A stretch of 64,000 nucleotides of DNA from a virus: positions 160,001-224,000 of the IMG/VR virus record IMGVR_UViG_3300045988_177154, one strand, 5' to 3'. The notes beneath the pieces are model-generated. The model worked only from the letters and a program-made list of their open reading frames with translations, ran no database searches and was not told the origin of the DNA. How positions within the stretch are numbered: position 1 is the stretch's first letter; each line of letters opens with the position of its first letter. This document shows, piece by piece, positions 1 to 64,000 of this stretch. Both the position numbers and the translations under genes were made by a program.

Positions 1-1
1 A

Positions 2-292
2 GATTTATTTACTGGAAAGATTAAACCAATGTGGACTTCACGAGCAAAAAATAAAAAAATCAATGAACTTGTTGAAGAATATAATATTGATTTAGAAAAT
101 AGCTTTGCTTATGGAGATACAAACGGAGATACTTTAATGCTTTCTAAAGTTGGAAATCCTATTGCTATCAATCCTAATAAAGAATTGCTTGCTAATATTA
201 TGAAATTGAAAGATAATAGTCATTATAAAATTATTGTTGAACGTAAAGACTCAATTTACAATTTAACACCAGATATGCTAAAAGATATTTAA
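2..292 (+). CDS. HAD-IB (SerB-like) hydrolase, C-terminal fragment; 5' end lies outside the window
   Basis: The frame is open from the window edge. FAYGDTNGDTLML..GNPIAINP resembles the HAD motif IV region. Confidence 0.55.
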   Translation, partial: DLFTGKIKPMWTSRAKNKKINELVEEYNIDLENSFAYGDTNGDTLMLSKVGNPIAINPNKELLANIMKLKDNSHYKIIVERKDSIYNLTPDMLKDI

Positions 293-318
293 TTTAAAAA
301 CTATAAGGAGCTAATCTT

Positions 319-657
319 ATGACTCAATCATTTGACATGAAACATTTTGTACAAGATGTTTTTACTTATATAACAGGCAATCCTAAAATTCTTTCAATTC
401 TTATCTCACTTGTTTTCTTGTTTATCTTGTATGTGATTATTAAGAAATTTATTAGGAAGCTTTCATCTGCTGTAAAATATTACTTTTATAGCTCAATTGG
501 GCTATCATCTGTCAATATTTTAACTACAATCCTATCTTACTTTACAATTACATTACCATTTGGAATTAGTAGCATTTTACTTAACTCTGGTAGTTTAATT
601 ACTCTATTGATTGGATTATGGAAAATGAAAAAGGAGCTTGAACAACTTGGCATTTAA
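319..657 (+). CDS. hypothetical multi-pass membrane protein
   Basis: AAGGAG RBS upstream of the ATG; several hydrophobic segments; no family recognised. Confidence 0.5.
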   Translation: MTQSFDMKHFVQDVFTYITGNPKILSILISLVFLFILYVIIKKFIRKLSSAVKYYFYSSIGLSSVNILTTILSYFTITLPFGISSILLNSGSLITLLIGLWKMKKELEQLGI

Positions 658-1252
658 TCTTGACTTATTCTATGAAGAAATACTAAATAAAGAGTCAGTT
701 AACTTTTATATTTATGTAGAAGATATGAAGTCAGGTATTAACTTAACAAAATCAATGCCGACTCTTACTGCCCTCTTAAATTGGGATTACAATTGTATTC
801 TTGATTTACAAAACGATTATCAATCTGGCTTGTATGAAGATAATAGAGTTTTTGAAATGGTTCATAATGAAGTCTTTGAAATTGTCAATTTTGATGAAAT
901 TGAAGAAAATAGAGCTATTATTAACAATTTAACTCAAGAAGATTATGAGAATGGTTATTCTTGGATTGATGAAAATAATATTATCTTATTAGCAAGTTCT
1001 AAATGTGAAGATAATGAACTAGATTTTAAAGAATATGCTAAAGATAGAAGAAAGGAATTGAGCATAGCTATTTATACTTTAATTACTATATTTGTAGCTG
1101 TTTCAATTATTTATGGTGTGTTTGTTTTTAATCTAGGAAGTCTATCTTCAATGATTATTTTTGGCTTAATTTATTTAATCATTTCTTACTTTGTGTTTTT
1201 AAAAATAAAAGAGCCAATTGATTTAAAAAAGAAATTAAAAAATGGATTATAG
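638..1252 (+). CDS. hypothetical protein with C-terminal TM segments
   Basis: Translationally coupled ORF. The in-frame TTG at 647 has better spacing to the AAGGAG at 631-636, so the start is uncertain. Confidence 0.5.
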   Translation: MNNLAFNLDLFYEEILNKESVNFYIYVEDMKSGINLTKSMPTLTALLNWDYNCILDLQNDYQSGLYEDNRVFEMVHNEVFEIVNFDEIEENRAIINNLTQEDYENGYSWIDENNIILLASSKCEDNELDFKEYAKDRRKELSIAIYTLITIFVAVSIIYGVFVFNLGSLSSMIIFGLIYLIISYFVFLKIKEPIDLKKKLKNGL

Positions 1253-1349
1253 AAAAGAACTTAATCTAAAAATAATAACTTTGTATTGAAAACAATTTAA
1301 AAATTTGTTATAATAGTAAAAATGAACTCAATAGAAAGGAGATGAAAAT

Positions 1350-1559
1350 ATGAACTTCGATTTTGCAAAACCAAATCTTGATGATAAAGTACTTAAATAT
1401 GTTTCCATGGCAGAATCTATTGCCAAAATGGGTAAAAACTATGACAAAGACTCTATCATTAAGGAACTAAAGGATACTAAGGACTATAAGAATAATACTC
1501 TTACAGACTTGGATATTGAAAAAATTGTAGAAATTCTAAAAGATAGAAAAATCTTTTAA
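1350..1559 (+). CDS. hypothetical small protein
   Basis: AAGGAG RBS; followed by a hairpin terminator. Confidence 0.45.
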   Translation: MNFDFAKPNLDDKVLKYVSMAESIAKMGKNYDKDSIIKELKDTKDYKNNTLTDLDIEKIVEILKDRKIF

Positions 1560-1569
1560 TAGCCTAAAT

Positions 1570-1600
1570 AAAAGAACTAAATTTTAGTTCTTTTATTTTT
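1570..1600 (+). terminator. rho-independent terminator
   Basis: Stem aaagaactaa/ttagttcttt followed by a T-run. Confidence 0.7.
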
Positions 1601-1657
1601 TATCCTACCGGTTTGATATAACTTCTTAAATAAAACAATAAAGGATAGGATAGATAA

Positions 1658-2320
1658 ATGAGTAAAAAATACCACATTTCAAAAAATGGAATACCTGCAG
1701 TGTGTCATGCTCAACCGGGTAAATGCCCTATAGGTGGTAATGATGTTCACTTTGATTCTGTTGAAAAAGCTCAAGAATATGCAGATTATCAAAATCATTT
1801 CGAAGCACTGACTGAAAATCTTAATGCGACAGATACCCCGTCTGACCCTATGTATGACATTGTTAGGACAGATAGAGCACAATTAAATCTAAATATGAAA
1901 GGCTCTCAAGTTTATGTTGATACTGTTGATAATGTATTAAGTACAACTTCTGAACCAGATGGCGGAAGTACTTATAATCCTTATGTAAAAACTTCTCCAC
2001 AAGTTGGCTTCTGTTATTCACCTTATCCAGAGCGTTCAGTAGAATTTAGTTCTGTTGATGATTTGACATTAAGCACTTATGACGAATATTGTGAGCAAAA
2101 CAAAGACTTACTTAGTAAAGATAATCATTATGTAGGAACATGGCATGACCCAGCTACAGGTAAAATTTATCTTGATGTATCTATAAATACTATGGATGCT
2201 AAAGAAGCAAGAAAACAATGTGAAGATAATGACCAAATCGCTTACTTTGATTTACAAGATTTTACTTCTGTAACAGTTAATCAAAACGCTACAAGTGGTC
2301 AATCACCTCAAAAAGAATAA
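1658..2320 (+). CDS. HCCH-module family protein 1 (N-terminal YH..G....C......CP.....HF motif; unknown C-terminal domain)
   Basis: The N-terminus KKYHISKNGIPAVCHAQPGKCPIGGNDVHFDSVEKAQEYAD is shared with five other ORFs in the window. Confidence 0.7.
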   Translation: MSKKYHISKNGIPAVCHAQPGKCPIGGNDVHFDSVEKAQEYADYQNHFEALTENLNATDTPSDPMYDIVRTDRAQLNLNMKGSQVYVDTVDNVLSTTSEPDGGSTYNPYVKTSPQVGFCYSPYPERSVEFSSVDDLTLSTYDEYCEQNKDLLSKDNHYVGTWHDPATGKIYLDVSINTMDAKEARKQCEDNDQIAYFDLQDFTSVTVNQNATSGQSPQKE

Positions 2321-2399
2321 ACTTTTCTATTGACAAGTATTATTTCTTGTTGTATAATATAACTATAAAAACAATAAAGAAGAAAAGAGAATAATAGAT

Positions 2400-2648
2400 A
2401 TGAAACAAGAAATCCAAACACAATTACTTAATTTGTCAGAAGAAAAACAAAAAGAACTATATGAACTTACTGTTGCTGTAAGAACTCAATTGGCAAAAGA
2501 AAACAAAAATAAAAAATTGAGCTTAACTTATATGAATCTAAAAAACAAACGTAATGAGTTCATTAGAATCAATATGCCTAATATTGAACGAATTGACCGT
2601 GTGGTAGTTGGAACAATTTGGGCTACACTTTACAATAAATTTTATTAA
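2400..2648 (+). CDS. hypothetical small protein
   Basis: ORF downstream of a TTGACA-N17-TGtTATAAT promoter; terminator follows. Confidence 0.45.
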   Translation: MKQEIQTQLLNLSEEKQKELYELTVAVRTQLAKENKNKKLSLTYMNLKNKRNEFIRINMPNIERIDRVVVGTIWATLYNKFY

Positions 2649-2702
2649 AAAAGCTTTTTAACACAAAGCTTTTTTATTTTAAATAAAAAGGAGTAATATT
2701 AT

Positions 2703-3554
2703 ATGACTTTGCTAGACGGGAAAGCAGTTGCTAAAAAAATTCAAGAAGAATTAAAAGAAAAAATTAAAAATGAACCACGTAAACCAATCTTAACAGTTAT
2801 TATGGTTGAATCTGAAAAATCAGGCCCTAGTCAAATCTATGTAAGAAATAAAATCAAAGCTGCTGAAGAAGTAGGAATTGATGTTAGCGTTATTAACATT
2901 CCTAAAACAGTTGAAGAAGATGATTTGATTAAATTTATCGGTGCGTATAATGAACGTTTATATTTAACAGATGGGCTTATTGTTCAATTACCATTACCCG
3001 ACCATATTAACGAACATAAAGTTTTAAATTCTATTAGTCCTCGTTTAGATGTAGATGGCTTTCATGCCCAAAATGCTGGATTAACTCTTGCTGGTAAAGA
3101 TTGTATGAAACCTTGTACTGCTTATGGAATTATGCGATTATTAGAAGCTTATAACATTGATGTTACTGGAAAGAAAGTAAAAATTATTAACAGAAGTATG
3201 ATTGTTGGAAAACCACTTGCTTCATTGATGTTAAATAAAAATGCAACTGTTACTGTACTTCATAGTAAAAGTCTAAATATTAAAAAAGAATGTAGAACTG
3301 CTGACATTATTGTTACTGGAGTTGGTATTCCAAACTTTATTAAAGAAGATTACATTAAAAAGGGAGCAATTGTTGTTGATGTTTCAATCAATCGTGTTTA
3401 TGATGGCTTTGTTTCTAAAATTTGTGGTGATGTAGATTTTGAAAATGTAGCTCCTAAAACTTCATATATTACACCTGTACCTGGTGGAGTTGGCCCAATG
3501 ACTATTGCTATGCTCATGGAGCAAACTTACCAAGCTTATCTCAATAATAAATAA
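2703..3554 (+). CDS. folD: bifunctional methylenetetrahydrofolate dehydrogenase/cyclohydrolase
   Basis: Full-length FolD pattern: LDGK..A, YVRNK, VQLPLP, DVDGF, PCTAYG, VINRS.IVGKP, TPVPGGVGPMT. Confidence 0.9.
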   Translation: MTLLDGKAVAKKIQEELKEKIKNEPRKPILTVIMVESEKSGPSQIYVRNKIKAAEEVGIDVSVINIPKTVEEDDLIKFIGAYNERLYLTDGLIVQLPLPDHINEHKVLNSISPRLDVDGFHAQNAGLTLAGKDCMKPCTAYGIMRLLEAYNIDVTGKKVKIINRSMIVGKPLASLMLNKNATVTVLHSKSLNIKKECRTADIIVTGVGIPNFIKEDYIKKGAIVVDVSINRVYDGFVSKICGDVDFENVAPKTSYITPVPGGVGPMTIAMLMEQTYQAYLNNK

Positions 3555-3580
3555 GAAATGCTTTAATTAGCATTTCTTAT

Positions 3581-3692
3581 TTTAAGCGATTTTAAGCAGT
3601 TTTTCTTTAAAGTCGATACATTTATCGAAATCACGATTTTAGGATTTTACTGTATTACTAATGACGATATAACAACCCTCAAAATCAGTTTT
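3581..3692 (+). repeat. dispersed intergenic repeat, copy R1
   Basis: Blocks taagcgattttaagc, TCGATACATTTATCGA (3613-3628), tgacgatataac (3662-3673) and aaaatcagtt are shared with copies at 11.8, 26.6, 33.4, 39.5 and 51.2 kb. Confidence 0.85.
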
Positions 3693-3779
3693 ATAAAAAA
3701 TATTTTTAACATTTTTATTGACATTAGTCTAGTTATATAATATAATAGACACAAATATAAAAAAGAAAGTAGGACTACT

Positions 3780-4943
3780 ATGAATACTAAAGAGAAAGAA
3801 ACATTAGCATCGAATACAGAACTTGCTAAAGAAGTATTAGCAACTCAAATGCTAAATACAAACGTAGAAGAGCTTGATTATTCATTAGCGGCACTTAAAG
3901 AACAAGACCGTGTTAAAGCTGTTCAAATTATGAAAGACCTTGATGAAAATAATTACTCATCATTGGATAATTTTGGGCAAGATGTTTATGATAAAGTAAA
4001 CGTTAATGCTAACAATGTTCTTTCAAATGTTAGAGGTAAAGATATTTCCAACTTAGGTTTAGACCTAGACACATTGCTTGAGAAAGTTAACAGTATCTCA
4101 CCTAAAGATATTAACAAAGCTGACCCTAGCAAAGCATTGTTCAAAGATATTTTTGGTTTTGCTCGCCGACACTTGTATCGCCTGAAAAATCATTATAGCT
4201 CATTGGATAGTCAAGTAGATACAATTGCAGAAAGCTTAGAATTATCTGTTGCAGAATTGCAAAATGACAATCGTACTTATGAAGCTCTTAAAGAACAAGC
4301 AAAACAAACATTTGAAGAATTGAATGCTTATATTGCAGCTGGAGAAGCTAAAGTCCTTGAATTAGGTCATACAATTGATGAAACCAATAAATCTATTGAA
4401 AATGATAACACTTCTAATAAGATGAGTTTGACTACACAAACGACTTCTCTTGTAAATTATCAAACACGACTACGCAAAAAGACTCAAGATATGCGTAACT
4501 TACAATTCTATCTTGCGTTTATTCAATACCCATCAATCAGCCAATTGCAATCTGATAATGAATTGGTAATCAATAATATTCGTGATACAATTCAAAACGG
4601 ATTACCTATCTACAAAACTAACTTGACAACAATTCTTGGAGCACTACGTACTCGTAAAGCTATTGAACAAACAAAAGCTGTTCGTGAAGTTATCAATAAA
4701 CAAATTTCTCTTGCTGTAGATATGGTTCAAAAGAACGCCGAAGATATTTCAAAATCTGCTATGGAAACAACTATTGATACACAAGTAATTATTGACGCTG
4801 CTCGTAAAATGCAAGAAACTCATGAAAAACTATCTGCTGTTCGTAATGAAGCAGTCAAGGCATTTGATGAACAATCTAAGGCTTTGGAAGAAGCAACAAA
4901 TAAAATTAACAATCATTTGAAAATCGTTGGAGGAGCTAAATAA
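3780..4943 (+). CDS. TelA/YaaN-family toxic anion resistance-like protein
   Basis: Collinear with the B. subtilis YaaN/TelA pattern, e.g. LNAYIAAGEAKVLEL versus LNVYIAAGELKLEEL. Confidence 0.8.
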   Translation: MNTKEKETLASNTELAKEVLATQMLNTNVEELDYSLAALKEQDRVKAVQIMKDLDENNYSSLDNFGQDVYDKVNVNANNVLSNVRGKDISNLGLDLDTLLEKVNSISPKDINKADPSKALFKDIFGFARRHLYRLKNHYSSLDSQVDTIAESLELSVAELQNDNRTYEALKEQAKQTFEELNAYIAAGEAKVLELGHTIDETNKSIENDNTSNKMSLTTQTTSLVNYQTRLRKKTQDMRNLQFYLAFIQYPSISQLQSDNELVINNIRDTIQNGLPIYKTNLTTILGALRTRKAIEQTKAVREVINKQISLAVDMVQKNAEDISKSAMETTIDTQVIIDAARKMQETHEKLSAVRNEAVKAFDEQSKALEEATNKINNHLKIVGGAK

Positions 4944-4945
4944 AA

Positions 4946-5812
4946 ATGGGAATGAATGATGTATTGACTTTGAATCTTGAAAATAAGAAGTATTATTGTT
5001 TTTATTGGAATAACCATCTTTATCAGATGAAAGATTTGAAGTCAATCTTCGGCCCCCAATTAACAACTTCTATTTTCTATGATTTAATTAACAATGATAA
5101 TGAAGAGGCTGCAGTAATTGTAGAAGAAGATACTATCAATTACTCAGTTCTTGACATTGAATCGTCTATTTTAGATTTCTTACCTAATGGAAAACAAACT
5201 TTAATTTACGAAGCTATGGCTAATGATGAATTAGAAGATTATGACAAACAACTAATCTATACTAATCATTTTAAATGTTTCAACTCCTTTGATTTGATTA
5301 AAGCAATGGTGGAAGTAAATGATAGTTATTTTAATTTCATGCTTGATGATTATATTAACAATCATGGAGCTTTCTTCCCTATTGAAATTTACTTCAATAA
5401 TGATAATAAAGAAATAACAATTAAAAATCCATTTCAAATTAACTCTTCAATTGAAGAAACTTTAAAACTAAAAGAAGATTTGAGTAATTTCTATATTGAA
5501 GAAAATCATCTTGGTAAAGAAATTGACGAATACCAAAAATATAAATCAACACAATTGCCTAATAAAGGTATTATCCAATTAACTGAATTTGTCTTAAATA
5601 CAGAAAAAGAAAACTCTGTTTTTGATTATGAAAATCTATTCTATAAACAATTGCCGTCATTGGTGTTGCTAAGAAGTCGTGATTCTTTAGAAACAAATAT
5701 TACTGCTTATCAAGCTGAAACAAAAATTTGCTTGGAATTTGCTAAAAAAATTTATGAAAGCATTTCAAGAGAACTAAAATATATTAAACTTATTCAAGAG
5801 AGGTATTTGTGA
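4946..5812 (+). CDS. hypothetical protein (operon with the telA-like gene)
   Basis: Starts 3 nt after the telA-like stop, with a GGAGG RBS inside the upstream gene. Confidence 0.55.
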   Translation: MGMNDVLTLNLENKKYYCFYWNNHLYQMKDLKSIFGPQLTTSIFYDLINNDNEEAAVIVEEDTINYSVLDIESSILDFLPNGKQTLIYEAMANDELEDYDKQLIYTNHFKCFNSFDLIKAMVEVNDSYFNFMLDDYINNHGAFFPIEIYFNNDNKEITIKNPFQINSSIEETLKLKEDLSNFYIEENHLGKEIDEYQKYKSTQLPNKGIIQLTEFVLNTEKENSVFDYENLFYKQLPSLVLLRSRDSLETNITAYQAETKICLEFAKKIYESISRELKYIKLIQERYL

Positions 5813-6156
5813 TGTTTGAATTTTTCTCAGCGCTTTTTTCTCAAAGAAATACAATCAAGGAAGATAAGCAAACTAATAAAGAATTTGTTAAAAGAAAAAG
5901 AGAAGTATTATCTATTCTAAAGGATTTAGATGATATTGATTTGAATTTTGCTTCAAGAGCACGATTAGATATAGAAAAACTAGAAAAAATTCTAAAAGAT
6001 AATGAAGCTATAATTGAACTATCATTTGGAAATTTATTAGAAGAAGCTCTAACAACTTTAGATTTGATTGAAAATAAAGCTATTGAAATTAAAACTACTA
6101 ATAAAACAATGACAGATGATTATGTAATTCAAAGAGCTATTCAAAATTTAAAATAA
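5812..6156 (+). CDS. hypothetical protein
   Basis: The ATG overlaps the upstream TGA (TGATG). The ORF track start at 5809 is a GTG. Confidence 0.5.
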   Translation: MFEFFSALFSQRNTIKEDKQTNKEFVKRKREVLSILKDLDDIDLNFASRARLDIEKLEKILKDNEAIIELSFGNLLEEALTTLDLIENKAIEIKTTNKTMTDDYVIQRAIQNLK

Positions 6157-6189
6157 AAATGAGTGAACTGATAAAGTTCACTATTTTTT

Positions 6190-6210
6190 TGGAATAATAT
6201 AACTATAAGG
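6190..6210 (+). promoter_or_regulatory. conserved promoter-like motif TGGAATAATATAACTATAAGG
   Basis: Identical 21-mer on the minus strand at 43588-43608. Near-identical copies at 14400, 59347, 33295(-), 40790(-) and 55077. Confidence 0.6.
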
Positions 6211-6252
6211 ATTGATATTCCTATCAAATCTATAAAAAGAGGTTATATAATC

Positions 6253-6633
6253 ATGTTTAAAAAAGGTTTAATTTTAGCCACTGTATTAGGTGGTGTTGTT
6301 GCTGTAACTACTGCTAAATATCTTAAAGAGAAATTTGAAGAAGCAGAGGCAGAAAAAGAAACTATTATTGGTTACAGATTTTCAGTAGAAAGCAAATCAG
6401 AAAATTCTATTGCTTATAAAGAAGTTGAGTCTTATGATGTAGATTCTTTATACAAAGCAGTAGAAGAAGCTGTCGCAGAGGGTTACATTTCTGAATTTGA
6501 ATTTATTACTGAATCTGGTTCTTATGATAACGTTGATTCTATTTTGGTTTATGATAATGAAGATACACCATCTCATTTACATTTCTACCAAGATGGTGAA
6601 GATTTAGTTATCGAAGCTCATATTAGAGCCTAA
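6253..6633 (+). CDS. hypothetical protein with N-terminal TM or signal anchor
   Basis: AGAGG RBS; hydrophobic N-terminus; acidic remainder. Confidence 0.5.
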   Translation: MFKKGLILATVLGGVVAVTTAKYLKEKFEEAEAEKETIIGYRFSVESKSENSIAYKEVESYDVDSLYKAVEEAVAEGYISEFEFITESGSYDNVDSILVYDNEDTPSHLHFYQDGEDLVIEAHIRA

Positions 6634-6697
6634 TCTATAAAGAGTACTTTTACGGTACTCTTATTTTAATCTAAAAATAAAGGAGTAAAATTAAAAT

Positions 6698-6931
6698 ATG
6701 GCTATCACTGTATATGGAAAACAAAATTGTAAACAATGTGAATTTACTAAGAAATTTCTTGATTCAAAACACGCAAGCTTCGTTTATGAAGATTTAACTA
6801 ATGACATTGACAAACAAATTGCTTTGAAAGAAAAGTACAATGTTGAGAAAATGTCTTTACCATTTGTTGTTACTGACACTGCTACTTGGTCAGGTTTCCA
6901 ACCAGACAAATTAGCAAAAGCAATTAAATAA
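6698..6931 (+). CDS. nrdH: NrdH-like glutaredoxin-like protein
   Basis: 77 aa with a CKQC redox motif at residues 11-14 and a WSGF.PDKL C-terminal motif typical of NrdH. Confidence 0.8.
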   Translation: MAITVYGKQNCKQCEFTKKFLDSKHASFVYEDLTNDIDKQIALKEKYNVEKMSLPFVVTDTATWSGFQPDKLAKAIK

Positions 6932-6937
6932 AAAATA

Positions 6938-6975
6938 AAAGTACAACTTGTCTAGTATAAGTTGTACTTTTTTAT
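6938..6975 (+). terminator. rho-independent terminator
   Basis: 12-bp stem aaagtacaactt/aagttgtacttt plus a T-run. Confidence 0.8.
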
Positions 6976-7047
6976 TGACTTTGGCTCTATTTTATTATAT
7001 AATCTATTTGTAATTGAAAAAAGATTATTTAAGAAAGGAAAAATAAT

Positions 7048-7260
7048 ATGACACGTGGTATGGTTATTAAATGGAGTGATGATGAAATCGAGTTCGGAGA
7101 ATGGACTCAGGAAAACAATTTGGAAACCTTTGTTGCTGAAACAGAATTGGGGACTTTGAGAGTTCCGATTGACCCAAGTACTGAATATTATGATGATGAA
7201 ACTGGTCGAACTTACTTTGAAGCAACTGGGAAAGAATATAAAACAGTCGTATTGTTTTAG
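7048..7260 (+). CDS. hypothetical small acidic protein
   Basis: AAAGGA RBS downstream of a TTGACT-N17-TATAAT promoter. Confidence 0.4.
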   Translation: MTRGMVIKWSDDEIEFGEWTQENNLETFVAETELGTLRVPIDPSTEYYDDETGRTYFEATGKEYKTVVLF

Positions 7261-7270
7261 GTATTAGAAT

Positions 7271-7516
7271 GTGAGAAAAATTTCAGATTTTACAGGCATT
7301 ATTATTGGAAAGTTGAAGGTGATTGCTAAAACTAAAGAGAAAGATAAATACGGTTATTTTCTTTATGATTGTGAATGTGAATGTGGCAAAGTAGTTCAAC
7401 GAAATGCTCGCTCAATTGCTCAATCAATTAAAAAACAAACCCATGCAAGTTGCCCCGATTGTAAAAATCAAAGACAATCAGATTTACTTGTAGAAAGACA
7501 CAAAAAACAAAAGTGA
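7271..7516 (+). CDS. small zinc-ribbon protein (F.G.I.GKL.VI ... CECECG ... CPDC)
   Basis: Two Cys pairs, a pattern common in phage- and plasmid-borne small proteins. GTG start with a weak RBS. Confidence 0.4.
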   Translation: MRKISDFTGIIIGKLKVIAKTKEKDKYGYFLYDCECECGKVVQRNARSIAQSIKKQTHASCPDCKNQRQSDLLVERHKKQK

Positions 7517-7557
7517 TATACTACACTAATATAATATAATAAGGAGGTTTTTGAATC

Positions 7558-7770
7558 ATGAAAAAATCAAAAACTAACAGAAAACTTGACGGCGTATTGG
7601 GTGGTATTGCTGAATATTGTAACGTTGACCCAACACTATTACGTTTAGGCTATTTCGTATTCGGTTGTTTCTACCCTGGATTAGCACTTATAATGTATGT
7701 TGGAGCAAGTATTATCATGTCTAACGCCGATAATAATTCTGAAACAGATAATACTGAAAATAAAGAATAG
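7558..7770 (+). CDS. PspC-domain membrane protein
   Basis: KLDGVLGGIAEYCNVDPTLLRLGYFVF followed by a TM segment matches the PspC domain pattern. Confidence 0.8.
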   Translation: MKKSKTNRKLDGVLGGIAEYCNVDPTLLRLGYFVFGCFYPGLALIMYVGASIIMSNADNNSETDNTENKE

Positions 7771-7782
7771 AAAGAAGAAACT

Positions 7783-8874
7783 ATGACAACAATTTATAAT
7801 ATTGATTATTTGAACACTCTTTCAAAGCTAGAACTTTGGAATTTAGCCAAAAAAAATTCTAAATTTAAAGTATCAAGCATGGAAAGCTCATTGCAAATGC
7901 CACATAATACTGCTAGAGTTGCAACAACGAAATTTGAAACATCAAAGTATGACGAAAAAATCAAGAAATATCTTATTGATTTTTTATCTACTCAAACTGA
8001 TTCAGATTTGAATTTAGAAGAACTTTTTAAAGAAGCTAATAAATATCAAAAAATCACAAACAAACAAATTGCTGAAGAATTGGGTTGTGATGTAACTACT
8101 GTTTCTGCTTCTAAAACGGGTAAATCAAAAGGAAAAAATGCTTATCTGATTAAAGAATATTTAGAAAATATTATCAATCAATACAAATTATTAGATGAAG
8201 CAATCCAACAAGATTCAATTCAAGAAAAGGAACAAGAAACTATGACTGAAGAAACACTTACTGATACTAAAGAAATGAAAACTTATGATGAATTTCTAAA
8301 CTTTATCAACACTCAAAAAGAACTTCCTATTGTTAAGAAAGCTTTAGATGAAACTCTTTCTACGAACCAAAACCTTGAGAAAATCTTGGCTAAAGAAGAA
8401 TTTATTACTATCAAAACTGCTCAAGAACTTAATGAAAAAATCTTTGCTAATGAATATACAGAAGCAGAAATCCTTGATTTTGAAAATCAATATTACGGAG
8501 CTGCTAATGGCGATTCATTGAAAGATAAAATTAAATCTTTTGTAGAAAAACATAATCTATCTCTTGAAACCGCTCTTAAATTGCTACAAATTTCAGAAGA
8601 AGATTATAAGAGGATGCTAGAAGGTGCTGATAAAGTTTCTAACAAAGCTGCTGACAAAATCTATAAAGCAATCACTGCTTTTGAAGAAGTTTATAAATCA
8701 GAAAAAACTCAAGATACTATCAACAATACAAAGAATACTTTTGTAACAGGTTTCGCTATTGCTTCAGCAAAAAGTCAAACATTCCTTAATAAAGGATTAA
8801 ATAAATTTGCTGACTTCTTGAATAAGAGCGCTGATAAAATCAAAAATTCAAATTCTGAAAATAAGGAAGATTGA
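7783..8874 (+). CDS. hypothetical protein with HTH-like segments
   Basis: ITNKQIAEELGCDVTTVSASKTG resembles a helix-turn-helix; otherwise unrecognised. Confidence 0.5.
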   Translation: MTTIYNIDYLNTLSKLELWNLAKKNSKFKVSSMESSLQMPHNTARVATTKFETSKYDEKIKKYLIDFLSTQTDSDLNLEELFKEANKYQKITNKQIAEELGCDVTTVSASKTGKSKGKNAYLIKEYLENIINQYKLLDEAIQQDSIQEKEQETMTEETLTDTKEMKTYDEFLNFINTQKELPIVKKALDETLSTNQNLEKILAKEEFITIKTAQELNEKIFANEYTEAEILDFENQYYGAANGDSLKDKIKSFVEKHNLSLETALKLLQISEEDYKRMLEGADKVSNKAADKIYKAITAFEEVYKSEKTQDTINNTKNTFVTGFAIASAKSQTFLNKGLNKFADFLNKSADKIKNSNSENKED

Positions 8875-8880
8875 TTTATA

Positions 8881-8994
8881 ATGAAAAAACTTATACCCGT
8901 TGTGTTACTTGTATTACTTCTTTCTGGGTGCACGGCTAAAACTTATAAAATCGCCCCAGGGGATAAATACGAAACACACTTAGCTAAAGAATAA
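8881..8994 (+). CDS. small lipoprotein (37 aa), absent from the ORF track
   Basis: MKKLIPVVLLVLLLSGC has a lipobox (LSGC). AAGGAAG lies upstream and a strong terminator at about 9024-9058 lies downstream. Confidence 0.45.
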   Translation: MKKLIPVVLLVLLLSGCTAKTYKIAPGDKYETHLAKE

Positions 8995-9146
8995 TACAAT
9001 CATTTTTTGACTTAAATAAAGAAAAAGTGAAAATTTATTAAAAATTTTCACTTTTTTGTTGACAAAAAATAATTTATATGTTACCATGAAAATAAATTAT
9101 TAGAAAAATTACGAAAATTACAGAAAAAGAAAGGTAAATCTAATAT

Positions 9147-11762
9147 ATGAAAAAACAAACTATTATTGCCGGAGCTGCTATTCTGGCCTCAACTACTGGA
9201 ACAACTGCATTCGCAGAGGAAGTTAACCCAACTACTCCTCCTACTGAAATTGTAGCCACAACTACAACTGATACAGTAACAACAACTAATAATGTAGCTA
9301 AACCTGTTGAAACAACAGAAGCTACTACTACAACAGAAAATGCTACTCCTATCGAGAAAGCAGAAAAACAAGTAGGAGAAACTGGCAAAGCAGTTACTGA
9401 CGCTGAAAATTCTGCTAAAGAAACTTTCGAAAAAGAAACTCAAGATAAATCTGCTTATGACAAAGCAACAAATGAAGCAAAAAAAGCTCAAGGTGATGTT
9501 GATAAAACAAAAGAAGATTTAACTAATTCTAAAAATAAATTAGCAGAAGATGAATCAAAAGCTCCTCAATTAGAGAAAAAACTTGCTAATGCTAATAAAT
9601 CTGTAACAGATACAGAAAAAGAAATTTCTGATACAAAAAATGATTTGGCAGCTGCTAAAGAAAATCAATCTAATGAAGAAGCTAAAATCCAACCACAAGT
9701 TAATGCTTTGAAGAAAGCTACTACTGACAAAAAGAATGCTCAAGATAAAGTAGATACTATCAAACAAGATTTGAAAACTAATCAAGCAAATGAAGCTACT
9801 TTAACTGGCGAAATCAATGATTTAACTGCTGCTAAAGAAGTTGCTAACAAAGAAGTAACTTCTACAGGCAATGCTTTGGAAAATGCTAAAAAAGCTGACC
9901 AAACTCGTGCTAATAATATTGCTTCACAAAAAACAATTGTAGCACAAGATACAACAGACAAAAATAATTCTATCGCAACAGAAAAAGCAAAAACTGCTGA
10001 AAAAGAAAAATTAGCTACTGATTTGGATTCTGCTAAGAAAGCATTAGCAGACAATTTGGAAATTCCATTAACAGATGCTTATATTTCTGCTCTTAAAGCT
10101 TATAAACAAAACAAAACAACTGCTAACAGTGACGCTGTAAATAAAATTGCTCAAGAAATTCTAAAATCAAAACAAGTTAAAGCTGCAATGGAATTGCTTA
10201 AAGAAAGTGATACACGTGCTGTTGACCCATCTAATCTTACAACTGAACAATTAAAAGAATTGAATATCCGTATGGCTCAATTTATTGAAGATGTACGTAC
10301 TAAATTCGGTACATTCTCTCCAACTATGGTTCGTGTAAGTGAAGAATCAGTAAACCTATCTAAACTTATCGGTGAAACATATAAAAATGCTATTCGTAAA
10401 GCTGCTGGTAATACAAATCCTACTGTATGGAACGCAGCTGAATTAGGCCACTTGAAGAGTAGCGAAACTGTTGGTGCTAACTTAACAAAAGCTGGTTATA
10501 ACACTACAGCTGCTCCAATTCGTATGGAAACACTTGCTTATTCACCTGAAACAGATATGACAACAATGGGTGAACTAAAAGCTGAAGTTTACAACAGCAT
10601 GATTCGTTGGTTGTATGATGATGAATTGAGTGATTGGGGCCATGCTCTTATCCAATCTGGTTTAGTTTGGAACTACAAGAAAACTGAATTACAAACTTTC
10701 GTAGTTCAAGACGGAAGCTACGTGTTGATTGGTGCTGATGAAACAAGCTTGAAAGAGCAAGATAGCAAATTGAAAACTAAAGAGTATGACATTCCAACAA
10801 CAGATTTCAATGCAGCTAACGCTCGTGTAACTACTCTTGAAAAACAAATCGAAACAAACAAAGCTGAATTGGCTCAAGCTACTAAGAATGTAAAAGCTAC
10901 AACTCAAAAACTTGAAGATTCAACAAATGAATTGAAACGTTTAGAAGCAGTTGAGATTCTTACACCAAAAGCTCAAGAAGCTTATGACAATGCAGTTGCT
11001 AAACATACTGATTTATCTAACCAATTAACAGACAAGAAAAATACTCTTGCTACTGTTCAAGCTAAGATTAAAGAATTAAACATTGCTCTTCCACAAGCTG
11101 AAACTGCTTTAGAAAATGCTACAAAAGTTTACGATAATGCTAAATCTGAATATGATAAAGTAAGTGCTGATGTAGAAAAAGCAAAAGCAGAAGTGAAGCG
11201 TATTGAAAATCAATTAGAAACACTTAATGCTAAATTAAAAGACAACAAAGCAAATGTTGCTTCTACTCAAGAAGAAATTGCTAACAACAACAAAGAAATT
11301 GAAACACTAACAAATTCAATTAAAGAACTTGAAAAACAACTTAAAGAGCAAGAAAAAACACTTGAAGAAAAAGTTAAAGTTCAAAAAGAAAAAGAAGCAA
11401 TTTACTTGAAAGCTAAAGAAGCTGCTGATAAAGAACGTGCTAAAATTGCTGAACTTAAAGCAAAACACGAAGAAGCGGTTTCTAAATTAGAAGCATTGAA
11501 AGAAGAACAAGCTCGTAAAGAACAAGAAAAGGCTCGTGAAGAACAACGACAAAGAGAGCTTGAAGATTACAACCGTGCTATTGATGAAGTATTGTATGGA
11601 ACAAATGCTACAACAAATACAACAACTCCTAACAAATCTAAAAACACATTGCCGGTAACTAACACTTCTAATGAATCAATCTATATTGTTTTTGGGGCTG
11701 CTATTCTTGCCTTCCTTGCTGGACTTGGTTTATACTTCAAAAAGAAAAACAAAAAAGACTAA
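9147..11762 (+). CDS. coiled-coil surface protein, PrgA/Sec10 surface-exclusion-like, with a non-canonical LPVTN sorting-like signal
   Basis: Signal peptide and long coiled coils flanking a globular core (LTTEQLKELN..FIEDVR..WNAAELGHL..SDWGHAL). The C-terminus is LPVTN, then a hydrophobic stretch, then KKKNKKD. Confidence 0.55.
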   Translation: MKKQTIIAGAAILASTTGTTAFAEEVNPTTPPTEIVATTTTDTVTTTNNVAKPVETTEATTTTENATPIEKAEKQVGETGKAVTDAENSAKETFEKETQDKSAYDKATNEAKKAQGDVDKTKEDLTNSKNKLAEDESKAPQLEKKLANANKSVTDTEKEISDTKNDLAAAKENQSNEEAKIQPQVNALKKATTDKKNAQDKVDTIKQDLKTNQANEATLTGEINDLTAAKEVANKEVTSTGNALENAKKADQTRANNIASQKTIVAQDTTDKNNSIATEKAKTAEKEKLATDLDSAKKALADNLEIPLTDAYISALKAYKQNKTTANSDAVNKIAQEILKSKQVKAAMELLKESDTRAVDPSNLTTEQLKELNIRMAQFIEDVRTKFGTFSPTMVRVSEESVNLSKLIGETYKNAIRKAAGNTNPTVWNAAELGHLKSSETVGANLTKAGYNTTAAPIRMETLAYSPETDMTTMGELKAEVYNSMIRWLYDDELSDWGHALIQSGLVWNYKKTELQTFVVQDGSYVLIGADETSLKEQDSKLKTKEYDIPTTDFNAANARVTTLEKQIETNKAELAQATKNVKATTQKLEDSTNELKRLEAVEILTPKAQEAYDNAVAKHTDLSNQLTDKKNTLATVQAKIKELNIALPQAETALENATKVYDNAKSEYDKVSADVEKAKAEVKRIENQLETLNAKLKDNKANVASTQEEIANNNKEIETLTNSIKELEKQLKEQEKTLEEKVKVQKEKEAIYLKAKEAADKERAKIAELKAKHEEAVSKLEALKEEQARKEQEKAREEQRQRELEDYNRAIDEVLYGTNATTNTTTPNKSKNTLPVTNTSNESIYIVFGAAILAFLAGLGLYFKKKNKKD

Positions 11763-11764
11763 CA

Positions 11765-11798
11765 AAAAGAGCTATCTAAGATAGCTCTTTTCTTTTTG
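11765..11798 (+). terminator. rho-independent terminator
   Basis: Stem aagagctatc/gatagctctt plus a T-run. Similar to the terminators at 39.44 and 51.31 kb. Confidence 0.8.
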
Positions 11799-11799
11799 T

Positions 11800-11920
11800 T
11801 TTAAGCGATTTTAAGCGACTCTAAGCTGTTTTTATTATAAGTCGATACATTTATCGAAAATCAGTTTTTACAGTCATAGCGTTTCACTAGTGACGATATA
11901 ACGATATTCAAAATCAGTTT
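11800..11920 (+). repeat. dispersed intergenic repeat, copy R2
   Basis: Contains TCGATACATTTATCGA (11842-11857), tgacgatataac and aaaatcagtt. Confidence 0.85.
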
Positions 11921-12021
11921 GAGAACATTATTCCAACCGAAAGTTTTTAATTCTATTCTTATTTGACAAATCTCTAAAAATATTATACAATAGTAATATA
12001 AAGCGAAAGGTGATTAAATAT

Positions 12022-12651
12022 ATGACTTTAAAAGATTTAACTAGGCAAGAACTTTTACAAATTTACTATAATGAAGCTTTAGAATTGCTATTCAATCAAG
12101 AAAAGATAACAAAAGAATGGCTTACAAAAATAAAAGAAAAATTCAAATTAGAAAGTTTTCGATTAGGAGTTTGCTTCGACAAGGACAATCCCACAATCAT
12201 TGAAGAAATTTCTGTTATTGATAGCATTACTCATAAATCACGTTATTTTTGGAGCTCTTATAATGAATTAGGGCATTATGAAGATGTTCATTGTTCAGAA
12301 TATACGGGTAATGATAGAGTAGTTATTAAAAAGATTATAGAACTTTCTAAAGCGAACAAAATTTATACAATGAATTGCTATGATGAAGATTATTTGTTAA
12401 ATTCAGAAACGTATAAGAAATTAAGTAGTCATTTCTTTAAAAACTTGGATTATCGTTTATGGCAACATAATAGAGATAATTACAAAATAGAAAATTTAAA
12501 AGATTTACATAAACTAAAAGATTATACTGTTCTTATTACTGATGGGTTAATCTCTTTAAAACACAAAACAGACGATTTTAAAATTGAAATTATTACAGTT
12601 TCTAAACCTGTTGATTACAAGGAAGAGTGGAAAGAAGAAAGAGAATACTGA
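12022..12651 (+). CDS. hypothetical protein
   Basis: The ATG at 12022 is better spaced from the GAAAGG RBS than the GTG at 12010 given in the track. Confidence 0.5.
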   Translation: MTLKDLTRQELLQIYYNEALELLFNQEKITKEWLTKIKEKFKLESFRLGVCFDKDNPTIIEEISVIDSITHKSRYFWSSYNELGHYEDVHCSEYTGNDRVVIKKIIELSKANKIYTMNCYDEDYLLNSETYKKLSSHFFKNLDYRLWQHNRDNYKIENLKDLHKLKDYTVLITDGLISLKHKTDDFKIEIITVSKPVDYKEEWKEEREY

Positions 12652-13292
12652 TGAAACAAGAAAAATATTTAACTGAAACATTAGCAAAATTTTGGGAAAA
12701 GCTTTCCTTACCAAGTTCTATCATTACAAGTTATTCTGAAATTGAAATACCCTTTAATTGGGGGAGTTTCTATTATAGAGCTAATACTGGGGAAACTAGA
12801 ATCCATTACAAAAAGAAAATCAATAAATGGAGTTATAGTGGATTACAAAATTCAAATCTTTGTAATATGATTATTTATAACAGCGAATACAAAAGATTGC
12901 CTAATAGAGTAGTAAAAGAACTAACAGAAGCGATGAACAATAACTTAGAAGAGCTGTTAATTGATTCTGCTTTTAAAAATAAAAATATGCTATCATTTGT
13001 AACTCACCCTCTTATCCTAGAATTTAATAAAATTAGTCAGAAGCTTATTGCACTTAATCAAGATGAAAAAGTCATTTGGCTTGATAAATACAATTTTGCT
13101 ATGATTAAGAATTTAGATGATGAATATAAAATTTACTATAAGAGCTTAACTTTCACTTTTTATATTTCAATTCCAAAAGATGAAAGACAAAGACCTCATA
13201 TTGAAGAATTTACTTATGATGAAAATAAAATGATTTATCCTACTGTTAAAGAATACATGAAACGACTAAGTGCTGAATTGGATAAAAAATAA
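12651..13292 (+). CDS. hypothetical protein
   Basis: The ATG overlaps the upstream TGA (TGATG coupling). The track start at 12627 is in frame upstream. Confidence 0.5.
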   Translation: MKQEKYLTETLAKFWEKLSLPSSIITSYSEIEIPFNWGSFYYRANTGETRIHYKKKINKWSYSGLQNSNLCNMIIYNSEYKRLPNRVVKELTEAMNNNLEELLIDSAFKNKNMLSFVTHPLILEFNKISQKLIALNQDEKVIWLDKYNFAMIKNLDDEYKIYYKSLTFTFYISIPKDERQRPHIEEFTYDENKMIYPTVKEYMKRLSAELDKK

Positions 13293-13320
13293 AAGAGAGT
13301 GAAAAATCACTCTCTTTTTT
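13291..13320. terminator. bidirectional terminator between convergent genes
   Basis: Stem aaagagagtga/tcactctcttt flanked by A- and T-runs. Confidence 0.75.
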
Positions 13321-14164
13321 AAGTCCTAATTGTTAAACGAATGCTATCGCCTCTATCATTAAATTTAGAGAACTCATCGTATCTACCTGCATCTTTAAGA
13401 GCTTTTGTATCTACAATATTTTTCGTATATTCTGGCACATATGAAAGTGTTGCAGTACCAACTTTAATTTCATCAACACCTGCTTCTTTCATGTTTTCCA
13501 TAATTTCATTTCGCATTTGTTTTTCTAATTCTTTAGTTTGTTTTAAAGTATCTTCAAATTGTTTTAATTGGCGTAGAGCTTCTCTAGTTTCGTCATTGAT
13601 TTGAGCATTACCATCTTCATCAACACTTAAATTAAAGTTAATTGACTCACCTGATGGCATAACCATACGTTCCTCAAAGCGAATAGCTCTAGCATCTTTT
13701 TCAACATCTAATGAAGTATGCTCTCTCACATTTACTTCTTTTGAATATTGTTCATAAAGACCACTTTCTTTTAATCTTTCTGTATCTACACCAAGAACAG
13801 GTTTACCCTCAATAAATGAGATGCTTCCCACTTCATCTTTGATAGATTTCACATTTAACTCTTTCATAGAGTTAAGGATTTGATTTCTAGCGTTTTCTTT
13901 AATATTATCTAAACGCTTCATAACAATACGCAAGTTATTAAGTTTAACAACTGCTAATTCTGTTTCTTTATCAACTTGAACCCAATTACCACTTCTTGCA
14001 ATTCCAAATGATTGAGCACTTTGTAATTGTTCGTTTAAATCATCAGCAATCGCCATGCCTTCATCAATTGTATTGAAATGGTCAGAAATTGCTCCGTAAG
14101 GGCATGCTTTAGTAGCTCTACATCGCTTTGGTGTTCCGTCTTTTCCAATATGATACTTAGCCAT
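13319..14164 (-). CDS. HCCH-module family protein 2, with an internally duplicated C-terminal domain
   Basis: N-terminus AKYHIGKDGTPKRCRATKACPYGAISDHFNT. Two repeats of about 80 aa (RNQILNSMKE..VDTERLKESGLYEQYSK and RNEIMENMKE..VDTKALKDAGRYDEFSK). Confidence 0.7.
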   Translation of the reverse strand: MAKYHIGKDGTPKRCRATKACPYGAISDHFNTIDEGMAIADDLNEQLQSAQSFGIARSGNWVQVDKETELAVVKLNNLRIVMKRLDNIKENARNQILNSMKELNVKSIKDEVGSISFIEGKPVLGVDTERLKESGLYEQYSKEVNVREHTSLDVEKDARAIRFEERMVMPSGESINFNLSVDEDGNAQINDETREALRQLKQFEDTLKQTKELEKQMRNEIMENMKEAGVDEIKVGTATLSYVPEYTKNIVDTKALKDAGRYDEFSKFNDRGDSIRLTIRT

Positions 14165-14349
14165 TATTCCACCTCATCTTCGTCTAAGTCAATAACTAAA
14201 TCGTCAATAACTAACCTTTTAAGATTATTAGCTTTCATGAAGAAAATTAGTTTTTCTCTTAATACAATCATACTTTCTGCTTGTTTATCTAATTTAGCTT
14301 GGTTATTTTCTAACTTCTCTAAATTAGAGTTAATTTCTGCTTTATTCAT
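14164..14349 (-). CDS. small coiled-coil protein
   Basis: Its stop overlaps the ATG of the downstream gene (TAATG); AGGAG RBS. Confidence 0.45.
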   Translation of the reverse strand: MNKAEINSNLEKLENNQAKLDKQAESMIVLREKLIFFMKANNLKRLVIDDLVIDLDEDEVE

Positions 14350-14399
14350 TAGGCTTACTCCTTTTTTATTTTCTATATCACTTAGTTGTTGCTAGAAAA

Positions 14400-14418
14400 G
14401 GAATAATATAACTATAAG
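14400..14418 (+). promoter_or_regulatory. conserved promoter-like motif GGAATAATATAACTATAAG
   Basis: Same motif as 6190-6210, about 25 nt upstream of the ATG at 14443. Confidence 0.6.
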
Positions 14419-14442
14419 AAGATTTTTAAAAAGAGGTTCAAG

Positions 14443-14922
14443 ATGAACAAAAAATACTATGAAATTCAAGATTTTAGTATCTTTAATAAAGACAAAATCA
14501 AAGAAGTTATTTTTGAAGTAGCAGGTATTAAAATTGAAACTTCATTTAGTCGTGATGAAATTGAAAATATTTATGCTCAAGGATATGTATGTAAACAAGG
14601 CTTTGAAGATTTAGACATTGTATTAGAGCCTGAATATAGAATAGTCGATTTAATTTTTGTAGCTAGAAAAGATTTCTCAATGATACCAAATGAGGAATTA
14701 GAATGGATGGTTACTAAATTTGAAGCTAATGAAGATTATCTAATGACTGTTAAGTTAATAAATGATGAAGTTTACACTTTCCAAATCAGCACTCCACAAA
14801 TGAAGAGTATTAAATCTTTACATTGTATTACTCTCACTGATACAAGTGGTGGGAAACGATTTGTAGCTGAAGCTCGAAAGGGTAATTATGATACTTCACA
14901 AATGGAAGTTAAATTTGTTTAA
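14443..14922 (+). CDS. hypothetical protein
   Basis: AGAGG RBS; terminator follows. Confidence 0.5.
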   Translation: MNKKYYEIQDFSIFNKDKIKEVIFEVAGIKIETSFSRDEIENIYAQGYVCKQGFEDLDIVLEPEYRIVDLIFVARKDFSMIPNEELEWMVTKFEANEDYLMTVKLINDEVYTFQISTPQMKSIKSLHCITLTDTSGGKRFVAEARKGNYDTSQMEVKFV

Positions 14923-14990
14923 AAAGGAGTTGTTAAAACTCCTTTTTTGTTGTATAATATGACTATCACAAAAAAGAAAAGAGAAAATTT

Positions 14991-15275
14991 ATGAAGCGAG
15001 TATGGAAATCAAATATCCAACCATGCCCATGGAGTCCTACCGGAACAATTGATGTGGGCCAAAAAGTTAATATTGAAGTAGAAGAAGTAAAACGTGTAGT
15101 TCTAACTGAAAATGATTTACACTTTTATCCAACACAAGAGCAATTGAAAACTATTGAATTTGTTGCTCCTAAAGAAGTTTATGATAAATTATTCCACGCT
15201 TATTACAATTTGCGTGAAATCACAAAAAGTGGAAGAGTTAAAGATAGCAAGCTAATGCTTAAATGCTTAGATTAG
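14991..15275 (+). CDS. hypothetical protein
   Basis: ORF downstream of a TGtTGTATAAT-type promoter. Confidence 0.45.
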   Translation: MKRVWKSNIQPCPWSPTGTIDVGQKVNIEVEEVKRVVLTENDLHFYPTQEQLKTIEFVAPKEVYDKLFHAYYNLREITKSGRVKDSKLMLKCLD

Positions 15276-15285
15276 GAGTAGAAGA

Positions 15286-16092
15286 ATGGAAAACTATTCA
15301 AGTAACAAAGATATATACATTAAAAGAATGAATCAAACGGCTAAATCTAAATTTGCTGTTGTTGAGCCTTATTTATCAAAAGGTATGAAAATTCTTGATT
15401 TTGGCTCAGGTATTTCACCTGAATTTATTTCAGATGTAGACTCATCTGGTGCTGAATATTATGCTTATGATATTTCTAAAACAGTTCAAACAGAATTGGC
15501 AAGTATGGGTGTAAATGTTATCACACAAGAAGATTTAACTAATAAAAAAGTAAAATTTGATGTTATTTATCTATCTAGTGTATTCCATGAAATCATCAGT
15601 TATCTAAATCGTCAAGAACGAACAGAAACAATTGCTATGATTATTAACAATTTAAAATCTGGCGGTTATCTAGTAATTCGTGACTGGGCTAATCCCAATA
15701 ATGACAGCAACTTCAAAATTCAAACTGTTTCTAAACAGGCTGAAGAAGAAATGAATATTTGGATTAAAGAGCTCAAAAAAAATTCTATCATTGATAACGA
15801 TTGTCATAAGCTTGTGGATGGCTCAATTTTAACAAGTTGTACAAATGCTTATGAAATCATTTTCCATACTGTATGGGGCTTAAAATCATTAAGCCGTGAA
15901 TCAAAAGAACAATATAATGTTGAAGAAAGCATTGAGAAATGGATTTATAACCCTTGGGAAAAAGAGTTAAAGCTCCAAACTGTTTATTATGAAACTGATG
16001 AAACTTATTTACCTCATTTACAAAAATACTTTAAATCAGATGAAGTTCCATTTGAAACTAAATCAATTCATATTTTCCAAAAAAATAAATAA
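15286..16092 (+). CDS. class I SAM-dependent methyltransferase
   Basis: Motif I ILDFGSGIS, DVIYLSSVFHEI, and LKSGGYLVIRD. Confidence 0.65.
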   Translation: MENYSSNKDIYIKRMNQTAKSKFAVVEPYLSKGMKILDFGSGISPEFISDVDSSGAEYYAYDISKTVQTELASMGVNVITQEDLTNKKVKFDVIYLSSVFHEIISYLNRQERTETIAMIINNLKSGGYLVIRDWANPNNDSNFKIQTVSKQAEEEMNIWIKELKKNSIIDNDCHKLVDGSILTSCTNAYEIIFHTVWGLKSLSRESKEQYNVEESIEKWIYNPWEKELKLQTVYYETDETYLPHLQKYFKSDEVPFETKSIHIFQKNK

Positions 16093-16098
16093 AATCTA

Positions 16099-16127
16099 TT
16101 GACTTTAATTTTTGATTATGATAGAAT
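16099..16127 (+). promoter_or_regulatory. sigma-A type promoter of the first tRNA transcription unit
   Basis: TTGACT, 17 nt, TAGAAT. Confidence 0.65.
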
Positions 16128-16379
16128 AACTATTGTAAGATAGTTTAAGCATTTGTCAGAACAAGACTTCAAATCCGTACTTGCACCACTACGTACAAAG
16201 CAATCATAAGACCAGTTCATAAGAGTGGATATGAACTACTAAAAGACAGAATGTTAGTTCGATTCTGACAAAAGACTTGTTAATATTTCTTATCATTTGG
16301 CTTAAAGAAGTTTTACAAGGTGACGATGGTTTGGTTCTGAAAAGGCAAAAGGGTTACAATGCCGTTTCTTTTTATTTTT

Positions 16380-16453
16380 GGACCATTAGCTCAATTGGTC
16401 AGAGCACCCGGCTCATAACCGGATGGTTGCAGGTTCGAACCCTGCATGGTCCA
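16380..16453 (+). tRNA. tRNA with CAT anticodon (Ile2/lysidine-type or Met)
   Basis: Cloverleaf GGACCAT..GCTC-AATTGGTCA-GAGC..loop CTCATAA..GCAGG-TTCGAAC-CCTGC..ATGGTCC-A. Closely resembles B. subtilis tRNA-Ile(CAU). CCA is not encoded. Confidence 0.85.
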
Positions 16454-16588
16454 TTCCTAGTTTGGCATATAGTCGACTATGCTAATATTGGTAGGGCCCG
16501 TTAGTGACCCCATATTGAGTTCTAAATCCAGTAACGTAACGGACGATAGTTCTGAATATGAATGTAGGTTCGATTCCTATCTAGGAAA
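16454..16588 (+). ncRNA. 135-nt non-canonical tRNA-like element
   Basis: Perfect 7-bp acceptor-type stem TTCCTAG/CTAGGAA and canonical T-arm GTAGG-TTCGATT-CCTAT. It has a D-arm-like CTA-ATATTGG-TAG but about 60 nt of excess sequence, and I can fold no canonical anticodon arm. Confidence 0.45.
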
Positions 16589-16617
16589 TAAAAATTTAAA
16601 TTTTTTAAATTTTTCTA

Positions 16618-16645
16618 TTGACTTTGCTTAAAATTGTGATATAAT
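16618..16645 (+). promoter_or_regulatory. sigma-A type promoter (extended -10) of the second tRNA unit
   Basis: TTGACT, 16 nt, (TG)aTATAAT. Confidence 0.65.
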
Positions 16646-16693
16646 AATATTATCGGATATGACAAAAGCATCTAAATGATGCTCCTTTCTTAT

Positions 16694-16767
16694 GGCCTGC
16701 TAGCTCAATTGGATAGAGCACACGCCTTCTAAGCGTGCGGTTATAGGTTCGAATCCTATGTGGGCCA
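16694..16767 (+). tRNA. tRNA-Arg (TCT)
   Basis: GGCCTGC..GCTC-AATTGGATA-GAGC..CACGC-CTTCTAA-GCGTG..ATAGG-TTCGAAT-CCTAT..GTGGGCC-A. Confidence 0.9.
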
Positions 16768-17144
16768 TTACTTAGACTCGGACAGCTATCTCATTTAATA
16801 TAGGAAAAATACATTAAAGATACAGTCACCAATTTTTTAAAACAATTTTAAAACGAATTTACGAGTCTAGAATTTAGGAACGAACAGCAATCCTTTTCTA
16901 AACAACTATTAAAGCTAAATAATAATTTGAAATGAAAAAGAGAGTTCCTAGTTTGATTTAAGGGGTTTCTTGTGAAGTTAAATTAGTTCAAAACTAATAA
17001 CTCCTATAAAGCGGGGCCTTTGATTTCCCCCGCTTGAAAATCACTAAAAATAAATGCTCCTAAGAATTTATTTTTTGTTTTTTTCGTTTCTTTTCATTTC
17101 ATTCCGCTTGGGTAATACTTCCTCCTGTTACCCAAGTACATTAT

Positions 17145-17215
17145 TACGGGTTAGTGAAAAGGTATCACATAGGGCTCATTACCCTAAATTGGGGGTTCGA
17201 ATCCCTCGCCCGCAA
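17145..17215 (+). tRNA. tRNA with CAT anticodon and an initiator-like anticodon stem
   Basis: TACGGGT-TA-GTGA-AAAGGTA-TCAC-A-TAGGG-CTCATTA-CCCTA-AATT-GGGGG-TTCGAAT-CCCTC-GCCCGCA-A. It has three G:C pairs at 29-31:39-41, an A-C mismatch at 2:71, and a 4-nt variable loop. Confidence 0.6.
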
Positions 17216-17237
17216 TTTCCATTGGCTACCACCGACA

Positions 17238-17294
17238 AAAAGCTCACTAATTCCAATCATAAAGATTGAAAATTAGTGAGCTTGGTGTTTTTTA
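17238..17294 (+). terminator. terminator of the tRNA unit
   Basis: Long stem agctcactaatt/aattagtgagct plus a T-run. Confidence 0.7.
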
Positions 17295-17317
17295 TAAACA
17301 TGAAAGAAGGTTAATAA

Positions 17318-18424
17318 ATGAAATATAGTTACTCATACTATAATGAAGAAGATTTTGATACTTATGTTAAACAATTTGATAATTATTCTTTGCTTCAAAG
17401 TAGAGAATGGGGTGCAGTAAAAAGCCCTATATGGAAAAATAAAAAAGTTTTATTCTATGAAAATGAAAAAGTAGTAGGAACTGCCCTAATTCTTATTAGA
17501 GAAATTGCTTTTCATAAAAACTTTATCTACATTCCTTATGGGCCGCTTTTTGATTATTCTAATAAAGAATTATTTAACTTTGTAACAGAAAGCTTAAAGA
17601 AAATTGCTAAAGAAAATAAAGCAATTTTTGTAAAAGTAGTTCCACCTGTATTTGATGATAATTCTATTAGTGTCGATTTCAAAATTAACGGTTGGGTAGA
17701 AAATGTTACTGAAAAATCTTTTGATTCTATTCAACCAAAATTAAATGCTGTAATTAAAGATTTCAAAATGAGTAAAAGAATGAAACAAGAAAGACGAACA
17801 ACAGAAAATAAAAATGTACATTCTGTTTATTCTATTGACACTGAAGCTTCTTTTGAAACATTATTACATGATTTTTATTCTTTGACTAAATTAACTGAAA
17901 AAAGACAAGGTATTAAATTAAGAAATAAAGATTATTTCAGACAATTACTATATAGATACCCAAATTCATTCATTACTGTTTCTTATATTGATAAGGAAAA
18001 ACAAATTGCTAAATTAAATGAAGAATATAATAAATCAAATAGTGAAAAAGCTAAACAAGAATTAGAAAAACTTAAACATAATCAAGCTAAAAACATTCCG
18101 ATTTCAGGCACTCTTACTGTAATTTATGGAGATACGGCAGAATTACTCTATGCGGGATTTGACGATAATTTCAAATCATATAATTCTGCTTCTTATTCTT
18201 GGAGTAATTCTATTATGAAAGCTTTTGAGCTTAATCCTAATCTTAAATATGTAAATTTAGGTGGAGTAGAAAATGATGGGCACTTGCTAAACTTTAAAAA
18301 GAAATTCCACCCAGAGATTAGAACTTCTTGTAATGAATTTGATTTACCAATTAGTCCTTTATACTATTTATTCAAATTTGCTCTAAAACATAAGAAACTT
18401 ATTCTCAAATTTATCAAAAAATAA
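17318..18424 (+). CDS. FemAB/MurM-family aminoacyl-tRNA-dependent peptidoglycan branch peptide transferase
   Basis: N-terminal pattern F..YV.....LLQSREWGAVKS..W......Y.....VG.ALILIR.......IYIPYGP..DY, plus a central coiled-coil insert, as in FemX/MurM. Confidence 0.75.
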   Translation: MKYSYSYYNEEDFDTYVKQFDNYSLLQSREWGAVKSPIWKNKKVLFYENEKVVGTALILIREIAFHKNFIYIPYGPLFDYSNKELFNFVTESLKKIAKENKAIFVKVVPPVFDDNSISVDFKINGWVENVTEKSFDSIQPKLNAVIKDFKMSKRMKQERRTTENKNVHSVYSIDTEASFETLLHDFYSLTKLTEKRQGIKLRNKDYFRQLLYRYPNSFITVSYIDKEKQIAKLNEEYNKSNSEKAKQELEKLKHNQAKNIPISGTLTVIYGDTAELLYAGFDDNFKSYNSASYSWSNSIMKAFELNPNLKYVNLGGVENDGHLLNFKKKFHPEIRTSCNEFDLPISPLYYLFKFALKHKKLILKFIKK

Positions 18425-18563
18425 AATTACTTGATATAATATATAAAGAGGGGTTAACTACTACTCTTCTTTATATATTGATTGTCAATAAATTTAATCT
18501 TAATGGTTGCAAAATAAATTTATTTTTGATACAATATTTAAAATGATATTTTATAAACTTTTT

Positions 18564-18652
18564 GGAGAGGTACTCAAGTCTGGTTAAGAGGACGGTTTGC
18601 TAAGCCGTTAGGTCGTTAATTCGGCGCGTGGGTTCGAATCCCATCCTCTCCA
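18564..18652 (+). tRNA. tRNA-Ser (GCT), class II with a long variable arm
   Basis: GGAGAGG..anticodon loop TTGCTAA..variable arm..GTGGG-TTCGAAT-CCCAT..CCTCTCC-A. A TTGCAA-N17-TACAAT promoter lies upstream. Confidence 0.9.
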
Positions 18653-18696
18653 TATTTTATACATTAAAAAACTTTCAATAAGAAAGGAGCATAACT

Positions 18697-20611
<1,915 letters not shown>

Positions 20612-20644
20612 GAAAGCAGATTTATTGCTTTCCTTTCTTTGCAT

Positions 20645-20745
20645 AAAACGCAGTTTAGGACAGCTAGAGAACAGCTAATAAAATCATATACAAACTAACA
20701 TAAGTATTGCTCAAACAGCTTAGGAACAAACTACTGCTGTCTGAG
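20645..20745 (-). repeat. degenerate copy (R3) of the ctaagctgttt-containing repeat
   Basis: Its reverse complement contains cctaagctgtttgagcaata..., matching the left part of the dispersed repeat and R4. Confidence 0.5.
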
Positions 20746-20771
20746 TGCAAAATAGAAAGGGTTTTTAACTT

Positions 20772-21812
20772 ATGAATGAAGTAATTATACCAATCACACC
20801 AATTATGAAATTAAAAGCTTTTAATCAAGCAACTTTTATGAAAAATAGAAGTGGTAATAAAATCCAACAATACGGAAAAGATTATAGTAATTCAAGTGAG
20901 GAACAATCTTTTAATAATACCATTGTTGGTGAATTAGGAGAATTAGCTTTTAGAGAATATTTGAAAGATAATAATTTATATTACACTGATGATGAAAGAG
21001 AGTTAATTAACAAAGGGCATGATTACAATTCCCCTACCAAAAAATCTGATATGGGTGATTTCTTTTGTAGTAAAACTCAAGAAAGCATAGATTTAAAAAC
21101 AAACCATCTTTCATCAGGTAAGAATATTCTGATTAAGAAATGGGTACATGAATGGCGACCTATTGATTTCTATGTAAGTCTTTCAATTTATCCATTAAAT
21201 AGCTGTAAGTCAGAGTTTGATTTAAACAAAGTTACTCATGCAGTAATTCATGGTTATGTTTCAGGTGAGGAGTTTATGAAGAATGGGACTCAAATTACTG
21301 CTAAAGGATTTGGCTATCCTAGATATAAATTAAGACCTTTTTCAGAGTTATTCCCTAGATTTTATAAAACAAATGAATTACCAGTAACAAAAGAACAAAA
21401 GACTATTACTTTAGATGAATATAAAGAGCTTAACAAGCAAGAAAATATTGTAAATATATTCTTTACAGATAGTGTTCAATCTATTACTCATTGGGATATG
21501 AAATATGTATTAGACGAGCAACAAAGATTAGAAATTACTGTTTATAAGAATATAAAGCATTATGATAGGCACAAAAAGATAAAAATAAACAATAGAAATA
21601 TTTTTTGTACTATTATAAATAAAGATAATACTATTGATGTACAAATGTTAATTAGAGCTTTGCGAAGAACTTCTGCTATGGCTGAATTAAACGGGTACAA
21701 ATTAGTTATTCCTTGGTACAAATTAAAAGAAATTGTAGACCCTTATGACTTAGAATTAGTCGATTATTACTTGAAAGATTTTTCATGGATAAAGGTTGAT
21801 ATAGAGAACTAA
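20772..21812 (+). CDS. hypothetical protein, possible PD-(D/E)XK-like nuclease N-terminal domain
   Basis: GELGELAFREYL ... DMGDFF ... ESIDLKT resembles G.xGE...D...(D/E)xK. Weak, motif-level evidence only. Confidence 0.35.
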   Translation: MNEVIIPITPIMKLKAFNQATFMKNRSGNKIQQYGKDYSNSSEEQSFNNTIVGELGELAFREYLKDNNLYYTDDERELINKGHDYNSPTKKSDMGDFFCSKTQESIDLKTNHLSSGKNILIKKWVHEWRPIDFYVSLSIYPLNSCKSEFDLNKVTHAVIHGYVSGEEFMKNGTQITAKGFGYPRYKLRPFSELFPRFYKTNELPVTKEQKTITLDEYKELNKQENIVNIFFTDSVQSITHWDMKYVLDEQQRLEITVYKNIKHYDRHKKIKINNRNIFCTIINKDNTIDVQMLIRALRRTSAMAELNGYKLVIPWYKLKEIVDPYDLELVDYYLKDFSWIKVDIEN

Positions 21813-21825
21813 AAAGGAGTAAACA

Positions 21826-22635
21826 ATGGCTTATCATGTATCATCTAAAGGAATTTTGACTGTATGTAAAGCCCAACCAGGTAAATGCCCATTGGGTGGT
21901 AAACATTTTGAAAATGAATCCGCGGGAATGGAATACTTAGACAATCTAAATAACAAAGAAAGCTTAATCGAAAAATTCAAAAATGCTCCAACACCAGGTG
22001 CTAGAATAAGATTAAGAAAAGAAATTAGATTATTAAATCAAGCATTAGGCTTAGAAGATGATGCCGATATTCCAGCTCCTCAACCGTCAAAAGAACAACT
22101 AGAAAGAGAAAGACGAATTAAGGAAAGAGAAATAGAAGAAGCTAAAAAAGAAAAAGAAATGGCCGAGAACTTAAAAGAATTTGAAAATAAAGAGTTCTTA
22201 TCTATTCCAAAAAATATAGAAAATTTAAGAAGTAATTATTTATTTAAAGAAAATTATTTCTCTCGTCAAGCTATGTATAAATCAACTTATAGGGGCGAAC
22301 AGAGTAGAGAAAATAGAGACCATAATACAGGTACTGCTATGTATGGCCAAGGAAGATACTCTACTACAAATAGAAAATACGCTTCAAAATTTGGAGAAGT
22401 CAGAACCGTTGATTATGAAGAAATGCCATCTAAACCTCTATCATTCAAAAATGCGACTGCTTTTGAAATGTTTGAACAAGAACTTGCAAGAGAACATAAC
22501 ATAGATAAAAGGCATATGTACCGTAATCAAGATTTATCAGAAATTATTAAAAAGATGGGCTATAATGGAGTAACAATTGGGCCTAAATCGGATATGGTTA
22601 TTGTTTCTTATGAGACTAAAATGAAAAATACTTAA
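21826..22635 (+). CDS. HCCH-module family protein 3, with a possible ADP-ribosyltransferase-like C-terminal domain
   Basis: N-terminus AYHVSSKGILTVCKAQPGKCPLGGKHFEN. The C-terminus has YRG ... YSTT ... EQE in the order and spacing of an R-S-E ART triad. Motif-level evidence only. Confidence 0.6.
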   Translation: MAYHVSSKGILTVCKAQPGKCPLGGKHFENESAGMEYLDNLNNKESLIEKFKNAPTPGARIRLRKEIRLLNQALGLEDDADIPAPQPSKEQLERERRIKEREIEEAKKEKEMAENLKEFENKEFLSIPKNIENLRSNYLFKENYFSRQAMYKSTYRGEQSRENRDHNTGTAMYGQGRYSTTNRKYASKFGEVRTVDYEEMPSKPLSFKNATAFEMFEQELAREHNIDKRHMYRNQDLSEIIKKMGYNGVTIGPKSDMVIVSYETKMKNT

Positions 22636-22692
22636 ATATAAATTAAAAGTTATTTAGCTTATCCTAAATAACTTTTTTATATTTAGAAAGGA

Positions 22693-22775
22693 GTCTAAGC
22701 TGTTTTATATATAGGCAATAAAAACTATCATATATTACCGTAAACTGTCTTAGCTGCTGTTTTAACAACAGCTAA
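22693..22775 (+). repeat. degenerate copy (R4) of the ctaagctgttt-containing repeat
   Basis: gtctaagctgttttatatataggcaataa...; inverted relative to R3. Confidence 0.5.
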
Positions 22776-22890
22776 TATGATTTTAAAGTAACACCTTATC
22801 TTTATTAAATATTGATAGTTTAACTATAATATAAAAACCTAAAATAAAAGAATAATATAAATAAAAGAAGAAATTTAAAAGGAGTACAAA

Positions 22891-23835
22891 TTGGATAATA
22901 AATATGATGTAATTATTATTGGTGGTGGCCCTGCTGGATTAAGTGCGGCTTTATACACTTCTAGAGCTAATTTAAAAGTTCTTGTTATTGAAAAGAATAT
23001 AATTGCTTCTCAATTGTACGAAACAGAACATATTGATAATTACTTAGGTAGTGTTTCCACAAAAGCGGCCGAATTAGCAGACAAAATGAGAGAAGATGGT
23101 GCTAAATTCGGAGCAGAATTAAAAGAATTTGAAAATGTAACTAAAATTAGTAAAGAAAATAATTTATATAAAGTAGAAACAACTGAAACTTATGACGAAA
23201 GTGTTCAAAACACTTATTATGCAAAAGCTGTTCTATTAGCAACAGGTACAGAACATAATCATTTAATTCTTGAGCAACATGATGAGTTATTAGGCATGGG
23301 AATTAGTTATTGTGCTACTTGTGATGGTGCTTTCTATGCTGGTAAGAATACAGCAGTAATTGGTGGCGGAGATAGTGCAATGGAATCAGCATTATTACTA
23401 TCTGAATTTGCTAATAAAGTTTATCTTTTAATTAGAGATAAAGTTAGAGCAAAATCACATTTACTTAAAATGGTTGAAGAAACAGAAAATATTGAAATTA
23501 TATATAATGAAGTAACAGAGCTTATTAGTGAAAACAATACTTTAAAAGCTGTTAAACTAAAAGATAATACGATTCTTGAAGTATCAGGTTTATTCCCTGC
23601 AATTGGAGCAAGCCCTAATACTAATTATATTGATTCTCTATATTTAAACAATGTTGAGAAATTCAATGATTATCTATTACCTGTTACCACCCATAACTTA
23701 TTAACGTATCATAATGGTAATGGATTGTTTATTGCTGGAGACTTGAAAAATCCAAAATATAGACAAGTTGCTATTGCAGTAGGAGAGGGGGCTTATGCAG
23801 CTTTAGAAATCTATGATTATCTAAAAGGAGTATAA
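22891..23835 (+). CDS. trxB: thioredoxin-disulfide reductase
   Basis: GGGPAGLSAALY, redox-active CATCDG, GGGDSAMESA. TTG start 6 nt after AAGGAG. Confidence 0.9.
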   Translation: MDNKYDVIIIGGGPAGLSAALYTSRANLKVLVIEKNIIASQLYETEHIDNYLGSVSTKAAELADKMREDGAKFGAELKEFENVTKISKENNLYKVETTETYDESVQNTYYAKAVLLATGTEHNHLILEQHDELLGMGISYCATCDGAFYAGKNTAVIGGGDSAMESALLLSEFANKVYLLIRDKVRAKSHLLKMVEETENIEIIYNEVTELISENNTLKAVKLKDNTILEVSGLFPAIGASPNTNYIDSLYLNNVEKFNDYLLPVTTHNLLTYHNGNGLFIAGDLKNPKYRQVAIAVGEGAYAALEIYDYLKGV

Positions 23836-23840
23836 GCTTC

Positions 23841-24323
23841 ATGAATGGAATTGTTAAAAATGAATATACTGAAATTCAAAAGTATTTTGATGATTACTAT
23901 AAAGAACAATTAGAAAAATATGAAGAGTTGAAGTATTATGATAATTACTTATTTACGAACATTGAGGACGAACCAATTTATTGGGGATTTGGTATTATTG
24001 TTCTAATATTAGTTAGTATAATAGCTGACAAGTCTCAATATGAATTTTGGAACTATGTGTTTTTTGCAGTTTTAGGAATTTTTATTTTATTCACAATTTT
24101 AATATTCTTCAAAGCTGTATTTTGGAATTATGAGTTTAAAAAATCTAAAAAGACTTTCTTTAAACATTATTATAAATCTAAAAATATTAGAACAGTAACA
24201 AGATATTTAGGTGTTAATAAATCAGATTTGCTTTTTAATGAAGATTATATTATAATCGGTCTTAATATTAAAGATGAAAAACAACTAAATAAACTAGAAA
24301 GAGAACTTAAAAATGGAAAATAA
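23841..24323 (+). CDS. tandem-paralog 2-TM protein, member 1 of 5
   Basis: Same architecture as the next four ORFs: conserved N-terminal segment of about 35 aa, two TM segments, and a conserved C-terminal segment. Confidence 0.6.
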   Translation: MNGIVKNEYTEIQKYFDDYYKEQLEKYEELKYYDNYLFTNIEDEPIYWGFGIIVLILVSIIADKSQYEFWNYVFFAVLGIFILFTILIFFKAVFWNYEFKKSKKTFFKHYYKSKNIRTVTRYLGVNKSDLLFNEDYIIIGLNIKDEKQLNKLERELKNGK

Positions 24324-24873
24324 TTTAGTAGAACTTAAATACGATAAAGTAAATGAATATTTTGAGAATTTCAAGAAGAAATATACAAGTAATTATGAAG
24401 AAAACAAAACAAAAGGCTATCGTACTGTAATTCCTTATCGTATGTTAATCAGTCCCACTATTATGAGTGTAATTAGTATCGTTGTTGCTTATGTAACAAA
24501 TACTATATTATCAGATTTACCAAAAATAAACTCGAATGATACAGCTGGGGCAATATATAGTATATATGAAGTTTTAGTATCATGGATATTTCCAGTAATG
24601 ATTCTTACTTCATTATCTCACCTTTTAGTAACTTTTGTTAGAATGGGGTTCAATTCTTATGACGTACCTATTTCTTACAAAAAAATAGACTACTATAATA
24701 AAATCAAAACAAGAATGTTAAATGAGATACAAACAGATTTAAACACTCCAATTACAGAGAATATGCTTATTTTAGATGCAAATGGGTTGATTGTTGCTCC
24801 TAATCTAAGTAATAATGAAAACAAAAAGATTTTTGGAGAAATAGAAAGGAATCTTAAAACAAGTGAAAAATGA
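24313..24873 (+). CDS. tandem-paralog 2-TM protein, member 2 of 5
   Basis: MENNLVELKYDKVNEYF...ITENMLILDANGLIVAPNLSNNENKKIFGEIERNL; overlaps both neighbours. Confidence 0.65.
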   Translation: MENNLVELKYDKVNEYFENFKKKYTSNYEENKTKGYRTVIPYRMLISPTIMSVISIVVAYVTNTILSDLPKINSNDTAGAIYSIYEVLVSWIFPVMILTSLSHLLVTFVRMGFNSYDVPISYKKIDYYNKIKTRMLNEIQTDLNTPITENMLILDANGLIVAPNLSNNENKKIFGEIERNLKTSEK

Positions 24874-25432
24874 TTTAGTAGAACTAAAACTTGATAGAAT
24901 TGACCGCTATTTTGAAAAATTTAAAACAAAATATAAACTTCATTATGAACTTAATAAAACAAATAAGACACATTTGGTATTACCTTATCAGAAGTTAATA
25001 ATGCCTGTAATATTTATTTTTATTGGTATTATTACTTTTCTTATGACTCGTGTTATATATTGGCAAATAAGCAATTTTTCATCTAGCATGACATTATCAA
25101 GTTTTAATGAAGCTGCAATGTTGCTCATAAATATTTTATCTATTGTTTTATTGGGTGTACTCTCACTTTTGATTGTGACTCATCTTATTGACTTTTTTAA
25201 AAATATTCATAAAGAAACTATTGAATATACGAAAAAAGAATACTACAACAAAATTAAATCTATTATGATTGAGCAAATCCAATCAGAATTAAGTAATCTA
25301 ATTACTGAAGATATGCTTACATTTGATTTAGATGGGTTAATTATAGCTCCAAACTTAAATACTAATGAAAATATAAAGTTATTTAAAGAAATAGAAAGGG
25401 ATTTAAAGTTAAATGAGCAACAATCTCATTGA
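24863..25432 (+). CDS. tandem-paralog 2-TM protein, member 3 of 5
   Basis: MKNDLVELKLDRIDRYF...ITEDMLTFDLDGLIIAPNLNTNENIKLFKEIERDL. Confidence 0.65.
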   Translation: MKNDLVELKLDRIDRYFEKFKTKYKLHYELNKTNKTHLVLPYQKLIMPVIFIFIGIITFLMTRVIYWQISNFSSSMTLSSFNEAAMLLINILSIVLLGVLSLLIVTHLIDFFKNIHKETIEYTKKEYYNKIKSIMIEQIQSELSNLITEDMLTFDLDGLIIAPNLNTNENIKLFKEIERDLKLNEQQSH

Positions 25433-25997
25433 GCTCAAATATGATAGAGTCAAAGGATTCTTTGATGAAATGATAGCTAAATATGAAGTTGAGTATCAAA
25501 ATAATAAAACAACAACTGAAAAAATATATGTTAGTAATGTTAGAAGAGTATTAGAGTCTATCCTAATTATTTTTATTATGATTGCTTTTTGTGGGGGGCT
25601 AATTTGGTTCATAAAGAGTGGCTCCAATTACACTAAGACTGAATTTACAGATAAATTTATTAAGGTAATAGATGAAGATGTAATTCCATTATTAGCACCA
25701 TTTGTTGGTATTATTTTTGTTGGTTTGATAAATATTAAACTAATGAAAGTCATTCTTGGAATAAGGCCTAACAATGAAACAAGAACAATAACAAAAACTC
25801 TATCAAAAAAGAAATATTTCACCAAAATCAAAGCAGATATGCTCTATTACGTTAGATACAATTTAAGTTATTCCATTACAGAAAATATGCTTATCTTTGA
25901 TAAATATGGTATGATAATTGGGCCCGACTTAAGTACTAATGAAAACAAGAAAATATTTGGCGAAGTAGAGCATAAATTGGAGCAAAAGAATGAATAA
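25413..25997 (+). CDS. tandem-paralog 2-TM protein, member 4 of 5
   Basis: MSNNLIELKYDRVKGFF...ITENMLIFDKYGMIIGPDLSTNENKKIFGEVEHKL. Confidence 0.65.
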   Translation: MSNNLIELKYDRVKGFFDEMIAKYEVEYQNNKTTTEKIYVSNVRRVLESILIIFIMIAFCGGLIWFIKSGSNYTKTEFTDKFIKVIDEDVIPLLAPFVGIIFVGLINIKLMKVILGIRPNNETRTITKTLSKKKYFTKIKADMLYYVRYNLSYSITENMLIFDKYGMIIGPDLSTNENKKIFGEVEHKLEQKNE

Positions 25998-26508
25998 TAT
26001 AGTAGAATTTGGTTACCCTAATTTAGATAACTACTTTAAGGATTTGTTAGAAATCCAAAAGAAAAAATATGAAGTAAAAAAAGAGAAATGGCAAAATCAT
26101 TTTAAGGAATTTTTCTCTAAAGCTATTCCAGTTGTAATAAGCATGATTATTGTTTCAATCTTAAATCATTTAATAACTTTAGATTATCCTAATGCTGTTA
26201 AATTGATTCTTGTTATAGGTGATGTTATATCAGCTATTTATGTTTTTGTGAATGGTTTTGTTTTCCTATTTCATCTTCCATTATTCTTTATTTCTTCATA
26301 TGTTGTATTTAAAGAGATAGCAAATTACAAAAGCTATAACGAACGAGAAACACTTAGAACAATTAAAGATGATTTAGATGTTTATTTAAATAGCTCAAAC
26401 GTTATTATCAATTCTAAGGGCTTCATAACCGATTTAAAACGTGATGATAAAGAGCTCTGTCAAAAAATAGAAGAACATTTAAAAACAAACAAAAAAGAAG
26501 TTATTTAG
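25990..26508 (+). CDS. tandem-paralog 2-TM protein, member 5 of 5 (divergent)
   Basis: MNNIVEFGYPNLDNYF...INSKGFITDLKRDDKELCQKIEEHL. Confidence 0.6.
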   Translation: MNNIVEFGYPNLDNYFKDLLEIQKKKYEVKKEKWQNHFKEFFSKAIPVVISMIIVSILNHLITLDYPNAVKLILVIGDVISAIYVFVNGFVFLFHLPLFFISSYVVFKEIANYKSYNERETLRTIKDDLDVYLNSSNVIINSKGFITDLKRDDKELCQKIEEHLKTNKKEVI

Positions 26509-26532
26509 CTTTTGCTAAATGACTTTTTTAAT

Positions 26533-26646
26533 AACGCTTACTGCTGTTTTAAGCTGTTTTTATGAAGAGTCGATATATTTATCAAAAATAGATTTTTACT
26601 GTTTTAGCGTCTTACTAGTGACGATATAACATATACTAAAATGAAT
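26533..26646 (+). repeat. dispersed intergenic repeat, copy R5
   Basis: gctgttttaagctgtttt, TCGATATATTTATCAA (26570-26585), actgttttagcg, tgacgatataac. Confidence 0.8.
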
Positions 26647-26673
26647 TAGAGCAAATTAAAAGAGAGGTATAAA

Positions 26674-27024
26674 ATGCCATTGCCAAAAAGAAATCCAAAA
26701 TTACCTGATTTAGAAGAAATGAATCAAGGTGAAATCAATATTAGAGAAACTGAACGCTGGAAAAAATTATATATGAGATTGATTGATTCCAAAAAAGCAA
26801 TGAGAGGCTCTGCTAAAGATAAAGAAGAAACGTATAAACAGATGATTGATAAATTATATGGTGAACCACCTGTAGAGCAAAGTAATATTATGGGTGGAGT
26901 TCATTCATTTATGAATCCTAACTTCAAATATACTAATGATGATGAGGACCCCGAAACTCAACGTTTAATTGCAGAAGCAAGAGCAAAACGAATTGAAAGA
27001 GAAATAGCAGAAGGCTTACGATAA
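26674..27024 (+). CDS. hypothetical small protein, paralogous to 33497-33739
   Basis: Shared W-K-x-L-Y ... Y-K-Q-x-I-D-x-L-Y-G-E ... M-G pattern. Confidence 0.5.
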   Translation: MPLPKRNPKLPDLEEMNQGEINIRETERWKKLYMRLIDSKKAMRGSAKDKEETYKQMIDKLYGEPPVEQSNIMGGVHSFMNPNFKYTNDDEDPETQRLIAEARAKRIEREIAEGLR

Positions 27025-27039
27025 TAGGAGAGATTACAA

Positions 27040-27831
27040 ATGACTAAAACAAATATTTTATCTATGGAAACTCCTAGTGATGTAAATGCTAAACTAATGG
27101 AAGTAACAGAAAATTTCCTAAAGAATGATAGGCATTACTTTGGAATAGCAGCTGCTTCATTACAGAATCAATTAGACGACCCGAAATACAAACAATTCAA
27201 TCCAAATATTAAACTTATCAATGCTGGTATTGATGGTGAAAAGAAAACTTCACAAATACTTAGAGAATGGATTGCAGATAAACCTGATTGTATTTTGATT
27301 GATAGCATTTCTTTACCAATTGAAGAAAAAATGGAGCCAGAAATTGATGGTGAAGAGGGACAACTAGACTTAGGTGATACAGACCATTTACTTATTATTG
27401 GCTCAACACTTGTTATCATTGACTCAAAGAACTGGAAATCAAAAGCTTCTTATAAGTTCAATGATGATGGTTCAATCCTACGCTCAGGAAAAGAGTTCCC
27501 TGGTAATAGACCAAGAATAAATCAAGCTCGTTACTTATGGGAAAAATATTATAGTAATACAACAATTGCAGATATTGAAGCTTTTGTTTGTATCTCGGCT
27601 GACGGAAATACATTCATTCAACGAGACCGAAATTGGTGGAAATTTGGGTATAAATTAGTAAATCAAGAAACACTGATTTACTTCTTAGATAAGTTATATT
27701 CTCAAATTTCAGATAAAGGATATGTAAGACCTGAATTAGTAGCAAAAGCTCTAAAAGGATTAACTAAACCTTATAATAAATATAAAGAGAAATTCGGTAA
27801 TGTGTACAACTTAGCAACTGCTAAAAAATAA
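27040..27831 (+). CDS. NERD-domain (nuclease-related) protein
   Basis: GEKKTSQILREW....DCILIDSISLP.....DHLLIIGSTLVIIDSKNWKS matches the NERD pattern. Confidence 0.6.
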   Translation: MTKTNILSMETPSDVNAKLMEVTENFLKNDRHYFGIAAASLQNQLDDPKYKQFNPNIKLINAGIDGEKKTSQILREWIADKPDCILIDSISLPIEEKMEPEIDGEEGQLDLGDTDHLLIIGSTLVIIDSKNWKSKASYKFNDDGSILRSGKEFPGNRPRINQARYLWEKYYSNTTIADIEAFVCISADGNTFIQRDRNWWKFGYKLVNQETLIYFLDKLYSQISDKGYVRPELVAKALKGLTKPYNKYKEKFGNVYNLATAKK

Positions 27832-27846
27832 GAATAGTCAAATTGA

Positions 27847-28236
27847 CTATTCTTTTTCTTTTTCTTGAGTTTTCTTAATGAAATCAATAGCATGATAGAG
27901 AATTTCCATAGGTGAGCCACATAAAGCCCCTAGATTATAGACAATTCCATTTTCAAAGCAATAATCTTCATCAATGACTTCCCTTAATTCAATAAGCAAA
28001 TTCTCAAATTCTTTACTTTTAAATTCTGAGGGAATATCTTCTCGAGCACTGTACAAAAATTCTTTTTCCTCAATAGGATAAACTCTATCACCGTTAATTT
28101 CTAAAAGATTTGCTTTTGTATCTGGGTAAAAGCCAATTAAAAACGTACCATCTTTTGTTTCTTTTATAACAGCACCTTCAATAGCAACACGTTGTCCTTT
28201 TTTAAGATTTTTCTTGTAAATATAAGGATATACCAT
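27847..28236 (-). CDS. hypothetical protein
   Basis: Co-oriented with 28254-29063; the terminator overlaps the stop. Confidence 0.45.
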   Translation of the reverse strand: MVYPYIYKKNLKKGQRVAIEGAVIKETKDGTFLIGFYPDTKANLLEINGDRVYPIEEKEFLYSAREDIPSEFKSKEFENLLIELREVIDEDYCFENGIVYNLGALCGSPMEILYHAIDFIKKTQEKEKE

Positions 28237-28253
28237 AAATTACCTCAAATTTT

Positions 28254-29063
28254 CTATTTTGATAACAAATATTCCAAGCCACCTTTAAGTTGATTCAATT
28301 TAAGTTTTTTACTTAATTTAGTAACAACTAATTCACGAGTAGCATTTCGTCCGAATGAAAAGATTTTATTTTTATTGTAAAATACGTTATCATCTTCAAT
28401 ATAATAATCTTTATCTTTTTCTGCTTTTACTTGATAATCAGATAGAATTTTGTTAAGTTCTGAAGCACTAGGATTCTTTTTGTTATCCCAAATAATAGTT
28501 TCATCACTGAACCAAAAGATAAAATCACCTACAGAAACAGAGTTAATAGCATACCTCCCCAATATGATTGTACCTTCTTCCTTTTGAAGTCGATTTAACA
28601 AAATGTATCTAGCCACTATTCCATTCATAACTTCTTCAATTAAACAAGTGCCAAAGTTCATATTAAGATTTTCTAATTTTTCATAATTCCAATGAGCAGT
28701 AAAATCATCATAACAATTTGAATAAGTAAAGATTCTTAAATGACTCTCTATATCGTCTTTCATGAATTTTTTATAGCCTTTATTTTCTTTATTAAAGTAT
28801 CTAATTCCAATATTTGCTATTTCTGCCAAATCTTTAATAGGCGACACTTCGTATTTTTCAACTAATTCAGACAACCAATCAGTTTGTTTGAAATGGTAGT
28901 CCCAATAACCATAATCTCTATTAGTCATTCTGATAAGTGTTTTAAAATCTTCATTCTTTTGAGTGATTTCTCTATATTCAATTGCTTTCTTAGCTTCTTC
29001 TTCTGATTTGTAGTATCGCCCAGCAACTTTATACACTACTTCTTTTTCGATTTTATAATCCAT
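28254..29063 (-). CDS. hypothetical protein
   Basis: Long unambiguous ORF; no family recognised. Confidence 0.5.
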   Translation of the reverse strand: MDYKIEKEVVYKVAGRYYKSEEEAKKAIEYREITQKNEDFKTLIRMTNRDYGYWDYHFKQTDWLSELVEKYEVSPIKDLAEIANIGIRYFNKENKGYKKFMKDDIESHLRIFTYSNCYDDFTAHWNYEKLENLNMNFGTCLIEEVMNGIVARYILLNRLQKEEGTIILGRYAINSVSVGDFIFWFSDETIIWDNKKNPSASELNKILSDYQVKAEKDKDYYIEDDNVFYNKNKIFSFGRNATRELVVTKLSKKLKLNQLKGGLEYLLSK

Positions 29064-29195
29064 ATTTAAAACTCTCTTTCATTTTTTGGTTATTCTATTT
29101 TACAAAAAAAATTCTATTTTGTCAACAAAAAGTTAAAAAACAGTTAATTTTGATATGAAAAACAAATAAACAATACTATTTAAAGGAGTTATTAG

Positions 29196-30899
29196 ATGAA
29201 TTTACTTATTCAGTCTATTCTTCTAATTCTGCTTTATTTCATCTCAGTCCCATTCAGTTTTTGGTTTAAAGACTGGATTGCTTATCAAATTAGAAAGAAA
29301 AGAAGAAATAATAGGCAGAATAAACAACCTACTGAAGAATTAACTTATAAACAAAAAATTAAACGTGAAAAGAAATTCGCTTTAAAAGAAGCCAGTAATA
29401 AGAATGTAATTAGACTAATCTATGTATTAACTATTCTTATCGGCCCAATTGTTGCTATAAAAACACTCCTTTGGGGAGCTGTTTTATCATTTTTTATCCC
29501 GTATGTATTTATTGGAATTGTTCATAATATGATAAGTGCAGAATTAGCTGCTAGAGATAAACTTATATCTCGTATGCTTGATTTCAAACGTTCTAAAATG
29601 GGCTTAATTGACAACAAAGCAAATATAATGGATTATACTGAAGAATTTATTATTTTAGAAAATGACCCAGAAGATAAGAAACCATCTAAAATTAGATTGT
29701 TTTTACCAGTTAACTTCGACCCGTTACAAGCTAATACTTTTCTATCAGATTTTTCTACACAATTCGGTAGAGGTCGTCCATTTGAAATTGATTACGAAGA
29801 TAAAGAATACCCAGGTTGGGATACGGATAAAGGTGTAGCAACTATCTCATTACAAGCTCCACTTCCTACTATGGCTAAATGGGATAAACATTATTTAGAA
29901 GACCCAATAGTTCAATGGAGTTTTATTCCACTAGGATTATCTTCTAGGGGTGGACTTCCAATTAAAAATCCCGAAACTGGTGAAATTGAACACGTTGTAG
30001 GATTTGACTTAGACGGAACTCAAAAGAAATATTGTGATAAAAATGGTATTCATATTGGTGCCGATATTATCGCTTCACCCATGACTCTTATTGCAGGTGT
30101 TACAGGTGGTGGAAAATCTGTTGCTCAATGGAATATTATGAACTCATGTTTAGCTAGACCAGATAAATGGTTGTTATTTGGTATAGATATGAAGAAAGTG
30201 GAACTTAGCCAACTTAGACAATATGGTGTTGCTGTTGGAACTACTATGGAAGATGCTTGCGACATTTCTTGCTTCGTTCAAAAAGTCATGATGGATAGAT
30301 ATGAACTTATGGAAAGACTCGGTATCAATAACTGGGAAGATATTCCGAAAGAATATGACGGCCCAGCAATTCTATTGCTTGTTGACGAGGCTGGGGAACT
30401 ACTTGCTGAAATCAAAGGTAAAGATGAAATTTCAAAAGCTAATCAAGAATACCAAGATAAAATTAGAGCCGCTTTTGAAAGTATTGCTCGTCTTGGTCGT
30501 GCAGCTCGTGTATTCTTAGTTTGTGCAGCACAAAGACCATCATCAGATGTTATCCCTATGCAAGTTCGACAAAATATGAGTAATAAATTAGCTGCAGGTT
30601 CATTACCAGCAACTATTTCTCAAATGTTGTTTGAAAATAACGAAGGCCAAAAAGTTAAAGGTAATCCTAAAGGTAGAATTGGATTAAAAGTTCACTCAAG
30701 TGATGTTATTCATGCTCAAGGATTTTACTCTCCAACTGATTGGATTGACGGTTATATTAAAGAAAAAGGCTGGCCTAAGAAACTTTATGAAAACTCATCA
30801 TTTGTCAATGAGTTAAATGAAAGTAAAGAAGCTAATGCTTCTAATGCTGAAGAAGCTATGTCAGAAGAAGATTTTGACTTATTAGAGTCAGTTAAATAA
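29196..30899 (+). CDS. membrane-anchored FtsK/SpoIIIE-family DNA translocase-like ATPase
   Basis: N-terminal TM segments, Walker A GVTGGGKSV, Walker B LLLVDEAGEL, and AAQRPS motif. Confidence 0.8.
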   Translation: MNLLIQSILLILLYFISVPFSFWFKDWIAYQIRKKRRNNRQNKQPTEELTYKQKIKREKKFALKEASNKNVIRLIYVLTILIGPIVAIKTLLWGAVLSFFIPYVFIGIVHNMISAELAARDKLISRMLDFKRSKMGLIDNKANIMDYTEEFIILENDPEDKKPSKIRLFLPVNFDPLQANTFLSDFSTQFGRGRPFEIDYEDKEYPGWDTDKGVATISLQAPLPTMAKWDKHYLEDPIVQWSFIPLGLSSRGGLPIKNPETGEIEHVVGFDLDGTQKKYCDKNGIHIGADIIASPMTLIAGVTGGGKSVAQWNIMNSCLARPDKWLLFGIDMKKVELSQLRQYGVAVGTTMEDACDISCFVQKVMMDRYELMERLGINNWEDIPKEYDGPAILLLVDEAGELLAEIKGKDEISKANQEYQDKIRAAFESIARLGRAARVFLVCAAQRPSSDVIPMQVRQNMSNKLAAGSLPATISQMLFENNEGQKVKGNPKGRIGLKVHSSDVIHAQGFYSPTDWIDGYIKEKGWPKKLYENSSFVNELNESKEANASNAEEAMSEEDFDLLESVK

Positions 30900-30905
30900 A
30901 AAAAA

Positions 30906-30937
30906 GAAAGTTGCTATTTAAAATAGCAACTTTTTTA
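30906..30937. terminator. bidirectional terminator
   Basis: Stem aagttgctattt/aaatagcaactt flanked by A- and T-runs. Confidence 0.8.
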
Positions 30938-31342
30938 AAGCATTTGTTCCAATTGAGCTAATCTTGATTTTAACTCTTTGATTGTGTTGTTTATATCTCT
31001 TTTTAGAGACTTGTTATATGTTTCATAACTTCTATAAGTAGTATCTTTGTATAAAATTCTGATTTCGGGTAATGAATTTACTTCTGTTGAAAAATTCAAA
31101 CTTTCTCTAGGATTAAGCGGGGAAAATCTAAATTTAAATTCTGTATAAGAATTAAGTATCTCATCTTGAATATAAAAGTTTATTGAAACAAACTTTCCAT
31201 TCAAGAAGCTACTTGAAAAACCAGATTTATCAATCTTTTTAGAGTAATTATCAAATATTCTTTGAATTTTTGTTCTATTAAGCTTTGATTTTGATTGCCA
31301 AAATTTTTCAGATGTTAATTTTTCAATTGTTTTTAAATCCAT
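30935..31342 (-). CDS. hypothetical protein
   Basis: Immediately follows 31344-32108 on the minus strand. Confidence 0.45.
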   Translation of the reverse strand: MDLKTIEKLTSEKFWQSKSKLNRTKIQRIFDNYSKKIDKSGFSSSFLNGKFVSINFYIQDEILNSYTEFKFRFSPLNPRESLNFSTEVNSLPEIRILYKDTTYRSYETYNKSLKRDINNTIKELKSRLAQLEQML

Positions 31343-31343
31343 T

Positions 31344-32108
31344 TTAAAACCCCTTAATCATTTTAAGCATTCTTTCTGAATCAGATAATCCTAAAAGAAA
31401 CACAGAATATTTATATTTTTCTGCTTCTTCTAATGAGTCCCATAATTCAGAATTTGTAAAACTAATCTTGTTTAGAGTTAAATCTATGAAATTTTTATCC
31501 TCTTTGCTAGCTCCAGCACCAAAAGAATACATTAAATCTAAATCATATTTTCCAGTTAAATATTTCAAAGCATTTTCTTTTGTTACAAATTTAGGAACTA
31601 CATAAAGTTTGTTATCTTGTACAAAACAATTCCAATCTTTATATAAAAACGGTTTCAGCAATCTCAATACCATTATTTCTTGGTGTTCTTTTACTTCAGC
31701 ATAGTAATAGTACCCTTTTAATTCAAAATCAGATTTGAATAATGACGAGCAATTGTATAACAATGATTCAACATCTGATAAATCTATTTTATCAAATTCT
31801 TTTTGAATTATCGCTTGCCAATTTCCATCCTCAACAAGTCCTTTATGTAGAATTGCTAATCCATTAGATAAAATAGCATGTTCAAACATCGAATAAAAAG
31901 TAATTCGTTTGAACTCTTCTAAAGACCTAGAAGTAATTGGAATGATTGTAATTACTTCATTTAGCGATTTTAAATAATCAAGCGATTGCTTTGTCATATA
32001 AGATAATTCTTTATTATCTTTATATTCTACTGCAATTACATCTTCATCTTTAACAAAACCTCTTGAAAAAATAAGTGTATTGTCTAAAGCGGTTGCAAAT
32101 ATAGGCAT
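31344..32108 (-). CDS. HAD-IIB (Cof)-like fold protein with degenerate catalytic motifs
   Basis: Motif I is ALDNT (expected DxDxT), motif II is TSR, and motif IV is GAGASKED (expected GDxxND). Confidence 0.4.
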   Translation of the reverse strand: MPIFATALDNTLIFSRGFVKDEDVIAVEYKDNKELSYMTKQSLDYLKSLNEVITIIPITSRSLEEFKRITFYSMFEHAILSNGLAILHKGLVEDGNWQAIIQKEFDKIDLSDVESLLYNCSSLFKSDFELKGYYYYAEVKEHQEIMVLRLLKPFLYKDWNCFVQDNKLYVVPKFVTKENALKYLTGKYDLDLMYSFGAGASKEDKNFIDLTLNKISFTNSELWDSLEEAEKYKYSVFLLGLSDSERMLKMIKGF

Positions 32109-32183
32109 TTACTAACCTCCTATTTTATTGATAAAAGAGCATAAAATATGCTCTTTTTCTATATTTATATTCTATCATAAAAG

Positions 32184-33284
32184 TTAGACTAAGTCAATGT
32201 TTATAACGTTTTCATAAGAAATTTTTGAACTGTTGAAATTCGGTAAATTAAGGACTTTATTATTCAAATGAATTGGTTTTCTATCGTATTCTGAGTCATT
32301 AAAATTATAGGCTGCATTAAGAGCCATTCCTCTGTATTTTATAATTATTTCCTTAGCAACTTCGGTAGAAAAATATTTTTTAATGATAAGAGCTAATTCT
32401 TTTAGCTCTTTTGGTTCTTTATATCTAACTTCAAATTCATCTGACTTAATTTCATCTAAGGGAATTTCATCATAGTCATAATAAGTAATGTCTTTTGTCT
32501 TGTTATAAGCTTCAATCGTCCAATCATAATACTTAAACTTTTGAATTTCTTCATCAGTCATTTCTGAAATAAACTTATTATAGCTTTTCGGCCCAACACC
32601 TTTTACTCCAGCAATATTATCAGATTTATCCCCTCTAATCATCTTGAATAAAAGAATGCTATTATAAGGAACTTGTACTTCTTTTGTCATTCCAATTGTT
32701 TTGAAATAAGCTTCATAGTTGTCTTTGCTAATCATTTCATAATTATAAATATACGGATGTGGCTCAGAATGAGAAGTGTTATTTCTTGGACTTCTTCTGT
32801 ATAGAGTTACTTCATCATCAATTAAAGGTGCTAAATCAAAATCATTAGTTAAAATATAAATATGATTGTATTTTTTACTTTTCTTAGCGACTCTAACAGC
32901 TTCTTTAATTAAATCATCTGCTTCGTAGTTAAATTTTTTAATTGCTGGTTGTTTATATTGTTTTAATAATTGACTAATTGATTCTTTTAGTAATTTAAGT
33001 TCATCATTTCTTTTATGTCTATTATCTTTATATCCATTAGGGAAATGCTCTTCAAAGTATTTATTACGAGAAATTAGTTTACTATCTTCAAATATAAGCA
33101 CTTGCCCTAAATTAGTTATTTTATCAATAAAAGAAAAAATCTTTTTATATATTCCGTCCTCTAAAATTTTAAACTGATTATCTTTGTATTCATAATCAAT
33201 TCCCTCTTTAAATCCGATTGTATAATAGTATCTGTAAATTACATGGCTCAAATCAATTAGAAATAAATTCTGTTTATCTGTCAT
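32184..33284 (-). CDS. 5'-3' exonuclease / flap endonuclease (PIN-like plus H3TH)
   Basis: LFLIDLSHVIYRYYY, LTNDFDLAPL, GDKSDNIAGVKGVGPKS. Confidence 0.8.
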   Translation of the reverse strand: MTDKQNLFLIDLSHVIYRYYYTIGFKEGIDYEYKDNQFKILEDGIYKKIFSFIDKITNLGQVLIFEDSKLISRNKYFEEHFPNGYKDNRHKRNDELKLLKESISQLLKQYKQPAIKKFNYEADDLIKEAVRVAKKSKKYNHIYILTNDFDLAPLIDDEVTLYRRSPRNNTSHSEPHPYIYNYEMISKDNYEAYFKTIGMTKEVQVPYNSILLFKMIRGDKSDNIAGVKGVGPKSYNKFISEMTDEEIQKFKYYDWTIEAYNKTKDITYYDYDEIPLDEIKSDEFEVRYKEPKELKELALIIKKYFSTEVAKEIIIKYRGMALNAAYNFNDSEYDRKPIHLNNKVLNLPNFNSSKISYENVINIDLV

Positions 33285-33294
33285 TTTTATTTAC

Positions 33295-33314
33295 CTCTTA
33301 GTTATATTATTCCA
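33295..33314 (-). promoter_or_regulatory. conserved promoter-like motif (reverse complement TGGAATAATATAACTAAGAG)
   Basis: Directly upstream of the FEN gene start at 33284. Confidence 0.55.
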
Positions 33315-33326
33315 AAATTCACCTCA

Positions 33327-33439
33327 CGCTCATTGCTGTTCTAAGCTGTTTTTCTTGATTGTTGATAGTTTTATCGAAAATCAGTTTTAACTGTTTTAGC
33401 GTTTCACTAATGACGATATAACGACCATTAAAATCAGTT
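33327..33439 (+). repeat. dispersed intergenic repeat, copy R6
   Basis: gctgttctaagctgtttt, TTGATAGTTTTATCGA (33362-33377), aactgttttagcgtttcac, tgacgatataac, aaaatcagtt. Confidence 0.8.
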
Positions 33440-33496
33440 CTGCAATAAAAAAGAAACACTATTTTTCATAGTGTTTCTTTTAATCATTTATTTTGG

Positions 33497-33739
33497 TTAT
33501 TTTTTGTTTTTAAATTTAGCAAAGCTACCCATCAAATCTTTATTGTCTACTCTCTCACCTGTATAAAGTTCATCAATTAACTGTTTATATTGTTCAACAG
33601 TCATTAGCTCGCCTTTAAATATTTTATTATCCTTATATAACTCTTTCCATTTTTTAGTTAATCTAATATTTTCTTTTTTAGTAGTTTTTGTAGTAGTACT
33701 TTTCTTGCGAGTAGTAGCTTTTCTTTTTCTTCTTGCCAT
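33497..33739 (-). CDS. hypothetical small basic protein, paralogous to 26674-27024
   Basis: KKWKELY...YKQLIDELYTGE...LMG. Confidence 0.5.
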   Translation of the reverse strand: MARRKRKATTRKKSTTTKTTKKENIRLTKKWKELYKDNKIFKGELMTVEQYKQLIDELYTGERVDNKDLMGSFAKFKNKK

Positions 33740-33777
33740 AGAAAAACTCCTTTATTTTATTATCTTTTTATATCATT

Positions 33778-34452
33778 TTAATCAAAGAGTGAGAAAAGTC
33801 TATCAAGACCAGCTTTCCAATCTTCTTCATCTTCTTCAGTTTCAGTAGAACTTTCATTTAGAGAAATTGCTTCATGAAAGTACCTAGCATTTGCTGTTAG
33901 AAGTTCTTCAAATCTATTTTTTGTTTCATCTTCAGCGTCTTGATTATCTTTTTCTTTCGGTTTGATATAGATTCTTACTTTTTCATAAGGTTCACAAGTA
34001 ATAAATTTATTTTTCAATTCAGTATCACTTAGAATTTCTGCGCCAATTTCTTTTAATTTATTCAAGAATGCTTCAAAAGCAAATTCCTTATCATAAGAAC
34101 TTACTAAAATATTATAAATTGATTCTATTTCACTATATTTTCTATAAACATACCAATAATTATTTGAATATTTACAACCTTTTTTAACCATATGTTTTGC
34201 TGAATCTAAAGCTTGATTATAAGGTTTAGGATTCTGCCAAGATATTTGAGTAACTTTATGTTTGTTATAAGACTTAGAATGTACCTCGTTTCCTAAAAAC
34301 ACTAACTTATGTGTGTCTCGCTTGTCAAAATACCTATAAATATATTCCTCTGGTAAAAACCAATCAATATCTTTATATTGTTGTTTTACTTCCTCTAAAA
34401 ACGAAGCCATATCTTCTTTGCTAACTATATAAATTCCACTTCCATAAAGCAT
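33778..34452 (-). CDS. hypothetical protein with an acidic C-terminus
   Basis: Long ORF; no family recognised. Confidence 0.5.
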   Translation of the reverse strand: MLYGSGIYIVSKEDMASFLEEVKQQYKDIDWFLPEEYIYRYFDKRDTHKLVFLGNEVHSKSYNKHKVTQISWQNPKPYNQALDSAKHMVKKGCKYSNNYWYVYRKYSEIESIYNILVSSYDKEFAFEAFLNKLKEIGAEILSDTELKNKFITCEPYEKVRIYIKPKEKDNQDAEDETKNRFEELLTANARYFHEAISLNESSTETEEDEEDWKAGLDRLFSLFD

Positions 34453-34549
34453 GATTTCACTCTCTTTCTACCGTAGTTAATTTTCATCACCATTTTATCA
34501 TAATGCTAAAAAAAGTTCAACCAAACGATTGAACTTTTTATTTTATGTT

Positions 34550-36873
34550 TTATTGTTCTTTTCTTTTTCTGATAAAGAGTGCAGATACAGAAGCAATAAG
34601 AGCACCTAACATTGTTAATGTAGTAGAATTTTCAGTACCAGTTTTAGGTAATTGTTTTTCTACTTTAGGAGCTTCTTTTTTAGGTTCTTCCTTAGTTACA
34701 GTAGTTTTATGAGCAGTTGTTTTTACATCTTCAATAACTGGTTTGTCAGTAGAGATTACAATGTTTTCAACTTCTACAGTAATTGGTTCTGGTTCTTTTG
34801 GTTTTTCAATTTCTTTAACTGATTGAGCAATAGTAGGTGTTAATTTGTCTGTTTTTTCATCTTTTACTGATGATAAATCTTTAGAGCTTGCAGTAACATT
34901 ATCACCTGAAACTGATTCTTTACTATTTACAATAAATGAACCTTTTACTGTTCCAGCATTATTGTTGATTGCAGTAAAATCATATTCAACAGTATAATCA
35001 CCTTTTTCAGTTAAATCTACTTCTGCTTTAACAGAATTATTTTCGATTTTTAATTCTTGTTTCTTTCCACTTGGCGAAACCAATTTAGCAGAAGTCAATT
35101 TTGTATTTTTGTCAGCAATAATATTCACAATACCTTTAGAAGTAATTTTCTTCTTAGAAGTGAATGTTTCAACAGCAGTATTTTTAAATTGTTCTAAAAT
35201 TTCTTTCATAACAACTTCTTTATCTTTACCTGTTGAATCATAAATATTAGGGTGACCATATTGTTGCATTGACTTGATTGAAAATTCGCCATTATTATCT
35301 TCAGCAGATACTTGGTTTCTATTGATTACTGACATGAAAGTTTTAGCGTTTTTCTTAGCCCAAGCTGCGAATGTTGGGTCCATTTCTTCTCTATCACCCC
35401 AGCCGTCAGTAAATTGAATTACAGAAACAGTTTGGTTTTTTGATGATTGTGAAGTATATACTTCTTCAAATGGAATTTTCTTAACAGATGCTGTACCATC
35501 TACTTCATCTGTCTTATATCCTAAATCACCCATTGCTTTTGCAACAGAGTTGAAGTATTCAGAATAATTTGCAGCTCCATTAGGAGTGTTTGGTGGATTT
35601 ATAGCAAGCCATTTATCAATAATAGATAATGCTTCTTCTTTGGTAACAAGTTTTGTTGAGAAACCTGTTTCCCAATCAGAATTGCTAAGTTTTGAAAAAT
35701 CTAATTGAGCTCCATGAGCCGCATAAGATGCTTCTTTATTATAAATATAACCTTGAAGCATAACTTTATCACCGGTATTTAAATTCTTTTCGATTAAAGT
35801 TTTTAATTGTCTAAGTGCTTCAGGTCGTTTTGCTTGTAATGAAGAACTAAAGTCAACAATAGCAATTAAATCCATAGGCTTTCTTTGAACTGTTTCAGAT
35901 GAAGATTCATCTAGCAATGATTTACCTTTAAGGATTTGATGATAAACGCCATTATTGTTTTTTGCAGTAGATTCAGAAGTTAATTTTGCTTTTATATCCT
36001 TATTCTTTGCTACAATAATTTTATTCTGAGCATTATTATCATTCCAAGATTTCAATGCTTCTTTATAAGCAGTTTGTTTTTCTTTTTGTTGTTGAATTGC
36101 TTTGTTGATTTTTTCAAGCTCTTTCTTGATTGCTTCATCTGAATCTTTAAGAGAAACAACTTTATCACCTTTTACAGTAACTTTAACATTTTCCTTTTGA
36201 GCAATTGTAATAGCGTCAGTTAATGATTTTGAAAGTCCTGCTTGTTTAGAAATAGAATCTTTTAAATTCTGTTCAACTTTTTCTACTTCTTTTTTGAACT
36301 CATCTTCTTTACCTGGTGTTAGAGTTAACTTAATCTCTTTATCTAATTTAACACCAGCTTTAGATGCTTCAGAAACAACTTTAGATAAACGCTCATTAGC
36401 ATTTGATACTAATTCTGTAAGACTGTTAATAGTCTTAATCTGATTTTCAATGTCAGTCTTTGCTTCATTTGCAGTTTTATAATTGACATCTTTAGTTAAC
36501 TCAACAATAACATGATTTTCTTTTGCTTTCTTAATTGCTTCTAACAATTTAGCATTTGAATCATCTTTTGTTGTTTCAGTATTTGTCTTTGTTTAGTAAC
36601 TTGCTCTGTTTTAACTTCTGTTTTTGCAGTAGTTTCTTGTGCTGATACAACACCAGTACCTAACAATAGAGTTGTTCCTAAAACAATACAACTAGAAAGA
36701 CCATATGCTTTTGATTTACGGAAATATCCGTGACCTTTTTTAATAATCAAAATAGTACACTCCTGTTTTTTAATTTTAATAAAACTAATATCAAATGTTT
36801 TCTTTGATTTTTTAGAAAAATAAAGATATATATAATAAATATTGGCTATAAAATGATAGTCAATAAAAAACAA
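34550..36873 (-). pseudogene. LPXTG-anchored vWA-domain adhesin split by a frameshift between signal peptide and mature protein
   Basis: ORF 36541-36873 encodes only an FRKSKAYG-type signal peptide (..VVSAQE). ORF 34550-36547 encodes a MIDAS motif DFSSS, LPKTG, a TM segment and RKRKEQ. The two frames overlap at 36544-36592. Confidence 0.6.
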
Positions 36874-36887
36874 ATAGGAGTATGCTT

Positions 36888-37298
36888 ATGCTAGAACAAA
36901 CTTTTTTTATTATTAAGCCAGACGCTTTAGAAAGAGGCTTAGTTGGCGAAATTTTCTCTCGTATTGAGAAAAAAGGATTGAAAATTACTAAATTAGAATT
37001 AGTAAAATTAAATCCCAACAAATTAAAAGCTCATTACAATCATATTGTTAATGAATCATTTTACCCAGAATTAGAAGAATACATGACAAAAGGAAATTCT
37101 ATTATTGGTATCTTGACTGGAGATAATGCTATCTCAACTTGGAGAAAGATGATGGGTGCAACTAATCCTAGAGAAGCAGATTTAGGTTCTATTAGAGGTG
37201 ACTTGGGAACAATAACAACTAATGGAGTAATGAAAAACCTTGTACACGGCTCTGATAGTGTAAGCTCTGCAACTAATGAAATCAATATTTGGTTTTAA
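36888..37298 (+). CDS. ndk: nucleoside diphosphate kinase
   Basis: MLEQTFFIIKPD...NLVHGSDS. The start at 36888 matches the streptococcal Ndk N-terminus and RBS spacing. Confidence 0.9.
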   Translation: MLEQTFFIIKPDALERGLVGEIFSRIEKKGLKITKLELVKLNPNKLKAHYNHIVNESFYPELEEYMTKGNSIIGILTGDNAISTWRKMMGATNPREADLGSIRGDLGTITTNGVMKNLVHGSDSVSSATNEINIWF

Positions 37299-37439
37299 TG
37301 TTACATAGAGCTTAATGCTACTCTTTTATGACTCTATATAAAAAGCTGACTTAATATATAGTAAAATACTGAAAAATAACCATTTTACGATATTATTTCT
37401 ATCTTTATTAAATAAATAAAAATTTAGGAGAAAATTTAA

Positions 37440-38291
37440 ATGAATAAATTTAAAAAAATTAGTATGGCTGCTTTCGGTATGTTAGCAACTGTTGCTCCAG
37501 CAACCGCTGTTTTCGCTGACGAAACTCCTACTACAGACAATAGCACTACTGAAACTAAACCTGCTGAAAACGTTGGGCGTGTTAATTACGTTTATAAAGT
37601 AAAAGGCACTGATACTGAAATTGGTAAAGGTTATAAAGAAGGTGTTATTGGGGAAGATTATGTAATTAACCCAGAAGTACTTGAAAATTACAAATATTCT
37701 GGTGCAGAAGGTGAAACAACAGGTAAATTCAGTAATGAAACACCTACAATCACATTCTATTACGAATCAACAGCAGAAACTCCAGCTACTACTGAACAAC
37801 CAAAAGAAACTGAAAAACCTGCTGAAGATAAAAAAGATAACACTGACAAGAAAAAAGATGATGTTGAACCAAGTACTACTACTTCAACAACAACTTCAAC
37901 AGAGAAGAAAGATGATGTAACTACTACAACACCTTCTACTACTGAAAAGCCTAAAGAAGAAAAACCAAAAGAAGAAGAAAAACCTGTTGAAGTAAAACCT
38001 ACAATCGAAAAACCAGTTGAAACAAATACTGGGGATAAAATTGTTGGTGCTACTGATAAAGGACAAGTAATTGTTGCTAACGATAAAGGTGAAACTACTG
38101 TTGTTGCACCCGAAAAAGTTGGTGGAGAAGTTAAATCTGATGGTTCAATTCAAGTAAAAGATAAATCTGGTAAACTTGTTAAAATTCCTACAACTGGTGT
38201 AGAAGCTGCATTGGTATCAATCATGCTTGCTGGTGGTTCAGCTTCAACTGCTGGTATCGCAACATTCCTACGTTCTAAACGTAACAAATAA
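37440..38291 (+). CDS. surface protein with a MucBP-like domain and an IPTTG sorting-like signal
   Basis: Signal peptide, VNYVYK...G.GYKEG.IGEDY...TFYY, a Thr/Pro/Lys-rich stalk, then IPTTG, hydrophobic stretch and RSKRNK. Confidence 0.6.
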   Translation: MNKFKKISMAAFGMLATVAPATAVFADETPTTDNSTTETKPAENVGRVNYVYKVKGTDTEIGKGYKEGVIGEDYVINPEVLENYKYSGAEGETTGKFSNETPTITFYYESTAETPATTEQPKETEKPAEDKKDNTDKKKDDVEPSTTTSTTTSTEKKDDVTTTTPSTTEKPKEEKPKEEEKPVEVKPTIEKPVETNTGDKIVGATDKGQVIVANDKGETTVVAPEKVGGEVKSDGSIQVKDKSGKLVKIPTTGVEAALVSIMLAGGSASTAGIATFLRSKRNK

Positions 38292-38313
38292 AAACTTAAT
38301 TAAAAGTTAATTT

Positions 38314-38345
38314 AAAAGAGTAGCAGAAATGCTACTCTTTTTTAT
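38314..38345 (+). terminator. rho-independent terminator
   Basis: Stem aaagagtagc/gctactcttt plus a T-run. Confidence 0.8.
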
Positions 38346-38466
38346 TTCAGATTTATTACTTATTCATTAAATTTGTTTTATTTGACTTTTTAAAGCTTTT
38401 ATTATAGAATAATATTACTATACGGTCGTAAAAGACTATAATTAAGAAAAGAGGTATATAATACTT

Positions 38467-39432
38467 ATGAAAATGAATAAAAAAATTGCTGTAGCTTGTG
38501 CTACGTTGTTATCAATCGTAACATTTGCAGCTTGTGCTCATAAATCAGATGTGCTTGTTTCTATGAAAACAGGCGACATTACAAGTGAGAAATTTTTTGC
38601 ACAAATTAAATCAAATCCAACAGTTCAGACTTTACTTTCAAATGAAGTTATCTCTACTGCTTTAGAAGATAAATATAAAGACAAAGTAACTTCTGATGAT
38701 GTAGAAAAAGAATACGAAAAAATGAAAGAGCAATATGGCGACCAATTCCAATCTGCACTTGTTGCTGCTGGATTAACAGAAAACACTTATAAAGCTCAAT
38801 TACGTTCCACTCTATTACTTGATTATGCTGTTAAAACTGCAGCTGAACAAGAATTAAAAGACGCTGACTATGAAGAAGCTTTTAAATCTTACACTCCAAC
38901 TATGACAGTTAAATTCGTTAAAACAAAAACAAAAGATGAAGCAAAAACTGTTGTAGATGAACTCAAAAAAGAAACAGCCGTTGATACACTTGTTGCTAAA
39001 TATGGCACATTATCAAAAGCTGACCAAAAAACTGGTGAATTAACTTTTGACTCAACTACTAAAGATGTAGAACCTGAATTACTTGCTCAAATTACTCCAA
39101 TGGAAGTTAATAAAGTATCAGAACCAATTGCAATCACTGACCGTAAAACTTATGAAACTGTTTATTACGTTGTGAAAGTAACTAAAAAAGATGCTAAAAA
39201 AGAAACTTGGAAAGATTATGAAACAATCTTAAAAGATTACATTATCAATAAAAAAGCTTCTGATAAGAATTATGCTAAACAAGTTGTATCAGAATTACTT
39301 AAAGAGTACAAAGTAGAAGTCAAAGACGAAGCATTTAAAAATGTTATTGAACAATACTTAAATCATAAAAATACTGAAACAACTGAAGCAACAGAAACTT
39401 CTGAAACAACTTCTACTACAGAAGCAAAATAA
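38467..39432 (+). CDS. prsA: foldase lipoprotein PrsA/PpmA-like
   Basis: Lipobox FAAC. Collinear with streptococcal PpmA/PrsA (SMK.GDIT...F..IKSNP..Q.LL; YTP..T; ITFDS). Confidence 0.85.
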   Translation: MKMNKKIAVACATLLSIVTFAACAHKSDVLVSMKTGDITSEKFFAQIKSNPTVQTLLSNEVISTALEDKYKDKVTSDDVEKEYEKMKEQYGDQFQSALVAAGLTENTYKAQLRSTLLLDYAVKTAAEQELKDADYEEAFKSYTPTMTVKFVKTKTKDEAKTVVDELKKETAVDTLVAKYGTLSKADQKTGELTFDSTTKDVEPELLAQITPMEVNKVSEPIAITDRKTYETVYYVVKVTKKDAKKETWKDYETILKDYIINKKASDKNYAKQVVSELLKEYKVEVKDEAFKNVIEQYLNHKNTETTEATETSETTSTTEAK

Positions 39433-39437
39433 ACACA

Positions 39438-39595
39438 AAAAAGAGCTATAAAATATAGCTCTTTTTCTTTTTATTTCAAACTGTAAAATAAGCGACTTTA
39501 AGCTGTTTTACTGGATAGTCGATACATTTATCGAAATCCAGTTTAAACTGTTTTAGCGTTCGCTATATGACGATATAACAACCCTCAAAAGCAGT
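39438..39595 (+). repeat. dispersed intergenic repeat, copy R7, including the prsA terminator
   Basis: Terminator aaagagctataaaatatagctcttt, then ctgtaaaataagcgactttaagctgtttt, TCGATACATTTATCGA (39519-39534) and tgacgatataacaaccctc. Inverted partner at 51190-51340. Confidence 0.85.
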
Positions 39596-39620
39596 ACTAG
39601 AAAAAAGAGTAAATGAAAAT

Positions 39621-39911
39621 TTACTCTTTTTCTAATTTTTTCTCATAATTGAATAACGAGGTTGCCACAACGACTGAAAATAGAGTTGTACTAACAGAAG
39701 TGATAATAAAATATTTTTTACTTTCATTAGCTAATCTTTCTTCTTTGTTTTTTAAGTTCTCTGGTTCATCATTGATTAAAAGCTTTACTTCTTCTAATCT
39801 ATCTCTTACTCCACTTAATTGTAAATTTGTGTCAATCATAATCCAAAATGAAGTAACTGAAGTTGCTAATAAAGCAAGTGAAATAATAATTGTTGCAATT
39901 GTCTTTTTCAT
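39621..39911 (-). CDS. hypothetical 2-TM protein
   Basis: The minus-strand frame is preferred over the mirror ORF at 39649-39939 (+) because it sits 2 nt downstream of the co-oriented gene at 39913-40767. Confidence 0.4.
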   Translation of the reverse strand: MKKTIATIIISLALLATSVTSFWIMIDTNLQLSGVRDRLEEVKLLINDEPENLKNKEERLANESKKYFIITSVSTTLFSVVVATSLFNYEKKLEKE

Positions 39912-39912
39912 A

Positions 39913-40767
39913 TTAAATAAAATTCCTATAATAACTTGATAACTTTAATCCAGTTGAATATTTGTTAGGCTTTAATCTTAACTTACGATTCTTAATTTTT
40001 CTCCAATGTGTAAGAGTTAAATCAATATCCGGATTTTCTAAATTCTTTTCATGAGTACTTTCTCTTGGTTCAAAATCACTAATGTTAATATCTGGGAAAT
40101 ACTCATATCCATTATAAAGTGTTTCTTCTTTGATAAAGAATAAATCAGTAACTCTAGTGTAATATGTTTCAAATAATTCTAATCCACCAATAATAAAGAT
40201 TTCTTTTTCTGTATCATTTTTTAGCGCTGATAATGGGTTAGGATAAACATTTACATTTCTATAATTTTGAGGATTAACTTCTGCTCTTCTTACATTACCA
40301 ATAATTCTGTATTCTGTCTTTTTATATTTCTTCGGTAATGCTAAATAAGTTTCTTTATCAAGTATTACTATATTATCTTTGAGTAATTTTTCAAAAATAT
40401 TATAAACAACTTCATTATATGTTCCGTATTTGTCAACACTATCTAAACAAAAGATTTCATCAATACGAGCTAAGAAGTTAATTCTTTCTTTTTTGTTTTT
40501 AATTGATTTGTTATAAGCTCTGTTAATGGCTTTATCAATTCGCTCAGGTATATCTTTATTTTTTGTTTCACCTGTTTGAGTTCGTTTATAGAGACTATAA
40601 ATGGATTTGAAAACAATTTCTTTGAAGTCAACATCATTTGAAGCTAGGATTTGTTCTATTTTTGATTTTGAAATAAAATCGCCAAAGATATTCCAAGCTT
40701 CTTTTTCTTCATACAAAATGCCTTCTGCATCATAAATAGGCTCAAATTTAAAGTTAATTTTTGTCAT
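39913..40767 (-). CDS. protein with a dihydrofolate reductase-like C-terminal domain and an extra N-terminal region
   Basis: VILDKETYLALP....YRIIGN and EIFIIGGLELFETYY.....LFFIKEE......YFPD....DFE parallel the DHFR motifs VIMGR.TWESI..LPGR.NI.LS and IMVIGGG.VY..FL.....LYLT.I......FPD. Confidence 0.45.
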   Translation of the reverse strand: MTKINFKFEPIYDAEGILYEEKEAWNIFGDFISKSKIEQILASNDVDFKEIVFKSIYSLYKRTQTGETKNKDIPERIDKAINRAYNKSIKNKKERINFLARIDEIFCLDSVDKYGTYNEVVYNIFEKLLKDNIVILDKETYLALPKKYKKTEYRIIGNVRRAEVNPQNYRNVNVYPNPLSALKNDTEKEIFIIGGLELFETYYTRVTDLFFIKEETLYNGYEYFPDINISDFEPRESTHEKNLENPDIDLTLTHWRKIKNRKLRLKPNKYSTGLKLSSYYRNFI

Positions 40768-40789
40768 AATTCAATCTTCCTATTTTGTT

Positions 40790-40808
40790 CTTATAGTTTT
40801 ATTATTCC
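40790..40808 (-). promoter_or_regulatory. conserved promoter-like motif variant (reverse complement GGAATAATAAAACTATAAG)
   Basis: Upstream of 40767 on the minus strand. Confidence 0.5.
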
Positions 40809-40855
40809 TTTCTAGCTAAAAAAGTCAAGTAGTTAATACTACCTGACTTTTCATT

Positions 40856-41887
40856 TTATCTATGTCCTTTAACATAAGAGAATTGGCTTGCTGAAGCAGC
40901 ATCGAATACTCTATATGATACAACTCCTAAACCTTGGAAATTAGATTCAGAAATTAAGATAGAACCATCAGGTCTTACATCTTCAACGAAAGCAACGTGG
41001 CCGTAAAAATCAATAGCACCTGCTTGACCTGGTGCGAATGACAAAGCATCACCAATTTCTGGTTTGTTTGATACAGTATAACCAGGTTTTAATCTCCAGT
41101 CCCCACCGTTCCCCATATATGGGCCGAATGAAATTCCGAATTGTGCAGCTCTGTTATATACGTACCAAGTACATTGACCCCAAGGGTATGTTGCTGAGGT
41201 ATAACCAGATGTATCAATAGCTTTGCTTAATTTAAAACCATTTGGAACTGAACTTGATGTTGTTCCACCTGATACATATGAAATTCTAGCATAATATTGA
41301 GAAGCTTCTTGTTTTGCATCTTCTACTGCTTTATTATACTCTTTTTCAATTTTATCTACTTCTTGTTTCTTGTCTTTTTCTTTAGCAACAGCTTCATATA
41401 AACGAGCTTTTGCTTTATCAACTTCTGTTGTAGATTTATCTAAATTAGCTTTTGCCTTAGCAGCTTCTAATTTATAGTTAACTACTGTTGAATCTTCATT
41501 ACCTAAAAGATTGCCAGTATTTGTATTTTCAAACAATTTACCGGTATCTTTGTTAATTTCTTCTTCTGACAATCCAATAGCTTTCAACTTTTCTTGTTCA
41601 ATCTTTGTTTTGTCATGTGCGTTTTTAACTGAATCTTTTGTTTGTTCAGAATCAGTATTAAGTTTGTCATAGGCTTCTTGAAGTGATTTAGATTCTTTAG
41701 TTAATTTATCTAAATCAGACTTTGCTGAAGTCAATTGAGATTTCAATTGGGTTAAATAATTCGCTGTTACTTCAGAAACTTCAACTTCGCCAATTGTAGC
41801 TTCGTTAGCAAATGCTGGACTTACACTCATAAGAGATGTGAACATTGCCAACATTACTACGCTCTTAAAAAGTTTGTTTTTCTTCAT
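40856..41887 (-). CDS. secreted coiled-coil plus CHAP-domain peptidoglycan hydrolase (PcsB-like)
   Basis: Signal peptide, long coiled coil, and a CHAP domain with GQCTWYVYNRA (Cys) and GHVAFVE (His). Confidence 0.85.
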   Translation of the reverse strand: MKKNKLFKSVVMLAMFTSLMSVSPAFANEATIGEVEVSEVTANYLTQLKSQLTSAKSDLDKLTKESKSLQEAYDKLNTDSEQTKDSVKNAHDKTKIEQEKLKAIGLSEEEINKDTGKLFENTNTGNLLGNEDSTVVNYKLEAAKAKANLDKSTTEVDKAKARLYEAVAKEKDKKQEVDKIEKEYNKAVEDAKQEASQYYARISYVSGGTTSSSVPNGFKLSKAIDTSGYTSATYPWGQCTWYVYNRAAQFGISFGPYMGNGGDWRLKPGYTVSNKPEIGDALSFAPGQAGAIDFYGHVAFVEDVRPDGSILISESNFQGLGVVSYRVFDAASASQFSYVKGHR

Positions 41888-42027
41888 TTGAGCTCCTTTA
41901 TTAAAAATTTTTATAGTAAACTATATCAATAAAAATCGAATATTTTTCTTTATTTTTTCTTCTTTTTGTTAATAAAAAGAAAAGATAGGAATTAGAATAA
42001 CCCCTATCTTTGTTATTAGCTTAATGT

Positions 42028-42198
42028 TTAAGCAGTTTTGGGTAAGTGTGTTACTGGATAATTTGCTTTATAGAATAAGTTACCAGCATTCATATGATGC
42101 TTAAACTCTTTTTCATCAATCCAAAAATTATGTCCTAATGTACGAACTTCATATTTGGTTCCAGTTTCGGTTTGTTTTGTTTTTCGTGTAAAAATCAT
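42028..42198 (-). CDS. small hypothetical protein (56 aa), absent from the ORF track
   Basis: GAAAGGA RBS, ATG at 42198-42196, and a strong minus-strand terminator (aagatagggg..cctatctttt) just downstream. Confidence 0.35.
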   Translation of the reverse strand: MIFTRKTKQTETGTKYEVRTLGHNFWIDEKEFKHHMNAGNLFYKANYPVTHLPKTA

Positions 42199-42215
42199 TT
42201 TATTTATATTCCTTT

Positions 42216-42461
42216 CTATTTTTTAAGAATTTTACGAGCTTGACGGTAAGCTTTGTCTTCAACACGTTCTAAATCTTTTTCAAGTTTAATGCCGTGTTTC
42301 TTTGAATAAGCAACAATAGCTTTATTTTCTGAAATAAAACCTTGTCCGTCATTAGTGTCTAGTACATCACCATCTTTACTTACAACTACATAACGTTTTT
42401 CGCTATGTTGTTTAGTTAAATGGTCACTTACAATAGCTTTAAAATCTTTCATAAGATTCAC
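42216..42461 (-). CDS. hypothetical small protein
   Basis: AAAGGTG RBS; no family recognised. Confidence 0.45.
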   Translation of the reverse strand: MNLMKDFKAIVSDHLTKQHSEKRYVVVSKDGDVLDTNDGQGFISENKAIVAYSKKHGIKLEKDLERVEDKAYRQARKILKK

Positions 42462-42491
42462 CTTTTCTATTTTATTTTTATAGTTATTTTA

Positions 42492-43187
42492 TCAAATTTT
42501 TACCTTTCTGTCAATCGTTTTCTTAATTTCAGAAAGAATTAAATCATTATCTGATAAAACATCTTCAGTAAGAATTAAATCGAAATCTTTATATTCTAAA
42601 TAGCTTGTTTCACTTGGGTGATTAAATGCTTCTTTATTTGGTAATATACCATCTCGATTTAAAAGATTTTCAATTTGCTTCTCTTTTGAAATATCCAATT
42701 GAATAGTAATTCCATTAAGTTCAGAAACACCTTTTAATTCATTAGGGAAACGACCATCTGTTATAAGAGCTACATTTCCTAATTTATTTATTTCTAAAAT
42801 TTTATTAACTGTTTTCTGAACCCAATAATTTTCATTATTCTTTCTTCTTACATCAGTACCCCAATATTGAAGCATAAAACGTATAGTTGAATTTTTCTTT
42901 TTAACAGTTAACTCATTTATATCTTTAAAAGCAATCATTGCTATATATAATGGTTTTATTTCATCTTTTGATACGTTCATTTCATAAGCAATATGTTCTA
43001 AACTTGAATTGTTTCTAATTAAATTGATAATATGTTCAACTTCTTCTTTTAAAGCATCAGCAAATGAAATTTTCTCTATATTGGAGAAGCTGTTTTTAAT
43101 TAAATTACCAACATAATCCTTTCCATAACCCATTTTACCAGCAATAACAATTGCTGGTACGAATTTTGAATCAATTTTATTTTCCAT
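42492..43187 (-). CDS. P-loop deoxynucleoside monophosphate kinase-like protein
   Basis: The P-loop-like GKMGYGKD and the ITDGRFPNE motif resemble phage-type dNMP kinases (D.RFPNE). Confidence 0.5.
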   Translation of the reverse strand: MENKIDSKFVPAIVIAGKMGYGKDYVGNLIKNSFSNIEKISFADALKEEVEHIINLIRNNSSLEHIAYEMNVSKDEIKPLYIAMIAFKDINELTVKKKNSTIRFMLQYWGTDVRRKNNENYWVQKTVNKILEINKLGNVALITDGRFPNELKGVSELNGITIQLDISKEKQIENLLNRDGILPNKEAFNHPSETSYLEYKDFDLILTEDVLSDNDLILSEIKKTIDRKVKI

Positions 43188-43527
43188 TTTGTGTTTTTAA
43201 CCTTTTTGAAATCTTGTAAGCAAGAATTGTATCTTGATGAGCTAAAACTAAAGTTTTAATAAAACGAATATTCATGAGATATTCAGCATCAATAACTTCA
43301 AATGTTCTATTTTCTTCAACTAATAATTCAATTGCTTCATTTCTGTTGCATAATTCACTAGGGTTAATTGATTCTGTAAAAGTACCACGTGGGCTTTCTT
43401 TTACTTTTGTAGTATATTCCTTTAGGATATTTTTAGCTGTTTTATATTTGTCGCTTAAGTTATCAGCAATCTTATCTAACTGCTCTACTTGTGCCATAAT
43501 TAGTTCAATGTATTCAGTATTTTCCAT
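43177..43527 (-). CDS. hypothetical protein
   Basis: First gene downstream of the conserved motif at 43588-43608; overlaps the next gene by 11 nt. Confidence 0.45.
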   Translation of the reverse strand: MENTEYIELIMAQVEQLDKIADNLSDKYKTAKNILKEYTTKVKESPRGTFTESINPSELCNRNEAIELLVEENRTFEVIDAEYLMNIRFIKTLVLAHQDTILAYKISKRLKTQNGK

Positions 43528-43587
43528 AAATCCTTTCCTTGTATTTTCTTTTTAGGTTGGTACAGAACTTATAACAATAAGTTCATG

Positions 43588-43608
43588 CCTTATAGTTATA
43601 TTATTCCA
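43588..43608 (-). promoter_or_regulatory. conserved promoter-like motif (reverse complement TGGAATAATATAACTATAAGG)
   Basis: Exact reverse-complement match to 6190-6210. Confidence 0.6.
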
Positions 43609-43764
43609 TTTTAGCCAATTGCTTGAAACTTTTTCATAAAATATTTATTTTTATCACATTTTATTAACTTTTTTAACATTGCTCAAATATTGCTATAATA
43701 ACGATAGCTCCGTTTTTGATATACGCTTTTGATTTATAAATTTTTTTACAAAAGGAGAATAACA

Positions 43765-46395
43765 TTGAGCAAAAAATTTCTATTATCTCAATCTGCAACT
43801 ACAAAAGTTGCAATAGGACTTGCTACAATTGGTGGGATTGGAGCAGTTGGTCATCATGTTATCAATCAAGCGATTGATGCTCAAGCAGAAGCAAAAGAAC
43901 AATCTGCTAACAAAGATGTAACAGAATTAAATACTTTTTCAGAAGTTTTGTTACCCAAAAAGGTCTCAAGCATTTTAGATTCACCTATTGGGCCAGTTGA
44001 TTCTAATATTTTTGAGTCTGATAAAAAAGTAGAACTAAGTTCTTTAAACTTAGAAAATTCTACAAGAGTAGAAAATGAAACTATACCTTTTGAAACAGAA
44101 ATTAAATATAATGATGATAAACCATCTAATTATGTAAATCTAATTCAAGAGGGGAGTAACGGTGCACGTACTACTACTTTCATTGATTCATTTGATGAAA
44201 ATGGTAAACTTATCCAATCTGTAAAAACACTTGAAGAAAATGAAGAACCAAGAAAACAGATTATTGAGATTGGTACAAAAAATGTCGAGCAATCAGATGA
44301 AGTTAATACTCCAACAGAAATAATTTCTAATGGAACTAATTCTAATATAGAATTAGACTCTAAAACAATCATTGAAACTATCCCTAAAGAAACAATCTAT
44401 ACTATTGATGAAAATTTAAGTAAAGATGAATCTTATACCATCAAGGGTGAAGATGGATTAAAAGAAGTAAGTACTAATACTGTATCTGTTAATGGTGTTG
44501 ATGTTCACAAAGAAGTCACTCATGAAGAAGTAATCAATCCAGCAATTCATGATGTTACTTATATTTCAGAAGAAGCTTATAATAAGAAAATTGCTTCAGA
44601 AGATTTAAAAGAAATCAAAGTAGAAGAAACTACTGAAACAACGACAAAAAATACTACCACCGAAGAAGTAACAGAGAATACTACTGAAGCAATAACAGAA
44701 AATACAACGACAACAGAAAGCATTACTGAACCTACTACTGAAAATACTACCGAAACGACAACAGAAAGCACCATTGAAACAACAACAGAAAACACTATTC
44801 AAGAAAGAAAAGTAACAAAAGAAGAAAGAAATACTACTTCTAAAATATTACAATTCCAAACTACAGTTATTGAAGATGAAAACTTATCAGAGGGTCAAGT
44901 TGTTGTTGAGCAATTAGGAATGAACGGGTCAGAATATGATGTTTACCAAGATACTTTTGTTGATGGTAATCTCGTATCTTCTACCATTGTTAGAACTGTA
45001 ACGACTGAGCCTGTAAATCAAATAGAAAGACATGGCACAAAGAAAGATGAAACAAAAGGACCTGGCCCAAGTGATGAAGTTAGAGAAACTTTACATGAAG
45101 ATAAAAGAGGAATACCTGGTGCAGAGTCAGTCCAAAAAGTAGTTAAAGAAACAACTACTAAAGACTTGAGAATAGAAGTTGTTTATGATGAAACAATGCC
45201 AGATGGTACTGAGGAAGTAATAGAAGAAGGTAAACCAGAAACTACTGAAATTACTTATAAAATTACATCTGTTAATGATGAAGTTATTTCTAAAGAAAAA
45301 ATGAATGAAGAAGTAACACAACAAGCTATTACTCGTGTTGTAAAAAGAGGTACTGGTAAAACTACTAAATCTTATGACAATACTATAACAAAAATTCCAT
45401 TTGAAACAGAAACTATTCAAGATGATACTTTATTACCAGAAGAAAGTTATACTAAACAAGAAGGCTTGCCAGGTTCAGAAGTAACAGAATATGAATTAAC
45501 ATATATGAATGGCAATCTTGTTTCAAAAGAAGTAACTTCTACTCATAGAATTAAAGAACCAACAAAAGAAATTAAAGTTGTTGGAACTAAAGTTATTCAA
45601 AATAATTCTAATAATAATTATCAATCAGGTGCAGTTAAGAATGGAAATGTGGTTGATTTAGGAAAAACTAGAGACATTACATTGAAACAAGGTTTAGATG
45701 ATTACGATTCGCTACCTAATGGAATTACTGTACAATACTTTACTATAACTGATGATACTCCATTAGAAAAAATTGTAACTCTATCCGAAGATGAACGTTA
45801 TCAAAAATCAGACAAAGAATATTACAATAGTATGGTTGTAAGTCATGACGGATTAAATATTGAGTCTGGTATTCCATTATCTCAAGGTGGAGCAGATTAC
45901 ATTAACGAACATTTAGATAGTAATCTCCTTGCTATGTATATGGAACAATACATCAATGAGTTAAGAGCTTCATTAGGTAAAAAACCATTACGATACAAAG
46001 CTGAACTTCAACAAGGAACTCAACAACGTGCTGATGAACAAGCAAATATTGGTTCATTAAGAAGTAATGGAAGAGCTCATACTAGACCAGATGGAACAGA
46101 ATTTAGAACTGCGTTCACTTATTTAAACAAGAATGGATTAAAAGATAAAGAACAAGAATTAGGCGAAAATACTGCTCAATTTTCTTCAAACAATCCATAC
46201 ACATTAACTTCTGAAAAGAAAATTGCTGAAACATTGTTTAATCATTGGAAAAACTCCCCAGGCCATTATGCTAATATGATTTCAGACAATTATAAATATT
46301 TCTCATTTGCAGCTTCTGTTGGAAGAACAAGTGCAAACATGGAAGAATATTCAGAACTTTATCCAGTAATTGTGGGTGTACAAATATTTCAATAA
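43765..46395 (+). CDS. secreted or anchored protein with multiple G5 domains and a C-terminal SCP/CAP (YkwD-like) domain
   Basis: TTG start 7 nt after AAAGGAG. Repeated G5-like units (..E.G..G......Y.....NG........T.....P...I...GT). The C-terminus NHWKNSPGHYANM is CAP/SCP-like. Confidence 0.65.
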   Translation: MSKKFLLSQSATTKVAIGLATIGGIGAVGHHVINQAIDAQAEAKEQSANKDVTELNTFSEVLLPKKVSSILDSPIGPVDSNIFESDKKVELSSLNLENSTRVENETIPFETEIKYNDDKPSNYVNLIQEGSNGARTTTFIDSFDENGKLIQSVKTLEENEEPRKQIIEIGTKNVEQSDEVNTPTEIISNGTNSNIELDSKTIIETIPKETIYTIDENLSKDESYTIKGEDGLKEVSTNTVSVNGVDVHKEVTHEEVINPAIHDVTYISEEAYNKKIASEDLKEIKVEETTETTTKNTTTEEVTENTTEAITENTTTTESITEPTTENTTETTTESTIETTTENTIQERKVTKEERNTTSKILQFQTTVIEDENLSEGQVVVEQLGMNGSEYDVYQDTFVDGNLVSSTIVRTVTTEPVNQIERHGTKKDETKGPGPSDEVRETLHEDKRGIPGAESVQKVVKETTTKDLRIEVVYDETMPDGTEEVIEEGKPETTEITYKITSVNDEVISKEKMNEEVTQQAITRVVKRGTGKTTKSYDNTITKIPFETETIQDDTLLPEESYTKQEGLPGSEVTEYELTYMNGNLVSKEVTSTHRIKEPTKEIKVVGTKVIQNNSNNNYQSGAVKNGNVVDLGKTRDITLKQGLDDYDSLPNGITVQYFTITDDTPLEKIVTLSEDERYQKSDKEYYNSMVVSHDGLNIESGIPLSQGGADYINEHLDSNLLAMYMEQYINELRASLGKKPLRYKAELQQGTQQRADEQANIGSLRSNGRAHTRPDGTEFRTAFTYLNKNGLKDKEQELGENTAQFSSNNPYTLTSEKKIAETLFNHWKNSPGHYANMISDNYKYFSFAASVGRTSANMEEYSELYPVIVGVQIFQ

Positions 46396-46399
46396 AAAA

Positions 46400-46433
46400 T
46401 AAAAAGTACTAGATTTCTCTAGTACTTTTTTAT
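46400..46433. terminator. bidirectional terminator
   Basis: Stem aaaagtactag/ctagtactttt. Confidence 0.8.
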
Positions 46434-46675
46434 TCATCTTCTTCTAAGTAATCTTCAAGTGGTAATTGATTTAACAATTCTTTTAGAGCAATCAATTCTT
46501 GAGCAGAAAATGTCATACCTTTACCTGCTTTTTCATAATCTTCACTCCATGTACGAATGTCGAATTTAGGTGAGTAAACACCCCAACTTGTGAGTGTTAA
46601 TTGCTTTTTAGAAAAGTCTTGGTCTTCGCCAAGGAAACCAAATACTTGTTTTACTTCTTTTACAATTTTAGCCAT
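46430..46675 (-). CDS. PC4/YdbC-like single-stranded DNA-binding protein
   Basis: LTLTSWGVYSPKFDIRTWSEDYEKAGKGMTFSAQELIALKELL matches the bacterial YdbC/PC4-like pattern (SWNG..PKYDIR.W.......GKGITL...E...L). Confidence 0.6.
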   Translation of the reverse strand: MAKIVKEVKQVFGFLGEDQDFSKKQLTLTSWGVYSPKFDIRTWSEDYEKAGKGMTFSAQELIALKELLNQLPLEDYLEEDE

Positions 46676-46768
46676 ATGTAAGCTCCTTATTAGTTTTTAT
46701 ATTTATATTATACAATAAATTGCTAGAAAAAACAAGAATAATCAATATTACTCTTGTTTTTCTTTAGT

Positions 46769-47041
46769 TTAATTTAATGAATTTTTAACTGAAGATGAAA
46801 CCTTGAATTTCAAAGTACGTGACTCTGGAATTTCGATTGCTTTACCAGTTTGTGGATTATGTCCTTTACGAGCAGGTCTTACTACTTGTTCAAAATACCC
46901 AAAAGGTACTTTTACTTTATTATCTTTCGAGTGTTCCAATACTAAACCGAACACATCTTCAATTGTTTCTAAAGCTTCTTTTTGAGTAATCTCACGTTTC
47001 TCAGCAAGAGCTTTTGCTAAATCTTTAACACTAATTGTCAT
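46769..47041 (-). CDS. hup: HU/IHF-family DNA-binding protein
   Basis: 90 aa with K.LA..LAEK...T...A......VF......F.....R.AR.G.NPQTG..I.I....L.FK. Confidence 0.85.
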   Translation of the reverse strand: MTISVKDLAKALAEKREITQKEALETIEDVFGLVLEHSKDNKVKVPFGYFEQVVRPARKGHNPQTGKAIEIPESRTLKFKVSSSVKNSLN

Positions 47042-47168
47042 AATTTATCTTCTCCATTTAGGGTGTATATATTTTTATTTTTGTATTTTAAAAATCTGTA
47101 TTTTCTAAGCCACCCTTGCTTAATTTTCAGAAAATACAGATTTTATTAGTTTTTATATCAGAATAAGT

Positions 47169-47633
47169 CTAAAATAGGTCTAAGTAAGTAATGTTTTCAA
47201 GTTTTTTGTAGAATGAATGGAGCGTTCCGTTAATTAAAATCAAATCAAGAATTTCCGGTGCTAAACTATCTTCCACATAAGTTTCCACTTCAAATTTATA
47301 TTTTAACAATACAGATTCTAATTCTTCTTCAGTTAGATTTACTGTAGCCAATCCTTTAAAGAATTTTTCCTTATTTGTTAATGAATGAATTAGTTTATCA
47401 ACTTCTTCTTGTTCAAGAATTTCGTTAATATGTACAACTTCATCTTTTGGTACAATAAATTCACTTGTAATCTTTAATTCGCCATCTTGATAATAAGCTG
47501 CATTTGAAATTAAAGAATATTCTGGGTATTCAGTTATTCCTAACACTAAAAATAATTTATGTAGCTCAACCACATTATCAAAGTAAACTCCTAAATCACC
47601 TAACTGAAATTTAATCAAATTTTTATTCATCAT
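47169..47633 (-). CDS. hypothetical protein
   Basis: AAAGGAG RBS; no family recognised. Confidence 0.5.
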   Translation of the reverse strand: MMNKNLIKFQLGDLGVYFDNVVELHKLFLVLGITEYPEYSLISNAAYYQDGELKITSEFIVPKDEVVHINEILEQEEVDKLIHSLTNKEKFFKGLATVNLTEEELESVLLKYKFEVETYVEDSLAPEILDLILINGTLHSFYKKLENITYLDLF

Positions 47634-47684
47634 TTTTGCTCTCCTTTATTTCTAAAAATATTATACAACAATTTTTTAAATTTG

Positions 47685-48491
47685 TCAAATACTTTTATTC
47701 TTTAATATTTTTATTTTCTTTTTAAGCTTTTTGTCAGTTAAGTTATCTTCATTTACTTTCTTGAATGAAACTAAAATCGAAGCATCTGTATAATCCCAAA
47801 TATTTTCAGTTTCATCATTTGTTACAATATAAGCTCTGGGATTATGGTCAGAAATTCTAACTAGAAAATTATCTCCTTTAGCTTCATTTATATCCGGTCT
47901 TATTCTATATTCATAACCATTTCTATCTAAGTAATCAACAGTATCTTTCAATGAGGATTTATCGAATAAGAAATAAGAACTTGCTGAAGCTCTTGAAAAA
48001 GATTTGTCTGTAATATTCTTTTCATTGTGGAAATAAAGTTTAGAAGCTTGCTCTCTATATTCAATAATGTTATTGAACTCCTCTTGGAGTTTTTTAGATT
48101 TTTCTCTTTCTGCTTTGTAAAAGTTATCATGTTCTTTGAAGTTTGCAATAAATTCTTCTTTAGTAGGACATTTTCGTTTATTTCTTTTCATAACTTTTTG
48201 GAGTTTTTCATATTGAGAATTAGCTTGTTCTAGTAATAATTCTTCTCTATATTTTGCTTTATTTAAACGAACTTCCATATTTTGCGTATCAACTATTTCT
48301 TCAATTTTACAATGTTTATACAAAGTAACTTCTGTTGTTATATTTCTAGCAATAAAATCATTCAAATTATCTGAATATAATTGAGCTTTCTCTACTGTAT
48401 CAAAATGAGGTGAAATACTTTCATAAGGACAGTTACCTTTCTTAGCTTTACAAATACTTGGTTTACCATTTGGCCCAACATGATAAGTCAT
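47685..48491 (-). CDS. HCCH-module family protein 4
   Basis: N-terminus TYHVGPNGKPSICKAKKGNCPYESISPHFDTVEKAQLYSD. Confidence 0.7.
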   Translation of the reverse strand: MTYHVGPNGKPSICKAKKGNCPYESISPHFDTVEKAQLYSDNLNDFIARNITTEVTLYKHCKIEEIVDTQNMEVRLNKAKYREELLLEQANSQYEKLQKVMKRNKRKCPTKEEFIANFKEHDNFYKAEREKSKKLQEEFNNIIEYREQASKLYFHNEKNITDKSFSRASASSYFLFDKSSLKDTVDYLDRNGYEYRIRPDINEAKGDNFLVRISDHNPRAYIVTNDETENIWDYTDASILVSFKKVNEDNLTDKKLKKKIKILKNKSI

Positions 48492-48494
48492 TAT

Positions 48495-48737
48495 CTATTC
48501 CTCTTGATGATTTTTTAAATATGTTTCAAAAGGTAAAATATAATTTTTATATTCATTTGGATATTTTTCTTTGATTTGTTCTAGTTCATAAACATACGGT
48601 GTATATTTCACAACTAATCTTTTGCTAAGATAATTTGTTGCTAATGAAACGTATCTTTTACCAGAATCTTCATCAAGATTTGCTTTATGAATCGTATAAA
48701 TTACACCTTCTAAAACAGCATTATATTTTTTATTCAT
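48495..48737 (-). CDS. hypothetical small protein
   Basis: Directly upstream of 47685-48491 with a 3-nt gap; AAGGAG RBS. Confidence 0.5.
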   Translation of the reverse strand: MNKKYNAVLEGVIYTIHKANLDEDSGKRYVSLATNYLSKRLVVKYTPYVYELEQIKEKYPNEYKNYILPFETYLKNHQEE

Positions 48738-48813
48738 TTGCTTTCTCCTTATTTATTTTTTAAAAATATCATTCTTTTCTTGATATAAAAATTAAAAAAG
48801 AGGTTATCAAGCA

Positions 48814-48993
48814 ATGCTATATTTTTATGTATTAGGTGCAGTAGCTTTGCTCATTATATTGATTTCCATATTTAAATTTTTATGGAGAGTTGAGATATTT
48901 TTCGCAAAATTAAGCTTAGCTTGGCAGATTATTTCTTGGCTTGGTTTAATCGTAGCTTTTGTTATTGCCGTGTGGTTTATATACTTCAATTAA
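48814..48993 (+). CDS. small 2-TM membrane protein (59 aa), absent from the ORF track
   Basis: AAGAGG RBS. MLYFYVLGAVALLIILISIF...WLGLIVAFVIAVWFIYFN; hairpin downstream. Confidence 0.35.
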   Translation: MLYFYVLGAVALLIILISIFKFLWRVEIFFAKLSLAWQIISWLGLIVAFVIAVWFIYFN

Positions 48994-49053
48994 GTTGTAG
49001 CTCTTTGCTACAACTTTTTCTTTGATATGCTACTAAAAAAGGAGCATTTATAA

Positions 49054-50193
49054 ATGTATCATATTAACCATGAGGGAGAAGTTAAAAAATGTAGAGCATT
49101 TATTCGTCCTTGCCCTTACTCTAAAGATAAACATTTCAGAACACAATTTGAAGCTATGCAAGAAGCTGCTGAATTAAGAACTGCTTATGAATTTAAAATT
49201 AAATCTATTCTACAAGAACTAAAAATGCTTGATAAGTATTATGAAGAAGCAGAAAGAGATTATCAAGATTTAAATATTGTAAAAGAAGAAGTTAAAAATA
49301 TAGTTGGTAATAAACCAGGTATGAATAGACATTATAGAGAAGTTGTATGTAATTTACTTGGTGATGAAATTGGTAATCCAATTAGCACATCAAAAGGAAT
49401 AGTAAAATACTTCAAAGATAATAATAGGTCTTTTCTTTTAAATAATTTTGACGAAGTAGAAGCAGAAGCTATTTCAGATGTTAGTAGAATTATGGATAGT
49501 ACAGAATCTTTCAGAGACCCTAGCAAAAAATACTCTGTTTATTATGATGAAGTGCAAAGAAGAATGAGAAATACTAAAGAAATGATTGAAGCATGCCATG
49601 AATTAGGTATTAGTATTGATACATATAACTTTGAATATGTTGTTGGTGATGACCACCCATTTGATTTTTTTAACTCTGTTACTGTTGATGAAAATGGTGA
49701 AATCAATAATTTGTATTATTTGGGATTGGAAGGCCAAAATTTCCATGCTGAGCCATCTAAAGTAACAAAAATTGAAAACAATTTATTATATACAGAAAAT
49801 CACCCAGAAGGTTTATTCTTACCATTAACTTATCAAGAGAAAAATAGACCTGTTAAAGATACTGCAAGAGCTATTTTCTTTAGAGATAAAAATGCTAAAG
49901 GAACTCATGTAGATTTTGCTAATAATAAGTTTTGGAATACTAATCCTATTGAATGGGATTCAGAAGTTGATGATACAGATTCAGATTTAAAATGGGGAAT
50001 TGATAAGAACTATGATTATCATGACTCAAATCAATTGAAAGATTTCTCAACTATCATGAAAAGAAAAGATATGCAAGGAAAAGATAGTTTTACATTCACT
50101 AAATCTGCTGTTTTACCAAAAATGACTAAAGCTGAAGCTATTGAAGATGCTAATAGAAGATTAAAAGAAGCTCGTGAAGAATGGCCATTTTAA
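49054..50193 (+). CDS. HCCH-module family protein 5 (divergent)
   Basis: N-terminus MYHINHEGEVKKCRAFIRPCPYSKDKHFRTQFEAMQEAAE. Confidence 0.65.
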   Translation: MYHINHEGEVKKCRAFIRPCPYSKDKHFRTQFEAMQEAAELRTAYEFKIKSILQELKMLDKYYEEAERDYQDLNIVKEEVKNIVGNKPGMNRHYREVVCNLLGDEIGNPISTSKGIVKYFKDNNRSFLLNNFDEVEAEAISDVSRIMDSTESFRDPSKKYSVYYDEVQRRMRNTKEMIEACHELGISIDTYNFEYVVGDDHPFDFFNSVTVDENGEINNLYYLGLEGQNFHAEPSKVTKIENNLLYTENHPEGLFLPLTYQEKNRPVKDTARAIFFRDKNAKGTHVDFANNKFWNTNPIEWDSEVDDTDSDLKWGIDKNYDYHDSNQLKDFSTIMKRKDMQGKDSFTFTKSAVLPKMTKAEAIEDANRRLKEAREEWPF

Positions 50194-50356
50194 AAAACAA
50201 AAAAGCTAACAATATGTTAGCTTTCTTTTTTATAACCTCTATTTAATTAAAAATATTTCCAAAAATGGATAGTAAATCAAATCCTATTAGGCTATATTTG
50301 AAAAGTTATATCATGAGTTTTGGAATAATAAAAATAAAAAGAAAGGTTTTGCTAAT

Positions 50357-50812
50357 ATGAAATTTTACTATCACAACTTTAAAGATTTAAGAGGAAACCA
50401 CATTAAATATTTTGCTAATGGAGATGATTTTAAAGTAGAAGAAGTTTTTACTACTATCTCACACAAAAACGTTTTAAGAGGTTTTCATACATCAAGCAAA
50501 CAAGAAAAACTTATCAAAGTATTAAATGGTTCATTACATCTAATTACTGTAAATGAAGAAACAAAAGAAATTACTCATTATGACATGAATGTTGATTCTG
50601 AGCCAATCTTTATTCCATTGAATACTTGGGTGGGCTATGTTATCAAAGAAAACAATACAATTGTTAATTATATTTGCTCTGGTAAATTCTCACCTGAAAC
50701 AGATTTAACTTGCTCTCCTAAATCATTCGCAAATGAATGGCTATGGCCTATTCCTTATTCAGATATTATCATTTCTGAAAAAGACGACCAGGCAGAAATC
50801 AGAACTTTATAA
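50357..50812 (+). CDS. RmlC-like cupin (dTDP-sugar epimerase/isomerase-like)
   Basis: F.DLRG......F........SHKNVLRGFH......KLI.V..G.......; 151 aa, shorter than canonical RmlC. Confidence 0.5.
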   Translation: MKFYYHNFKDLRGNHIKYFANGDDFKVEEVFTTISHKNVLRGFHTSSKQEKLIKVLNGSLHLITVNEETKEITHYDMNVDSEPIFIPLNTWVGYVIKENNTIVNYICSGKFSPETDLTCSPKSFANEWLWPIPYSDIIISEKDDQAEIRTL

Positions 50813-50849
50813 AAGAAAAGGATTTTTTAATCCTTTTCTTTTTTTGAGC

Positions 50850-51095
50850 AAAAAAGCCTAAAAATACTCAAAATCACCGGTAAAATACTCAATTTCAGCC
50901 CCAAAATACTCAAAAAGAGCCATAAAATACTGATAAAAAAGGGTAAAATACTGTTTTTTAACATTACGCCATTTTACGGCTGCTGTAAGCCGTTGAGCAA
51001 GAACAGTTAAAGCGATTTGCAAAACAGCGCTTTTTCAGCTAATAACTATAAATAACTAAAAAATAACAAAATAAATAACTCAATAAATAACCAGC
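50850..51095 (+). repeat. left arm of an inverted repeat pair of about 250 bp
   Basis: Reverse-complement match by eye (roughly 85-90 percent) to 54676-54925, including the iterons and an ATAAC-phased AT-rich block. Confidence 0.85.
50861..50965 (+). repeat. iteron array: five AAAATACT(C/G)(A/T)-type cores on an exact 21-bp register
   Basis: Cores start at 50861, 50882, 50903, 50924 and 50945. Confidence 0.85.
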
Positions 51096-51189
51096 TTCGT
51101 AAGCTCTTACGAGCATCACTCGCTGAATTAAGTAAGTAAAATGCTTTAAGGAGTATTTTTTATTTTAGAGAAATGCTCTAATTAAATAT

Positions 51190-51340
51190 GAGGGTTGTTA
51201 TATCGTCATATAGTTAATGCTAAAACAGTAAAATCATAATTTCGATAAATGTATCGACTTTTAACAAAAACAGCTTAGAGTCGCTTATTTTACAGTTTAA
51301 AACAAAAAGAAAAAGAGCTATAAAATATAGCTCTTTTTAT
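51190..51340 (-). repeat. dispersed intergenic repeat, copy R8 (inverted), including the ligA terminator
   Basis: Reverse complement of the R7 unit: gagggttgttatatcgtca, TCGATAAATGTATCGA (51242-51257), cagcttagagtcgcttattttacag, and terminator aaagagctataaaatatagctcttt. Confidence 0.85.
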
Positions 51341-53265
51341 AATTTATCCTTTGAAAATTCTTCAAAATTCATAATTGGAATATTTAATGAAATTGCTTTT
51401 TTCAATTTGCTTGACATTTTCGTTTTATCTTCAGTTAATAAAACATTAGTATCTTTATTGATTGATTTAGTAAAAATCCAACCTTGTTTTTCAAGTTCTG
51501 AAATCAATTCATCTCTATTCTTAAAGTTTTGAGGAACTTTGCCTGTATGACAATAATAACCTTTAACAGTAATATTATCAGATTTATTCATAACACAACC
51601 AATATTATTTAATTCATTGAATGTTGCTTTTGCAATTTCAAAATATTCTTCAAAACTCTTAACAAAAGCATTACCTAAACCGTTAATTGATTTAATTTTT
51701 TCAATAGATTTATTTTTATCAGAGAATAGCTCTTCAAGTGAATTAAATTCTTTGAGGATTTTCTTGGCAGTAACACTTCCAAGTGTTGGAATACCGAAAG
51801 ATAATAACCAACGATAAGGTTGAGTATCATTTTTAGCTTTTTGAATGTTATCATAAATAAGTTTAGCTCTTGTTTTACCGAGAGAAACACCACTTGAATC
51901 AAATTTAACTTCTTCTAATTCTTTCAAATCTAAGTTCATTAAATCAACTACAGATTCTAATTTCAATGCTTTAAGAACTTCACCTGATAATCCGTCAATA
52001 TCTAAACATTGTTTAGAAACAATATTGGTCATCATATAACTTTTTCTTGATTCACAATTAGGATTCAAACAGAATAAATCTTTACTTTCTTGACCTTGTT
52101 CATTATATTTATAATCAAGTGCATTGTTACAATAAGGACAAACTTTAGGAATTTCAAGTTCTTCATCTGATTCTTTAGTTGTCATAACAATAGCTGGAAT
52201 AACATCATTAGCACGTTTAACAAGAACTTCTGCACCTTTAGAGATTTTCTTTTCTTGTAACCATTTGAAATTGTTTCCAGTAATGTTAGTAATTGTTACA
52301 CCATCAATTGTAATGGGGGAAATCTTAACTCTAGGAGTAATTTTCCCAGTATTACCGATTGTGAATGAAATATCTTCTACTTTTGTTACTTTTTGTTCCC
52401 CTGGGTATTTAAAGGCAATATACTCTTTAGGGTGGTGACTTGTTTCACCAATTTTGATTTGCTCATTTGGTTTAATTACGATACCATCTGTTGGAGCAGA
52501 GCATTCCATTCGCCAAATTTTAGCTTGTTCAATATTTTCAGCTAATTCTTCAAAAGTTGAAGCACTATTTTTAGGGAATAAATCTTTAGCAGAAAATACA
52601 TTAGTAGGAATTTCTATAAATTCATCATTTTGGTCAACTGCAAAATATGTAGCAAAAGATAATTTAGCATTGAAATCTAAGCCTAATTTTCCTTTTGATA
52701 CAATTCCAGCAACTGCACTTCGTTCATTTGAATATTTATCATTAACTTTATTTTGATTGTTAATAATTAAATCAGATTTACTGCTATATAATTCGCCACG
52801 TAATTCTTTAATATTTGCATTAGGTTGTTGTAGTGGTAAATTCTCAATAGTAAGTTTGTCTGACTCAATAAGATAAGTTACGTTCTCACCAACTTCTCCA
52901 TTTCCACGAGTTGATAAGATAACTTCATTATCAGAAATATAATGAACTGACAAGGCCAAACCGTCTAATTTTGGTTCAATTGAATAAGTTTTAGCTCCAT
53001 GAGATTTAGTTTCATCATAGTATTTATTTACTTCTTGGATTGAATTAGCTTTTTTCAATGATTTCATTGGTTTAGCATGGTGAACTTCATTATTAACATC
53101 AATTTCAATACCATCATTGATTTCTGTATCTTGGATTAGCCATCCATTTTCTTCGGCTAATTGTGTCAATGAATCATATTCTTCATCAGTTAAAAGTAAT
53201 TCTTGGTTATTGTAATAAGCTTCAGAAGCATTTTTTAATAATTCTAGCAATTCTTCTTTTTGCAT
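51337..53265 (-). CDS. ligA: NAD-dependent DNA ligase
   Basis: Adenylation motif EPKLDGLA, OB fold, Cys4 zinc finger (CPYC...CLNPNC), HhH region and a BRCT-like C-terminus. Confidence 0.9.
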   Translation of the reverse strand: MQKEELLELLKNASEAYYNNQELLLTDEEYDSLTQLAEENGWLIQDTEINDGIEIDVNNEVHHAKPMKSLKKANSIQEVNKYYDETKSHGAKTYSIEPKLDGLALSVHYISDNEVILSTRGNGEVGENVTYLIESDKLTIENLPLQQPNANIKELRGELYSSKSDLIINNQNKVNDKYSNERSAVAGIVSKGKLGLDFNAKLSFATYFAVDQNDEFIEIPTNVFSAKDLFPKNSASTFEELAENIEQAKIWRMECSAPTDGIVIKPNEQIKIGETSHHPKEYIAFKYPGEQKVTKVEDISFTIGNTGKITPRVKISPITIDGVTITNITGNNFKWLQEKKISKGAEVLVKRANDVIPAIVMTTKESDEELEIPKVCPYCNNALDYKYNEQGQESKDLFCLNPNCESRKSYMMTNIVSKQCLDIDGLSGEVLKALKLESVVDLMNLDLKELEEVKFDSSGVSLGKTRAKLIYDNIQKAKNDTQPYRWLLSFGIPTLGSVTAKKILKEFNSLEELFSDKNKSIEKIKSINGLGNAFVKSFEEYFEIAKATFNELNNIGCVMNKSDNITVKGYYCHTGKVPQNFKNRDELISELEKQGWIFTKSINKDTNVLLTEDKTKMSSKLKKAISLNIPIMNFEEFSKDKL

Positions 53266-53342
53266 ATATTTTCCCCTTTCTTCAATAATTTTATTATAAC
53301 AAAAAATATAATAAAAGTCAAAAAAGATAACAACAAAAGTTG

Positions 53343-54533
53343 CTATTTGTTGTTATCTTCGAAGTGTATAGTTTTTAAACCACCCCACGGTTGTAGAGTT
53401 TCATCATTTCTTTCTATTTCTAAGAAAGTATAATTGTCATGTAAATCAGCTCTTTTTTCAGAATTTCTTGTAGTTAAAGATTTTCTAAATCCAGCATAAT
53501 CAATGACATCAACTTTTTCACCAGCAGAGAATCCAACAACTTTATAAAGCTTATTATCATCTGCCATTAAATAAACATTATCAATTTCATTATTTTTCAT
53601 TTTTGGATTAAGTTTTAAATCATAATCGCCAGTTGATGGCAAATCTGTTGAATTGATACGTTTAACAAATTTTGGTTCTTCATCAATATATTTAGAGAAG
53701 TTATTTCTGATAGCCATTTCTCTATTTAATTTAGCAAGAATTTCTTTTCTAGTATTATTAGACTCTTTCAATTCAATTTTATTAGCACGTTTTAATTGAA
53801 CTGTTGGTTTAGCTGTTTGTTTCAACATTTCAAATCTTGCTTTAGCTTGTTGTTCTAAATGATTGTTGAGTTCTTCATCAGTAATAGTTGCTAATTTATA
53901 TTTTTCTACGTTTTTATCAATTTCTTTTTTATAAATAGCTACAGCTTCTTTAAAATTTTGTGCATATCTTGAAGTTAGAACTTTATTATAAAATCTATCA
54001 TGTAAATGAGCTCTATTATTTAAATCTATTTGATTATTTTCATCAAGGAAGTACTCATCACAAAAGAGCTTTGCTATTTTATTATTAGTAATATTTTCAA
54101 TTAAACCTTTTGGTACATTATTTTTCCACGGACGAAAATCAAAAGTCTTTCTTGCATTAACTACTTCACTTATATAAGATTGATTTTCTGCTATTATTTC
54201 ATTTTGAGCTCTTTCATATAATTCTTGTAATTCTTCTTGTGATAAAGCTTCATTAACAGGTTTTTGATTACTTTCAATAGCATTATGCTCTTTATTCAAT
54301 TCATCTAAAACAATTCTTCTATAAATTCTTAATTCTTTGTTACTTAAATTTTCATATGGATGATATTCCATAGCTTTATTTAGGTCTATTTCTACTTGCA
54401 TTTTAAAATCAGACATATATTGTGCTGATTCAAAACTATCCAAATGTTCATCTTCTGAAGCAAAAGGGCAACGACCTGATTTAGCCATACATTCACTAGG
54501 AACACCATTATTGTTTATATGGTATTTAGTCAT
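53343..54533 (-). CDS. HCCH-module family protein 6
   Basis: N-terminus TKYHINNNGVPSECMAKSGRCPFASEDEHLDSFESAQYMSD. Confidence 0.7.
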   Translation of the reverse strand: MTKYHINNNGVPSECMAKSGRCPFASEDEHLDSFESAQYMSDFKMQVEIDLNKAMEYHPYENLSNKELRIYRRIVLDELNKEHNAIESNQKPVNEALSQEELQELYERAQNEIIAENQSYISEVVNARKTFDFRPWKNNVPKGLIENITNNKIAKLFCDEYFLDENNQIDLNNRAHLHDRFYNKVLTSRYAQNFKEAVAIYKKEIDKNVEKYKLATITDEELNNHLEQQAKARFEMLKQTAKPTVQLKRANKIELKESNNTRKEILAKLNREMAIRNNFSKYIDEEPKFVKRINSTDLPSTGDYDLKLNPKMKNNEIDNVYLMADDNKLYKVVGFSAGEKVDVIDYAGFRKSLTTRNSEKRADLHDNYTFLEIERNDETLQPWGGLKTIHFEDNNK

Positions 54534-54675
54534 AGTTTAACCTCTATTTATTTTTAGTTTTTATATCGTGCTATATTATAAAGAGTATATAATATAGTTT
54601 ATAACCCAACAATTCCTCTTATAGACTATATTTCTGTGAAGTTGGCTATACAAGGCGCTAGGCTTGTTGCCAACG

Positions 54676-54925
54676 AGCAGGTTATCTATTAAGTTATTTA
54701 TTTTGTTTTTTAGTAGTTGTTTATAGTTATTAACTGAAAAAGCGCTGTTTCAATAATCGTTTTAACTGTTGTTACTCAACGGTTTACAGCAACTGCAAAA
54801 CAGCGTAATGTTAAAAAACAGTATTTTACCCCTTTTTATCAGTATTTTATGGCTCTTTTTGAGTATTTTTGGTCCGAATTTGAGTATTTTATCGGTTATT
54901 TTGAGTATTTTTGGGTATTTTTTAA
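54676..54925 (-). repeat. right arm of the inverted repeat pair of about 250 bp
   Basis: Reverse complement of 50850-51095. Confidence 0.85.
54807..54911 (-). repeat. iteron array (inverted): five AGTATTTT cores on an exact 21-bp register
   Basis: Cores at 54820, 54841, 54862, 54883 and 54904. Confidence 0.85.
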
Positions 54926-55009
54926 AAAATAAAAACCCTAGACTTTAGTCTAGGGCGAACTTGGAAGGTACAATGAGATAAACGGTTTGGAGCATTTTTC
55001 TCATGTACG
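54924..55009 (-). ncRNA. candidate small RNA of about 85 nt, defined by an orphan promoter and terminator
   Basis: Minus-strand TTGACA (55044-55039), 17 nt, TAAAAT (55021-16). Hairpin CCCTAGAC/GTCTAGGG (54936-54955) followed by a T-run on the minus strand. No credible ORF. Confidence 0.3.
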
Positions 55010-55076
55010 ATTTATATTTTATAATAAAAATTTCAGCTTGTCAAGAAAAAATTTTAATTTTTTTAACAAAAATAAA

Positions 55077-55094
55077 TGGAATAATAAAACTAAG
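55077..55094 (+). promoter_or_regulatory. conserved promoter-like motif variant TGGAATAATAAAACTAAG
   Basis: Upstream of the Rep-like gene. Confidence 0.5.
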
Positions 55095-55158
55095 AAAATC
55101 TAAAAATAAAAAAGGAGTAATCCCTCTTAAAAGAAATAGTGGGAAGTGAATAATTTTT

Positions 55159-57777
55159 ATGAGCAAAATTAAGAATTTGGAAGAAATTGCTTTAAATGAT
55201 ACATTATTAGTTGGAGTTAAATTTTCTACGTTAATCAATTCTTACTTTACAAATGAAGAAGCTATGCTTTACTACGCTTTGATGTCATATTTTAATGATG
55301 TTGATGAAATAGATTGCAATGATGGCCGAGATATTTTGGTTCAAAGTCTTTTAGATAGAGCATATTGTAAAGACATTAAAATTTTAAAAGAAAATAGAAA
55401 TAATGTTAATAATATGATTAACAAGCTTAAAAATAATCTTTATAATGCTGTAACTGGAGATAAAGTTACTCTTTTTGACGAGCTTGAAGTAGTTTGGAAT
55501 CGTCCATTAAGAGAAAGTTATCTTAAAGTTAGAGTTAATGAAGAAGCTGCAAGAGAATACTTGCATTATGAAGATTCACAATATATTAAAGTAAGATTAG
55601 CACCATTAAGAGATTTAAAATCAGTTACTTACAAAAGAGCATTTATTCTTTTTAGCCAATGGACAGATTACACTGGCTCAGAAAAATTCTTTTTCGTAAA
55701 TAATGCTAATTTTATTGAATCTATTTATGGTGATAAAAAATTAAGTGGCTTAACTTATAAGAAATATAAAACTCATTACTTAGACAAAATGATTCAAGCT
55801 CTAGGATTATGTTTCCCTAATGTTGAATTTAGATTAGATAATAAAGATAACATTTTGTACAAGAATGTTATGAAATTCAAAGTTAGAGCTAGAGATAAAG
55901 AGTTCTTTGATAAATATGCTCTATATAAACGATTAGAGTTAATGAAAAATAGAGATTTAGAATTTTTAGAAGGCTCTTATAATTTTGAAGATGAATTAAA
56001 AGAATTTAAATTCTATAATATGACACCAGAAGAAATTATTGCTGAATCAGCAGTTGCTTTCCAACAAACAAGTGAAGAACCATTTGCTGAAATTTCAGAA
56101 GAAGATTTCTATAATACAGAAGAAGTTGAATACGAAACAGAATCAATTGAAGAAGCTATTGAAGAATTAGAAACATTTAGAGATAAGAAAGAAGCTATTA
56201 CTTCAGATGAAAATATTCTTAAATCAGAAGAATTGCTTAATCAAGTAGAAAATGATAACTATGTTATTGATACATTAAGAAAAGAATTAGTAGATAATCT
56301 TGCTTTAAAATCAGAATTAGCTCAATACGACTTAGATGAAAAATTCACAAATGTTGTAGATAATTTGCTTGAAGAAATGGAAAGTTATCCTAATAAAGAA
56401 AATTATGAATTTTCAACTGGTGTAATTTCAACTAATCCTAAATTAGTAAATGACATGGATTTCCCTGAAGAAGATGCAACAACATTAAATATTAAATACG
56501 GTGATAGTAGAAGTTTCACTTTAGATGAAATTAAAGCTATCGATGGCGAAAACAAATATTATAAATTGTTTAAAGCTTTCGCACTAGTCGGCCTTTTAAA
56601 AGAAGCAGTATTTAATGGGAAAGAATTATCTAAACAATATGAATATGCTAAAGAATCTAATTCTACTTTATTTGATGTATTAGCAACTCTCCATTTTGAT
56701 TTAGCAGAAACGCTAGAAAGTCATGATTTTAATTTGTTTGATGCTCTTTTTGAAATATTTACTATTAAATTAGGATATGGAGCAAATGAAGCTTTATTCA
56801 AAATTGTTAATATTGTTAAGAATATGAATTATGCTTTAGCATTATATGAAGAATTAAAACTTGAAACAGAATCTATTGAAGAAACAGAAGTGACTGATTC
56901 AAATGGTTATGGAAGTGATTTATTCAATATGAAAAAAGAATCTGCTAAAGAAGAACCAAAAGAAGAAGTTATTAAGGAAGAAATAAAAACTGAAGCAAAG
57001 AATGGAGCTCTTATGGGAATGTTAAGTAAAGAAAAACAAAAAGCTATTGCAAATGAAGTTACTAATGAAATAGAAAAAGATTATAGCTTTTTAAAACAAC
57101 CTAATTTAGATGTTAATGAAATTTTAAATGAAAATAAATTAGAATTAAATAATTATAAAGATAACTATAAAGACTTAAGATATGGATTTGAAGATGAAAC
57201 TGTTGAAAGTAGTAAAGCACTTGTTCCACAATTAGAAAACAGAAGTCTTAATAATCTAAAATACTTCATTCAAAATAAAGTTGTTGATAATTATAGCGAA
57301 TGGTCAAGCTCTACTAAAGAAACTGCATTAGAAGTTATCAAACGTTTTGAAGATGAAAATAATTTCTCAGTGCTAAAAATGTTTAATCAATTTATTTCTA
57401 ATTCAGAAAGAGTAGACATTAAAAATAGATTAGATAAAATGTGGCTAGAAACTGAAAAGATTTACAAAGCTGAACATGATAGATTATTAAATCAAAGAGC
57501 AGAAATTGCTACAACTATTCCTAATTTCTATGAGGAAATTTTACCAAATGCTATTAACAATGAAGATTCTTATAGAATTATGTGTGAATGGAGTGCTTAT
57601 GGACATTTAGCTAAAAAAGTTTCTAATAAAAAGAAATCTATCTTGTTATTTATTGAAACTCTAATTGCTACTTGTCAAGAAAATATTGATAAATGTGGGC
57701 AACTTGAGGGTGTTTACAATGAAAATGTCATTAAAAAAATCCAAACAATAGCAAATTTGAAAAAAAATTTAAAATAA
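55159..57777 (+). CDS. large protein with a RepB/Rep_3-like (winged-helix) initiator N-terminal region and an acidic C-terminal extension
   Basis: Residues about 150-250 (LRDLKSVTYKRAFILFSQW.....FFV....F.ESIYG....Y..YK..YLDKMI..L.......F.....K.....V.KFKV) follow the Rep_3 pattern. The gene lies next to iterons. Confidence 0.5.
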   Translation: MSKIKNLEEIALNDTLLVGVKFSTLINSYFTNEEAMLYYALMSYFNDVDEIDCNDGRDILVQSLLDRAYCKDIKILKENRNNVNNMINKLKNNLYNAVTGDKVTLFDELEVVWNRPLRESYLKVRVNEEAAREYLHYEDSQYIKVRLAPLRDLKSVTYKRAFILFSQWTDYTGSEKFFFVNNANFIESIYGDKKLSGLTYKKYKTHYLDKMIQALGLCFPNVEFRLDNKDNILYKNVMKFKVRARDKEFFDKYALYKRLELMKNRDLEFLEGSYNFEDELKEFKFYNMTPEEIIAESAVAFQQTSEEPFAEISEEDFYNTEEVEYETESIEEAIEELETFRDKKEAITSDENILKSEELLNQVENDNYVIDTLRKELVDNLALKSELAQYDLDEKFTNVVDNLLEEMESYPNKENYEFSTGVISTNPKLVNDMDFPEEDATTLNIKYGDSRSFTLDEIKAIDGENKYYKLFKAFALVGLLKEAVFNGKELSKQYEYAKESNSTLFDVLATLHFDLAETLESHDFNLFDALFEIFTIKLGYGANEALFKIVNIVKNMNYALALYEELKLETESIEETEVTDSNGYGSDLFNMKKESAKEEPKEEVIKEEIKTEAKNGALMGMLSKEKQKAIANEVTNEIEKDYSFLKQPNLDVNEILNENKLELNNYKDNYKDLRYGFEDETVESSKALVPQLENRSLNNLKYFIQNKVVDNYSEWSSSTKETALEVIKRFEDENNFSVLKMFNQFISNSERVDIKNRLDKMWLETEKIYKAEHDRLLNQRAEIATTIPNFYEEILPNAINNEDSYRIMCEWSAYGHLAKKVSNKKKSILLFIETLIATCQENIDKCGQLEGVYNENVIKKIQTIANLKKNLK

Positions 57778-57849
57778 TGGTTGACAAGTTATTGATATTG
57801 TGTTAGTATTTGTTTAACAACATTAAAAATAAAGGAAAAGGTGACTAAA

Positions 57850-59304
57850 ATGTCTTTTATGGATAATCTTAAAAACGAAAACAGAAAAACTGTTACAACA
57901 AATGGTGATTTAGCATATAGTACTACTCTAAATGCAAACCTAGACTTCTTTGGTGGTGCTGGTTCTATTCCAGTAAGTAAGAAATATACTTCTGATGAAT
58001 TTATGAACTTATTTAAATATGCTTACGAAGAAGATTCAGAAACTGCGCTTAAAAACGCTCTTTACTACCGTGATATTCGTGGTGGTTTGGGCCGCCGTGA
58101 AGGTTTCCGTCAAATCTTGACTTACCTTGCTAACAAAAATGTTGAAGATTTCAAACGCTTAGTAGTTCTTACTGCTATGTATGGTCGTTATGATGATTTG
58201 ACTATGATTGTTTGGGATTTACCAAACGAAGCACAAGCATTTGTTGTAGAATTTATTTCTGCTGTATTTAATGAAGATATGGATAACTTGAAATCAGGTA
58301 ATATTACATTGCTTGGTAAATGGTTACCATCTGCTAATACAAAAATTGCTAACACTCGTAAGTTAGGTCTTTTCTGGGCTTCTCGTTTAGGTTTAACTGA
58401 ACGTAACTACCGTAAAGCTCTATCACAATTACGTGCTCAAATCAACATTATTGAAACTAAATTGACTAACCGTGATTATAGTTTTGATTACTCTAAGATT
58501 CCTAGCCGTGCTATGATGAAATATACACAAGCATTCATTCGTAATGATGAAGCTCGTTATAATGAGTTCAAAGAACAAATCACTGTTAACCCATCAGTTG
58601 TTGCTAAGAAAGTTGCTCAACTTTATCCATACGAAATTATTCGTAAGTTAAATAGCGACAAGCAAATGGCTGAAGCTCTTTGGAAAGCTTATCCACAAAA
58701 CCAATTTGACGGTAACATTATTGTTGTCCGTGACGGAAGTGGAAGTATGTACGGGGGTTGGGGTCTTGAAGTAAAACCAATTGAAATTGCTGATTCTATG
58801 GCAATTTACACATCTGAACGTTTGACTGGTAAATTCAAAGACCATTTCATTACATTCAGTCGCCGTCCACAACTTGTTGATTTATCAAAGGTTAAAACTT
58901 TGAAAGAAAAACTTGATGTGTTATACCGTAACGGTGAAGTTGCTAATACAAACATGGACGCTACTATGAAGTTAATCTATGATTCATCATTAGGTTTACC
59001 AGTAGAAGAACAGCTTGATACAATCTTAATCATTTCAGATATGCAATTCGACTCTGGAGTAGACAATTGCTCTAAATCAGTAATGGATTCATGGAAAGAT
59101 AAGTTTGGTGACGCTGGATTGAAGTGGCCAGAAATTGTGTATTGGAATGTTAACCAATCAAAAGTTACATTCCCAACTTCTAAGTATGACAATGTGAAAC
59201 TTGTTTCAGGTTTCTCAAAAGCTGTACTAGAAGATGTCATGTCAAATGAAACAACTTCTGCTACTGAATACATGATGAAAGTATTATCTCGTTATAATCC
59301 TTAA
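57850..59304 (+). CDS. DUF2828/TROVE-like protein with a vWA (MIDAS) domain
   Basis: N-terminus TTNGDLAYSTTLNANLDFFGGAGS and MIDAS motif VVRDGSGSM. The ATG at 57850 is better spaced from the RBS than the GTG at 57841. Confidence 0.55.
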   Translation: MSFMDNLKNENRKTVTTNGDLAYSTTLNANLDFFGGAGSIPVSKKYTSDEFMNLFKYAYEEDSETALKNALYYRDIRGGLGRREGFRQILTYLANKNVEDFKRLVVLTAMYGRYDDLTMIVWDLPNEAQAFVVEFISAVFNEDMDNLKSGNITLLGKWLPSANTKIANTRKLGLFWASRLGLTERNYRKALSQLRAQINIIETKLTNRDYSFDYSKIPSRAMMKYTQAFIRNDEARYNEFKEQITVNPSVVAKKVAQLYPYEIIRKLNSDKQMAEALWKAYPQNQFDGNIIVVRDGSGSMYGGWGLEVKPIEIADSMAIYTSERLTGKFKDHFITFSRRPQLVDLSKVKTLKEKLDVLYRNGEVANTNMDATMKLIYDSSLGLPVEEQLDTILIISDMQFDSGVDNCSKSVMDSWKDKFGDAGLKWPEIVYWNVNQSKVTFPTSKYDNVKLVSGFSKAVLEDVMSNETTSATEYMMKVLSRYNP

Positions 59305-59346
59305 AATCACTAAAAACTGACCCTTAATTGGGTCTTTTTTTAGTTT

Positions 59347-59367
59347 TGGAATAATATAACTATGAAG
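59347..59367 (+). promoter_or_regulatory. conserved promoter-like motif TGGAATAATATAACTATGAAG, overlapping the start codon
   Basis: The ATG of 59362-59964 lies inside the motif. Confidence 0.5.
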
Positions 59368-59964
59368 AACTTTAATATTTTTGAAGTATTGAATATTTCT
59401 CATTTAGAGATTAAACATTCAGACGTATTGGCTTATTTATTTAATAATAAGGAAAGTCATAATTTAAAAGATACTTTCTTAAAGGAATTTATTTATGAAG
59501 TTGAAGCTGCTTCAAATATTGATTTAAACTTAACTTTAGATGATAGTTATAGTATTAAAAGAGAATATGCTATTCCAAAAGGCTTTGTTGATTTATTGCT
59601 CATATCCTACAAACATAGGACGATTATAGTAATAGAAAACAAAATCCAATCTAAAGAAAGAGATAATCAATTAAAAAAATATAAGGAACATTTCAAAGAT
59701 AAAGGTGCTGGATATAAATTAGTATTTATTTATCTTACTATGAATGACGAAAAAGCTTCTGATGATGAATATATTTCCGTTAACTATACAACTGTAATTA
59801 AAGCTTTAGATAGAATATTACGATATAAGAATTACTCAGAAAAGATTGAATATTTTTTAGAAGATTATTTATCAGTCTTGCTTAAAAAATATAAATTGAA
59901 ATCTTCTGCTGACTTAATTAACTTTAGAAAAACAATAAATATAGAAAGAGGTAAAAATGGCTAA
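59362..59964 (+). CDS. PD-(D/E)XK nuclease superfamily protein
   Basis: FNIFEVL..SHLEIKHSDVLAYLFN ... FVDLLL.....IIVIENKI.S.E.DNQLKKY is typical of the PDDEXK_4-like family. Confidence 0.6.
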   Translation: MKNFNIFEVLNISHLEIKHSDVLAYLFNNKESHNLKDTFLKEFIYEVEAASNIDLNLTLDDSYSIKREYAIPKGFVDLLLISYKHRTIIVIENKIQSKERDNQLKKYKEHFKDKGAGYKLVFIYLTMNDEKASDDEYISVNYTTVIKALDRILRYKNYSEKIEYFLEDYLSVLLKKYKLKSSADLINFRKTINIERGKNG

Positions 59965-62074
59965 TAAAGAAACTTACTCAGCTAAACATATTACAGCTTT
60001 ATCTCCACGTAACCACTTGATTAAGAGAATTAACTTGACATTCTCACAAGAGCTAGGTGATGAAAGCTACCCATTCTCAAGTCAAAAATCCGTAGCTATT
60101 CGTGAATATTTGGATAACTCTGTAGGTGAGTTAATCCGTAAATTCGGTGACCGTATGAGAATCCACTTCTATAAAGATGGTGCTATTTCTGTTCAAGATA
60201 ACGGTCGTGGATTACCAACCGATACTACTAAAAATGCACACGGGGAAGAAGTTAGTGGATTTATCATTACATTGGGAACTTTACAATCTGGTGAACAATT
60301 AGGTAAATCAGATGATGATAGTAAAACAACTTCTACTAACGGATTAGGAGCGGCTGCTTCTACAATGTTAAGTAAACGTGTTGACATTACTGTTTATAAA
60401 AATAAAAAGAAATATTCTTTATCATTTAAAGATGGTGACCCTGGTTATTTTGATGGCGAAGGTGTAGATGCTAACTTTACAGAGTTAAAAGATTTAACTT
60501 ATATTAAAGAAGAAAAAGACGATAGACCTGCTGATGAAAAGAAATTATTTGCTCAAGGAACAACTGTAAAATCTTGGCTAAATAATGAAGTCTTTTCTTC
60601 ACCATATCCAGTTGATGTTGATGATTTAATTCTTCGTATGAAAGGTGTAGCATTCCTATTACCTGGTGTTACTATTGAAATTATAAACGAACATAGAGTT
60701 ATGGAAGACGGCTCTTATCAACATGAAGTTTTCCACTTTGAAGATGGTATTCCTCAATTAGTAGAATACAATCAAAAAGGAACTCCAATTACTCCTATCT
60801 ATAAATTTGAAACTAAAGGAAGCTATGTTGAAAAGAACGTGGCAACTCAAGACCCTAAAACTAAAAAAATGGTTTCAAAAGATGTAGAAAGAACTGCTGA
60901 CATTGAATTAGCATTTGGTTACGATAATGACTATGACTATTCTATTGATTCATATGTGAATACAATTAGAACTCGTTTAGGTGGGGTTCACGTTGAAGCA
61001 TTTGAAGAAGCAATTACTGCAGCCTTTAATGAGAAACTTTCTTCTATGAAAGGTATGTTAACTGCTAAAGACCCAGTACCTACGATTGATGATTATAAAG
61101 AAGGCTTAACTGCTGTACTTTCTCTATATATTTCAGAACCACAATATACTTCACAAATTAAAGAAGAATTGGGTGGTCGTGTAGTAAAACGTGCTATTAA
61201 ACAAGCTCTATATGAAGCAATCAAAGATTTTGTAGAAGATAAGAAAAATGTTGATGTAGTAAAACGTATTGGTGAAAAAGTTATTGCAGCTGCTAAAGCT
61301 CGTCAGTCAAGAAAAGAACAATTAGAATTAAAACGTGAAAAACAAAAACTTACAAGCAACACTTCTTTACCAATTAAATTAGTGGATTGTGAATATGTAT
61401 ATGAAGCAGATTCAGAACTAATTATTGTAGAGGGTGACTCTGCCCTATCTGGTGTTAAAGAAGCTCGTGACTCACGATTCCAAGCATTATTACCAATTAG
61501 AGGTAAGATTGTTAATACTTCTAAAGAAAATATTAAAAAAGTTTTAGCAAATCAAGAAGTACAAGATATTGCCAAATGTTTAAATGCTGGTATTGGTGAT
61601 GATTTTGATTTAGATAGTGCTCGTTATCAAAGAGTTATTATTGCTGCTGATGCTGACCCAGACGGTGGGCAAATCGCTTCATTACTCGTATTGTTATTCT
61701 ATAACTTATTCCCTGACTTAATTCGTCAAGGTAGATTGTATAAGATGAATACTCCTTTATATATTTATAGAGAAGGTAAAGGTAAGAAAGCAATTGACCA
61801 TTATGCTTTTAATGACAATGACGCTACTGAAATCGCTAATGATTTGAAGAGTCGAAATAAAACTTACCAACTAATTCGTGTTAAAGGTTTGGGTGAAGCT
61901 GGTTCTGATGCTCTTAGAGCAACAGGTTTAGACCCAGAAACTCGTGTATTAACTCAAATCACTATTGGAGACGAAGAATCTGCTAAACATTGGCTTGATG
62001 TCGCAATGGGTAAAGATGTAGCACCACGTAAGAAGTGGATTGAAGATAACCCAATTGATTATGTTGAAGATTAA
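59957..62074 (+). CDS. type IIA DNA topoisomerase, B (ATPase plus TOPRIM) subunit, divergent
   Basis: DNGRGLPTD, NGLGAAAS, TOPRIM ELIIVEGDSALSG, LLPIRGKIVN and IIAADADPDGGQIASLL. Confidence 0.85.
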   Translation: MANKETYSAKHITALSPRNHLIKRINLTFSQELGDESYPFSSQKSVAIREYLDNSVGELIRKFGDRMRIHFYKDGAISVQDNGRGLPTDTTKNAHGEEVSGFIITLGTLQSGEQLGKSDDDSKTTSTNGLGAAASTMLSKRVDITVYKNKKKYSLSFKDGDPGYFDGEGVDANFTELKDLTYIKEEKDDRPADEKKLFAQGTTVKSWLNNEVFSSPYPVDVDDLILRMKGVAFLLPGVTIEIINEHRVMEDGSYQHEVFHFEDGIPQLVEYNQKGTPITPIYKFETKGSYVEKNVATQDPKTKKMVSKDVERTADIELAFGYDNDYDYSIDSYVNTIRTRLGGVHVEAFEEAITAAFNEKLSSMKGMLTAKDPVPTIDDYKEGLTAVLSLYISEPQYTSQIKEELGGRVVKRAIKQALYEAIKDFVEDKKNVDVVKRIGEKVIAAAKARQSRKEQLELKREKQKLTSNTSLPIKLVDCEYVYEADSELIIVEGDSALSGVKEARDSRFQALLPIRGKIVNTSKENIKKVLANQEVQDIAKCLNAGIGDDFDLDSARYQRVIIAADADPDGGQIASLLVLLFYNLFPDLIRQGRLYKMNTPLYIYREGKGKKAIDHYAFNDNDATEIANDLKSRNKTYQLIRVKGLGEAGSDALRATGLDPETRVLTQITIGDEESAKHWLDVAMGKDVAPRKKWIEDNPIDYVED

Positions 62075-62325
62075 AAGAAAAAGGTAGCGAAAGCTATCTT
62101 TTTTATTTTTATAAATATAGAGAGAAATTGATAATCTTTAATTCTTAAGCACATAAAAATAAAATTTTTCATAAATAAAATCTCTGAATAAAGGAGTATT
62201 TGTGGTATTTCTGATATAAATAAATATGAATTTTAAAAATAGTGAAAATCATGAAAATTTGTGAAAAATAAGAACTATTTTTAGAATAATATTACTATAG
62301 AAATTTTTAATTAAAGGAGCAAAAA

Positions 62326-64000
62326 ATGCCTAACAAAAACGAAACTAAAAGTTACGGTTCAATCCGTAAATTCAAAAGTTATGGAGCATGTGGAGTAATT
62401 ATTGGTATGGCTGCATTGTCATTATCAATGAATGCTGGTGTGGCACATGCTGACGAAAAGGTTAATCCAAATCCTGCTACAAATGCGATTCCATTGCAAG
62501 ACAATCCAACAGCAAATGCTAAAGATAGTCAAGCTAAGACTGGAACTGAAAAAGGTTCATTGGATGTAGCTGTTAATAACGATACATTAAAGAACGAAGT
62601 TAACAAAGCTAAAGAGGCTGGGGTAGAAGTTGTTGAAGCAAAACCTAAAGAAGTAACAGTTGCTTCTGATAAAGTTGATGAAGCAAAAGCTGCTATTGAA
62701 AAAGATTATCAAACACAAGCTACTAAAGTTAAAGAAGCTACAGATAAGTATAAAGAAGATTTAGCTAATCGTAATAAACAAGTTACAATTGTTGAAAAGA
62801 AAAACGAAGAAGCTGAAGCTAAATATAAAGCAAAATTAGCTGAAATCCAAAAACAAGAAGAAGCTCTTAAAGCAAAAGGTGTATTTGTTGACAATGACCA
62901 AGTTACTGTTTATGGTAAATTAGATGAAACTAAAAGAGGTTCTCTTGATTACTATTCAGACTTAACAGTTGTGTTTAAAAATAAAGAAAACAACCTTGAA
63001 ACTGTAAAAGGCGGTCTTGGAGCAACAGCAGAAACAACTTTAGAATTAGTAGATAAGATTAAAGTTGATACTGCCCGAGAAAATCTTTTATTAGGAAAAC
63101 TTCAATCTGCTAGTGGTAGTTCTACTGGTGGTCATATTCTAACTGGCATTGAGAAAGGTTCTACTTTCATCTTACATAATGTAGGAAAAACTAATAGTGG
63201 AAAAACTATCTCTGCAAAATTAACTTCAAGAAGCACTCCAACTCCTCATTTCCCATTAGGAAATGTAAATAGAGGAAGTAATACAAGCCTTTGGGTTTGG
63301 TGGGATAAAGATAAAATCCAAAAAGAAGGTAAGAGTGAAGTTGGATTTAATCCATATAACTATTTAAATGTTGAATGGGATATTGAATATTTTGACGAAG
63401 CAACTAAAAAACCTTTAAACCTTGGTACTGTATCTATCTATGCCGATGTTGACTGGGGACAAACTCTTAGACACACATACAACAACGAAAATAATGCTGG
63501 TACTGTTATCAATCCACCAGGTTCTCAAGTTGTAGAAATCCAAAAAAATGGAAAAACTTTTTGGAAAGGTGATAAAAGAAATGGAGTTTGGGAATATGAC
63601 GACCCAACAGGTTTAAACCAATATAGAGCAGGTGACTCTGCATATGGAAACGTACAAGATGTTGCAGCTACACCAGAGGGTACTATTGTAAGTATTGGTT
63701 CAGGAACAAAACATGGCATAAATTATAATGCTAGTGAATATGCAAGAAGTTATTCTGATTCTGAAATGGCAGCTTATCGTGCTTATTATGACAGAGAAAG
63801 AGACTCTAAAGGACAACCACGTTATAGTGATGAAGAACTATACAGAGCAGATTATGCCTTCCAATTATGGGGTGGAAAATCAGTAATTAACACTATTGTA
63901 GTTCCACCAAAACCAGAATACGATGCAATCCCTGGTAAAGTAGACCCTCCTAAAGTTAATGTTCAATATACAAACCTTAAAACAAATGTAAAAATTGAAA
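62326..64000 (+). CDS. YSIRK-signal surface adhesin, AgI/II or PrgB-like (coiled-coil region plus lectin-like V/GbpC-type domain); 3' end lies outside the window
   Basis: AAAGGAG RBS. The N-terminus MPNKNETKSYGSIRKFKSYGACGVIIG...AHADE is a YSIRK-type signal. The frame stays open to the window end. It is not in the ORF track. Confidence 0.7.
   Translation, partial: MPNKNETKSYGSIRKFKSYGACGVIIGMAALSLSMNAGVAHADEKVNPNPATNAIPLQDNPTANAKDSQAKTGTEKGSLDVAVNNDTLKNEVNKAKEAGVEVVEAKPKEVTVASDKVDEAKAAIEKDYQTQATKVKEATDKYKEDLANRNKQVTIVEKKNEEAEAKYKAKLAEIQKQEEALKAKGVFVDNDQVTVYGKLDETKRGSLDYYSDLTVVFKNKENNLETVKGGLGATAETTLELVDKIKVDTARENLLLGKLQSASGSSTGGHILTGIEKGSTFILHNVGKTNSGKTISAKLTSRSTPTPHFPLGNVNRGSNTSLWVWWDKDKIQKEGKSEVGFNPYNYLNVEWDIEYFDEATKKPLNLGTVSIYADVDWGQTLRHTYNNENNAGTVINPPGSQVVEIQKNGKTFWKGDKRNGVWEYDDPTGLNQYRAGDSAYGNVQDVAATPEGTIVSIGSGTKHGINYNASEYARSYSDSEMAAYRAYYDRERDSKGQPRYSDEELYRADYAFQLWGGKSVINTIVVPPKPEYDAIPGKVDPPKVNVQYTNLKTNVKIE

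What the first reader, a model, noticed from the sequence alone, without database searches (positions are those of the whole stretch)
50850..57777. Origin-like region: two inverted 250-bp arms, each with five iterons on a 21-bp register, bracket ligA next to a Rep_3-like gene
The left arm (50850-51095) and right arm (54676-54925) are reverse complements of each other. Each has five AAAATACT(C/G) cores spaced exactly 21 bp apart (50861/82/903/24/45 and 54820/41/62/83/904). Each then has a conserved segment of about 90 bp and an AT-rich block with ATAAC repeated every 10-12 bp (51042-51091). The right arm lies about 230 bp upstream of an 872-aa protein whose N-terminal third follows the RepB/Rep_3 winged-helix initiator pattern. 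Iterons spanning two helical turns next to a rep gene are the classic theta-plasmid origin layout. A duplicated, inverted origin module that encloses 3.6 kb (dispersed-repeat copy R8, ligA and an HCCH-family gene) is not the usual arrangement. It could mean handcuffing-type copy control, a bipartite origin, or an invertible cassette.
Basis: partly seen in the sequence, partly recalled or inferred. Interest (0 to 1): 0.72.

Follow-up and report, generated by a model that had tools for sequence, protein, structure and literature searches.

The report
Repeated origin-like modules in giant plasmid
Two inverted 258-bp blocks of evenly spaced protein-binding repeats flank the DNA ligase gene of a roughly 320-kb plasmid-like element from human metagenomes; they are real, conserved, and belong to a family of at least three such blocks per element, and they are the best candidate yet for how this newly discovered kind of element controls its replication, though function is unproven.

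Summary
Arms 50839-51096 and 54676-54933 are 86% complementary. Each has five AAAATACT cores exactly 21 bp apart, a G+C-rich spacer, and five ATAAC repeats 10-12 bp apart in a stretch of very low duplex stability. The layout recurs in all 16 related loci that span both arms (protein identity 55-98%).

- The arms are not a simple duplication. The same module also occurs about 130 kb away, with about 15 cores, and in further copies on related contigs. It is absent from 185,579 species genomes.
- All copies evolve in concert. Two contig-end junctions and two hybrid copies point to recombination between them, but every spanning contig has the window's orientation.
- The adjacent 872-aa protein is an orphan. 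It has no Pfam, NCBIfam or PDB match, and hhalign against a RepE profile gives 0.03%. Only low-confidence models hint at two winged-helix domains.

The element resembles the Streptococcus "Inocle" giant plasmids. My best reading, at about 0.45, is iteron-type replication origin and copy-control modules. Partition or organiser arrays are the main rival, at about 0.25. Rep_3 membership is not supported.

The parts
50817..50848 (+). A+T-rich hairpin plus T-run that ends the upstream epimerase-like gene (50357-50812). It forms the outer border of the left arm.
   Evidence: Read from the sequence. It falls below the scan's G-C-pair threshold. Pfam identifies the gene as dTDP_sugar_isom.
50839..51096 (+). 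Left arm: one complete module, made of iterons, spacer and ATAAC block.
50861..50953 (+). Five AAAATACT(C/G) cores on an exact 21-bp register. Each is preceded by a G/C-rich tetranucleotide. The rest of each 21-bp unit varies freely.
   Evidence: Logo from 158 units in 16 loci.
50954..51038 (+). G+C-rich spacer of about 85 bp. It differs between clades but is the same in all copies within a clade.
51039..51096 (+). Five ATAAC repeats 10-12 bp apart. Duplex stability is very low, and this is the best-conserved part of the module across clades (candidate unwinding element or second binding array).
51180..51347 (-). It includes the bidirectional terminator hairpin 51310-51338 after ligA.
51337..53265 (-). 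NAD-dependent DNA ligase (ligA), 642 aa.
   Evidence: Pfam DNA_ligase_aden, OB, HHH_2 and BRCT domains.
53343..54533 (-). 396-aa protein with an N-terminal Cys/His motif and no family match. It is one of three paralogues near the locus.
54676..54933 (-). Right arm: a complete module in the opposite orientation. The ATAAC block (about 54676-54735) faces inward and the iterons (54819-54911) face the 872-aa gene.
54925..55009 (-). Candidate small RNA of about 85 nt. It would be transcribed from TTGACA-17-TAAAAT (55044-55016) toward the right arm and end at hairpin 54956-54935 plus a T-run, just before the first iteron.
   Evidence: Promoter and terminator scan. The promoter and terminator are conserved in all clades except L001, and the 5' stem is kept by changed pairs.
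55077..55085 (+). TGGAATAAT, a likely extended -10 promoter of the 872-aa gene (inferred).
   Evidence: Conserved upstream of the gene in all clades and in the remote homologue's locus L032. The same motif precedes other genes of the element (family D13).
55159..57777 (+). 872-aa orphan protein. It has a conserved N-terminal region of about 290 aa (predicted helix/strand order of two winged-helix-like units), an acidic linker and helical C-terminal domains. It is the candidate binder of the repeats.

Best explanation
The two arms are two members of an element-specific family of cis-acting modules. I read them as iteron-type replication origin and copy-control sites of an Inocle-like giant plasmid of about 320 kb.

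**Proposed mechanism (inferred, not shown)**
- A plasmid-encoded DNA-binding protein occupies the phased AAAATACT sites on one face of the helix. The most plausible candidate is the adjacent 872-aa orphan, acting through its N-terminal domain.
- This distorts the DNA and opens the nearby ATAAC repeat block, about 85 bp away. The element's own replication proteins (DnaG and gyrase seen here; DNA polymerase III alpha reported for Inocles in the paper) can then load.
- The two inverted arrays 3.6 kb apart, and the larger array about 130 kb away, can be paired by the same protein through looping or handcuffing. That would limit initiation in a low-copy replicon.
- Terminators on the outer side of each arm shield the arrays from incoming transcription.

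**Shown**
- The anatomy, its conservation, the multi-copy family and its concerted evolution.
- The position in a replication-gene cluster at a local skew minimum.

**Inferred**
- Protein binding, which protein binds, origin firing, and pairing of arrays.
For: - **Phasing.** There are five cores per arm on an exact 21-bp register. Only about 9-10 bp plus a G/C-rich tetranucleotide is conserved across 158 units, while the rest of each unit varies. This is the signature of selection on protein contacts, not of tandem duplication.
- **Fixed module order.** Every copy has iterons, a G+C-rich clamp, then ATAAC repeats 10-12 bp apart (11 bp on average) of extreme low stability. The ATAAC block is the best-conserved part even in the 55%-identity clade.
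- **Position.** The arms lie among HU, ligA, gyrB, RNase T-like, DnaG and TraG genes.
- **Skew.** The cumulative G-C minimum is at 54,634 and the A-T/purine minimum at 54,923, the two edges of the right arm.
- **Family-specific pairing.** The 872-aa protein has only 63 relatives in 5.8 billion clusters and 22 hits among 1.84 billion representatives. In every relative locus fetched that holds enough upstream DNA, the right arm lies upstream of its gene. The module's 20-mer is found only on contigs of this family and in none of 185,579 species genomes.
- **Fold hint.** In both models the N-terminal region has the element order a1-b1-a2-a3-b2-b3 twice. The weak Foldseek hits are RepE and other tandem winged-helix proteins.
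- **Extra arrays.** More iteron arrays elsewhere on the replicon fit what is established for P1 incA, F incC and RK2.
Against: - There is no statistically supported link of the 872-aa protein to any initiator family. The structure models are of low confidence (pLDDT 40 and 52).
- The skew minimum coincides with a divergent gene pair. In the 51 kb to the left of the arms most genes point toward the arms, which does not fit a simple bidirectional origin.
- Module B lies among co-directional genes with no strand switch and no replication genes. It still carries the complete ATAAC block, so the module as such is not tied to an origin-like position.
- There is no DnaA-box cluster.
- The published Inocle study places origins by GC skew only, and I could not map this locus onto those positions (PMC12340149).
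Confidence: 0.45

Rival explanations
1. The modules are centromere-like or plasmid-organising arrays. A partition adaptor or a KorB/ParB-like organiser binds the phased repeats at several dispersed sites, to segregate or compact a low-copy 320-kb plasmid and perhaps to regulate neighbouring promoters. The 872-aa protein could itself be this adaptor: DNA-binding head, acidic linker, long helical tail.
For: - There are several dispersed arrays per element, one with about 15 sites that reaches the -35 of the next gene.
- Arrays of short direct repeats at helical phasing are typical of type Ib, II and III centromeres (established knowledge: R1 parC, pSK41 parC, tubC, the pAD1 RepC repeats; N15 has four dispersed centromere sites).
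- The 872-aa protein shows no initiator signature.
Against: - No ParA, ParM or TubZ-type NTPase and no ParB domain appears in the Pfam annotation of the genes listed around the arms and around module B.
- The strictly linked, strongly conserved, easily melted ATAAC block has no known role in centromeres.
- The arms sit in a replication-gene cluster.
Confidence: 0.25
2. The modules are operator or insulator arrays of a global transcription regulator of the element, unrelated to DNA maintenance.
For: - Each arm is bordered by terminators and promoters. Module B's outer cores overlap the promoter region of the downstream DUF7192 gene.
- A conserved small transcript abuts the right arm.
Against: - Five to fifteen phased sites linked to a separate AT-rich repeat block is far more than operators need.
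- The arms' iterons lie behind terminators, 100-250 bp from the nearest promoters.
Confidence: 0.12
3. The arms exist mainly to invert the 3.6-kb ligA cassette. This would be either a programmed switch or a recombination-driven amplification device of the yeast 2-micron type.
For: - Two contig ends join the right arm to the sequence that normally lies inside the left arm: L011 over 137 nt and L019 over 45 nt.
- The arms are homogenised within each genome, so they do recombine.
- Several assemblies break at the arms or give the cassette as a separate 3.66-kb contig.
Against: - All 23 loci that span the cassette have the window's orientation.
- No invertase or recombinase gene is nearby.
- The flipped junctions lie at contig ends, where assemblers can mis-join repeats that share 29-163 nt of exact sequence.
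- The modules also occur as single copies elsewhere.
Confidence: 0.06
4. The modules are selfish dispersed repeats (MITE- or BOX-like) with no function for the element, or they are polar replication-fork barriers.
For: - The family is dispersed and multi-copy, with hybrid copies at rearrangement points.
- The element carries another dispersed repeat family, R8.
- Inverted pairs of protein-binding sites are also the layout of fork traps (established knowledge: RTP and Tus sites).
Against: - Copy number is low and positions are orthologous across clades of 55-98% protein identity.
- Conservation of the cores and of their phasing, with free spacers, indicates selection for binding.
- Genes diverge, rather than converge, at the right arm, and skew is at a minimum, not a maximum.
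Confidence: 0.08

Closest known systems
Iteron-regulated theta origins with extra control arrays (P1 incC/incA, F incB/incC, RK2 oriV; lactococcal pCI305-type replicons with 22-bp x 3.5 repeats next to an AT-rich repeat region)
   Same: - Direct repeats are spaced two helical turns apart.
- An AT-rich block of short repeats lies beside them.
- A large gene is adjacent.
- Additional arrays of the same sites occur elsewhere on the replicon.
   Different: - The adjacent protein is not a detectable Rep_3, RepA_N or RPA member.
- Only a core of about 9-10 bp per 21-bp unit is conserved.
- The two arrays nearest the gene are inverted and flank ligA rather than the rep gene.
- Every extra array carries its own complete AT-rich block.
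- There are no DnaA boxes.
- The replicon is about 320 kb.
Split origins that need two separated arrays of initiator sites: satellite phage P4 ori/crr (4.5 kb apart), R6K gamma with alpha/beta, and the Bacillus subtilis oriC DnaA-box clusters flanking dnaA
   Same: Two arrays of the same sites lie a few kb apart and enclose genes. Protein-mediated looping is the expected mode of action.
   Different: In those systems the two parts differ from each other in make-up: P4 ori and crr, the R6K gamma iteron array and the partial sites at alpha and beta, and the two B. subtilis DnaA-box clusters. Here the two parts are near-identical complete modules in inverted orientation, and further copies exist.
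Bacillus phage SPP1 oriL/oriR, and herpesvirus oriS copies in inverted repeats
   Same: There is more than one complete origin-like module (initiator boxes plus an AT-rich region) per genome. In herpesviruses the copies lie in inverted repeats kept alike by recombination.
   Different: Those are viral genomes with known initiators (G38P, UL9). Here the element is plasmid-like and the binder is unknown.
Inocle giant extrachromosomal elements of oral Streptococcus (Kiguchi et al. 2025, PMC12340149)
   Same: - Contigs are 300-335 kb, from human metagenomes, some from saliva or oral samples.
- G+C is about 29%.
- The element carries tRNAs, IS/TnpB, a VirD4/TraG-like gene, Gram-positive cell-wall genes (LPXTG, FemAB, CHAP, G5) and redox and DNA-repair genes.
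- It is absent from isolate genomes.
   Different: - The marker gene InoC lies outside the window and was not checked.
- The paper places origins by GC skew only. A text search of it found no mention of iterons or inverted repeats, and it names no replication initiator.
Multi-site plasmid centromeres (N15 sopC sites, pAD1 RepC repeat clusters, RK2 KorB operators)
   Same: Several dispersed arrays of one binding site occur on a low-copy replicon, some next to promoters.
   Different: No partition NTPase or ParB-type gene was found near any copy examined. The linked AT-rich repeat block has no counterpart in those systems.

Membership tests
Rep_3 / RepB-RepE initiator family (PF01051 + PF21205) | Significant match to the family profile | tested here: not met
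   hmmscan against Pfam gives no family for the full protein. It gives none for residues 1-276 or for the remote homologue P0068, even at E<=10. NCBIfam gives none.
Rep_3 / RepB-RepE initiator family (PF01051 + PF21205) | Profile-profile similarity to RepE | tested here: not met
   hhalign of A3 against a 13-sequence RepE profile (A5) gives probability 0.03% and E 0.93. The only alignment overlays residues 115-231 on the RepE WH2 region at 15% identity.
Rep_3 / RepB-RepE initiator family (PF01051 + PF21205) | Two tandem winged-helix domains (WH1 + WH2) | tested here: inconclusive
   The AlphaFold models have low confidence (pLDDT 40 and 52). The predicted element order fits two winged-helix units. 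Foldseek puts RepE 2z9o_A at rank 3 but with E=0.22 and TM 0.23-0.29.
Iteron-type theta replication origin | Three or more directly repeated sites at helical phasing | tested here: met
   There are five cores per arm at exactly 21 bp, enriched against shuffles and phased on both arms in all 16 spanning loci.
Iteron-type theta replication origin | Adjacent easily melted AT-rich region with short repeats | tested here: met
   The ATAAC x5 block has 15% G+C and dG in the least stable 1% of the window (left arm). It is conserved in every copy. That it actually unwinds is not shown.
Iteron-type theta replication origin | Cognate initiator gene next to the iterons, binding them | not testable with these tools
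   An orphan 872-aa gene lies 226 bp from the right arm, with the same arrangement in every relative locus that holds enough upstream DNA. Binding needs EMSA or ChIP.
Iteron-type theta replication origin | Host DnaA boxes in the origin (common but not universal) | tested here: not met
   TTATCCACA with up to 1 mismatch gives 18 hits against 19 expected, and none in 50.7-55.2 kb.
Iteron-type theta replication origin | Autonomous replication of the fragment, and origin position confirmed by skew or marker frequency on the whole replicon | not testable with these tools
   Only a local skew minimum at the right arm could be computed. No complete contig was available.
Inocle elements | InoC marker gene (about 454 aa, PF13814 domain) | not tested
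   InoC is not in the window or in the fetched loci. The definition is from PMC12340149.
Inocle elements | Plasmid-like element of 245-395 kb from the human oral cavity, with VirD4, tRNAs, IS, and cell-wall and stress genes | tested here: met
   Contigs are 300-335 kb. A TraG/VirD4-like gene is present, as are tRNAs, TnpB, and LPXTG, FemAB, CHAP, G5, glutaredoxin, 5'-3' exonuclease and similar genes. Circularity and host were not tested.
Plasmid partition centromere (types Ib, II, III) | Repeat array directly upstream of a par operon that encodes an NTPase and an adaptor | tested here: not met
   No ParA, ParM, TubZ or ParB domain appears in the Pfam annotation of the genes listed around the arms or module B. 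The rest of the element was not seen.
Programmed invertible DNA segment | Site-specific recombinase next to the inverted repeats | tested here: not met
   There is no recombinase or invertase domain in the neighbourhood.
Programmed invertible DNA segment | Both orientations present in populations | tested here: inconclusive
   All 23 spanning loci are canonical. Two flipped junctions occur at contig ends, in L011 and L019. Read-level data are needed.
Transposon or MITE with terminal inverted repeats | Mobility: variable insertion sites, a transposase, target duplications | tested here: not met
   The position and synteny are the same across clades of 55-98% identity, and no transposase lies between the arms.

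The most novel reading that the evidence does not exclude
Inocle-type giant plasmids may carry several complete, interchangeable origin modules that are used by a new initiator family (the 872-aa orphan). Recombination between inverted modules would then re-orient replication forks or genome segments, in a 2-micron-like or herpesvirus-like isomerisation. That would be a multi-origin bacterial replicon whose origins are kept alike by gene conversion.
Probability: 0.12. Interest if true: 0.85.

Novelty: new variant of a known kind. Interest (0 to 1): 0.58.

Why it matters
Inocles were described only in 2025. They are reported in about 74% of people, yet the published study places their origins by GC skew alone and names no initiator. 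This locus gives concrete, testable candidates:
- a defined cis module of about 250 bp;
- an adjacent orphan protein that may represent a new initiator or organiser family;
- a minimal fragment (54.6-57.8 kb) to try as a mini-replicon in Streptococcus salivarius.

The module family also explains why short-read assemblies of these elements break or rearrange here. It also offers an unusually clear case of concerted evolution of maintenance sites scattered over a 300-kb replicon.

Tried and rejected
**Searches that found nothing**
- Megablast of 50-58 kb against the phage collection, and tblastn of the 872-aa protein against phages and plasmids.
- Relatives of the 872-aa protein in genome contigs.
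- Rfam: only a sub-threshold DapZ hit on the ligA terminator.
- A DnaA-box cluster.
- A scan of genome contigs for three phased cores returned only unrelated repeats in Nostoc, Prevotella and others, so it was uninformative.

**Protein identification that led nowhere**
- The full-length and N-terminal AlphaFold models were too poor for fold assignment. Foldseek against PDB and BFVD gave no significant hit to a named family.
- The hhalign comparison with RepE failed.
- P0068 has no further relatives.

**Leads dropped**
- The apparent distant relatives L022, L029 and L031 (38-53% identity) are indel-ridden long-read assemblies, not diverged homologues.
- F plasmid under accession AP001918 is not in the collections. 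I used NC_002483 instead.
- No supplementary files are held for the Inocle paper, so its origin positions could not be mapped.

**Readings rejected**
- Transposon with terminal inverted repeats: the synteny is conserved and there is no transposase.
- Terminus or fork trap: genes diverge at the right arm and skew is at a minimum.
- Alternative genetic code in L029/L031: the stop codons come from frameshifts.


Full report
**1.

The arms 50839-51096 and 54676-54933 form a 258-nt inverted repeat, 86% complementary, with 3579 nt between them. It is the longest inverted repeat in the window.

Each arm has five AAAATACT(C/G) cores exactly 21 bp apart. The motif occurs 18 times in the window against 4.16 expected, and 0 of 100 shuffles reach that. 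Ten of the copies are in the arms.

Inward of the cores lie a spacer of about 85 bp and five ATAAC repeats at 51042/52/63/75/87. The 60-bp stretch 51030-51089 has 15% G+C and falls in the least stable 1% of the window. The spacer beside it falls in the most stable 1%.

Between the arms lie a copy of a dispersed repeat, ligA, and a 396-aa gene with no family match. The right arm ends 226 bp before an 872-aa ORF.

**2. What the replicon is**

The 872-aa protein has relatives only in metagenomes: 63 clusters in all. Many sit on contigs of 300-335 kb, and the most distant cluster on one of up to 360 kb. None is found in 185,579 species genomes.

The neighbourhoods carry:
- HU, gyrB, an RNase T-like exonuclease, DnaG primase, a TraG/VirD4-like coupling protein and FtsK;
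- a 5'-3' exonuclease, tRNAs and TnpB;
- Gram-positive surface and cell-wall genes: LPXTG, FemAB, CHAP, G5/CAP and GA.

G+C is 29%. This matches the "Inocle" giant plasmid-like elements of oral Streptococcus (PMC12340149). The marker gene InoC lies outside the window, so membership is inferred, not shown.

The protein is 100% identical, over the 300-residue query, to UniProt A0A8S5RV51 (also 872 aa), deposited as "Siphoviridae sp. ctHip2". Relatives sit in IMG/VR. The gene content seen here is not phage-like, so those labels are probably wrong.

**3. The architecture is conserved**

All 16 related loci that span both arms share the same layout: epimerase(+) | arm | R8 | ligA(-) | 396-aa gene(-) | arm | 872-aa gene(+). 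Protein identity to the window ranges from 55% to 98%. Both arms carry cores in a 21-bp register: five per arm in 15 loci, and four matched in L001, the 55% clade.

A logo from 158 units shows two things:
- AAAATACT is invariant, preceded by W and a G/C-rich tetranucleotide.
- The other positions of each 21-bp unit vary freely, even between the two arms of one genome.

That pattern indicates selection on phased protein contacts on one face of the helix, not recent tandem duplication. The ATAAC block is the most conserved part of the module across all clades. The spacer, by contrast, is entirely different in the 55% clade.

**4. Concerted evolution and recombination**

Within a genome the two arms are 85-97% identical. 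Between genomes, left-to-left, right-to-right and left-to-right comparisons give the same values, 70-95%. The 55% clade has its own spacer, identical in both of its arms. So the arms exchange sequence by gene conversion. Only the innermost few bases stay arm-specific.

Evidence on crossing-over is mixed:
- Two contigs join the right arm to the sequence that normally lies inside the left arm, in reverse: L011 over 137 nt and L019 over 45 nt.
- Several assemblies break at the inner edge of the right arm, or give the cassette as a separate 3.66-kb contig.
- Yet all 23 spanning loci have the window's orientation.
- The arms share 29-163 nt of exact sequence, so the flipped junctions could be assembly joins.

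Inversion is therefore a hint, not a finding.

**5. The module is a dispersed family**

An exact scan of IMG/VR for three phased cores, and a second scan for a 20-mer of the ATAAC block, found further complete modules on the same elements.

- **"Module B".** It lies between an AAA_5 ATPase gene and a DUF7192 gene, about 130 kb from the arms, on contigs of 315 kb and 281 kb. It has the five phased cores plus about ten more at irregular spacing, reaching the -35 of the next gene. It has the same orientation as the right arm relative to the 872-aa gene. It lies among co-directional genes with no strand switch.
- **Two hybrid copies.** L059 and L069 carry the module plus the left arm's inner flank and R8, but are not followed by ligA. 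L059's outer cores resemble those of the module-B-type copy L076. These look like products of recombination between copies.
- **Shared variants.** Module B shares the clade-specific spacer variants of the arms, so all copies evolve in concert.
- **Specificity.** The 20-mer occurs on only seven IMG/VR contigs, six of which carry the 872-aa gene, and in no species genome.

**6. The 872-aa protein**

- It has no Pfam, PHROG or NCBIfam family and no PDB sequence match.
- It has only 22 hits among 1.84 billion representatives, mostly fragments.
- One remote homologue, P0068 (669 aa), shares the N-terminal 340 residues and is also followed by a PD-(D/E)XK nuclease gene and gyrB.
- The N-terminal region of about 290 residues is the most conserved part. 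An acidic linker and helical domains follow.
- The AlphaFold models are poor (pLDDT 40 and 52). Both give the element order a1-b1-a2-a3-b2-b3 twice, as in two winged-helix domains.
- Foldseek finds nothing below E=0.1 in the PDB. RepE is at rank 3 (E=0.22) among other tandem winged-helix proteins.
- hhalign against a RepE profile gives 0.03%.

The Rep_3 claim is therefore not supported. A tandem winged-helix head remains possible.

**7. Other features of the locus**

Both arms have a terminator on their outer side. On the left it is the epimerase gene's hairpin plus T-run. On the right it is 54956-54935 on the minus strand.

The right-hand terminator ends a short transcript that would start at a near-consensus promoter, TTGACA-17-TAAAAT at 55044-55016. 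The promoter and terminator are conserved in all clades except the 55% one. The 5' stem is maintained by changed pairs.

No DnaA-box cluster is present. The cumulative G-C minimum is at 54,634 and the A-T/purine minimum at 54,923, the two edges of the right arm. This coincides with a divergent gene pair. Most genes in the 51 kb to the left point toward the arms.

**8. Interpretation**

The fixed combination of a phased binding array, a G+C clamp and a conserved, easily melted repeat block is origin anatomy. So is its position next to a family-specific orphan DNA-binding candidate, inside a replication-gene cluster. Extra arrays elsewhere are what iteron replicons use for copy control. The closest analogies are:
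- split origins (P4 ori/crr, R6K, B. subtilis oriC);
- multiple origin modules (SPP1 oriL/oriR, herpesvirus oriS).

I put this reading at about 0.45.

The main rival, at about 0.25, is a multi-site centromere or organiser array. Its weak points are that no partition genes lie near any copy and that the ATAAC block is unexplained. Operator arrays, a programmed inversion switch, and selfish repeats or fork barriers are less likely.

**9. Novelty**

The Inocle paper places origins by GC skew only and names no replication initiator. A text search of it found no mention of iterons or inverted repeats.

This is a new variant of a known kind. The logic is iteron-like, but several features are unusual:
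- inverted complete modules flank ligA;
- at least three copies per replicon are kept alike by gene conversion;
- the associated protein is an orphan.

The decisive tests are listed separately: coverage and skew on closed contigs, long-read orientation counts, mini-replicons, and binding assays.

Noticed in passing
At least two copies (39.4 kb, 51.3 kb) abut the hairpin AAAAAGAGCTATAAAATATAGCTCTTTTT (a variant lies at 11.76 kb). In L025 the left arm and the epimerase gene are missing. Instead, the CHAP and DHFR genes (window 39.9-41.9 kb, flipped) abut the R8 copy next to ligA, as expected from an 11.6-kb inversion between the inverted R8 copies at 39429-39587 and 51189-51347.
   Followed up: partly
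window 54925-55044 (- strand): A conserved near-consensus promoter (TTGACA-17-TAAAAT) and a terminator bracket a transcript of about 85 nt that reads toward the right-arm iterons and stops just before them. The 5' stem is maintained by different sequences in four clades. The loop is variable. The promoter is absent from the 55% clade (L001).
   Followed up: partly
window 47685-48491 (-), 49054-50193 (+), 53343-54533 (-): Three paralogous proteins (268, 379 and 396 aa) share an N-terminal motif, YH-x4-G-x4-C-x-A-x2-G-x-CP-x6-7-HF. None has a Pfam, PHROG or NCBIfam match. They cluster around the arms.
   Followed up: partly
window 23841-26508: Four to five tandem paralogous genes (160-194 aa each) lie on a period of about 550-574 nt (repeat families D2 and D3). 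They have no Pfam match in the related locus L007.
   Followed up: no
window 55159-57777; BFVD entry A0A8S5RV51; IMG/VR contigs L009-L014: The 872-aa protein is 100% identical, over the 300-residue query, to a UniProt entry of the same length named 'Siphoviridae sp. ctHip2', and relatives are filed in IMG/VR as viral genomes. The gene content seen here (cell-wall, redox, conjugation and replication genes, with no structural phage genes in the annotated stretches) suggests a mislabelled plasmid-like element.
   Followed up: partly
L005:14801-16225, L006:5247-6671, L007:8363-9625: TnpB / Cas12f1-like (IS605-type) genes are inserted in some relatives, between the PD-(D/E)XK nuclease gene and gyrB and next to the FtsK-like gene. 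They are absent from the window at those places, so the mobile content is variable.
   Followed up: no
L022, L029, L031 (BNJT/BNJV contigs): These syntenic loci look like 38-53% relatives, but they are full of frameshifts. Conserved peptide blocks are interrupted by out-of-frame stretches, as in uncorrected long-read assemblies. They are not diverged homologues and not alternative-code genomes.
   Followed up: yes
window 6187-6223, 50318-50354, 59344-59380, 55077-55085: The recurrent motif TTTTGGAATAATATAACTA / TGGAATAAT lies directly upstream of several genes. It is probably the element's common extended -10 promoter.
   Followed up: no
window 16379-18653: A cluster of four tRNA genes: Met, Arg(TCT), Met and Ser(GCT).
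   Followed up: no
window 57841-59304: Directly after the 872-aa gene lies a DUF2828/DUF7788 protein that matches phrog_850 (annotated as an RNA-binding protein), followed by a PD-(D/E)XK nuclease gene and gyrB. The nuclease-gyrB pair also follows the remote homologue P0068.
   Followed up: no
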